Positions 1 to 64,000 of a stretch of DNA of 64,000 bases are shown here, piece by piece; position 1 is the first letter of the stretch, and each line of letters begins with the position of its first letter. The notes beneath the pieces are model-generated. The model made no database searches. It was not told the DNA's origin and saw only the letters and a program-made list of their open reading frames with translations. This DNA comes from Antedon mediterranea (taxonomy: Eukaryota; Animalia; Echinodermata). The position numbers and the translations under genes are program-made. Where the stretch lies: assembly GCF_964355755.1 (NCBI RefSeq), contig NC_092674.1:11098001-11162000 (forward strand). The letters run 5' to 3'.

Positions 1-741
<741 letters not shown>

Positions 742-917
742 TTACAAAATATTATGTGAGTTATTAAAATGAGGGGGACAATGTATCTTTAAAGTCTTAT
801 CTTATACAAGTTAAGAATGTTAATATGATTTTCTTAATATTCAATTTTTAAGCGCAATTCTAATTTTTAGTTTTAATTTACCGCCCGAATCACAATAAGG
901 AATTGCCTAACCCGTAA

Positions 918-1376
<459 letters not shown>

Positions 1377-1409
1377 GCAGTACACAGCCAAAGACTTCTC
1401 AAACCAAAA

Positions 1410-1425
1410 GGCTCTTTTCAGAGCC
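1410..1425 (+). other. Histone 3' stem-loop (H4)
   Basis: GGCTCTTTTCAGAGCC followed by ACCA and a purine-rich downstream element. Confidence 0.97.
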
Positions 1426-1742
1426 ACCATTTGAACCAAAAGATATTGATTTGCTTTTCTAAGTAATAATTAATATAATTTTATATTAAATAAATAATTT
1501 ATAAAACCATTTTCCTCCATCAATGATATTAAAACTGTCCTCCCTAAGCCTAGCTAGGCTAGTAAGTATAGGCTAGGCCTAGTAACAAAGTGCGAGGCAG
1601 GGAAGGCATGCGAGGCAAGTCAGAAATTTATGCGAGGCATCGTTTTACCATCATCAAAAAATGCGAGGCATCATTTTATCATTTCTCAAAATTGCAAGGC
1701 AGGAAATCACCGAAATTGAAGTAGCCTAGGCCCGCTAGGCTA

Positions 1743-2576
1743 GTTTCCTTTTGCACCTGCCTTGTGTTTTAACCAACTTTATCCTGAATACCACAGCTTA
1801 GAATTAGTAGGCCTACTTTAATGAAGAAAAATCACATAAAACTAACAATAAATCCATTAAATTGGTGATTTTACAGACGTTGTTTTTCTCGCATTTCGCA
1901 CACTCAATGTTCAATATTTTGGTTTCTATGGAACGCCAAAAGAGCAAAATTAATTAGAGGGCTAAAAACTCTGTGGAATCCATTTATATTTAACGCATTA
2001 TTTGGTGAAAATCAAGTACAATTTCAATAGATTTTGTCACTGTCAGTAAGGAAAAATGTTACTGTTCACCGGTGTACTGTTGATAATGTACACGGTTTCG
2101 GTAACCTTTTAAAGAATAAAATAGAAAAATTCATCATAATATTCTTAGTAGGATGTCCTAGGTCTAGACTAGGTAGTGATGTTGATTTAGGATCGATTAT
2201 TATTCTTTGAAAACAGAACAGTATCAGCAGTAACATATTACAGCATTTTTATTGACAAATTAACAAATATATTGAAATAAAACGTGTTTTTCACCAATAA
2301 ATGCATGAAAAATTGACGCATTCCACTGAGTTTTAGTCCTCTATTATCGTTGCTCTTTTGGCGCTCCATAGAAACAAAAATATTGAACATTGAATAAGTG
2401 AAATTCGCGAACAGTGTGCGAGAAACACGCCTGTAAAATCATTAATTTAAGGATTTATTTGTTACTTTTTATGTGATTCTTTCATTAAAGCACTCATGAG
2501 GTATACTTCTAAGGTGTGGTATTCACACGATAAAGTTAGTTATCAAATTTGGAGTAAAAATACAAGCGAAGGAAAC
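1743..2576. mobile_element. Long imperfect inverted-repeat element (arms ~1743-2010 and ~2290-2576) nested in the above
   Basis: The arms are reverse-complementary; the same family occurs at 24690-24742, 27875-27975 and 34727-35045. Confidence 0.7.
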
Positions 2577-3171
2577 CAGCGCCAGGTTTATTAGTACGTA
2601 CATGGACAACAATAAATAAAAATCGTTCGTAATAATGTAATATACCTAGCTTACTAAAACAGGAATAGTGTATCATTATTAAATATTACACCAATTATTA
2701 TTATATCAAAATTGATTAAATTATTTTCTACATAGGCCTCTTATCTAGGTTAGGGCTAAGCATATTAGCTAAAGTTTAATTTTAGGCCTAGTATTACAAT
2801 TGTCGGACGTAAGTCTTTTTTCACACGCGCTCCAGAATTCTGTCGCAATTTTTTTCTTTGCGGCATGTTATTGGATCGCCATATCAGTTACCTTTTATTC
2901 ACCGCCAGTTATTGAACTTGTCCTGGCAATCGCTGTTCACCTTATTTACGAGAGAGGTACACGTGTTGTTCCTAGAGAATGGAATGTCAAAAATGTCTTT
3001 GGCACGCCGCTCAGAGAGAAGTCTGTGCGTTGCTGCTGAAACCACGTGCTATAGGAGGGGAATGCACCACAATCCTCTGAGCTGAGGGCTGAATCATTCC
3101 GCTACCTGCTAAATAGTAAAGAGGGATTTTCCATCTCTCGGGTCTGCCGGATCTAGGCGCAGGGGTGTGAC
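2530..3171. repeat. Second copy of the 1-642 direct repeat
   Basis: Identical to 1-642. Confidence 0.95.
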
Positions 3172-3768
3172 AAAATATTATTTTCACTCTGCTATGTTCG
3201 AGAGACATGTGAGTGAATACGCTCGAAATGCCAACAAACATTGCAGTCATTTGATGAGTGTGTCGCTATAACAATTATTGTTTATCGAAAGTTGAAGACT
3301 GTCGTTCAGATTTTTGAACCGTAGTTTGGGCACTTTTGTAAAAGTAAAATTTGACACGATATGACTTGAATGAAAAAACAATCGTTACATAAAAATAAAC
3401 AACATGATGAGTGTATACACGAATCTATTTAGATACGCTTGTATCGATTGATTATTAGGCCTATAATATAGCATAATAGCACGTTAAGATATGCCTCGCA
3501 CCTTTTTGAAATTGTAAACTATATGCCTGGCATGCCTCGCACTTTTGGAAATGATAAAATGATGCCTCGCACAAATATTTGGCATGCCGCGCTTGCCTCA
3601 CGTGCCTCGCACTTTGTCAACACTCGTAACAGAATACCAACTGCAGTCCTACCCATGTGTGTGTGTGTGATATAGATAGGGGCCTAGCCTAGGAATGATG
3701 CACTTAATGTTTGATGGAAATAGTTTAGGCTAGTGCCTATTAGATTCCATTTCTAGCCGAAAATAGTT

Positions 3769-3963
3769 GTCAAGTCTAGACTTAAAGTTGTTCACTGTGA
3801 AGAGGCTTGTATTACATATTCAGGCAGAGAATTCCAGTGATGTATGACTCTGATGTTAAAAAAGTTGACCCTGCACATAAGATTTCCTCTAAGTTTTGGA
3901 TGATATAGTTTTAAGCTGTGTCCCCTGGTTCTGATGTGAGACAATTTAAATAAATCTTTTGGG
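3769..3963 (-). mobile_element. CR1-type LINE 3' ORF2 fragment
   Basis: Minus strand reads RTRGHSLKLYHPK...RVNFFNIRVIHHWNSLPEYVI...VNNFKSRL, the typical CR1 ORF2 C-terminus. Confidence 0.8.
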
Positions 3964-4801
3964 TAAATATAAACTGCTATCTTCTACTAAACAATGCCCA
4001 AGTTTTAAAATGGTAAAGGGGCCTAGGCTAAATAACATTCATTGGCATTTAAAGTTACATACAATACAGAATTATTGCTACCTATTTTTTGCTTAGAAAA
4101 AAAGCCCAATGTTTTATTCTGCATGCTAGACGTTCAGGTCTAGGCTAGGGCCTAGGCTATACTTTTTTTTGTCCATATCAATTTCTTTAATACAGTATCA
4201 TTACAATATTCTTCCTAGTGGTGGACCCATCCATGTACGTACGTTACTTATTAGTAAAAATATGTTTTTGGTTTGAAACACAGCAGATGTTTAGAAACGA
4301 ATAACAAAGGAACTCCAACTGAACATGGCACAATTGCATGAAGAAGATTTTTAATTTAAACATCTTTGAAGTTTCAGTATTAAACTAATATTACAAACAA
4401 AGCAGATTAACATTCAATTTATTTGTTTTTCCAGAATCAAGGACTGATTATTAAGGTTACAATACTATAATTATTATTAATGTTTAATTAAAATCAAATA
4501 AGAGGAAGATGGATAATATTATCGCCGGCGTAATATTATAGGCCTAGGCTAGGCGTATTTAAAAAAAAATCCTTTTGTTTTGTATCTACTACTACTAGGC
4601 CTAGACCTATTTTTGTTTCACGAAAACCAGAGCGCGATCTGAGCTTCTCTATCGATGATTTGATAGATTTGTATGCGGACGTGTAATAAGCTATACAATT
4701 TGCCCAATCACATTACGTTTCCTAATTGCCTTCAACAATCAGGTTGCTTATAAACGAACCCAAACCGTAAATCTAAGCATCATTTCGAAATTCGAAAGTA
4801 A

Positions 4802-5215
<414 letters not shown>

Positions 5216-5241
5216 GCAGTGTTTACTTTCTCAAACCAAAA

Positions 5242-5257
5242 GGCTCTTTTCAGAGCC
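5242..5257 (+). other. Histone 3' stem-loop (H3)
   Basis: GGCTCTTTTCAGAGCC, with AAAGAGA downstream. Confidence 0.97.
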
Positions 5258-6381
5258 ACCACTTGAACTAAAGAGAATTAATATAGCAAATATTATTGTT
5301 TCTTTCAATTTATAAATATGTTAAATAAAACATAGCGAGTTTTCATTGATTCATAATTTTTTTTTCTTCAATCCTTCAAAACAGTTATTTACAACAAAAT
5401 AATAATGAAAATGTCCATGCAATAATGTAGAAATATCATTTCCCTATTAAGGGTACACCTTCGTTGGGACCCAAAACATTGTCCTCTCAACAAGATCCCC
5501 AAAAAAAAAACAATATACCAACAGGATAACTTGAACTCAAGAAATTGAGAAAAACAGAAACTTTATCAATTCATAATTGTTATGATACTTTCTCTGGCTT
5601 GATAGTTTTTATTGGTTACCGTACGATATCTATTTTTATAATAGCCATATAATTATTTGTTGTCTTCACCTCATGAAATTTATTTACTCCATTGCACATT
5701 ACTTATTTGTATAAATGCAGTGGCCTTTTTGAATGGCTAGTCTAGTCTTCAGAACAGAACAGTAGTAATAAAAACAATACAGTAATAATAATCGGATCTG
5801 CCTCGTTAAATGTATTGTCCCCCTGAAACAGCACATTTTTTTGTTGAATATATATCACATAATAGTTATCCACTTTGACCAAAAATTTGATGGAAAAAAA
5901 AGTATTTACCTGAAAAAATAATTTAATTTAATAAAATAACCTATCTAAAGTTTGATTTAATTAATCTTCACTTTTCATGTTTTTTTGGGAAACAATACAT
6001 CTGTAAATATAGCAGTCACAAACCAACCCATAAACATTCATTATTTTGTATAATATAATGGGTCTCTGTACTGTTTTCTAACAAACTAGACCTTGAATAA
6101 ATGGATTTCAAAATACTTGCTTAACAATCCTACAATTGGTACGATATAAAAAAAAAATTCAAGTCAATTCGTGTGCTTATTATGTAGAGAGCAGTATAAT
6201 ATAGTCCATGTTTTTATGAAATAATTACTTCATTTTTGTCATTAAAATTTATTGTAAAGTTATAATATAGTAAGCGTCTATTAATTCGTAATTACTTCCT
6301 TGTTAAAAAAAAGGAATATCATTGTTAACTTTCTTACTTAGGCGTAGCCTTTAAAATGATGTAGAAGCGCGCTTTTAACAG

Positions 6382-6449
6382 CCAATAGAAACCGTAAGCT
6401 ATAAATTACCAACCGGTAAGCCCTAATTTGCATATCACCCGCTATAAGT
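6382..6449 (+). promoter_or_regulatory. H2B promoter: CCAAT, octamer ATTTGCAT (6426-6433), TATA
   Basis: Classic H2B octamer-TATA arrangement, conserved upstream of the second H2B. Confidence 0.85.
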
Positions 6450-6520
6450 ACTAAGCTTGCATTCACAATTTTCACTTCTACTACTTCTATTGTTCTCGTC
6501 GTAGACTGAAATTGTAAAAC

Positions 6521-6889
6521 ATGCCACCAAAAACTTCAGGAAAAGCTGCCAAGAAAGCCGGTAAGGCTAAAGCTGTAAGAACAACAGACAAGAAGAGGAA
6601 ACGTAAACGAAAGGAAAGCTACAGCATCTACATCTACAAGGTGTTGAAGCAAGTTCATCCAGACACTGGTATCTCAAGCAGAGCCATGGGAATCATGAAC
6701 AGTTTCGTTAACGACATTTTCGAACGTATTGCAGGAGAAGCATCTCGTCTTGCTCACTACAATAAGAAATCTACCATAACCAGTAGGGAAGTCCAAACCG
6801 CTGTCCGTTTATTGCTTCCTGGTGAATTGGCTAAACATGCCGTTTCTGAAGGTACCAAGGCTGTCACCAAATACACTAGCTCAAAGTAG
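6521..6889 (+). CDS. H2B: Histone H2B
   Basis: 122 aa, [23 protein letters not shown]...KYTSSK. Confidence 0.99.
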
Positions 6890-6917
6890 ACACTATTTTG
6901 CTGGACTCAAACCAAAC

Positions 6918-6933
6918 GGCTCTTTTCAGAGCC
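6918..6933 (+). other. Histone 3' stem-loop (H2B)
   Basis: GGCTCTTTTCAGAGCC. Confidence 0.97.
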
Positions 6934-7174
6934 ACCAAATGTTCTAAAAAGAGATTTATTTGCGTTTCATTTGTGTAGTTCCTTTCTTAAATTCCTTACT
7001 TCCTCATATTATAACTTGCAGTATAATAATAGACCACACACATCATATTCGGTTCCTCTAAATTATAAATAAAACAAATGTGTTTTTTTTTTCTATTGCA
7101 CGTTACAGTGTACAACAGGATTGTAATTGTTTTTAAACTACTGTGGAGTAGCTTTGCGTCAGGGAGTTGAGTAT

Positions 7175-7314
7175 ATTGGTCAGATGTTTTGCCCTACTCT
7201 GATGTAATTTGTACTTTATACTAAGTACATTTGAGAATTTTGTTGCAAGTATTCTCAAATGTACTTGGAATAAAGTACAAATTACGTCGGAGTAGGGCAA
7301 AACATCTGACCAAT
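7175..7314. repeat. 140-bp near-perfect palindrome (64-bp arms), probable MITE
   Basis: ATTGGTCAGATGTTTTGCCCTACTC...GAGTAGGGCAAAACATCTGACCAAT, 4 mismatches, 12-nt loop. Confidence 0.9.
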
Positions 7315-8229
7315 TACAGTGAACAACAGCTTATTCGTCTTTATAAATGCCATTTCAGAGTACCATTGTAAGTGAGTTATAGCGCTCATGGTCAATGAGG
7401 ATGAGTTTTACATTTCATATTTCTTCTAATTTTATTTAGAATATTGCAATAATTAATTAGTGATTCTATGTAACAGCATCACTTTCTCTAAAGGAATTGT
7501 AAAACAAATGTCATAGTAATTTGCGCAATAGATTTATAATGTAGAGAAATGATTTTATCATCAACTTTAAAAGATAATGTAATCTTCTCATAAAGAAACA
7601 TTCGCTTTCGAAGTTAACATTGATTCAAATTGTTTGTCAAATTTCAATTAATTATCAGAACACCAAGTAAGATATTTATGATGATCAATCCTTTCTTTTG
7701 CGAGATATTATTAAGTTAAATTGTTGGGACTTCAGTCTAATATTTAACAAACACGGAAATCAATTAACATCTCTTTTGTTTTACCAATATTTAAATCTTA
7801 AGTACCACAGTAAACTGTAAACATTAGACAAATATTAAAATATAAATGGTGTAATATGTCTCTGAGGCATCCAACTCGGCATATCCTTGTGCATTTGGAT
7901 TTCTATAAAGGAATTAATGAATATCTCGAAAAGTTATACTGTACATTCTATTCTTTAGAATATTCGCGGTTAGCTAACTATGCAATGCACTCAAATTCTA
8001 ACTAAAGAAAATGAGAACAAAAAGCAAAACACTATAAATTTTATAGTGTTATAAAATAAAAATAAGTACTATAGTAAAGGTACTTATTAAACAAAGCCAC
8101 ATTTTTAAATTCCCGCTCATCTGGAACAAAGCAACAGTAATCCTGCCTGTCAAATGAACGAATTATATCGTTGGCGCGGAAGACCGTGATTGGCCAATTT
8201 GATAAAGGCATTCGGACAGGGAATCTTGA

Positions 8230-8688
<459 letters not shown>

Positions 8689-8721
8689 ATCATCATTTAT
8701 GGACCATTTCTCAAACCAAAC

Positions 8722-8737
8722 GGCTCTTTTCAGAGCC
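8722..8737 (+). other. Histone 3' stem-loop (H2A)
   Basis: GGCTCTTTTCAGAGCC. Confidence 0.97.
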
Positions 8738-10713
8738 ACCAAATAAACATAAAGAGATTTGATTTGTTTGTCTGTTGTTTTCAATTGTTGTGTAAAATTA
8801 TTCCCACCCAGTGGGATCCAATTGGGGAGGATCATGTATTATTCATGGTCGATCTAATGCACCCCTCTGAATGATATCAACTAATCAGGGAGTCTGTGCA
8901 AAAAGCCACCAAATAAACAAAAATTACCTGCCCTTGTTCTTGTAAAAAAAAACCCCTGTTTTATCACAAATATACTGACTTTATAGTACAGTATTAATAT
9001 TATTATATAATGAAAGGTGATGCTGACTGGGACAGGTAATATTGTAGTTTATTCAAACTAATATTAGTCCATCAAAATGTATACTTGCTTCTCCCACTCC
9101 AGAGGTAAACTACATGTCAAGACTTGTGCCTTTTTTCACCAATCCCAATTTGTTGTTTTTTCTTTAATTACTTCTTGAAAACTTCAAACATTCTCCTGTT
9201 GTTCAATCAACATGCCAGAATCACCGACAATTTCTAATTTTGTCTAAAATATTATTAAATTGAAGACAATTTTAGTTAGTTAGTTTACTGTTGACTCTTG
9301 AAGCTATAGTAATCTTGACATAACGTACTCCTCTGACATTAATCATTTTAAATGAACAAAAGTCAAACATTTCTCTCTGAAATAACAGTCACATACGTTC
9401 TAAAAGTCAAACATTTATTTTAAACATTATTTATCGTTAATAGAAAAAAATAGTGATTTGTAAATGTTTAAAATTATGATTTATTGTTATATATACACGT
9501 CCCAATCACGGGAAAACAATGACCACCACTAATTATAATCGATATATTAATATAATAATATATAATTTTTCATAAAAAGATGAAATGAATGGTTAAATTC
9601 AACCAAATAACTCATTGACTTCCAATCAATTTGAATATTTTTTGATTGAAGTTATAATTTTTCAGGTAAATAATAATTTTTTGTTAATGTGAATAACTAT
9701 TACGGTATGTGACATTAAAATGGCCTATTAATTATTTTTTGAGGGGGACAACATATCTTATAATATTAAATAATTATAATCTTCTTGTTGGACTTGTCAT
9801 TCAGGTTATTTATCTAGTAAATAATATATAACATTATCAGCAGATCACAAGAAAATTAGAATATTCACAAAAAGCAGAAAGTGGTTTAAAGATGTATTTT
9901 CACCCAAAAACATGACAAATGAAGGCTTTGAAAGGGCATCTAGCAGTTTTAATGAGTTATTTACTTCAGTAGACAAAATAAACGGTTAATCTAACCAAAA
10001 ACCATTGTCCGACCAGGAAAAAATGAAAGCAACAATTTGACTCAATTTTGCTTTGCGTCCCAACCACCACTTATTATAATATTGTGTCTTTTTTTAACTG
10101 TAATCATGCTCCAATACATCATCACACAACTTATTCAATATGTGTAGGCCTACTTCTTTGGTTATTGCAAAACAACTCAAAAGAAGTGAAAACATACACA
10201 AAAAAGATAACAGAATTATTAAACAATACCATCATCATCACATGACACAATAAGTTATCAACATTATTGTTACTACTGTATTAGCTTTTGATAATGCTAT
10301 AGAACCGTGCGAGAGTGGTCTATAACAGTGACAGCAAACATTAAGTTTTCCTGACATTTCATTCTCATGTTTGTTCAAGTCACCAACATTATTGCCTTAA
10401 AACAAAGCGTAAAATACATCGAAATTTATTTAATTTCGGTTGAATATTCAATTATATATTGTAATGTTTTCATATCAAATGTGTTTTTAATCAAAAATAG
10501 ATACAGCATTTTCAAAATTTAGCGATTTGTAAGTAGAATATGTTTAAAAAACATGAACTGAAAAGTTCCAATTCTCATATCTATTTTTTTAAACCGATTA
10601 ATCTAAATTAAACATTTCTTATAGAATAACAATGTATTTTCAGATACTATACTCAAAAATATTCTTCAAGATATAAAAAATAGAGATTTATAAGTGCATT
10701 TAAAGTGAATAAA

Positions 10714-10809
10714 AAACACAATTTAAGAAAAATATCTTGTAGTTATATCGAACACAAAAAGGCGCTGAGAGAGCTACAAACGTAAGTGACGTTTTAGTCC
10801 ACGTCCGCA
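10714..10809 (+). promoter_or_regulatory. H1 promoter: H1 box AAACACA (10714-10720) and CACGTCCGCA (10800-10809)
   Basis: Known H1-box motif plus the H4-type GTCCGC motif upstream of the ATG. Confidence 0.55.
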
Positions 10810-10901
10810 ATAACGTAAATAAAAGTGGAGTTAAGTCGTTGTGTTGTTTCACTCAACTCTCTACTCGACTTGTTATTTGTAAGTGTCTTGCATTCTCAAT
10901 T

Positions 10902-11480
10902 ATGGCTGACCAAACTAAAACTAAAAAGAAGGCTGTAGCAAAGAAGCCTGCTGCTCACCCAACGTACATCGACATGGTTACGGCAGCAATCGGTGATTTG
11001 AAGGAGAGAAATGGCTCATCTCGCCAAGCTATTGCCAAGTACATCCAAGCCAACTACAAAGTTGATCCTAACAACATGAAAACTCATCTCCGTATGGCTT
11101 TGAAACGTGGTGTCGAAAGCAACAAACTCGTTCAACCAAAAGGTACTGGGGCCAGCGGTTCATTCAAACTGAACCAGGCTGCAGCCAAGGCTGACGCCGC
11201 TGCCAAGGCAAAGAAGGAAAAAGCAAAGAAGAAAGCAGCTGCAGACAAGGAAAAGACTGTTGCAAAGAAGGCCAAAAAAACGGTAGCAAAGAAGGCCAAG
11301 AAACCAGCTGCAAAGAAGGCTACCAAATCCAAGTCACCCAAGAAGGCTAAGAAATCGGAGAAGAAGGCATCCAAGCCAAAAAAGGCTACCAAGTCTCCTA
11401 AAAAGCCAAAGACCAAGAAGCCTAAAAAGCCTAAAGCTAAAAAGGCTTCAAAGTCACCGAAGAAGGCCGCCAAAAAGTAA
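10902..11480 (+). CDS. H1: Linker histone H1
   Basis: 192 aa from MADQTK; winged-helix HPTYIDMV...GSSRQAI...GASGSFKL; K/A/P-rich tail with SPKK motifs. Confidence 0.97.
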
Positions 11481-11510
11481 ATTACTACTTCATCCATTTT
11501 CAAACCAAAC

Positions 11511-11526
11511 GGCTCTTTTCAGAGCC
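11511..11526 (+). other. Histone 3' stem-loop (H1)
   Basis: GGCTCTTTTCAGAGCC. Confidence 0.97.
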
Positions 11527-13328
11527 ACCATATATACAAAAGAGATTTATTTGCCTTGCTTCTTTATCTACATCTAATTCTTGTAAGAGCTCACTCTAAA
11601 TAAGCATTATAAACAGTATAATATTTATAATATGATGGCATAGAACGTCATTACTGTTTGACAAGATTTTTACTTAAAAACATGCAACAACTTCTTCACA
11701 ACATAGTATGCTATGATGACCTTTATCTGCTCACAGAAGAATAAAAAAGATATCACACTTCAAAACACTACTGTATACGTTTTCTACATTTCATAAAAAA
11801 AAAATGCACAAAGTATTTTTCTTTATTTTAGTAGTTTCTTAAACCTTGTCTTCTACGCTATCAAACTTTATGTGTCAAAAAAATGTGCTCATATACGAAC
11901 ATGACGATGTCATATCACTACCATATTTAAACATATCTATAAATTATATAACTATAAATATATAGGCTATAAATATAATTTTTCATATATAAAAACATGA
12001 ATTAAATAAACGGTTAAATTCAACCGGAAACCCATTGACTTCCAGTCAATTTGACTATATTTTGCTTTAAATTATTAAGGCAAACATTTGAATTTTTCAG
12101 GTAAATATTTTTATGTGACATTAAAATGGCCTATTTATAATTATTTTTTTCAGGGGGACAATATATCTTATACTGTAATAGTATTAAATAATCTTCTTGT
12201 TAGACTTGACACTAAATAAAATGTTAAAAGTTAACTAATCATTTTATTTATTAAATAATTATACATAACATTAACAGCAGATCACAGAAAATTAGAATAT
12301 GCACACAGAAAGTGGTTTAAAGATGTTTTAACCAAAAACCATTGTCTAACTAGGGAAAAATCGGGAAACCGACAATTTGACTCAATATTTTGCTTAAATT
12401 ACAGTTTTTCAGAATATTTTTCTTTTGATGCAATTTTTGATCAAACTGTTATTTATTTATTTTTTGTAACAGTGGCACACTTCACATTTTAAAGGTGCGT
12501 CTAACAAAAATGTATAATAAATGAAAGCACAAAATTGACAAAAATATAGGTAATCTTACTTAATCTACATACGGTACATGTAATAAAACCCATTCATTCC
12601 CCTTCTCCAAATATAACAAGTAAAACATGTAATTTTTAAATACAGTATTTGATTACTCTTAATCTACAAAACCAATCACTAATTCCCCCCACCCAGCACC
12701 TTACTTATAACATGAAGGAAATAATTATAATTACAACATTATTTTCTCCATAATTACAATAGGATGATAAACAGTGTTAACAAACAGGAAATTCCTAATT
12801 AGATATAGAACCAGTATAATTGTTTATATGCAACCATCACTGTTAATAGACTATTGTATTTACATAGGCAAAGGTAAAAAAGAATTAATACGAAAACAAT
12901 ACAGACACTTTTGTTATAAAATAATTAGCTGCTATCTAAAAAACTATACCTAATTTTACTATTACAAAATTACACTACAATACAGAACCAGACACCTCTT
13001 AATTTATCAATTTTTTTTATATTAATTAATTATGTGAGTTATTAAAATGGCATATTCATGTCTAATACACAAGTTCATAATAAATGTTGCTATGATTTTC
13101 TTAATATTCAAATTTTAAGCTCAATTCTATTTGTTTTAATTTCCCGCCCGATTCACAATAAAGCAATTGCCAAACCCGAACGAGGTCACAGCGAGTTATG
13201 TCAATGTTGTTTACTGTAGTCCTAGATTCACGTCCGCATAGAGCGTATAAATCCTTCAGCTTTTTTGAAGTTTCGGTACTTCACTTTTCGATCGATTTTC
13301 GTATCAATCACAAAAAGTACCAAGTAAA

Positions 13329-13639
<311 letters not shown>

Positions 13640-13687
13640 GCAGTACACACTCAGCAGCCGGCCAAACAAAGACTTCTCAAACCAAAA

Positions 13688-13703
13688 GGCTCTTTTCAGA
13701 GCC
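13688..13703 (+). other. Histone 3' stem-loop (H4 copy 2)
   Basis: GGCTCTTTTCAGAGCC. Confidence 0.97.
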
Positions 13704-14616
13704 ACCATTTGAACCAAAAGAGATTGATTTGCCAAAACATAAGCCTTTACCTTTTTATAAATATATACTGTAGTACCATGTGTTTTATTTGCTAATAGTA
13801 CTATTTCCTACCCAAATTTAATTAGGCTAGGTCTGACATTCAAAGCAAGCACAGAATACCAAAAAAAACCCTGTAAATTTGGGTTTTTTTTGCACCGCAT
13901 TATTATTTCTCTTTAAAAAAAAAGTGGGATGGGTGGTATCATTTCTCCATTGTGTAGGCATATAATATGACTGACATACGTGATTTTGTGATAAAACAGA
14001 CTCAGTACATTTTGTGATGTATTTAATATGAGTGTGGAACTTCACATTTTTCTTGTTTTCTATACACATCTTGCATTGAAATCAATTCAGTTATTGAACG
14101 AGCATGATTGCTTTGTTACCGTAAATTTGTGTCATAAAAAACTATGGCAATTCGATAGATTTGTATATAGTGTAATAAACGTATGGTTATCTGAATATAA
14201 AACTATAGTATACTGTGGTTAGATAGGTAGGAATTTGAACTTCTAATTCTTGTTTTCTTATCTGTACTGTGTAGATCTTCCATTGAAACAAATTCAGCTA
14301 TTGAAGTTGAATTTGGTCGATTTTGTAAAGGCTTCATCAAACGGGCATGCGAAGATGAAAGCAACTTTATTTTACTTTTATATTTTGTACATCATTGTTT
14401 TATCGTTAATAGGCTTATTTTGTTAAAAGCACTTCTTTTATTTTATTTTACGTACTTTATCTCTTCTTTGTGTCAATCCAACCATCAAACCATCGCGATC
14501 TCTGATTCAATAGATTTGTATGCGGACGTGTAATAAGCTATACATTTTGTCCAATCACATTACGTTTTCATAATTGCTTTCTCATCGAACCAACCGAACC
14601 GAAAGTCTAAGCTTAG

Positions 14617-15051
<435 letters not shown>

Positions 15052-15075
15052 TAGTGTTACTTTCTCAAACCAAAA

Positions 15076-15091
15076 GGCTCTTTTCAGAGCC
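15076..15091 (+). other. Histone 3' stem-loop (H3 copy 2)
   Basis: GGCTCTTTTCAGAGCC. Confidence 0.97.
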
Positions 15092-16314
15092 ACCACTTGA
15101 ACTAAAAGAGAATTAATATAGCAAATATTATTGTTTCTTTCAATTTATAAAATATGTTAAATAAAACATAGCGAGTTTTCATTCATTCATAATTTTTTTA
15201 ATCCTTCAAAACAGTTATTTACAACAAAATAATTATGAAAATTTCCATGCAATATTAAATGTAGGAATATTATTACCCAACAAATTGTCCTCTCAACAAG
15301 ACCACAATAAAACAATATACTGTACCAACAGCATAACTTGATCTGGACTCAAGAAATGGAGAAAAATAGAAACTTTATCAGTCAACTTTCCCCAATAAAA
15401 ACTGTCATATCATAATTGTTATGATACTTTCTCTGGCTTGACAGTTTTTTTTGGTTTATGATATCTATTTTTATAATAGCCATATAATTATTTGTTGTCT
15501 CCATTGTACATTACTTATTTGTATAATGCAGTGGCCTTTTTGAATGGCTAGCTTCCCAGGCTAGTCTTCAGAACAGAACAGTAGTAATAAAATCAAATAC
15601 AGTAATCGGACCTAAAACAGCACTTTTTTGTTGTTGAATATTCCATTTTAATAGTTATCCACTTTTTCCACAAATTTGATCGAAAAAAAAGTATTTACCT
15701 GAAAAAATGTAATTTAATAAAATAACCTATCTAAAGTTTGATCGAATTAATCTTACTTTTTCATGTTTTTTATACATCTGTAAATATAGCAGTCACAAAC
15801 CAACCCATAAACATTCATTATTTTGTATAATGGGTCTCTGACTGTTTTCTAACAAACTAGACCTTGAATACATGGATTTCAAAATACTGAAATACTGTAC
15901 TGTATAAAGTATACTTGCTTAACAATCCTACAATTGGTATGATATTTAAAAAAATTCAAGTCAATTCGTGTGCTTATTATGTAGAGAACAGTATAATATA
16001 GTCCATGTTTTTATGAATTGATTACTTCATTTTTGTCATTAAATTTTATTGTAAAGTTATATAGTAAGCGTCTATTAATTCGTAATTACTTCATTGTTTA
16101 AAAAAAAGGAATATCATTGTTAACTTTCTTACTTAGGCGTAGCCTTTAAAATGATGTAGAAGCGCGCTTTTTTAACAGCCAATAGAATCCGTAAGCTATA
16201 AATTACCAACCGGTAAGCCCTAATTTGCATATCACCCGCTATAAGTACTAAGCTTGCATTCACAATTTTCACTTCTACTTCTATTGTTCTCGTCGTAGAC
16301 TGAAATTGTAAAAC

Positions 16315-16683
16315 ATGCCACCAAAAACTTCAGGAAAAGCTGCCAAGAAAGCCGGTAAGGCTAAAGCTGTAAGAGCAACAGACAAGAAGAGGAAACGTAA
16401 ACGAAAGGAAAGCTACAGCATCTACATCTACAAGGTGTTGAAGCAAGTTCACCCAGACACCGGTATCTCAAGCAGAGCCATGGGAATCATGAACAGTTTC
16501 GTTAACGACATTTTCGAACGTATTGCTGGAGAAGCATCTCGTCTTGCTCACTACAACAAGAAATCTACCATAACCAGTAGAGAAGTCCAAACCGCTGTCC
16601 GTTTATTGCTTCCGGGTGAATTGGCTAAACATGCCGTTTCTGAAGGTACCAAGGCTGTCACCAAATACACTAGCTCAAAGTAG
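16315..16683 (+). CDS. H2B: Histone H2B
   Basis: Identical to the first copy except VRTT->VRAT. Confidence 0.99.
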
Positions 16684-16712
16684 ACACTATTTTGCTAAAA
16701 CTCAAACCAAAC

Positions 16713-16728
16713 GGCTCTTTTCAGAGCC
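16713..16728 (+). other. Histone 3' stem-loop (H2B copy 2)
   Basis: GGCTCTTTTCAGAGCC. Confidence 0.97.
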
Positions 16729-17771
16729 ACCAAATGTTCTAAAAAGAGATTTATTTGCGTTACATTTGTGTAGTTTCTTTCACATGGCGCCATCCAGCAT
16801 ATTCATCTCAACATCCTGATATAACCACCGCCATAATTTGTAAAATTAATATACGATATTAAATTGTCCCCATAACATAAGGAATGATTTTGATTAATTG
16901 ACCAATACCAAATTGACTATTTTTTTCTTTTAAATTATAGATTTTTTCAGTTACAGTAAATAATTTGGAATATAGTACAGTATGTGACGTTAAAAAATGT
17001 CAGTAATATCTTTAATAATATGATGCAGTATTCGTATAGATTCCTTACGTATACACCATGGAGAAAATAAGTTCTCTGTGCGTATACCAATCCGTCTCTA
17101 GGCTTTCTTATGTTTGCTGTCAGTGTTTTTGTCTAATACCTTTAGTTTCTTTATTGGGTTTATATGCTGTATAATACTATAGTTTTAGTTATTTACTGTT
17201 TTAGGCAGTGTTTATTTTAATTGTAATTAATATATGACATTGGCATATTTGAAATTTAAATATTAAAAAAACAATAAGTATTGGTCTTATCACTGAAATT
17301 TAATTTGAAGTGTTATTATGATTGTAAAAAAGCTGCTAAGGTTTATGGTTTGAATTGAAAAATTCATTAGTTGCAAGGACTAATAACTGTTACAAACATG
17401 ATGCCCAACAAATTAGTTTTATGCTGATAAATGACATCAGTTTATTATAATTCCTGTATGAGCACTTAAATGTCACCGTTTAAAACGTCAGTCATTTCAT
17501 ATAACATAATAATAGGAATTTATATTTATATCTTGTAAAATAGAAACAGAATATTCAAAACTGCTAATATAAATGCGCTTTTCATCAAGTAACAAAAAGA
17601 AGTACTGTACTCAATAACTAAGTACTTATTCCACAAAGCCTAATTTTTAAATTCCCGCTCACATGAACAAAAGCGACAGTTATCCTATTGTCAAAATGAA
17701 CGAATTATATCGTTGGCGCGAAAGAACGTGATTGGCCAATTTGATAAAGGCATTCGGACAGGGAATCGTGA

Positions 17772-18230
<459 letters not shown>

Positions 18231-18263
18231 ATCATCATTTATGGACCATTTCTCAAACCAAAC

Positions 18264-18279
18264 GGCTCTTTTCAGAGCC
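18264..18279 (+). other. Histone 3' stem-loop (H2A copy 2)
   Basis: GGCTCTTTTCAGAGCC. Confidence 0.97.
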
Positions 18280-19304
18280 ACCAAATAAACATAAAGAGAT
18301 TTGATTTGTTTGTCTGTTGTTTTCAATTGTTGTGTAAAATTATTCCAACCCAGTGGATTGAATTGGGGAGGATCATGTATTATTCATGGTCGATCTAATG
18401 CAAATAATCAGAGAGTCTGTGCAGAGCCACCAAATAAACAAAAATTACCTGCTAGTGATTTAGATATACAAAGGCGCTAGGCTGGCAAAAGTTATTAAAA
18501 TATGTTTCAGAACACCAGGTTTATTTCATTGGTACATTATATTTTATCAGTAAACCGTATATTAAATGCCTGGAATTGTTATCATTTTAATTTATTGATG
18601 ATCCTCCTTTATCTGCAAAAAAATAAAAACATTATTTGATAGGTCTACATTGTTATATAATTATGTAAACATTTTGTATATTCTTAAGTTGTTGGAATTC
18701 GATCATGATTAAGTCAATTACAAGGCGGTAGACCGGGAACCAGTCAACTGACAGAAGAGGGCTCTCAATGTCATTTCTATTGACGTACCTGCACACAATA
18801 TACATAACCACACACCCCCACTTTAATAATGGAATAACCCTAAAAAACCTCCGGAGCCAAAACGGCAGTTGATCCAAATTCAAGATGGCCGCCAACATTC
18901 AAATAACCCTATTTAAAACCAGAATATCACCAATAACACAAATTATGAATGTGGAACAAGTCCGTTTTGATGGTATATTACCTATTATACAATCTTAACT
19001 ATGTAAAGCGATAATCTGTCGGCCTTCTTGGATTTCAAAATGGCCGCCACTAAATATTTAATTCTTTAAATCATTTTTGTTGTTTGTACACAATGTTCTA
19101 AAATAGTCACTTCTCATAGGATTGTATAAATATAAGGCCGTCTAAAGTTGTCAATGTTCTCTATATATAATAAATATATAAATCCCCTACTATGACTCTT
19201 GAATTACCTAATCGTTCAAAGTTAGAGTTGCAAAAGTATGGAACAACCTACATTGATATGAAATATTCAGCAACAATTACTTCTAAATCTGAATAATTGA
19301 TCTC

Positions 19305-20109
19305 TATGGAACGCCGTTTACGCAACCTTTCGATGATATGAATTTTATGACGTGATATGTGAATGAAATGCATCGATATGAATTAAACGGTGCGATATAT
19401 GAATGAAATGTTTTGAATTGAATGCTTTGAATTGAATATTTTGAATGAAATGTTTTGAATGAAATGTTTTGAATGAAATGTTTTGAATGAAATGTTTTGA
19501 ATGAAATGTTTTAAATGAAATGTTTTGAATGAAATGTTTTGAATGAAATGTTTGAATTGAATTGAAAAGTCAAACTATTGGTGGCGTATGTCATTCTCGC
19601 TCGCGATTATTTTCTCAACCTCTTAGGCCTAAGCCTGGGTACCCTCATCTCTTTTCTTCCACGCTGCCTTTACAGAGAATCCTAACAGACCTGGGTTCGG
19701 AAATATGTATTCCAATGTTTCAGGTCTGTTAGGGAGTCTCTGTAAAGGATTCATATTGATGACAGCGTTGAAAGGAGATGAGGGTACCCATGCTTAGGCC
19801 TATTAAGAGGTTGAAAAAAAATCGCGAGCGGGAATGACATACGCCGCCAATAGTTTGACTTTTCAATTCAATTCAAACATTTCATTCAAAACATTTAATT
19901 CAAAACATTTCATTCAAAACATTTCATTCAAAACATTTTATTCAAAACATTCAATTCAAAACATTTCATTCAAAACATTTCATTCAAAACATTCAATTCA
20001 AAACATTGCATTCATATATCACGCCATTCAATTCATATCGATGCATTTCATTCACATATCGCGTCATAAAATTCATATCATCGAAATGTTGCGTAAACGG
20101 CGTTCCATA
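19305..20109. mobile_element. 805-bp foldback DNA transposon with TATGG...CCATA ends and a 6-bp TSD GATCTC (IS3EU-like)
   Basis: The whole element is a palindrome with 14-bp TTTTGAATGAAATG tandem arrays in each arm; GATCTC at 19299-19304 and 20110-20115. Confidence 0.85.
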
Positions 20110-20879
20110 GATCTCATTTCTTTTCATAAAAGTTAAACTTTTGTATCTCAGACAAGACCACAATATAAAACAAGTGTATTTATACCTTACTAGCAATTAA
20201 TTATACCTGTCGGCCCCATATATTATACCCTAGTCTGGGCTCCAGACGAAGTTTTGTCTTAATATTAGTAAAAATAACATAATAAATGGCGTTTCATACG
20301 TGTATTACTTTAGTTTGGATACTGTATTTCCAGACAAAAATCGCGGTCGAAATAAAAACAAATAAATTTTTAAAAAAGACAACATACTTGGGGTAAGTCT
20401 AATTATACCCCTAAATTATTTTAAAGCCTTTTCAGGTCTATGTTTTAAGTACGTTGTAAACTGTGTAAATGAATAGGTGTCATAATGGATTTCTTTGACA
20501 GTCGCTTGTCATTGGTCAACTGGTTTGCGTTGCGTCTACGTCCTTGTGTTGCGTCCTAGTGGGAACCAAGCTTAACTTGGATCCTAGATGGCGGATGATA
20601 TTCAAATGTAGTTTAGAACTTTCCCAGTACAATTCTGGTCATTTTGATACCCAAATATATAAGGTTATGTGCAGTAACAAACATTTGTATAACGAACAAA
20701 CAAACAAACGTACAAACTCTCTCACTTATAATATAAATTGTGAAATCCTCTGTATAAATATGGTGTTTAATAATAAATGCGTTATTGCCATGTAATTCAA
20801 TGTCTGAACCTTCAGGGCCGTAGTCACCAGTATGGTTGGTGAGTTTTCAACCTGTCAACTTTTGGCAGCTCATTCACAA

Positions 20880-21950
20880 GCTTCATAGGCAGCATTAACT
20901 CCCACTTCTCATCTTCTACAATCTCAACCGATTTCATTAGATGTACCTTAAAGATGACCACCATACACTGGTTTGATGAGTGCACATGGTTGTGGTATAA
21001 AAACTCATGTACTAGGAAAAGACAAGATAATGCCTGGTGATGACTCTTGCCCGAGATGAGTGAGACAGAGATGACATCAAGAAGCAATTCTTATTTTGAC
21101 CTGGTGAATTATATGGCTTTTTGACATGTAGCATTGTGAAAATAGTGTTCAAGCCAGTGCTTTTGTTGAAACTAAACTTGTATTACCTATACAACAGTGA
21201 CACAAATATCTTAAATGGAAAACATCTCTAAAGGATGTCACAGAAGCACATACTAACTATGCTTTCTCTCTACAACTTCTGACACTATTCTAGAAAAAAT
21301 GCAGACAGAGAAAAAGATTCGACGTATCATTTTGTTTGAAAAACGCTGACCATAAAGATATTAACTTTAATACAGAGATTCGTCGAAATATAAATGATGT
21401 GGTTAAACTATCCCTATTATGTCAGAGACACAAGACAACGATATCTGTACACATGGAAAGTACACATGCTTTTATGAAATATTTCTTTGCTCATGACCAC
21501 CTGAACTATGGCCGGTTACTTCCGCTGTATCACTTTCAACAGATTACTGATATTGGAGTTTATGAGACGACATGTATGTGTGACAAAGGAACTTGATGGA
21601 TTTACATCAATTGATCAAGGTCATTGAGCATGGTATCATTCGAATGACACAAATAAATGATTTCATCAGAGCTGGCAACTCTCCTTGATGTGTTTGAAAG
21701 CCAACATTTAAAGAGAGAGGATATCTTGATTAATGAAGAATACTGCAATTCTCATAGAGGTTTTTGTTGGCCATGGCATGATGAAATTGGACAGAAAATG
21801 TTTGAGGCATTGGTAAAAGTTTTGTAGAAGGCAAATTGTCTATATGGGATCCTAAGAAAAGGATTAATATTGGCAAAAAATATATATGACGGTGAATACA
21901 GGTGACAAACTTATCAAAGTAAAAGAGTACTCCTATAAAGATTCTTTGTC
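20880..21950 (+). mobile_element. Degraded Academ-like transposase fossil (element may span ~18650-22460)
   Basis: Fragments ILNGKH..., HMESTHAFMKYFFAHDHLNYGRLLPLY and FTSI..., with many stops and frameshifts; repeated AAAATGGCCRCC motifs at 18880-19050 and 22318-22460. Family assignment is from recalled motif similarity. Confidence 0.55.
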
Positions 21951-23007
21951 ATATCACATAGTCAGCTGGTACAGTACTGTAAATAAGAAAGTATGAGCAT
22001 TTGTGGGTGAAATGAGGTATTGCAGTATACTTTTGCTGATTTGTTTCTGAACAAGCTTGTTGGGATCACAGATCAGTCTGTTGAAGTTTGATGGATACAA
22101 TAGTAGAGAACAAAGGAAGGTCAACTTACTATATCGCATTCAAGACAGCTCACTGATTAGAAATATTTCATTTGACAGAGTTAGTTGTCATTTAACTGAA
22201 GAAGTTTATGAGAGGTTTTAATATTAAGAAGTGTACTATACTGTAGTAATTTCAATCTAATTTAATTTAACTTACACACGTTTTAATAAGAAATAAAAAA
22301 TAAAAAAAATGAAATTCAAAATGGCCACCATTTTGTGTAAATAACCATGTTGTTGTCATAGGCCTATCATTTTATGTGATTTCAATCAACGTCATAACTT
22401 GCCCATGTTTTAATGAGAAATTTAGTCAATTTTTTTTAATGACGGCCATTTTGAAATTCAAAATGTCAAAATACTGATGAATATAGGTTTATAATAATTT
22501 TTATATAGCAGAGAACCCATATGGCTTTAATTTTAACTTAAAATATTATTCATAATGGGTGTTACTTTACATGTCTTATTTATAGCACAGTTTTCGTAAA
22601 CTTTCTGTCAAGATTAAAAATCAACCAATCATCATGTAGGTTTTTACTGTATGCCTACCTCAATAAGGTGCGCAACTAGCTCCGTGATACTTATTTATAT
22701 ATCCATAATAATTTGATTTATTTAGTACTATTTTATACTGGAATCTGTGCACAAATAGCAAAACAACTGTAAAATTATGTTTTGTGGAGATAGAATAGGC
22801 CTAGCGCCGAAATGTATACTCTGTTAAAAAAACGTAAACAGTTATCGTTTTTATATGAAATTGGGATGGTTTTTTCATATTATTATATCAAAATTATATC
22901 AAAATGTATAAAGCGTTAAATCGAAGACCGAGGTACAAAATCAATGGCGCTATGCATGTTAGTGGTCAAAAAATAAGTTATGAGCAATTTTTAAAATAAG
23001 GCAACAG

Positions 23008-23250
23008 AAGAGCAGTGTTTAATTTGTGCGGGGAGTGAACTCCAGAGTGTGGGTGCTGCAAAAGAAAACGATTTATGAGCAAAGGTTTTAGTAGCTATGC
23101 GTGGAACAGAGAGTAAGAAATCATCAGATGATCTAAGACTAGAGTCCGTCCAGGAACATAAATGGTGATTAATTGACGGATGTAAGCAGGTTGGTTAAAG
23201 GAAGTGCTTTAATGTAGGAGCAAGATTTTAAATTTGATCCGATTGTCAAC
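23008..23250 (-). mobile_element. L2-type LINE 3' ORF2 fragment
   Basis: Minus strand reads RIKFKILLL...PAYIRQLI...LRSSDDFLLSVPR...SFSFAAPTLWSSLP. Confidence 0.8.
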
Positions 23251-24210
23251 TCAAAAACACTCAATCTTCCCCACACTCCCGATATCAATATATATTATCT
23301 CCTTCTTTTAAAAATACGGCTGCATCATAAACGACCATTCATTTTGTCAATAGTTTTTGTGTGTAGTGGGTTATTATTATAGATTGAATTATAAGGTGGG
23401 TTACTATTAGACGGGGGTTACTATTACAGTAGAGTGTGGGTTACTATTAGAAAATTAACGGTATTTGAGCTTACATGCACCCCCACCACCCCCTCTTCTT
23501 GGCGGAGACCTGTGGTAAAGCTAATGTTAAATGACACTCCTAGATGGCTGGAAATGGTACTCTCGCACGTAAAAATAATGATAAATAGCACCTCTAGTGG
23601 GCCGGAAATGACATTTAATAATAGCGCGCTCGCAATTGGCAAAACCATCGTAGCCTACTTTTTTAACACATTTGCGTCCAATGGTAACGTTCTCTGCATG
23701 CACTTACTAATAATGATTTTAATGTATTCTCCGAGAAGTCCGAGAACAAGAATATAAGAATTGTATTCATCTCTATTTCATGTTAGGCTTATATTTTAAT
23801 TTCTTATTTTTATGTTGAAATAGTAGAATTTCACATCAGGAAAGAAGATAAACAGGAGAAAGAAGTGAAATTATACAGGATACTGAATCCCGAGTCCGTA
23901 CTGAAAACAAGCAGCACTAAGCCTGCTGACTACGTTGTGTAATACAATAAACAAAAGAGAATAGCTGTAATATTAAATACCGTAATTAAAATTAAGTACA
24001 TTGCACTTTAAAGAAGCAAAAAAAACCAATAATTAATAATCAATGAATCAATTACGAGCCATAGTATTATACTACTGTATATTGTGCAAATAACACAATA
24101 ACAGCAACAGCGACGATACAGTCGTATATTTCATGAAGCATTATACAGTATATCATATCCGTTATATAAAACAACAACAAAAACTGATAAACACGTGTAA
24201 AATAACTTAA

Positions 24211-24515
24211 AGATGTATTGTTCCCCTGAAAAAATAATTATAAACATTTTTTTTTTAATATGCCATTTTAATTTCACATAATAATTATCCACTTTGAACA
24301 AAAATTAGATGAGAAAAAAATTATTTACTTGAAAAACTGTAATTTAAAGCAAAAAATAGTCAAATTGGCTGCCAGCCAATGGATTTTTTGGTTGAATTTA
24401 ACCATTTATTTTGTCATTTTCTAAGTAATTTACTTCATTAACACTACAAAATAACCTATTCAAAGTCTGATTTAATTAATCTTAATTTTTCATGTTTTTG
24501 GGGGACAATACATCT
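24211..24515. mobile_element. 305-bp MITE with TTAA TSD and AGATGTATTGT TIRs (Kolobok-like)
   Basis: TTAA|AGATGTATTG...CAATACATCT|TTAA. Partial copies at ~5806-6001, 9580-10050, 12000-12450, 15620-15780 and 37113-37345. Confidence 0.8.
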
Positions 24516-24646
24516 TTAACAATAAAAAATCGGTTTCAATAGGGGAAAAACAAAATTATGGAAAATACTCATTATTCAAATATCTCACTTGGTTTCTAAA
24601 CAATTAGTGAGTTAAAGGTGTTGAATTGAATTACGTAAAACTAAGA

Positions 24647-27600
24647 GGTTGTCACGAAACCTAAGACCCAAGACCTAAGATTAACAATAGTTCTCTTTCG
24701 CACCTGCCTCGTATTTTAACTATAAATTTGTTGTTTGTTAACCTGTTGTTTTTGATTCCAAAAATGTCTGAACTCCGACACATAGTATCTGAAATAAATG
24801 GTGCTGTCATTGCAATCTCGAAGTCATGGTTAGATGAATCTGTAACTAACAATGAAATTGACATCAACGGATACACAGTTCTACGCCTAGATAGAACACG
24901 ATCAGGAGGTGGTGTGTGTGCCTATATATACGAAATGACGTTGCGTTTAAAGAAAGACCAGACTTACACATTGAACAAATGGAAGGAATTTGGTTTGAAA
25001 TTGTATTACAAAAAACAAAACCAATCGTCATTGGCGCTGTATATCGCCCACCGACAGATACTACTTTTTTAGATAAATTGGAAACTACGCTGTATAAAAT
25101 ACCTCAAGATTGTGAGTTAATTATTATGGGTGATATGAATACTAATTATTCAGACAAAGGTTCTGTTCTTTTAAAGAAATTGTCAAGCACGATGAATTTA
25201 TTCAATTGTTGTCAACTAATAAACTCACATACAAGAGTAACCAGTAATACAAGTACAATCATAGATCACATTATTTGCAATAATGATGACAAAATATTAC
25301 AATTTGGTACATTTGACATAGGGTTAAGTGATCACTCTTTAATTTACTGTACTAGAAAAGTAGTTAAATGTAAAGTAAATCATCACAAAGTTGTTAAACT
25401 AAGATCCTTAAAAAATTATAATGTTAATGATTTTACTTTAAAACTTTCCAATACTGATTGGTCTACAATTTTTAATTGTGATGATGTTTGTCATGCATGG
25501 TTCATGTTTAAATCAATGTTGTTAGATATCATCAATACAATTGCTCCTAAGAGAGAGGTTCGATTAAAAAATCGAACAGAACCATAGATGAACAGTGACA
25601 TATTAGAAAATATTAAAGTCCGTGATTCTTTGTTACAAAAAGTTAAAAAAAGAAAAGGTGATAAACAAACTTGGTCTAGGTTTCGAAAAATACGAAACCA
25701 AATACGTAGAGATGTTAAACGTGCCAAGAGCCAATACTTTACCAACACGATTGAGGAAAATAAGAAAGACTTATGGAAACAACGAAAATCATTAGGTTAT
25801 AAAAATGAAAGTAAGTGTTCGTCTAGAATTGTACTTAACATAAAGGATGAACTCTGTTTTGACAACAATATTGTTGCTAACCATTTTAATTCATTTTTTA
25901 CAAGTGTTGCTTCTAACTTGGCACGCAAACTTCCTAATAATACTATTAAGACCTTTGACACTGGGTCAATCAAATTTAAAAAGTACTATGAGAACAAGAA
26001 ATTAGATAAAGAGGGAATGAGTTTATCACCTGTATCAGAAGAGTTTGTACTCAAAGAACTCCAAACTTTAAATATTTGTAAGAGTACAGGACTAGATGAC
26101 ATTTCTGCTAGGTTCTTACGTGACGGTGCAAATGTACTCAAAGGTCCAATAGCTCACATTATTAATTTAAGTATTTCTTCCAATAATGTTCCTGATGACT
26201 TTAAAATTTCCCGAGTCCACCCACTTTTGAAAAGGAAAGATAAGTGTGACGTCACCAACTATAGACCAATCAGCATTTTAAGTGTTTTGTCAAAAGTTCT
26301 TGAAAGAGCAGTTTATGTTCAAATCGAAAAGTACCTTAAAGATAATAACATAATGTTCGAATTTCAGTCAGGATTTAGAAAACATTTTTCTACCGACTCT
26401 TGTTTTATCCATATTAATGATTATATTAGAAATCAAATGTCAATTGGCAATTACACTGGCGTTGTATCTTTAGATTTGCAAAAAGCATTTGACACAGTTG
26501 ACCATGGTATATTGATCGAAAAACTAAAGGCAATTGGGATTGGACCAATAGATTGGTTCAAATCATATCTTAAGAATAGGCAACAATTAGTATATACAAA
26601 TAAGGTAGAATCTAAGCCACTTGGAATTTCTCATGGTGTACCTCAAGGAAGTATATTGGGGTCTCTATTATTTCTATGCTATGTTAACGATATGAAAATA
26701 AGTGTAAATTGTAAGTTGATTTTATACGAAGACGACAGCGTTCTTTTAGTATCTGGAAAGAACCCATGTGTAATAGCCTCAAGACTAAGTTCAGAATTGT
26801 CAGCCTGTAATAAATTGCTAATTGACAACAAGTTATCCCTCCATATGGGAAAAACTGAGGCCATGTTATTTGGAACCAAACATAAAATGAAAATGGTCGG
26901 GGATTTTAAAGTATACTGTGATGAAATCCTTATAAAGACAGTGTCAACAATCAAATATTTAGGTGTAACACTTGATGAAAATCTCTCAGGTGAACAAATA
27001 TTAATCCAAAGTATAAAATGTATAATTGGTAGACTTAAATTTCTCTATAGACAAGCATCTTTTCTTAGAGAAAACGAACGAAAATTTCTTTGCTTTGCCC
27101 TCATTCAAAACCACTTTGACTATACGTGTTCATCGTGGTACACTGCAGCACCAAAAACACTAAAAAATAAACTGCAGATTATGCAAAACAAAATGGTGAG
27201 ATTTATTCTTAATGAAGGTCCTCGATTTCATGTAGGACAAAAAGAACTAGATAGCTTAGGGCTATTGTGTGTTGAGGATAGGGTGACTCAAATAAAATTA
27301 AACACTGCACAAAATGCAGTATAAAAATGTAGCATCTTATCTTGGTAATAATTTTATAAAGGCTGGGAACCAACATGCACATGGTACCCGACACAGTTAT
27401 TTTAATTTTGTTCCACCAATCTCTTGTAATGTTACAGATGGCACATTTTATGCTTCAGCAATTAAAGAATGGAACAAATTACCAAGTACGATAAAAAGTA
27501 CTGAGAGTGTAAATGTATTTAGAAATTTAGTTAAAAACAATCTCGCATCGAAACGGCATAGCATCTAAACTTATTTTTAAAAACTTTGCTTACCTCAAGG

Positions 27601-28024
27601 ACTCCAATGGAAATAAACCTGAGTTATTGGTTTTATTGGACGATCCTGATCGAAATCACCTTTTCTCACCCTTTTTATCTCTTTTAAGATTTTTTAATGG
27701 TTTTTAAATATTTTAAAAATATTTTAAACTTTGTTTTTATACGGTTTTAGATGTTTTAAAATATTTTTATCATTGTTTTATATGTTGTTTTTATACTGTT
27801 TTATTCATGAACCTTTTTTACTTGTTTTTATGTGATTTTGATCAAATAAATGAATGAATGAATGAATGAATGAACTTTATCCCGAATACCACACCTTAGA
27901 ATTAAATGAAGAAGAATCAATAAGATAACAATACATTTTTTAAATAAATGTATGATTTCACAGACGTTTTTCTCATGAGAATTTTGATCTTAGGTCTTAG
28001 GGGGTCTTAGATTTTGTGACACCC
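24647..28024. mobile_element. MITE with GGGTGTCACRAAAYCTAAGA TIRs, split by a LINE insertion
   Basis: Inverted ends at 24647-24685 and 27984-28024. The inner parts (24690-24742, 27875-27975) are contiguous in the family copy near 1743. Confidence 0.7.
24743..27874 (+). mobile_element. 5'-truncated L2/CR1-group LINE: APE endonuclease plus reverse transcriptase ORF2, disrupted
   Basis: EN motifs (GGGVCAY, YRPP, GDMN, SDH); RT motifs (NYRPISIL, QSGFR, DLQKAFDTVDH, GVPQGSILG, YEDD, KYLGV); frameshift ~24925, TAG at 25585-25587, frameshift ~27310; AATAAA plus (TGAA)6 tail at 27851-27874. Confidence 0.95.
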
Positions 28025-28281
28025 GGTGCTAAGAACCCTTTTGACTTTGCCATATGATGACATAATAATATTTATACCATCTGTAAGAGCGATCATTTTG
28101 TTGAATTAGTGTTGAACACTGTTTGGATCTGGTATTGCTAATGTACATTGTTTTCTTTTTTAGATTTTATTAGCAAATACTGTATAATGACGACAACTAC
28201 TGTGCCACTGCACGTTGCCCCAGAGGCTGGACCAGTAATTTACTATCAACAGCCAGGACAAGTTCCAAGTTTGAACACTAA

Positions 28282-28621
28282 GAAGTTTAGCATTGTGCGC
28301 TACTATACCATTTATGGTTATGCTTGCGCATAATGATATTGAATAGGTTAAACTTTGATTAATAAACGAAGTTTAACATTGTGCGCTACTGTACCGTTTT
28401 GGTTATACTAGCGCATAATGATATTGAATATGTTAAACTTTGATTAATAAACGAAGTTTAGCATTGTGCGCTACTATACCATTTTGGTTATACTTGCGCA
28501 TAATGATATTGAATAGGTTAAACTTTGATTAATAAATGAAGTTTAGCATTGTGCGCTACTATACCATTTGGTTATACTTGCGCATAATGATATTGAATAG
28601 GTTAAACTTTGATTAATAAAC
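28282..28621. repeat. Tandem repeat, 4 x 85-86 bp
   Basis: Units start GAAGTTTA(G/A)CATTGTGCGCTAC at 28282, 28368, 28453 and 28538. Confidence 0.95.
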
Positions 28622-29405
28622 GTGTCGACCATTTCGCGTCAAATTTTAGGCCCAGAATGCCAAAATATGTACCCTGCGTCCACGAATTGGACACTGTTTT
28701 GAAACCTATTTTTAAAAACTTCCTTAAGTCCCAAATTTAAGACCCACATATTTGGGTCCTATGGCCAAAATTAGGAGCCTTGTGGCCAACTCAGGGCCCA
28801 CAAATTTGGGCTTGATAATGAGCTTGTGGCTCAAGAGTAAGGTCTTTTAAATTAAAATAGATGTTTGGTAGTTAACTAAGTACTGTACTAGTACTGGTAT
28901 GTTAGATGATACTGTTTCGTTTTAAATTTCCTTGTCCTTTTTTTTTCTTTCTTGGTTTTGTTTGGGTGCTCCCATTTGCAATGGGTTCTGGCCTTTTTGG
29001 CACCCACGATTATAAGCATGTATCATTATATCATTATATTTTATTTTATATTAATTTAAACTACTGTGTTAACTACAGTTTTGATTTCAATGTTTATGTT
29101 TCTATTCGATCAATTATTATTATACATTTTTAACCTGTAATTTAAGGGCAGAGAGTGAACCAACATTTCGTAGGGAAGATCGATTCTATCGTAATTTTTA
29201 TTGCTTCCCTACTTTGCGTCATTATCAAATAAAATGGCATTTGACACTAAACTTGTTTTGTATTTTTGTGAGAGCCAGTTGTCACAAAATAATTTCTTCC
29301 GAGTGAAAATACCAAAGGAAGAATCGTTTGTGTCAATGGGTTTCACTCTATGTATAGTTTATCGGTCAGTTTCCCATGACTTATGTAAACTGTTGCAGCT
29401 GCACA
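28298..29405. mobile_element. 1.1-kb insertion interrupting the first coding exon of the MS4A-like gene
   Basis: TGTG duplicated at 28294-28297 and 29406-29409; removing the insert restores in-frame KKFSIV-TGYIQ. Confidence 0.6.
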
Positions 29406-32400
29406 TGTGACTGGCTATATCCAAATTAGTTTATCGGTTTTATCGCTTGCTTTTGGTGTAGCATGTATTTGTCTTGGATATACTCAAGGATATATTGCTG
29501 TACCAATATGAGGTGCACTTGGGGTAAATGATTATTACTTATATTTTTGTTATAATAATAATAAAAAAATATCCTGGATTTATATAGCGCCTAATGTTGT
29601 GAAATCTCTAAGCTGTACATAAACTAATACGAAAAAAGAGGAATCCAACCATGCCAAAAAAAACCAAACCGAATACGCCGGCTTCATCCCGGACTCAGAC
29701 GCCTCCTGCCCTACTAAATTAGCTCTAAAACCATATAGGTGGCAAGGTAAAGGAGAAAAAAGGGGATTAATATGCTTTATTAAACAAGTAAGTCTTAAGA
29801 AGCCTCTTAAAAAGAGCCACCGACTGTGCATCTGTGTTATGATAGCTAACCGGTATAACTGCTTATTTGAATGTTTTATATTGAAACTAATATTAACATT
29901 TCTAAAATTGTGTATGTTGTTATTACATCTACATTTGATTAGGTTCATGCCATTTTTTCCCCTAACAGTTTTATCTTGTTGCTGGAATTCTGGGAATAAT
30001 TGCTGGACATTCTAAAGGACAAAACTCTTGTATTGTAAGTTACTGTGGTTGAATTTATTAATGTATGTATTAATTTATTATTCGTATAAATACTGGTAAA
30101 AGGTTTAGTCTTACAAATAAATTGTAACATATATTGACAGATTATTGGTTGTCTTGTGATGTCAATAATGGCAGCTGTTACAGCAGGAGTCCATGTTATT
30201 ATTGGTACTGTAGTATTAGCAGTGCTCACTACTATCATGTGAGTTATTAGACAATATTTATACAAATCTATTACCGTACATCCTGTAATTGAAAAATTAC
30301 TATATGCTTGCTGACAAAAGTATGTAATGAACTTTTACCAAATTGTATAGAATGTACACTAATATTTGCACCATTTACATACATAGAGAGATGGTAGGGC
30401 TGTTGATATTCTTTGTACGATAATTGGAGGCATAGAACTTGTCGTTGCAATAATTTCATCAGTCTACATGTGCTCTGGTGCAACATGTTGCTGTGGAACA
30501 CCAACAAATGTGAGTTTTTTATTTTGCTCTAAATAGGATATCATTGTTTATGTACAGTATTATACTCGTACAGTATTATATAGTATTATATAGTATATAT
30601 AGTATACTGTGAAACCTCTTTCAAAAATGACCCCATATCAAATTAATTTTAAAAAGTAGCCCACCTAAAGTACTAAGAAAGGTATGACGGGTAGGCCTAA
30701 TACTGGATTTCATGGATTTGTTATACAGTACCATCAAGCAATATAAGTATGGTAAACCTACTATTGTTTAAATGATTAGGTGAAAAACTGTGTGAATTAC
30801 ATGAGATAATTGATAAAAGTGCACATATTTTTGCTCTATTTTCAGACACAATATGCTACCTATGCAGTACAATCTGGTAATTTCATATTCTTTGTATTTT
30901 ATGGTAAATAAGTAATAAAATATAGTACGTCTATTTTACATGAAACTGCCTAATCCACATGATAACTAAAGTCTTCATGTCTCTGGTAGATGGTGAGCAA
31001 TTATTTTACAGTTTCTATATATACTTTAGCCCTTGCCATCACTAAATATACTTCTGGAAATTAGTAGTGAAATGGTGACCTAAAGGAACTTGGCTTTCTA
31101 ATTTTTAGCTATGCATTACTTTAATTCAATCCTAAATGTTTATGATGTCACATTTTTATGAATTGCCCAAGAAAACTAAATTAATGAATAATACAAAACA
31201 GAAATGGAATTATCTATGCAAAATTTGTCATTTGTATTGAAATGTTATTTGTATGGACCTAATTTACATATACTTTTTCAATTTGAGGAAAGGTGCCATG
31301 AATATGTAAAAATTAAACCAAAAAATTTACTACAGGTCAAGTTGGTGTTCAAGGATATCCTATGGTGCAGCAGTATTATAGGCAACCACAGGTTATTTGT
31401 CAACCACAGTTCATGAGTCAACAACCAGTCATGGGCCAACAACATGTCATTGGTCATCAAGTTTTAGGTCAACCAGTCACAGGTCAACCACAGCAAGACT
31501 GCGGCCACTATAACGCTAGCTGACCAGCTAGATTATTTAGAACATCCAGAAAACGAACCTCCAGTGTAAAACACTATGCATGGTTAAATGTAAAGTTGAA
31601 TGTTGATTATCTCATTCATAAATGGGTGACAGTCCTGTTCAATAACCATATTGTATTCTTCCAAAAACACTCAAGGTGTTAAAAACAATATAATGGTCAG
31701 ATTTATGTTATTACATGTAGTATAACTATATTTTAATCATTTGCTAAAACAAAATGTTCAATTTAATTGGTCATTTAAAAAATTGAAATTTGTATTAAAC
31801 TTTCCTCAAATTTATTAATCTAATTTAAGGTTTCATTTTAGCCTACATTTAAAAAGTGAATGTTGAATATAATGGCAATTTATTCGTGTAGGGAAATCTC
31901 ATATTCCCTGTCCAATCAAAGCAAAGGATGTTTGTCTTATCATTTATAATAAAATGACCCCATTTGTTTATTAGTGTAATAATATTAATTGCCATGAAAG
32001 GTTGGATAATGGGCACAGTTATCGCGAACGTTAGTTGGTTGGTAGGAACCAACCAACTCCTTGTTTATTATAAGCATAATAATATTGCTGTCGGAACTAG
32101 TGGTATAATAAGAATTTTTAATATTGTAAATTTAAACGGCAAAGATGAGGAAATCTGATAATGAGAAAAAGTCCGATCCCAGCCAAAAAAATATTTTGCC
32201 AGGACTCTCATTGTATGGTTCAAATTCGATAGAGAATTATAATATTAATACGCGTAATTAGGCCTAAAATTTCTTTTATTTTGCCTAAAAATGAAACATA
32301 TTAAAAATACAATACAAAACATTGACAATAAACAAGAAAAACAACCACAAGTGAACCTAATCACTATCTAGTAGTACTGCATTTAGTAATTGCTATTGAC

Positions 32401-32744
32401 ATGCGTGTGTTTTGTGTTAATGTTGTATGTATTCTATGTTGGAAGAATAATATTCTCAAATTAGCCCTGCATTCATTCATCATGCTTTGAACTTCCACGG
32501 GAGTGAGAGGAACATTTTTCCCACCAATCCTTCACGCCACTCAGCATTCTTGCGGCTTTCTGTATTTGATCGTAATTTACTATATCTAAATATGTATATA
32601 CTCTTTTTGAAACATACAACTGCAAAACACAGAATATTAATATCAGGAGCTATTACATATTAGGTCTAGTCACAGTCCTACAGTAAACACTGTCTGTCGA
32701 TCATGACCATGAAGATTTAATTTAAACGAACATTTGTTTTTTCC

Positions 32745-33800
32745 TCAACTCTCAACATTGCATTCACCATGGTAGAGGAAAACGACCACAGTTTACCATT
32801 TCCGTCAACGAAGAGCGCACAGCATCAGCGACAAGAATGACGTGTCTCCGACAAGAAATACATCATCTCAACAAAGCATTGGAACTCAATGGTTACAACA
32901 GGAAGGACTTCAAGTCATCTTCAACCAACAACAGCGATCCTGCAGAGTTCAAAAAGTCTGTATGTTTACCATATCTGGGACAGCTTTCTCATCGTATCCA
33001 GCGAGTACTACAAAACGCCGACATAAAAAGTATTTCATAATGCAGTCAACAAGTTGTCATAGTGTCTTCAAACACACTAGGACAAACCATCTAAACACAG
33101 CTAACCTGGTGTATACTGTATCCCATGTGAATGTGGAAAGGTATACATTGGGGAAACTGGACGCGACCTTCAAACCGAGCTCAAAGAACATCAAGGCCAT
33201 GCCAGAAGAGGAGAGCAAGACAAATCATCAATAGTTAGGCATTCTCACAAACAACAACACCGAGTTAATTGGAAAGATGCTGAACTACCGTAATTGCTTG
33301 GCATTCCAGACGAATCAGGGAAGCTATTGAAATGTACAAACACAACACTGTTCATCAAGATATTTGATTTGTTATCAGTGACATTTGGCTATCTTTATTC
33401 AACAAGAATCTTCATCGACAGTAAACCATGCCATGGTTTCTGGTCAGTTTACATTTCACAACCATGTCTGGACACATGGTATATGTTTGGCCAGTCCACA
33501 CCCAACTTTGAGACAATGCTATTGTTTTTAGCTTGTCTCACCTTGCTTTTCACACCAGCTCTTCTATAGCAAAGTTTACATTCACTACTATTGTTCATGA
33601 GAAACAATTGCTCTGCTATAGCTAGTTTCAATCCTTTCCACTTATATTCCAAGTTTCCTAGACTTTCTGCATTCTCACTCCTGAGGACGATCAAAGCAAA
33701 TTGATGATCGAAACGTCGAGAAACTCAACAGTTCTTTTTCAGAACTAATACACGTGGTGTACCGCAAACTTTATATCAACACATTTTTCTTACTACATAA
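32745..33800 (+). mobile_element. Penelope-like retroelement fragment (RT C-terminus, GIY-YIG endonuclease, pLTR)
   Basis: FTM..E....LPF; LNKALELNGY; PGVYCIPCECGKVYIGETGR...KEH; frameshifted. Confidence 0.9.
33672..33722 (+). ncRNA. Minimal type I hammerhead ribozyme of the Penelope pLTR
   Basis: CTC-CTGAGGA-C-GATC..loop..GATC-GAAA-C-GTC-GAG. Confidence 0.75.
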
Positions 33801-33870
33801 ATTTCACCTGTAAGAATTAATACTGGCCTTTTCTTTGTACACCAAACAAACCAGTAAAATTATTTTGATT

Positions 33871-34504
33871 TGACTCTATAGTTCACTATGTCGGTCGGTC
33901 GGTCTGTCTGTCGGTCCGGTATCACTATGCGTGTTATCGCTTTTCTGTACTTTTTGAACTGTTTTGATGTACAGACAATTAGTCGCGTGGGTGGACGCGA
34001 CACTATAGTTCACTATGTCGGTCGGTCTGTCGGTCTGGTATCACTATGCGTTTTATCGCTTTTCTGTACTTTTTGAACTGTTTTGATGTACAGACAATTA
34101 GTCGCATGGGTGGACGCGACTCAATAGTTCACTATGTCGGTTGGTCGGTCTGTCGGTCCGGTATCACTATGCGTTTTATCGCTTTTCTGTACTTTTTGAA
34201 CTGTTTTGATGTACAGACAATTAGTCGCGTGGATGTGACTCAATAGTTCACTATGTCGGTCGGTCTGTCGGTCTGTCGGTCCGGTATCACTATGCGTTTT
34301 ATCGCTTTTCTGTACTTTTTGAACTGTTTTGATGTACAGACAAGTTTTAACTATGTCGGTCGGTCGGTCGGTCTGTCGGGTATCACTTTGCGTTTTTCTG
34401 TACTTTTTGAACTGTTTTGATGTACAGAAAAGTTTTAAAGTACATTACTTTTTGAAAGTTCTTTTTTTTTTTTAGAGCACGCGAATTATGGCTGTTGGCC
34501 TTGT
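33871..34504 (+). mobile_element. Helentron-associated (DINE-1/HINE-like) element with an internal ~118-bp tandem array (about 4.5 units)
   Basis: AGTCGCGT...ACGCGACT inverted motif, (GTCG/GTCT)n microsatellite, 3' CACGCGA plus a short GGC..GCC hairpin before TTGTT. Confidence 0.65.
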
Positions 34505-34726
34505 TATTACATGGTCCAGTTTTGCAATCGGACCTAAACCGTACAATTGTCACTTATTTACAGTAGTAGAAAATTAAGCTGTTATGCCATGGTTATTCGA
34601 TTTTAAATGATCTTATTCCATGACTGGGGTTGACATTATACGTGGAGGATGAAAATAAATAAAAACTTAATTTATAAAAAAAAGGATCATGTGATAAAAT
34701 CAATCGATATCAGGTTGCCCTAAAAG

Positions 34727-35298
34727 TATCAGCAGTAACATATTACAGCATTTTTATTGACAAATTGGCAAAATATATTGAACAAATTAAACGTGCATTT
34801 CACCAATTGGCCTAAATGCATTAAATGTAGACGAGTTTTCAGCCCTCTATTATTGTTGCTCTTTTGGCGCTACATAGAAACTAAAATATTGAAAGTTGAG
34901 TATGCGAAAGTTTGCAAGAAACACGTCTGTAAAATCACCAATCTTTATTTATAAATAATACCAAGTATTTATTCGTTACTTTTTATGTGAATCTCTTTCT
35001 TAAATATTTTGGAGTCAAATACAAAGCAGGTGCGAAAAGGAAACATCCCCCTGAAAACCAACACAATGGAGTAAATATATATCAACAAACCGTCCAGTTG
35101 TTGTTGTTGTTGTTTGTTGTTGTTGTATTTAATTAAAATTATGATAAAAGCATTAATAAATGAAATCTACTATATTTAAAATTGTGTATAGATAAACAAT
35201 TATTGTTTTTATGTCGTATATCTTAGAATTTGTAGGTTTCGTGATCTTAGGTCTTAGGGGGTCTTAGCTCTCGTGATCTTAGGTTTCGTGACACCCTA
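34727..35298. mobile_element. Right half of the same MITE family as 2221-2576 and 27984-28024
   Basis: Shares GTATCAGCAGTAACATATTACAGC... with 2221 and ends ...TAGGTTTCGTGACACCCTA. Confidence 0.7.
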
Positions 35299-38200
35299 TT
35301 TTAAATTAATCAGAGAGTAGCTTGTTTGAAATACTAAAGTATTATACGTTTTCTTACTAATAATAACTACCCTCTGATTAATATTGGAATGAGCTAAATG
35401 ACCTACCAACCAATCATTTGATGATCTGAGTTATTGAGATATTGATATCTGAGTTTTGTAGATCTAGAAAACTCAGATATATCTGAGATCTGAGTTTTCT
35501 AGATCTGAATTAGAAAGTGATAATTGTGGTCTCAAATTACTCGCCAAGTTTATATGTTTATATTTGTTTTACTGTAATGTAATAAAAATCATAAAACTGT
35601 CAATAAACCACTAATTTTGACCTTTTGCCATATAGCCGGCACTAACATGTTATACTTTTCATATCTAAAAAATCGTTGGGCGGATGTGGTCGTTGGTGTC
35701 AAAATACTCAGAAGATACATATTTCTATTCACTCTAATGGACAATTTTTACCAAAATACCGTGAAACTTTATTTTTTACCATTGGTCAAGCAAATGGCCA
35801 TATCTCAGCCACAAATAGTCAGAAAGTTATAACTTTAGTCTCAAATTACTTGCAAATTATATATTTTTATATTATTTTGACATTTTAAATGGTACAAACA
35901 TTTGTGTGGAGCACATTTACATTTGTAATAACTAGCGAATATAGTCTTGCTTAATATAAAAAAAAACACTCGTATATTGATATCACCCTGTTGATGCGAA
36001 ATTGTATTGTAAGGATTTGAAGATTGTATACTAAACAGTTGATAATTTGTTTGAAAAGAATTGAATGTTCTACCAGTCTGACATATTTACTACTGTATAT
36101 AAATCCATAAATCATTTTATACATATTTGTGACAAGACTATGTAATGATGATGATGCCTGCTTACAGTTTTCCCGCTTTAGAGTATATTTTTTCGACAAA
36201 ATGGCTTACAATTACAATAAGATGACAACACAATATTACTTTTACATATACAGTATTACATATATTGTCATCTTCATCTCATAGCACCTTGGTAACTGCC
36301 TAAGTCAAAAAATAAAAGCGTCGAAAAATGGCCAAACAGGAACAGAAATTTCTCGGCGTACCGTTTTCCCGATCGTTCAGATTGCATAAACTTTCTAAAA
36401 AACTGATTGAACTCGTAATGCTTACCATACTTCCTAACTTGGATAATTGTCTTTATAATGTAAGATCGGAAGTGAAATCATTGAAAACAGTTACGATTTA
36501 GTACATCAGTAACGAGATTGTGTCTATATTAGGTCATATATATAATGTGACTGTTGCGATATCAAGAAAATACATTTAAATGTAGTTCCATAACACTTAA
36601 ATTATACCAATAAATGATAAAATACGCGGAAATGTCATATATTGACTTTCATGCATTAATGTACAATATGATCTGATGTAATTCGAGTTCAAAGTGATTG
36701 ATCATTGTGAACCTAGTTCTAGTCAATGATATTCGTCATAAAAACCATAAAATCCTTTCGTACAACGCTGCAACATAATTTCTGCTTTATCTTGATGACT
36801 CATCAAAAAAGCTTTTGCTATGCCTACTAGTATCTAGACTTTTAAATGTAGGGCTCTTCCAAACAAGTCAATAATTCGTTATCGTACGTCGTCGATACTG
36901 ATTAGGATTCTGACCATTTACACCCGACGGGCCAAATCAGAACAAGGCTTATATTCCATAGGCTGAGCAAATAAAACCATATTTACTCTAAAATTACACA
37001 AACATAAATATTTTATCGTATCAAAACCTTCCGCTTTCGTACGTGAGGATAATCATCAAGACATAGTACGGTAAATTCTCTCTCACATTTTACTTCACTA
37101 AAACCTTTAAAAAAGATGTATTGTCCCCGAAAACATGAAAAATGAAGATTAATTAAATCATACTTTGAATAGGTTATTTTGTATTTTTAATAAAGTAAAT
37201 CCCCTCCGAAAAAAAAAATGAGTCAAATTCAACCAAAAATCCCACTGGCTGGCAGTTTTTTCAGGTAAATAATTTTTGTTTTGATTCAATTTTTGTTCAC
37301 TGAAGTGGATAACTATTATGTGACATTAAAATGGCATATTCAACAACAAAATTATTATTATTATTGCTGTGTAGGCCTACTTGAAATCTAGCAGTATTAT
37401 GCTTTGGTTAAATATAGTCCGAGTCTACTTTCATTTGTCGTGAAAGAAACCGATATTAAATAGTTAGGGCTGACTTTTGATTTATATGCGATCTTAATCA
37501 ACGTATACGCTCATTTGCTACATATTTATACACACGTAATATCAGTCATTAATATGTGATAGGTTATTACCGCCAACTGTAGTTATATCTATATATAATG
37601 TAGTAATAGATAACATTTCTAGCAAGAGGGTGAAATAAAACGAGGCTATGTCGACAGTGTTTATAACATGATCAGTGATTTATACACTGCTTGAATACAC
37701 TTCTGAAATCTACAAATCATTTTCATTTAATAAAGGTGGTTAGATTGCCTTGCTTTATTTTATTTTAATAATAAGCATAGGCAGCGGCTTATAATCCTAT
37801 TTGAGAAAATGAGAAGAAATTTCACTGTTTTGTAAACTTAAAATCATTATAAACAACATTACAGCAAAGCGAAGTGAGCATCAATTTGCTGAGGAAGGAG
37901 GTAGGGGGATGGCCGGTGGTGGCCTTGCCAAGGCCGATACCAACCAGATGCAATGGCGTCACTCTAGCGAATTTGAAACAGTTGAATCAGATTTTAGGGG
38001 ACCTTTAAACTAGGCTCCCCGACTAAGAGTCCCCGTAGCCCCACCTGCCGCCATCACTGGTAACAATTTTAAATAAAAAAATAAAAATTTTCCTTGTAAA
38101 AATTAAATCGGAAATGAGAGTTAATTCTTACCGTATAAAATTACGACAAAGTCCCGTAGCACAACTTTAAAATATCGCTATTATCAGTTGTTGCAAATGT

Positions 38201-38303
38201 TTAAACAGTATTTTCCAATAAACAATAAAAAGAAATTGAAAGTAAAAACACTGAGAACTACTACCGTAATATACAGTCATTGATTCATTGTAAAATGATG
38301 AAG

Positions 38304-38331
38304 CATGGAGGTATAATTTTATACCTCCATG
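38304..38331. mobile_element. 28-bp palindromic P-like transposon remnant with a 7-bp TSD
   Basis: GATGAAG|CATGGAGGTATAA-TT-TTATACCTCCATG|GATGAAG. Confidence 0.7.
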
Positions 38332-41300
38332 GATGAAGCATTGCTGGCCGCAATTAACGTCACGTAATCAGCCAAGATGGTTGTTAGTTCCACATTGAAT
38401 AACTCCATTTTTAAAAAACAATAGAAAACTCTTACTTAATATAAATATTCTCTTTATTTTTAACTTAAAACGAATTCCTATTAACACGTTAAGCCGGATA
38501 TATTAATTCATACAAATTCCAGTCATGCCCGTGTTGCATTATTACTAAAACCCTTAAGGTACCTACCTGATCATCGTAGTCCATCAACTCAGAAAGCAAT
38601 GCCACGTCCATCATCAGAATATCTTTAATAAATTGCAATCAAAATTGATCTTACGGTTCAAAGTGTTAGAAAGCGTTTCTTCGGATTCTCCTCAAATAAA
38701 AAAAATCCAATTTGTCGACTATAATGGCAGTACTGATTTTCAACACGAGAAAGCGGAGAATATGATTCTTCGTTATAAATCTGGGATTGATAGGTAGACA
38801 TGTTTGTGGATTTGGTTTTAGGCCGGTGAAAAGAAATGAATTAAGCAAACAAGTTTAATGTACCTAACCTCGTCATCTCTATTGGGCGGTTCAGCATTTT
38901 TTTCTATTTTAAATGAACGGAATAATGTAACACTGTAATTAGGATGAACTGTATTAACAAAGATTACGTCTCTCTGACATTTTGTTATTTTTTGTTTTAC
39001 TGCATTCAGTCCAATTTCCTTTTAAAATAGATATACAAGTAGTCGTTTGTTTAGTGTTGTCATTAAAAACAGATCCGATTGGTGACTTTGTGAAGTATTT
39101 TGTTATTCATTCAAGAGTTTCCCTCTCCGGTCGCGTACTCTTCCATCTATTGAAAAGCGAAGAGAATCAGCACTTTTATTGCTTTGATATTGAAAATGAA
39201 AACATCGAAACATCAAAATTGAGCCTATTGGAAAGAACAGTTATGGATATACTGTATATACTATGCATTTACAAATCTTTCAGATTCTAGACGTCGATTC
39301 GGCTTAACTATACAAAAAAAATGGAAAACAACCGCTGGTGTCGCTACGTAAAAAAGAAACGAATACTTTGGCAAGTCTGGTAGAAAGTTCATATGTCCGA
39401 TACAAAATGAGTTGTCATGTACATCAGTCAATGTCATTTACAACAAATACATGAATATTCATAAACATTAATTATAATATATTATAAATGAAAAAGCGGA
39501 ATTGTGCATGCTAATGAGAGACAGATGCTTTAGCATTTTATTTTGCGCATCAAATGAAGCAAAAGAATGACAAGAAGTTTCTAGTTCAGTATATTATACT
39601 CTGATTTTATTCATAAGACTCAGAGTTGTACAAACAAGACATGATAAACAGCAGACAAACATTGAGACAAGAAAAAAAGTGCGTCTGCAATAACTTTCTT
39701 TTCACTATTAAGCATTTTTTTTAGCCGAGACATTACATGCCCCGTGAGTATGCGCCGTAGCACTGGCTTATCTCTCATAAGGCATTGTTTTTTGTGCTAT
39801 CACATCATTTACTTAGGAATTATTTTATTTGATCTAAATTTGAAATAAAGATTGCTAATTAGCATTCAAAAGTGTCCAAAAAATAGCAAAAGCAGTATTG
39901 GCTTTAGTGACTTAGGCCTTGGATGAATAAACCATGCTCGGATTATCGATTTATACGGACTATTTTTACGGACATGAACAGCGATTTAACGCTGTATAAA
40001 TGAATTACTGTATTTCCATTAAATTTAGGCAAGTTTGTTTCTTAGGGTGTTTTAATAATTTCTAGCTAAAGCATTCAAAAGGAGCAAAGCAAACCTCGTT
40101 CAAAAATGCCATCATTTTGTCACATGCTTACATGATGTCCAGACAATATTTTGTCTGTACAGTACCTTCCAACATTTATCAATATGATACCGGTGACCAT
40201 TACATTAGCGTTACACTTACACAAAACATTTTTTTACGGGTGCATTAAGCTTGGCACATTCTTTTCTTGGAAATTACATCGAAATGCATACAAGTAAAAT
40301 TATTCCTATCAGGATATATCTTTGCCCGACAAGAACATGTTGATACTCACGTCAACAAATACCAGTCAAATGCTGGTACGCCGTTGTAATTATGAACATT
40401 AATCAATAGATCGTTAGTTGATCAAAATATTCATATATAGACTATGTATATCAATATGTTCTTTTCGATTTTAGGCATGGTGAATCAAATATATTGTCGT
40501 TACATTTCTAATAGAGTGCTTAGTAAGGGTTCGACGACGACATTAAATTACCAAATCTGAGCATTCAATAAAGCAAGCTAAAAATTCACAGATAAAAAAA
40601 TCAAACATGGCCACTTCCTTCAGCCCACACGCGCCTAGAACAAACTGCCAACAAGCAAACAACGCTGCTGCAAATACTTCCGAAAAAGATTAAATTTTTT
40701 GCCAAGCAGAAAGTAAGACCAAAATTGATTACAATTTAATTGTAAGCTGCAATTTTGGCGCGAAAAATAGGCTAACATAGGCATGCGCATGAGCAATAAA
40801 AATGGCATTTTGATTTCACATAGACAATACTTGGAACTATACAGTACATTGTTTTGGAACAACAGGCTTAAAATGTCTTTACATCGGTACTTGGATTACA
40901 TAAAAATAAATTTCAAGTTAATAAATTTTATAAATGATGAAACAGGCACATAATTTTATGGTCAACCACCGTCGTTTTCACAATTACACTACAATTCAAA
41001 ATAGATACTGTATTAACCATAGATTAACAAGACAATATATTTAGTCATACAACATCCAAAGAAAGTAAGAATTGTTTATTTCTTTGTTAGATGTACTGGT
41101 ACGTATGTACATATTTTATTTCTTATTACACTTTATAAGGTAATACTATACGGACACATTTTTACTTTATTTGTATCCATATCAACTTGAGTACTCATAG
41201 TTACGTTACAAATGTATTGTATAGATAGTATTCGGAATCGAATAAAAAAAGAGTATTTTAAAATCGTCTACATTCAAATTCAATGTTACGACTGTATAAG

Positions 41301-43899
41301 ATATAGATACAGTTAAATACTTCTGAAATATAAACCATCCATTTGGATCATTAACTTCTTCTAAAAATACCGCCATTTTGTTGTGACTTTCCACCAATCA
41401 AGATACTTATCGTACGGTTTAATCAAGTCTGTCGCATCACCACGACTCATAATTGCTAACAATTGTTGTTCCTCCCTCGGTTAACAAAAACACATACAAA
41501 ATTTGTTTACAACTATTTACAATTGTTGCATGTGTTCCAATGGGTTGAATTTCAGCCGAGAATCTTACTTGTTAAAATGAGAAAAGAAAATTATTGGCTT
41601 GTCCATAGTAAAACTTAATCTAGAGATTCTCGATTAAAATTCATATCACAAGAAGAGATACCATCAGAAACTTATACTCCTTAAATCAGGAATTGATCGC
41701 ATACTAACTAATTACATGACTTGTCTAGACAAACAACACACACTAACCTACTAACAACATTTTCCAACGGCAATGATATTCCAAATATTGCAGAGTAACA
41801 GAAAAAAACAAAAAAGAAAACCCCAAACCCAGTGCACTATACATCAACGTATGTGAATGATGACGTAACCACAAAACAAAGAAGGCAATACCAGATTTAC
41901 TTTCAACAGTAAAATACTACTGGTAAATTTAGTTTTAAGTTCCCTTCATACCTGCCACATTTTGGCATCTGAAGATTAAATTGCATTGCATTTAACATCC
42001 ATACTTAAAAGGAAAGTATACCCAGGTCAATATTTAAGGCAACTCTGGAAGGAATATCATCACCATTGCAAATTGTTGTTGTTGGAGACTACACAACTAC
42101 ACATCTTACATAGTAAAACTGGAAATTTCTAATCTATTTACCATCAATAAGAATAAGATAAACAATAAAATACTACTTAAAAGTTTGGCAACATTCATTA
42201 ATTGATTGTCAAATTGACCAATTAATTGACGACTAAGTAACTAAATATGTTAATCAATAAGCATGCATATTTATAACCTGTGTAATTCAGAAATAATCAT
42301 CGACCTTTAACCTTATGCCTAATATATATACTTTCTTTCATGTAAATAATTTCAGTAAAATAATTTCAGTGAAGAGGAGCTGAATAGTACTATTGTGTTT
42401 CCTTGCTGAATTATTAATCAAACTAATATTCCCAGCTTCTATGAATTATTTATGCAAATGAGAATGCAAATGAGTTTAATGGTATGAGCCTTATTTGCAT
42501 ATGCATACAGTATTTAGTTTAATGTTGCAGAGCAGTGTAAGGTGACCCATTAGCAAAAGCATTTTGAAGAAGCTTGGTGAAAGTTTAGGTTATAATGGTC
42601 AGGTATGACAAACATTTCCTTGATTAATTGTTTCAGAGTTAGAAGTGTTGTTCCAATTTATATCCAATGACCTAGCAGCTCCTGTAGTGGGTTTATGTAA
42701 ACCTAGAATAGAATATTCAAAATGAAAATACTGCATAATCATAAACTGATTGTCGAAATTACAGCTCTTTCTATAAAATAAAAACTTACAAAATATATTC
42801 AATTGTAAAACACAAATATCTAAAAAAATACATAAACAATTATCTTGTCCAAATGTGGTCCTTCAATGTAAAATATCTTTAAATTATCACTAAACGTTTT
42901 AAAAAATGATTATCGAAATTTACACTGCAAAATCACACAATTTCATTATCATTTTACTAGAGAAATTTTACATATGTTATTATCAAATTATCTGATAATC
43001 ATTATATTAATAAATTTGGCAAATCAATTCAAGAAAAAAAAATCACAAAAAACACAGTAGTGTTAAAGTGATAATTTTGGCACAAATTTGCATAAACAAT
43101 ATATGCATATTCACTTCAATATATCATCTTAATGAATTTGTCGAGGAGTTTAAATCTTTTAATATATCTTAAGGCAGTTCTTACGAACTACTTTCGAAAG
43201 CCATTTATTTTTATATATAAAAAGAATGTTGATTAATCCTTAATTTTGATTGAGCCTAAACTAATAAGAAAATATTAGACAAATTCTTATACATACTATC
43301 TACTAGTTATACATCAGTATTATTAACAAAAATAAATCAAAGAATCATTATTAAAAACAGTAGTCGACAACTTTGAAAACCAGCATTTTATTCCAGTTAT
43401 TAGTCTACTCATTTGGCACGTTTATATTATTTTTAACGATTGGCAAGAAAAAGAGTGAGTTGACAAAAATGAATTGGGAATAATATTTTGGCAAGCAATA
43501 TTATATATTTATATTTTAAATTGTATGGGTAGACTTTTTAAAAATGAGATGTGATACTAAAAAAATAGAAATGAAATAGAATGTTGAGCATGATCATTGT
43601 CACATGATTGCAAGCTTATATTTCTAGCAAAATCTAGAGCAAACTGGTCTAAACTGGATTGAAAGTTGAAAAATCTGGAGGAAACTGGTCTAAACTGGAT
43701 TAAAAGTTGCAGACTACTGATGTGAAAGGTCTGCAGCAAGGTGTGCAGCGCAAAAGCAAGCGACCATAATGGCCTTAGATTGCAATGTAACAAGTCACCA
43801 AGCAGCACTTGAAAAGCATACAGAATTTCAGCCAATAGGAATGAAGCCAGCTATATTCTGAGGAGCCTCTGCCAATTAGAGTCTGGATGCGATGGGGCG

Positions 43900-44030
43900 T
43901 TATTCAATTGCAGTAGCTGTGGTTGTTGCAGATGAAGGTGCATGATAGTATTTACAGCTTGGGCGGATGCATTTGCCTTTACCAGCATCACGACACATGG
44001 TCACTTTTCCATCGACAACCTCTACATACT
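43900..44030 (-). CDS. mbnl: Muscleblind-like, alternative terminal exon B (CCCH finger 6b)
   Basis: Pyrimidine tract plus CAG acceptor, phase 1; (E)YVEVVDGKVTMCRDAGKGKCIRPSCKYYHAPSSATTTATAIE*. Confidence 0.85.
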
Positions 44031-45386
44031 CTGCATGGCATGGAAAAGGCAAGGGTAATAGAAAAGACACATTTAACAAAAGCTACAAATGTTGACAAAA
44101 ACAGAGATGCCGCAGTTTCTATCTACAGTATATAGTTTAGATCGAAATAAAAAATTTTGAAATAAATTAATATTTAAAAATAAATGTTACTAAATTTTCT
44201 GATGGATATATTATTGCAAATTGTATGAGCAATTACAGAAATTTGTGGAAATTCATTTAGCAATTTAATTAAATTTGATTTGTACTCAAGGTAATATGTT
44301 TTAAATATTCTGATTATTAAATGAATCCACACAAATTCTCCAATTATCATAATATTAAGTATTAATAAGTGGTCAAAATGGTACACATTGTACTCTTAAG
44401 ATTAAGTAAAGTTTATCATAGAAACATTGCTACAACAACTGGCAAATATTTTCAAGTTTAGTGTGTTTAAACACATAACAATATTTGATAAATAATGTAC
44501 GAAACTTCCTTTCAGGAATAAATATACACACACATTAAATGTAAATTTTTAAATATAAGCTTCCGAAAAAATTGTGTTGAAAAATTTAAACATGGTATTT
44601 TCTGACCATGATTAGAGAATTGCTGCGGCAGAACTGTTTGTTAATAATATTTGCAGAACATTCATTCTCGCATAAAAAAAAAAATGCTAAAAAGAAAGCA
44701 AAATGTGGTGACATAACATAGAAAAGAAAATTATGAAAACGTCTACGCTACGAGACGTTCCCATCATGCATCAGTAATGAGTCAATAAGTATGTTCATTC
44801 ATTAAAAAGTGATAGAAAAATAAAATCGGTGGGTTTTTTTTTAAACAGCTAAAAAGGTATGCGGTGGTATTTGACAAGGCGCAATTAGAACACCCAAAAG
44901 GAGTGAGAAAAAGGCCATTAAAGGTGGAAGAATTTTTCTGGCGATAAAAAATTGAGTCAGCTATTCCTGCCATGCAATTTTTTTTTTTTTTAGTACATGC
45001 CAACTTGCAAACAAGCCTTAAGAGGGCGGTGTTTTCTCTTACAATACTTGCAATGTACAACTTAAAATGGTTATTTCCATTTTCTGTCTTACCATTCAAT
45101 GTAATATATACAAATTTTTGGTCTAGTTTCAAAACATGGCACGGTCATTGCACAGTCTAGATATACCATCAACAGATCACCAAAAATATATACTAAATTA
45201 TTTTTTTTTTCTTGTATTCCTCAAAAAGGAAATATATTTTATCCCCCTTCCATACTCATATTAAACGAAAAGTTCTTTGGAATGATGTTCAAGATTCAGT
45301 TGATGGTTTTAAGTTGCGGAATAAGCTGTGATCACATGATGTTCAGATGGTGATCAAATGTTCTTCACATGTTGCTCACATTGTTA

Positions 45387-45541
45387 TCACATGTTGTTTA
45401 CTACGGGAGTTGGGATTGCGGTGGGTATAGTCGATTGGACGCCATTAGGGGGATGGTAATATTTGCACTTGAGACGTGCACAGCGACCCTGAGCGGCGTA
45501 TCGACACATGGTTACCTTGCCGTCAATAATCTCTACATAGT
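45387..45541 (-). CDS. mbnl: Muscleblind-like, alternative terminal exon A (CCCH finger 6a)
   Basis: TTTCCTGTAG acceptor, phase 1; (D)YVEIIDGKVTMCRYAAQGRCARLKCKYYHPPNGVQSTIPTAIPTPVVNNM*. Confidence 0.85.
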
Positions 45542-46335
45542 CTACAGGAAACAGAACATAAACAACAAACAGGTCAAATACTAACAGTAAAACTATGTTT
45601 TATCTTTCATTTGAAACATTAATTGTAAATATGCTAAAATAGATGAGAGCAAGTCATTTTTTAAAACTTATTAGATTAAAATTTGTCACATTTTAGATTA
45701 AAAACAATTTTCTGTAACTTCAGGTTCAAAAGAATTATTTAATTGAAAAGACAATTGAAAACAATTTGAAATCGCACATATAATTATAAGGTGTAAATTT
45801 GGTAAATTTCATGAACATATCATTATTATATACCGTAATTACTATATTGTTAAATTTTGTTATATAGATTTGTACAAAAAATATACATTTTAAAATATTG
45901 TTTTAGTCTATTTTATTTTAATTTCATAATAATATTATGGCTGAAATTTGGATATATCTTATTTTACACTATTATAAGGCAAAGTATTCAAATTCATTAT
46001 AATTTGATTTAAGTTACCGTAATCATATTATGAATCTACAATTTAAACAGTAAAATAATGTTTAATATTTAACCAGATAACTAAATACAAACAAAACATT
46101 GTTGGTTTTTATAGCATTTTTTCATACAGAGAATTGGAAAAGATATGTTGTCCTAAACGGTATGAGTAAATTCTCCAGGGTTTAACGATTGTAATTAATT
46201 AGCAAATGTTAATGACAAATAAAGCCTTCTAAAGCTGCTCACTTAAGAGTTATCAATGAAGTCCCAGCTAAAGTAGGGCACACGTCGACACAAAAATATA
46301 GAAGCAGAAAAAGGTTAAAGGTTAAATAGACTTAC

Positions 46336-46417
46336 CTTCAGATACGTGTGCGTATTTGCAATTAGGACGCTTACAGTGACCGGACTTGAAGTCACGGCAG
46401 ACTGGCATTGTATCAGA
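46336..46417 (-). CDS. mbnl: Muscleblind-like exon (CCCH finger 5)
   Basis: TTTCAG|...|GTAAGT, phase 0-1; SDTMPVCRDFKSGHCKRPNCKYAHVSE. Confidence 0.9.
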
Positions 46418-47062
46418 CTGAAAAGATAATATTAGTGCAAAAACATGATGTAGATTATCGTATCATTAAGAATTTCAGCACATCAAAACCATATGAAGAT
46501 CTGGATCCTGCCAACTCCATGCCTTCCTTTTGAATCAGAATTTGAATGCATTTATATTTAGTTAAGCTATACAAGGCGCTAAATATCTTCAAGTATTCTA
46601 ACATCATAAAAATGTCTTTATTGTAAGTGGTCTAGTAAATGTAACTTGGTACGAAAGTGTGTAAAACTGGAAGGGTATGACATTTTTAAGTGTAGCGGCA
46701 TTTGTAAGTAATGGTGGTGATTGAGAGTGTTGAATCGCTATGTGTAACAATTATGATGCCTTTACATATCGGTGCGCTTTCACACGCAATCATGCATTAT
46801 AAATGAGAATGATGATGTCACAGTTGTTTGCTATGTTATACACATCTCTGAATAGAGTGTAACTAACAGCAACAACATAATGAAACAGCTTCATTTTCTG
46901 AACTATCCTGTTAGTAATATTCTTAATTGTTATCATTTATATATATATATATAATATATAATAATACGCGTGCGTACAACTGAGGACTAGTGCTGTTCCG
47001 CCGTACCACGCCGAGAATGTTAAAGAGTCGCTATCCAATCGAGTTCGAACAATACCATGAAA

Positions 47063-47134
47063 GCCCCAGTGGTCTAATTGTTAGGACATCTGCATATCAA
47101 GCAGGCGGTCCGAGTTCGAGTCTCGGTTGGGGCG
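47063..47134 (+). tRNA. tRNA-like cloverleaf, anticodon ATC (Asp), within the repeat
   Basis: Acceptor GCCCCAG/TTGGGGC, D GTCT/GGAC, anticodon stem TCTGC/GCAGG with loop ATATCAA, T arm CCGAG-TTCGAGT-CTCGG, then a T5 terminator; D-loop GG changed to TG. Confidence 0.7.
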
Positions 47135-47426
47135 ACTTTTTCTCATTCTCACAGATTTCCTCATCTTTATCGTTTCAAATTAATTAATTAAATTTCATTA
47201 TATCACCGGGCGGTTTAGAATTAATGTTCTTTGCCTGATTTGTTTATATATATAAAAGTATCTCTTCGGAGATCCCGCCTCGTGAATAAAAATACTGTAA
47301 GATGAGGGCGTATCAATTTGATCTCTGGTGCGCGTGCGTACAACTGAGGACTAGTGCTGTTCCGCCGTACCACGCCGAGAATGTTAAAGAGTCGCTATCC
47401 AATCGAGTTCGAACAATACCATGAAA

Positions 47427-47498
47427 GCCCCAGTGGTCTAATGGTTAGAACATCTGCATATCAAGCAGGCGGTCCGAGTTCGAGTCTCGGTTGGGGCG
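47427..47498 (+). tRNA. tRNA-like cloverleaf, anticodon ATC (Asp), second copy
   Basis: As above; D-loop GG intact, one D-stem mismatch (GAAC). Confidence 0.7.
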
Positions 47499-49890
47499 AC
47501 TTTTTCTCATTCTCACAGATTTCCTCATCTTTATCGTTTCTAATTAATTAATTAAATTTCAGTATATCACCGGGCGGTTTAGAATTAATGTTCTTTGCCT
47601 GATTTGTTTATATATATATATAATATATATAAAGTTCACATATTAATAATAACATTTGTTAAGGACACATACCCACCAAAATGCTCAAGGCACCAAAGGA
47701 CAAAATTGGAGATATTCTCTAATGGTCATTAAAACATCATATATATATATAAATTACCAAAATCATTTTTAATCACAATTAGTAATGGTTAACTGATTCC
47801 TTCATTGTTAGTAAATTTTGTGTAAATAGAAATAGCATAAATATTGTTGCTGGAACTAAACTATACCAAATACATTTTGATAAAATGTTATAGAACCAAT
47901 TCACCAATACCTAGATATACACTGCACAATAACAACCAACCAACCTAACACCATTCTTTATATATACCAGCTTTTAAATAATTTCAACTACATTAAACCT
48001 ATTGAGATATTACATTTTCAAATAAAGTTTTTTTGGTGAGAATTTATTTCACTCACTGTTTGAAGGAAAATGTGAGCAGAATACAATTAATTTGAAAATT
48101 ACTAATATTTTGATGTACTACATTGACTGTTATTTATCTTGAAAAATGAGTCAAAAGTCCAATAACAAATTTCATTTTTCAAACTCAAAAATTTAGGATC
48201 ACCAAAATGAAGATTTCTATAGTACACTAACATTATTACTTTATTTAGAATGCTGTTTTAAACAGAGTACAGTAATCCTAAAATCATATTAACTATTGTG
48301 TGCTTCTGAACCCCTCACCCACTTACCAAATCTGATATTTCATTATTTTCTGATCTCTACAAGAAAATTACATTTAAAAAAATTAAAAAAATTACCTATA
48401 GATAATTAATTTCATCAAGAATTAATTCTATTAAAATTATGGTAAAGAAATTTGTCATTTAAATCAATTTCATTATGTTTCCTTTGGGTAAATAAATAAA
48501 AAACCATTCCTCTTAATCTAAAAATTATTCTTTTATGGTAGAAGGACAATTGGATCTTTGCACTTAGGTAATGTTCAGACTCACAGCTTAAATGTATCTT
48601 TTTGTATGCATCATACACTTTTTCTGTTTGACCTGTGTGGATTTAGTACAAGACACAAGTTACACGTTGCTCGGAAATTGCAACGCAAGCAGAAAGACCA
48701 GTAATTCTGATTGCGACAAATGATGATTATTGTGATCATGATATTGATAACGAACCTCCATTTTCAAAAGGCACATGGAAGTTATGTTAGATTATAAATC
48801 TTAAAGCTGTGAATCTGAACTTCTTATTTCAGGCAAAGTCTACTCTACTCTGCCTAATCATATTAGAAGCTTTTGACTCTAATTTTCACTGTATTTTTAC
48901 ATATATCCTGCTGTTTAATCATAAACTAAAAATATTTAATCTTTTTAAGTACAGTTTATAGCTATTCAGTTTAAATTAAGAAATCCTTGAAGAAAAATGG
49001 ATTTTAGAAATTGAGTATCAAAGTGCATAGCAATCTAGTATAGCAATAATTATGTTTTTGTTTAATGTGTAATTACAGGTTATCCAAAGAAACATAATAC
49101 AACAGATTATGACTTTAAGCAACACCTATGTAATTGTAGATTCAACAATGGTATTAAATTAAAAATGTGCACATATATCTTGAAAGTCATGGCTTTTAAG
49201 AGTTCTAAGAGATGAAATTGTACACCAAAGCAATTCTTATATTAAAAGTAATATTTTGGTGAAATTCTTATGAGAAAATATTTAAAAGCAGAAGTCTAAG
49301 AGACACATCTTTATCTACTTGATACTAAAAAAAAAATTTAAAACAACAATAACTTTGCTATGATACAAGTTTGCGAGCTGTGCTACCTGTCAACCAATGG
49401 TGGAGCTATTATGAAATCCAGGAAGAAAAAGAAGAAATTGTCTGTTATCTAATCAGGACATCTTGCAGTTGAAATTTTAAAAAGAAATGTATTTAATTTG
49501 TCATTTCCAACAATAACAAAAAAGAAGCAAATTGAATTGACCATTACATGAAGGATTGACTTTTGTTTTTGAATATAAAATGCATATTCACCTCTGTTCA
49601 AGTTGTATGAGGCTTAATTAAAATTGTCAATCCATGATTAGAAACAAAAAGCTGATTAAAAATAAACCAGACAATTTAATTGCAGAGAACTTTAAACGTT
49701 TCAACTTTTCTCTTGAAAATTTTCCTTTTTTCAGCTTGCTAATATTTCAATTAGCTTTATAAAATCAAATTTAATCATTAATTGACTTAATAATTGTTCT
49801 GAGGCTACGCTAAATTTACATCTGTATTTCTTTCATGCACCACCACTGACTTGAGTACAAGCTGATTGTGAAAAAGGTTAATGTGACTAC

Positions 49891-49955
49891 CTGTTGAGCT
49901 TGAACTAGGTGTTGCGTCAGGTAAGGTAATGTGCCTTGATGTGGAACCATAGACA
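49891..49955 (-). CDS. mbnl: Muscleblind-like exon
   Basis: TGTAG|...CAG|GTAGT, phase 1-0, bridging the neighbouring exons in frame; (L)SMVPHQGTLPYLTQHLVQAQQ. Confidence 0.75.
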
Positions 49956-52288
49956 CTACATTGGACGAAGCATGGTGTAGCCAATCAGATGCATTAGGCA
50001 AGCAGTCGAGTATACAGTGACCACAGCATGAAAGACAATACAAAGAGAAAATGAGAAAAAAAAGATGCAGTTATATATTTGTTACTTTTGCAAGTTTCAG
50101 CAAGGATATAGGTAATGCGTTAACAAAATTTGGAATTAAATTCAAAAGTACTTGAAGACTTGAATTGAAGAAAAGCCTGTTGCATTAAACTGTTTATTTA
50201 TATTTAACAAAACTGATTTCGATTAAAGCTAAAGGGAGGGCACAACAACCTGCCAACTATTAATTTGTGATTCTCCTTGCGAGACCTAGATAGTGGCATT
50301 TTGAATAGAATTATCATTTATTAGCATTTTGGTAGTAATTATATATGTATATTTATTTGGTAAGCAAAATAAACTTATTGAAATGAAAATTTTAACAATA
50401 AATATACACTTTCCTCTAGTCTTATAACCTATCTTTTCTTTGACAGTAAATGATTTTGTTTATCAAAAATTGTTCTGTATTTGGTTTTGTTTTGAAATTG
50501 TTCATTGAGCCTGTGTTATCACTAAATCATATTACTATACAAGATAAAATTATCACAAGTTAGTTTGATTGATGGATATATTAATTGATATGAAGATTGA
50601 CTGTTATAAATAGATACTTCTTATACAGGTAGTAATCATTAAACGTTGACAGTGATCAATTAGAGAAGTTTATTTTACTAATTATTCTATGTCTGCAAAC
50701 GAACCTAGTGGCCTACATAAATTGCATATGGTCAATGACCCGAAGGCATCTGGTCTAATTAGATTTAGATATGGTGATTTTGAAAATGGCAATCCTACTG
50801 AGAGACTTGAACTCAGAATCCTACAAGAAGTTGCAACAGCAAATGTCTTGACAATTTTTTTAGATGATGTCCCTGACTGACTATTCAATTATTCTAATTG
50901 CATGTTTAATGCAGACTTGGGGGTAAATTCAGCAACAGGCAATTCATTTTTATATACATTTTTTTTTGCCAATAAGGTAGTTCAATAACTTATAAATATA
51001 CTTTCATACTATATACAGTAATGCATTTAAAAAAAATTATTAGCCAATTAGCAGCGAGCTTTGTGAAGCTTTTTAAGTACTTGCAACAGCCACTGTGATT
51101 GGATGAAGCTAACTTTCTTTTTAAAAATCAATTTAAGGTACTGTACTGTCTAACAGACACAAAAGCATTAACAAGCAATTTTTCTTAACTATACATAATG
51201 TTAATATGTCTAATCTGGAGTACAATTTCCTAAATGTCTTTGGTATGAATGTAAAAAAAATGAGCATACGTTTTTAATGATGACAAGTATTAATTCTTTC
51301 TTTGATAGTGTATTGACATAACTTATAATCAGCTTGGATGTGTCTTGAAATGAATATTTAAACTATATTTCTTTTGTCAATTTTCTCGCTGTATAAATAA
51401 TTAAGCTTTAAAATAGGATTTATCAATCAAATAAGAACACTATTTACTGTTTATGTCAAGGATATGCTACAAAAATGATACAAATTTAAATGCTAAATCA
51501 ACCAATGGATACCAAATTTTGAGAAATGTTGTGTCATAACTAAATGAGGTGCGTGTTTTTCATAACTTGAGTACTTGAAATTGAATTGTTTAATAGTAAT
51601 TCTTGTTTGTGTAATTCTGATTGTTCTTAATTCAAATTGATTAACACGATATCTTGACAAAAATCTTGACAAAATTTAGATCTAATTCATTTTTGTGTTG
51701 GCCATTAGACCACCTAAACCACTTTTTGGTTTGATCATGTTTAATTGTTATTTACGAATTATACCTTTTTCACATCTGCATAAATTGTAACAAGTTTTTC
51801 ACACACCCATACACAAACAACTCGGACATCTCAGAACAAATAAACAGGCCTCTCATTGGTGTGTTTTTTCCCATATGCAAGTTATTACTTTTTGCAGGTG
51901 TGAAAAGGGTAGGATAAGATTTCTTAAAAGTCTTCCATTTGGAAGTATAAAATGAATAATATCTGTATTCTTGACAACATCAATCAAAGAAACTTTGAAA
52001 ATGTTTGTTTATTTTTAAATTATTCTTTTTTTCAAAGTAACGATATTCCACATTTTATAATAGATATAGATATTAAAGACCTATTGATAATTGTAACAAT
52101 GTAGTATCTTTGTTTACATCAAGACTTATTGTCTTCATGGAACGAGGTCATTAAGAATTATATTTAAAATATGAAAGCAGTCGCAAAAAATAAAAATATG
52201 AAAAATTTCATTAAAAAAATATTTAAATGAAAAATAAAAAACAATTTTCAAGTATCATAGTGATAGCAGCTTAATGTGATGATCTTAC

Positions 52289-52406
52289 ATGTTTGGACTA
52301 AAGGCTGTGGTCCCATTACAGCAGCAGCCAATTGTGGATGGTACATAAAATTTGCTGGAACCATTGGTGCAGTCATTCCTGGTCCTTTCTTCATTGGAGG
52401 CATTGC
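52289..52406 (-). CDS. mbnl: Muscleblind-like exon
   Basis: TTTCTAG|...|GTAAGA, phase 0-1; AMPPMKKGPGMTAPMVPANFMYHPQLAAAVMGPQPLVQT. Confidence 0.85.
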
Positions 52407-53716
52407 CTAGAAAAGGGTTGAAGTTTGGTCATGCATCAACAAACACAAACTATATAAAACTTAAACAATTCCAAATGTGATACTAGTAGATAAAAACCTA
52501 AAAATCCCAATATGTGTTATGTATATCACATTTGAAACATTACTCTGTTTATCAAGTGTCAATAATTGCATGTGAAAAATCCCTTGTTAAAAGACCCAAT
52601 GGTTGAATGTAAAGATGATGTGGGAAAAGCATGTAAGGGAAAACAGAGGGAGGGAAATATCAAGAAGGAAGAGCACCAAGTTTACAAAAGTGTTCTTATT
52701 ACACAAAGGAATAAAGCGGTTTTGTAACGAATTTGCACCAAATTTGGTTCTACAACATTGCTGTAAGCGCAAAATAAAATAAAAGTATTTAGGGTTTTAG
52801 AAAACTTTTGTTTGTTATCAATTAATTTTGTTGATGTATTGTTAATGTGACCAACGACTGATGGACATAGTCTTACATGCATGATATGAAATAGAGGAAC
52901 TTTCACATGCAATCATTATAGAGACCTGACAAGCAGCAACAAGACAAGAATATGAGTAAATTCCATCATAAGATGCTTAAAATAATAGTTCAAAAGCATT
53001 TTTTTTTTAAACTTTAAATTAGTGCAAACAATTCCATAGCCTTAATGCCTAACTTTCTAAATAGACTTTTAGATGTCTGTTTTCTTTGAAAAAAGTTTAA
53101 GGGGTAAACCTGTACACCTTGGTTAAATAAATTTCTAATGGTGGTTATAAATAGCTGATATGTTAGGGTAGAAAAGGAAATATACTACAAAACATTGGTC
53201 ACAATGATATAGAATTTTAATGATGAAGGACAGGACAAATAGATGCTTCTACACACATACTAGATGTTTAGAATAAGTTCCCTAGCATCATCTAAAATTT
53301 CAGCCTCAGCTAGCCTCCTAATCTTAGGTGAAGGGTAGACAGAAGGAAGTGAGCCCTCTTTGTTAAGAGATGCCGCTTTAGCATGATGTGCTGATGATGC
53401 AACATAAAACCCCGGCTATAGTAGTAGTGTGAAAGCCTATGCTGTGTGCTAACTAACTATAGTTATATAAAGCAGGAACTATATTATAATAATAAATCAT
53501 CAAAATGATAATATATTCTGACAGGGAGAAATATATTGAATAAATAGGAAGCGACAACAATGGGTACAAGAGTACAAGAATGGTTTATGAGAAACGGAGT
53601 GATAACTAGATATGCCATTACATACACAATCAAATAAATAATAATAAAATAAAAAATGAGATTCACTTAAAAAAGCTAGCTGAGTTCCTAATTAAAATGC
53701 CAAGCAAAGACAATAC

Positions 53717-53782
53717 CATTAATAGATCTTCACTGATATCACTGGTCCGTTTGAGCCTGTTTGTTTCGGCCGTGGTCGGAAG
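53717..53782 (-). CDS. mbnl: Muscleblind-like 66-nt cassette exon (NLS-like)
   Basis: TAAG|...ATG|GTATT, phase 0-0; LPTTAETNRLKRTSDISEDLLM, resembling the LKRP..FDL exon that follows ZnF4 in vertebrate MBNL. Confidence 0.7.
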
Positions 53783-54223
53783 CTTATTAGTATATGCACA
53801 GCAGATGGGTATTGGCCAATGGGATTGCAGCATGTACAGGCAGAGTCATTAACATAAACAGCGAGAGCAGCAATGCATCGTGGGTGGAAAAACAAAAGAG
53901 CAAAATAGGGTGATGTCAGTGTTACATGCAATTATGAATCAAGAAGAGTCGGAGTTTTGTTGTATCAACAAAGATAGGGGGCGCATTACATACAGTTCAC
54001 TCGCTTTTACATGTTTAATAAAAAAAAAATAGCATCGTGCACAGATGAAAGAAACAGAACATTATGAATAATCATTAGCCTGTAGAATTAAGGCTGAATA
54101 AGTAGAACGTGATTTAGCAATTTCAATTTGAATCCTTCATGCAACAAGTAAAAGCGATTGATAGGCCAAAGATGGCCATGCAATGAACAGCGCCCCCATG
54201 CTCTGACTCTATATATTTTGAAA

Positions 54224-54237
54224 ACACTAGATGGCGC
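54224..54237 (+). promoter_or_regulatory. CTCF-like motif
   Basis: ACACTAGATGGCGC matches CCASYAGRKGGCRS at 13/14 positions; motif match only. Confidence 0.3.
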
Positions 54238-57154
54238 CCTTCATGCACTAGGATCCAACATTCTCTACTGTAGTCTACCTCAAACAAAACATAAAGATAA
54301 GAATAAGAAGCAGACAATTGAAAAATATTATTTTATATGGAACATATATTAAATAATAATGATAATAATAAATAAAAATAATAATAAGCCACAGCCAAAA
54401 TGGTTCAAATCATCATAAAACAATCTTTTATTAGAAATTGTTGATAAATTTGTGCTAACAATTTTATTTAAAATAATTTTTATTTCTGGGTGGGTGACAA
54501 ATGGTAGATAGAATGCTACAGTTAGGCATCAGGCACCATCTTTTGTTCCCTGGAACATGAATTGCAAACGCAATATAGACAATATAATGAATGATTTTAT
54601 CCTACTATTTGCACATATGATACCATAAATTCATATCTATAATTGTGTAGAAATATATGCCATTTCATTTCCAGTGTTTTCTTTTTCTAAATAAGGTAGC
54701 ACACATAAAAGATTTGGAAGCAGAGATTTGATTGGTGCAAAGCATTTTTGTATTATAACTTAATATTAACACTGTGTGGTTAAGAAAGGAATTTCAATAA
54801 CAAACAATATTATAGGATTTGACACTTTAAAAACCTAAACTTAAGTTTAATTTATGATTATATATGTTTTTTTTGTGCTTTATCAATGCTACGATTATAA
54901 TATGTATGACAGTGATTTACTTTGTGAACTTCTTTGCAAGCGCAACTTTCTTGTGCAATCATTTTTCACTTTTTAAACTTCAAAAAGCGCCACGAGTCTG
55001 TTATAGAAATGTTTTTTAACATACGTTTAAGATTTGGCGAAGTTTTTAAACATAAAATTTGTTTTTTTTATGTTTTATATTTATGGTAGCATATGGCAAT
55101 AGTAGTCCACAGCTGTTGAGAAAATAATACATGTGAACAACTATATACATATCTAATTAACCAGTAAATATAAATAATAAAATAATTGGTATTAAATTGT
55201 TTATAAACAAATAAAATATATTTATATTTAGTTTTAAGTATATTTTAAATTGATGTTGAAATTCAACCTAGTGAAAATCTGGTAACAAGTTTTAATTTGT
55301 GGCGTTAATGTAATTATCACTTTTTTGGAGGTCCGATGTCAATTAAGAAAATTTTTTCTTTTATCAGCTTTTCAAAAGAGCACCAGTGACTACTTCAACA
55401 TCAATTTGAAATTACTCACTTTTAAAAATATATATTTATAATAGTCGAGATAATGATTTAATCCAAATTGAAAAAAAAAAGTAATAAAAATATTGAAATC
55501 TAATCCAATTTATGATACAATGGCTCTCTTCAACAACAGCTCACTCATTCCATCTTCAAAATAAAGTAGCTATACCTAAATTTTTTTTCCCCAAAAATTA
55601 ACAGTAAATTTTTTAACTTTGAGAAACTAATTAGAAGGTCTTTAATTGAAAACAATTTCTAATTGGAGGTAGTTTTAATTGGAGAGGGTACTAATAAAAA
55701 CAGGTTTAATTTGGAGGGTATTTAATTATAGGGGTCTTTAATTTGAAAGGATTTAAAATTAAAAGGATATTTAATTGGAGGGGTTACTAATACAGTTTTA
55801 ATTTCTACAATTGGATAAATAGTATCAATAAGAGGTCAATAAGAGGTCAAAATATGGTACAAAAAATAAACACTCAAAATAAATAAATATTTATTTATCT
55901 ACACCATCTTTTCCCACAAACATCATCCACAAATCAAATCTGTATAGTGACATATTGATACTAAATAAAAACATAACAAAAATTAAATAGATATAATTTC
56001 ATTCTAATAATTTATAAATTTCTGTTGCTTATCATTTTAAAAGAAGCTTTGATTTGAATTTACATGTACATATACTTTATCACAAAAAGATATAAAAAGA
56101 TAAATACACAAAAAAAAAAAAAGAAAATCAAAAACATTTCTGGGGACGGGATGTTACAGTTAACATTGATAATTGACTGAGATAAAATGTTATGAAAGAA
56201 TGAGATATTTGTTGAGAATACTCGCAGTACATAAAAAAAAATCAACAAAAACATTCAAACATAAATTGTCAAGAATAAAAAGAATATATGTACACATTTT
56301 ACTTTTAACAATAATAACTGCAAAACCATATGACACAATGTATATATGAATAAACTTTGGAAACTCAAATTTCTTAAATGATGTATTTTATTAGCAATGA
56401 TACATATCGAGTACTTTCAACAAAATGGTATGTGATTCCAAAAAAAAAAGATAAGAATTTGTCTTAAGTGTACAATGTAAAGATGCAGTTCGTTGGTTGA
56501 AATGTAAACATTATGTTTGTGTTCAAAACTAAGATGCAACCTGGTGTTAAGCAAAGAATGCACAAGAAAAAACAAAAATTCAAGGCAAATTAAATTCATA
56601 ACCTAAATGGGAATGTTTTAAACGTTTGTTATAACGACAAGAACTGCTAAAAGGTGATTTTTTCCCCAAATTCACTATTTTAAGTGGGTTTTTAGCATGC
56701 ATGTAGAATAAGCATTTTCACGACTTGCAAAAGCTTTGGGGCTTAAGTCATTCTGTATGCTGGTAAGCGTCTGCTATATTAAAAACCTAAATTTATACAT
56801 AATTCTTAATTTAGTGTATTTATCCTTTACAACAACATTTTGTAGTATAATTTGTAGCGGCACATGCTTTGCATTGAAATAGCAGTTCAAGGAATTGGAC
56901 GTCATAAATAAACATATTATATAATAAATATTGTTAGGCAAAAATGTCAACCTTCCTTCTACAACCCCATTGATATCATTTAGATAACATGATGTAAAAT
57001 TAAATAATTTTTTGGAAGCAAAAAAAACCTTATTTTAAGAATAAATTGTATGAATTGGTATATAATGAATAGATTTAGTATGTATGTGAAAATATTAATA
57101 ACAGCATATGTTCGGAATGTGCAAAAAAACAAGCAAATGACTAACATGACTTAC

Positions 57155-57406
57155 AATCGTGGCAGCAGCAGTGAGGGCGGTGTTTGCCTGCGTGATGTGT
57201 TGCTGGGCCGATTTGATTCTCACTTGAAGATGAGGGGGTGGATGGTAATACCTGCATTTATCCCTCGAGCATCTTCCTTTGATGTAGTCCATACAGACAG
57301 TGGCAGTGTTGTCCGTAGAGTCTATCGTCACCTCTTCCCCGGGGTGTGCAAATTTGCATTCGTTCTCCCCCCGGGAGCAGACTCCTCTTTGAAACTCTCG
57401 ACACAC
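57155..57406 (-). CDS. mbnl: Muscleblind-like exon, CCCH fingers 3 and 4
   Basis: [22 protein letters not shown]...[32 protein letters not shown]; TTAG|...|GTAAGT, phase 0-0. Confidence 0.97.
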
Positions 57407-59091
57407 CTAATCAGGAAGGGAGTAGGGAATTTACAGCAAGAAGCTCAAAAGGACACTCTATAAATCTTTAATAGTTTGTCATTCACAAAGAAAAGTATAG
57501 TCATGCAATTTTGATCATTTCGTTCCAAATAAATACAAAAACCATGCAATTTTTAATCCACCACAATTTTTTATCGACCAAAAATGTCAAAATAAAGTCA
57601 CATAATTTGCTTCCTTTTTTAAAGATAAACTTTCAAGAATTTAAACTAACATTTTTTCTCTCTTTCCTTAAACTGTTCTAGACTTGTTTATGGAGTGTCC
57701 TTCAAAAATATTATATGCTTTAAGAGGAAAAGAATAAGCAAGCAGAGCAAACAAAAAGAAAAACCACTAACAAAATTGTATAACTCCAATACATCAAATA
57801 TACCTTCCCTTGGAAACCAGAATTTGTTATTTAATTGTTTCCTATTGTTTTCAACTTAATTTGATAGGTATATATATGCATACAGTTTTGTTTTCCTTTA
57901 AATGTCTTTTCCTTTAAAGGTGTTTTATGGTCATATTGGCAAGAAAATCCTTCCTCTTCTCCGACTTATAATTAATATTCTATTAATTTATTCAACTGTT
58001 CTGTTCATGATTTTATTAATTTTGAAGTCCAAAATTAAATTAATTAAATTTATTTTTGTTTATAAGTTATTACAGTAAAGAACTGAACAATGCTGAAGGT
58101 GAAAAAAAAGAGACAAAAAAAGCTCAAAAAAATTGCCAGAATTAAGCAAAAGGGAATGGTGTGAAATTGCAGCAAAAAATTGGGAGAGCAGGATGCATTC
58201 TCTGGCTAAATATTATCAGACAAAAAAAAACAGAATTGCAGAGGGATAAGAAGCATGTGCTGGTTGCCATGGTGATGATTCATTGATTGGTTACCATGGA
58301 TGTTTGTTACAATGGTAATGTCCCTACTAAAAGGTTTGTTTTTAATGAAAATGTGATGATATGAAATAAAAAATATTGTGGGTTGTCTAAACTTCCACAA
58401 TAATAATTTAATTTTTGAGAAGTGATTTGAATTAAAAAACATAAATAACAACAAACATAGTAAAACATTAACCTGTGTAAAGTATATGTACATGTATGTA
58501 TCTGTGATGTCACCAAGGTAAATTATTACAAATACACAACTTAACATTTACATATTCAATCTCCAACAGCAAACATGCATAATTTTCAAATCAAAATTCA
58601 ACAAAAAATTGGAATCAACATTATAAACAAACATTGAGCAAAAAAAAAAAAAAAAAAAAAAAAAAAGTCAACAAAATAAAATAATAAAACAATAAAATAA
58701 AAAAAAACTACTATTGTAGATGATAAAATAAACATTTTCAGTAACAAACACATACATTAAAATAAACAAGCACACAAATAAATAAATATAATTTTGGACT
58801 AAATAATAGTTTAATAAAAACAAAATAAAACAAAGATAATATATATTTGTTTACAAATATATAATATATCAACATGAAATGCACTACTAAATACATATTT
58901 CATTCCTTGTTTAGAGCTGAAGATAAAAAAACAATTCAAACATTAAACAATTTAATGAAATAATATATAAATATCAATAAAATATCTATAAATTATGAGC
59001 AAATGAAATATAACATTTCCCACATATAACACAGATAAACAATAAACAATTCCCTTAAAAACATTTTAGTAACGAAGGAGTCAACACTTAC

Positions 59092-59298
59092 CTCGAGCCG
59101 GTCATTCTTTGGTTTGGGAGAAAAGGCAAACGGATAGGGAGAGTGAAATACATGTGGATGGTTAGGCTGGATTGGAACTTCCGCATACCCTGGTTGGGAT
59201 GGTGTATTCATAATCGGGGACGTTAAAAACTGACTGTAAGGATATGTAGCAGGCACTTGTGCTGTCCCCACTGACATATTGTTTGCGTATTGTGGAGC
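59092..59298 (-). CDS. mbnl: Muscleblind-like linker exon preceding finger 3 (more 5' exons expected beyond the window)
   Basis: AACAG|APQYANN...SPKPKNDRLE|GTAAGT; DRLE-VCRE is the MBNL ZnF3 junction. Confidence 0.93.
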
Positions 59299-62200
59299 CT
59301 GTTAAAATAATAAAAAAATAACATATTATAACTTGGAGGCAAGATACTGTTTGGTTATTATTTGGTTATAATATTACAAAGCTACAATCAATTAAACTGA
59401 ATTGGTTTTGGTAAAATATAGCAAATGCATCTTTATTTAAAAATATTTTCCTTTAACTGAAACTAAAAAAATCTCAAAGAATAACCTATTCAAAATAGAG
59501 GGCGACATTTATAAAGTTTCATATAATTTGTGCTTACATTAAAAGCTTTATATACTTAAAAAGGATATCGTGTTGAACACCATGAGAAATGAAATTGTAA
59601 TGTTTATTCAGTTTCTATTAACACACTAAAGTGTCTATGTTTCTCAAATATTTTAACAAGCAATGTAATATATGTTACATGGAAATATCTCGTCGGCATT
59701 TTAAATCAATGTCATTTTTCATAAAAGTAATAATCATAACGAAAAAAACGGAATGACAAAAGTCAATATCCATCATGTAACTAGAATTAGACCAACTAAA
59801 TAATATGTAAAATTATTGAATATTGATCAGATTTGGAATTCACTCTTGATGTTGTGTCCTTAATAGAGAAATGCTTATTAACAGATTGATGTTTAGATTT
59901 TAAAAGACCTAAAACGAATGTTGTCGGTACTTATCATGCTTCCTCTACGACATAAATTAGCATGTAGGAATTTTGTTGATGGTATTACAAACTGTACTAG
60001 TTTATGTTGGGTGGAGGTAGCCAAGTGTTATTATTTATGTGCAAACCTCTCAAAATACCATAGACTCATCACAGCCTATGTTTTTAATAATATAAGCACA
60101 AAGAATAAAAAATGATTTTGAAATGGAAAACAAATTTTATTGTATTCCCCACAAAAATGCCATGTTAATCCAACGGGTTGTTAAGCCTTTTTAGAGTGTT
60201 ATAAACAATTACCAATATCAGACTTATTAAATCACACCATACCTAACGGTGAATAATTTTTGCAGATCAATTATTGTGACAACGCTTCGTGAGTAAGCCT
60301 CTGTCGCGTGGCGCACTGTCAGCAGTAATAAGCAATCTTTTAGTCGCATATCAATTAAAACTGACTTTTTAAAAAGTTATTTTTTTGTAAACTTAGTAGT
60401 AAAACTTGTGAGGTTGAATTATCACTAATTTTGCTTGCTCGTTAATGTTAGATATACTAGCGAAGGTTTCTCATTAAAAGTGTCGGATAAAATAATATGC
60501 GAGACACGTATAAAATAACCTCAGGGATACTTTTATGTTGGAATACTTGCAAAATGCAAAGAGGGATATCAAATGATGAATGCTTGTTTTCTATGTTATT
60601 ATACCGGATTATATTATTTATTGATATTATCAAAGCTTACTATGCAGTATTTGCATTTTGCAATTTTTCTAAATATCATAAAGTTTATAATAAATTGTAT
60701 TCAACTTTATAAATACACTACATTTTAAATGTTACATTTAGGTGCATTCACCAGAATGTGTGAATTTTAGTTTTCCGAAAATATATTAATAAAATAAATC
60801 ATCTATTTATATTTTATGCCCATACACAAAATAAAAAATTGATAATAAAGAATTCTACAGCATAAAAAAAAATATCACAATAACGTCTGCAGGTAACAAA
60901 TAAATAATTTCTAAATATATACTGTGAATTTATTGTTCCATATTTATAGATATGCTATAAACAAATAGCTGTTTTGTAGACTTACAGAAATTGGAACAGA
61001 ATTAGTAGTTAAGAGAAATGCAAATAGGTCACGGATCATAAAAAGGTAAAGATGAATGATGAGGGTAATAAGAGGGATAATAAAGATAATTAGAAACGAA
61101 GGAGACACAGTATAAACACAAAAAAAGATCTGTCAAGAATGTCAGGGAATTTCCTCTAATTAAAGACCACTCCAGTTAAAGAAACTGAGACACTTAAGAT
61201 AAATGAAGATCCAAGACCAAGATTAAAGACCCGGTCATACTGATGAATTAAAAGTCCAACCCAAGACAAGATAAATGAAATTAGAGTTTTTCTCTAATAA
61301 AAGACCACTCAGATAAAGAAACCTCAAACTGAAACATTTAAGCCAGGGTCTTCCCTCTAATTAAAAACCATTAAATTTTTCTTTTTTTCTAATATTAGAA
61401 AAGCACTATAAATGATGAGGTATTGTACCAAACTATTTTGAATTAAACAAAATGGAGAAAAATAAATAACAAAACATTAGATGCAATTCAGACAATGAAG
61501 ATGTTAAGTTATCTTAAGCTATGAAGCTTTTGTTAAACGAGATATGATGATAATGAAGCGTGGAGATGAGGAATAAAACAGAGCTGGAAAATACAATTAA
61601 TGCAGAAAATAGTTAGGTCACACGATCTTCATAATAACTTGTTGTAATAGACGGATGCATTGCAAATGAGAGTCTTTCCATATAGATACAGACACAGTAA
61701 ATTCTTTTACAAGTAAATCTTAATCAGTATTTGACATAAAATGATAGTTTAGCTTACAATGCATGTTCCTATCTCTAAATACTTAATATATATTCCAAGG
61801 CCTTTTAACTCTAAGAACCTATATCATAAATCAGTAATAATTTGTTCACTGCCTTTTAGCTTTCTTGATGCAGAGATCTATAAAAACTCCCCTGATGCTC
61901 TTATATAGCACATCCCTATTTCTGTCGCACAGCAACCCTCAAAGATAAATTACCTGAAGTTCACAAACCAATTTTCTGTCAAAATAACGAGTGATAATTA
62001 CAACAAGGCTATAATTTAAAAATTTAAATAACAGAAAAAGGCAATAAATATGGATTGATGCAAGAATGAAAGAGTAGGGTGTCAGGGGTGAAAATACTAC
62101 AACAAATGAAAGATGAAAGCAGCAAATACAAGTGCCAAAAATGTCATTAAATATTAATGTAATATTTAGTTATAATCAAAAGTGAAGGCTAGGTTGAACT

Positions 62201-64000
62201 CCTATGATAGGTACAAAATAGGCTCTTTATTTAAAACTAAGTTTTAAGGTAATTAATAACAAATTTGCCTATTACTACATTAAGATTGTAAGAGCTGAGG
62301 CATTTGCAAAAATTGCTGCTATGGTTTTTTTTGTTTACACATTTTTGTACCCAACTCGCCATGTTTAGGACGTCATCACAATTCACCATTGCCCTATATT
62401 GGACTTCCAATTGCTGCACCTAAACTCTAAATCCAGTAAAAACTTGGTGCCGGTATCTGTCCCGATTTTTATAAATTGTATTTCCACATGCCTCAGATTG
62501 CACCTTCCCATCCCCAAACCAACCAAACCCTTTTTACAATTGAATTACTATTATTATTTTTAACAAACGCTAATTATTTAATCTTTTTATTTCATCTGAA
62601 AAATAATGACTTTTGGGATCTATAAGACTTCCTAAAATATAATTATAACAATCTTATAGTGTTTTTTGTTTTTTTGGCCAACAATTGTTTATTTGGCAAT
62701 ATGTAAAGGAACCAATTATTAAGTACAGCAGTAAACAGCATTGGCATGATTTAAAATTTGTATAGTTTCATTTTATAAACCAACTTTGACCTTTGACAAG
62801 TGTTAGAGATTGAAAATTTATGAGTACAAGAATTACATTAAGAAAAAAAAAACAGATCACAGATAGATCTTAATGGCTACTCGCTTCCAACGGTAAAGGA
62901 TTTGACATTGGAAAAAATAAACTACAGACATTTCAATTGCATTTTTGCTTTGCATAATATCGTGACAATTATGCAGACTGGAAACGCAGTGTTGAGAAAT
63001 CAAAAGTGGATTGCTATAAAATAAGCCGCGTAAACATTTGCGGAATCACTGACAAGGGGAAATAAATTTATTATTCTAAATTGTATATTTAGCAGGAATA
63101 GTAATGATTTAATAAATAGTTCTGCGCGCTGTTAATTATACAGCAAAACTTGCGGCTAAAGCTTACGGATTACATATCTTTACATCAATCATGATGCTCA
63201 GATGAAACATCACGGTTTTGGTTGTTAATGAAGGGTTGAATATTAAAGCAAAATCTATGGTAAGTTCAAGCTGAGCCGTGGGCAGTACTCTCCTCTAATT
63301 TACAACACATTAAAGACAATTTTTGTCTACTTCATATCTATAAGTAACATCTTTTGATAATTTATGTATGGTATATAAAGGATTAAAGATGGCAGGCTGT
63401 AACGGCACTCTAAGATGGTAACAGAGAATGACGTTTAGGGTTAAAAGGACATTAAAAGTAGGGTTAGGTGTTAAGCAAAATAAAAACTGATATAAGTAGA
63501 CACGAAGAAAACATGATGTACTTGAATATAACATTCAAGGCATCTTGGTAACTAGGACACATTTTAAGAACGACACATAGTTTAAAACATTGCGGCAACC
63601 TATATCAGTGCTAACAGAATGTAATTTAAATGATTAAGAAACTCAGTGGACTGAAAACGTTTTATGACATTTAGTCTTGTTTTCATTCCGATATATAAAC
63701 AGATTTTTGTTTAACAATGAATGAAGAATGTCATTATATTGCACTACAAGAAATTGCTTGTTTCTGTATTATTAATTTATACAGCCAAGTGTATTTTCAA
63801 TTCTAGAGGGAATCATTTTGAATATATCGAAGGCCTTATGAAATTATCCCATTGGCACTAAAACATTATCCACTGTCTTGGTGTTTGATGGCCTTTAAAT
63901 CATTCTCAGTTTATTGAATGTAGTTTGACCTGTAAAATTGAACAACATTAAAATGCAAAAAAATGAAACCTGTGTGATTTTAATTCATTTATTTAAAAAT

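Follow-up and report, generated by a model that had tools for sequence, protein, structure and literature searches.

The sequence analysed here, a stretch of 64,000 nucleotides of Antedon mediterranea DNA (hereafter the window), contains the 3′ part of a crinoid muscleblind gene, carried by the minus strand. A profile of the two finger-6 exons described below matched RefSeq A. mediterranea muscleblind-like proteins with 100% identity, and these proteins, mapped back onto the window, delineated seven exons from 59298 to 46336. The matching RefSeq proteins display the WLTLEACRE.. and HLKTQLEINGR motifs, which places the gene in the Muscleblind/MBNL family, whose signature is given in PMC5041496 as tandem CCCH pairs (CX7CX6CX3H followed by CX7CX4CX3H), an LEV box and KxQLxxNGR flanks. 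Fingers 1 and 2 are encoded upstream of the window, and the numbers 5 and 6 used here for the last two fingers agree with the full RefSeq proteins.

In the direction of transcription, the seven exons are a linker exon ending in ..KNDRLE, located between finger pairs 1–2 and 3–4 (59092..59298; an exact match to residues 163–231 of RefSeq protein P0021); a cassette exon encoding fingers 3 and 4 (57155..57406), which is skipped in RefSeq models P0004–P0007 and P0012; a 66-nt cassette exon, LPTTAETNRLKRTSDISEDLLM (53717..53782), present in P0021 and absent from P0001; an internal exon placed by RefSeq protein mapping (52289..52406); a further internal exon (49891..49955); a 30-nt cassette exon (48327..48356), included in P0021 and skipped in P0032; and the finger-5 exon (46336..46417). 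The latter ends with a phase-1 GTAAGT donor that is common to all the last exons of the gene. The intron that precedes it contains, on the plus strand, two tRNA-Asp-like genes with an ATC anticodon (47063–47134 and 47427–47498), which lie in a tandem duplication of about 360 nt and are possibly SINEs or pseudogenes. Elsewhere in the window, also on the plus strand, we noted a histone cluster (918–18230) arranged on one strand as H4-H3-H2B-H2A-H1 then H4-H3-H2B-H2A, of which H1 was confirmed by Pfam and the other genes are presumably H4, H3, H2B and H2A, as well as a LINE-like element (24895–27324) with an endonuclease and reverse-transcriptase frame and a stop between the two parts.

The preliminary description of this locus, made from the sequence alone, had recognized two paralogous terminal exons about 1.4 kb apart, and this picture was borne out. 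Exon 6a has its acceptor at 45541 (..TTCCTGTAG|AC) and its stop at 45389–45387 (coding part 45387..45541), exon 6b has its acceptor at 44030 (..CCATGCAG|AG) and its stop at 43902–43900 (coding part 43900..44030), and the 6b acceptor lies 1356 nt beyond the 6a stop and 1511 nt beyond the 6a acceptor. As had been proposed, both exons continue the phase-1 frame of the finger-5 exon, yielding the two peptides quoted at the time, and each encodes an intact CX7CX4CX3H finger followed by its own stop. The two fingers pass the Pfam zf-CCCH_10 cut-off of 27 bits (43.3 and 40.7 bits for 6a and 6b, respectively). The acceptors, which had been called strong, are indeed two of the six YAG sites preceded by at least 15 pyrimidines out of 20 nucleotides in 46335–40609.

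The likeness between the two exons exceeds chance, as judged from a tblastn search of 6a against 6b (E 1.7e-11 within the window). Over 31 codons, their nucleotide identity amounts to 66%, with 9 identical codons, 12 synonymous changes and 10 amino-acid differences, in line with the earlier remark that the framework is kept despite many synonymous changes. Paralogous exons, equal phase, a single shared donor and separate stops together identify them as duplicated terminal exons. Neither a regular-expression search nor tblastn detected further finger exons in the window. Two short tandem repeats flank the coding parts: one directly follows the 6a stop (45329–45396; six copies of an 11-nt unit), and the other lies about 200 nt past the 6b stop (43629–43709; two copies of a 41-nt unit).

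The choice turned out to be three-way and not two-way as first described. A third acceptor, overlooked at that stage, is located at 42702 and opens a fingerless last exon of 34 codons, 6c (42599..42702), so that three acceptors lie downstream of the single donor of the finger-5 exon. Exon 6b is used in RefSeq model XP_071951224 and exon 6c in XP_071951226. Among the 11 Antedon RefSeq records examined, nine end in 6a, one in 6b and one in 6c; among the 10 examined for Anneissia japonica, the corresponding numbers are six, two and two. These counts describe the records examined and are not expression data. Exon 6c is conserved in Anneissia (models P0023 and P0028), and none of the non-crinoid records examined has it.

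Four sequencing runs, all available as contigs, were then compared over 40500–46900, junctions further upstream being drawn from loose ends and gene models. Run X1 comes from the same organism as the DNA-like runs and run X2 from a related organism; that both are RNA is a guess, no run listed as containing this sequence being recorded as RNA, and contigs convey neither strand nor transcript end nor level. The 46336-to-45541 junction, one of the two that the preliminary description proposed to look for, is present with canonical ends in contigs of both X1 and X2. The other, 46336-to-44030, is supported by RefSeq models in this species and in relatives, and no listed contig contains it. More generally, no joint from 46336 to 44030 or from 46336 to 42702 was found among the contigs listed for the four runs, an observation that does not imply absence as contigs drop rare variants; the 6b and 6c junctions are predicted by the RefSeq models. 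Two loose ends relate to exons further upstream. An X1 loose end at 46420 matches the 3′ end of exon 49891..49955, which is thereby joined to the finger-5 exon. An X2 loose end, matched by eye, joins the ..NDRLE linker exon directly to the finger-5 exon, with fingers 3 and 4 skipped. Skipping of the finger 3–4 exon (57155–57406) also appears in RefSeq models of crinoids, sea urchins, Amphiura and a scorpion; it yields isoforms with pairs 1–2 plus 5–6, and skipping of the same kind has been described for Drosophila.

The contigs also bear on the organization of the 3′ end. In X1, one continuous contig of 4602 nt covers 40609–45210 and is tiled by short overlaps to the contig containing the 6a junction. 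In X2, contigs cross the acceptors of 6b (43671–44116) and 6c unspliced. Contigs of both runs therefore run unspliced across 44030 and 42702. In addition, no AATAAA occurs between the 6a stop and 6b, where a single ATTAAA is found (at 44269). Because contigs read across the acceptors and AATAAA is missing between the 6a stop and 6b, we favor a competition between acceptors within one terminal unit: 6b and 6c likely sit inside a long 3′ untranslated region (3′UTR) of the 6a mRNA (40609..45386, as far as the contigs reach) and are selected as competing acceptors and not through separate UTRs. The earlier proposal of a switch by splicing or polyadenylation hence stands as regards paralogous alternative last exons, whereas its 'two 3′UTRs' produced by polyadenylation find no support. 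Within the putative 3′UTR (41703–45541), long non-coding stretches align to the X2 organism at about 85–96% identity.

We also considered an autoregulation through YGCY clusters near the acceptors. This idea received no support from dinucleotide shuffles, which revealed no excess of YGCY upstream of 6a, 6b or 6c (p = 0.84, 0.46 and 1.0, respectively). Three of the 11 regions tested gave p < 0.05, namely two overlapping regions after the 6b stop (0.048 and 0.046) and one downstream of the finger 3–4 exon (0.002, 4 sites). Note that mononucleotide shuffles overstated the signal compared to dinucleotide shuffles.

We then compared the residues of the two fingers, using the human numbering of PMC9780971 (M222, Y224, K226, K235, Y236). 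The residue two positions after the first cysteine (Cys1+2, human D223) is Tyr in 10/10 6a rows and Asp in 11/11 6b rows. At the position of human K226 (+5), 6a has Gln and 6b Lys or Arg; at that of human R228 (+7), 6a has Arg and 6b Lys. These fixed differences lie inside the finger, while the tails are poorly conserved between classes. The Asp at Cys1+2 is otherwise nearly constant among the distinct fingers examined: it is found in 42/42 ZF2, 52/52 ZF4, 43/43 ZF5 and 55/61 last fingers, and the six last fingers devoid of it comprise five 6a-type fingers with Tyr and one Ciona finger with Asn. According to PMC13450212, E187 and D223 are RNA-binding residues, and Y236 is described as stacking in the GC step (PMC9780971, PMC3880588). 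Finger 5 and finger 6b both combine an acidic residue at Cys1+2 with an aromatic residue at Cys3+2; finger 6a has the aromatic residue, but Tyr at Cys1+2. The stacking aromatic and an Arg at +10 are retained in all 21 ambulacrarian rows.

The best solved relatives of 6a and 6b are fingers 2 and 4 of MBNL1/2 (E 4e-11 and 1e-9), and in AlphaFold models the 5+6a and 5+6b pairs are predicted at a pLDDT of about 90 with the strand/helix pattern of pairs 1–2 and 3–4, strands of the third pair being contributed by both exon 5 and exon 6. The ten best Foldseek hits of the full protein are all MBNL1/2, but this result is driven by pairs 1–2 and 3–4. Two features set pair 5–6 apart. Finger 5 is CX7CX4CX3H and not CX7CX6CX3H, so the pair departs from the canonical MBNL tandem domain. 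Moreover, the C-terminal helix seen after fingers 2 and 4 in the AlphaFold models is missing after 6a and 6b. Since a human ZF1–2 fragment lacking its C-terminal helix showed no RNA binding according to PMC3880588, and the importance of this helix is also reported in PMC5888374, RNA binding by the third pair may be weak or even lacking. Human pairs that fold alike are described as differing in specificity (PMC5888374).

A third pair is by no means restricted to crinoids. Named records of the sponge Oscarella, the corals Stylophora and Pocillopora, a scorpion and a sea spider, as well as of pearl oyster, fly (Eurosta), tapeworm, Trichinella, Ciona and amphioxus, have at their C terminus a pair with the same linker and with fingers starting with CRD(F/A). 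Among the matches returned, a third pair was found in no named vertebrate protein, and vertebrate MBNL proteins are described as having four fingers (PMC9780971, PMC11837677). Orthology of the third pair across animals is inferred from motif and position. Since the last finger of this pair in other animals is of the 6b type, the Asp-type finger (CRDAGKGKC..) would be ancestral and the Tyr-type finger of 6a (CRYAAQGRC..) a derived copy. The Ciona 'zinc finger X1' was used in PMC5041496, which notes that finger number varies; because the Ciona X1 record has six fingers, Figure 1A or S1 of that paper may already display a third pair.

Some records depart from this layout. The Branchiostoma models P0305–P0318 and P0328 stop after finger 5 with no finger 6 and have a tail starting with G-E-A, which has no similarity to crinoid 6c and could be donor read-through and not a separate exon. 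Six records (P0106, P0108, P0109, P0113, P0118 and P0123) are six- or seven-finger proteins with MBNL-like pairs whose flanks diverge. They may be relatives from outside the animals, in which case the three-pair layout would reach further back.

Both finger exons are conserved in relatives, as the preliminary description had suggested checking: they are annotated in other echinoderms and in a hemichordate. Both complete finger types were found in 8 of the 13 named echinoderm and hemichordate species examined, namely the crinoids Antedon and Anneissia, the sea urchins Strongylocentrotus and two Lytechinus, the brittle star Amphiura, the sea cucumber Apostichopus (with 6a and 6b from two different assemblies) and the hemichordate Ptychodera, an acorn worm. 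Four species displayed a single type among the record clusters opened (6b in two Diadema, 6a in Acanthaster and Glandiceps). In the Saccoglossus model P0283, the first half of 6a is joined in frame to the whole of 6b, so that either the annotation is at fault or 6a really contains an internal donor. The Amphiura models P0045–P0071 form two near-identical sets of isoforms on two contigs, probably haplotypes. An Asp-type finger is present in 18 of 33 Branchiostoma records; the other 15 have none, and the Tyr type does not occur among them. Finger 6b is identical in Antedon and Anneissia and 72–83% identical between echinoderms and Ptychodera, and most sea-urchin models use it (18/20 Strongylocentrotus records).

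When 31 rows were placed in a tree, a branch with support 91/83, not starred, separated the ten 6a rows from the others. This support was 90/81 in a reduced tree built without the Asp/Tyr column and without five rows that the 31-row tree includes (Ciona, Eurosta, Taenia, Trichinella and P0188). For 20/20 rows, which are not independent, the nearest row is the same finger type in the other phylum. Given the annotation of the two finger exons in 8 of the 13 species, the duplication likely predates the echinoderm–hemichordate split, and it is likely older than the first guess made from the window. Echinoderms and hemichordates diverged more than 500 million years ago. The simplest, although unproven, way to read these comparisons is that the exon was duplicated in tandem once, in the ancestor of ambulacrarians: with 30 columns, approximately unbiased (AU) tests rejected neither a crinoid-only origin (p 0.10) nor an echinoderm-only origin (p 0.082).

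Altogether, these data lead us to propose a model in which acceptor choice probably sets the state of the third pair, giving the ancestral Asp finger (6b), the derived Tyr finger (6a) or none (6c), which would retune or disable RNA binding by this module. The acceptor picked by the single donor would decide how the third zinc-finger pair is completed. Finger 6b, which has kept the Asp and the stacking aromatic, would bind GC steps like other MBNL fingers; the base reading of finger 6a, with Tyr and Gln at the D223 and K226 positions and the aromatic retained, would be altered or weakened; and exon 6c would likely disable the module, since finger 5 would lose the exon 6 strands of the predicted shared sheet. 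The 3′UTRs would be nested: the 6b and 6c mRNAs would share the end of the 6a mRNA, shortened by 1.5 and 2.8 kb, respectively. Combined with skipping of the finger 3–4 exon, the choice of last exon would let a single gene produce a combinatorial range of MBNL proteins.

Other explanations have to be weighed against this model. The differences under selection could reside in a protein-contact surface, in the tails or in UTR length, the finger being structural and the third pair not an independent RNA-reading module. The lack of a C-terminal helix in both models, given the importance ascribed to it in PMC3880588 and PMC5888374, points in that direction, as do tails that differ greatly (e.g. the long Ala/Ser/His tail of sea-urchin 6b); yet the differences that are fixed map inside the finger, the tails being poorly conserved between classes, and the stacking aromatic and Arg +10 have persisted in every ambulacrarian row, so that we regard this explanation as rather unlikely. 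Somewhat less credible still is a switch driven by polyadenylation, in which cleavage after 6a would produce a short mRNA and 6b would be used only when that site is skipped, each with its own 3′UTR. The ATTAAA at 44269 could serve such a switch, and contigs, which cannot show ends, leave room for a minor site; on the other hand, 45387–44030 is devoid of AATAAA, contigs without splicing at the 6b acceptor span it in X1 as well as in X2, and the X1 contig extends from 45210 to 40609.

It could also be argued that 6b is a relic surviving in the 3′UTR and that its gene models are artefacts of homology-built annotation. The unspliced contigs of X1 and X2, the single Antedon model out of 11 that uses 6b and the chimeric look of the Saccoglossus model would agree with such a relic, but one would hardly expect it to have an intact acceptor, phase and stop, a finger identical in the two crinoids and 72–83% identical between the phyla, and a dominant place in the Strongylocentrotus models; this explanation is very improbable. 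A last alternative concerns the history and not the mechanism, namely that the duplication arose repeatedly and that the Tyr-type copies of hemichordates and echinoderms are convergent. The AU tests leave space for lineage-specific origins, but Tyr+2, Gln+5 and Arg+7 occur together in 10/10 6a rows and the 6a-then-6b order is shared by the window and the Saccoglossus model, which makes repeated origins improbable. We thus retain, as the most likely explanation, acceptor choice between two finger types and a fingerless end, with a probable common origin of the finger exons.

How does this arrangement relate to known systems? Vertebrate MBNL1–3 have the orthologous pairs 1–2 and 3–4, and their ZF2 and ZF4 share with 6a and 6b the CX7CX4CX3H spacing and the stacking aromatic; they have four fingers, whereas the Antedon gene adds a third, helix-less pair whose last finger comes from duplicated alternative exons. 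MBNL proteins are usually described with one or two finger pairs (PMC3315501). In Drosophila muscleblind, as reported in PMC3315501, finger-pair content is likewise set by alternative splicing: the second pair is carried by a single cassette exon, and isoforms that have either one tandem finger motif or two rescue splicing targets unequally. The fly switch, however, includes or skips a whole pair, whereas the Antedon gene replaces a single finger by its paralogue. The divergent MblF motif described in the same paper may correspond to the third pair, which is present in a fly, Eurosta.

Duplicated alternative exons through which a specificity residue is exchanged are a kind of device already known. 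In NALCN (PMC3557258), alternative pore exons of invertebrates swap a specificity residue and vertebrates keep one form. By contrast with these internal exons of an ion channel, the muscleblind exons are terminal, belong to an RNA-binding protein, have their own stops, are probably nested in a 3′UTR and are accompanied by a third, fingerless exit. In the literature searched, which mostly excludes subscription journals, no paper that we found deals with muscleblind isoforms of echinoderms or hemichordates, with a third pair of MBNL fingers or with such an exon duplication. The feature is thus real, ancient and already present in automated RefSeq annotation, and apparently undescribed in that literature.

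The two forms of last finger found in ambulacrarians have different residues at an RNA-binding position that hardly varies elsewhere, and finger specificity in MBNL has so far been approached by engineered domain swaps (PMC5888374). The 6a/6b pair therefore offers a ready-made natural experiment on the determinants of this specificity, one that is testable in sea urchin embryos and with standard MBNL splicing reporters. More speculatively, and with distinctly less confidence than for the acceptor choice itself, one may imagine that the ancestral animal muscleblind had three pairs, the third being lost in vertebrates, and that ambulacrarians have for more than 500 million years switched between a YGCY-reading finger and a finger reading a different motif. 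If this reading is true, ambulacrarian MBNL would carry a natural switch of specificity, one that includes an off state of its own.
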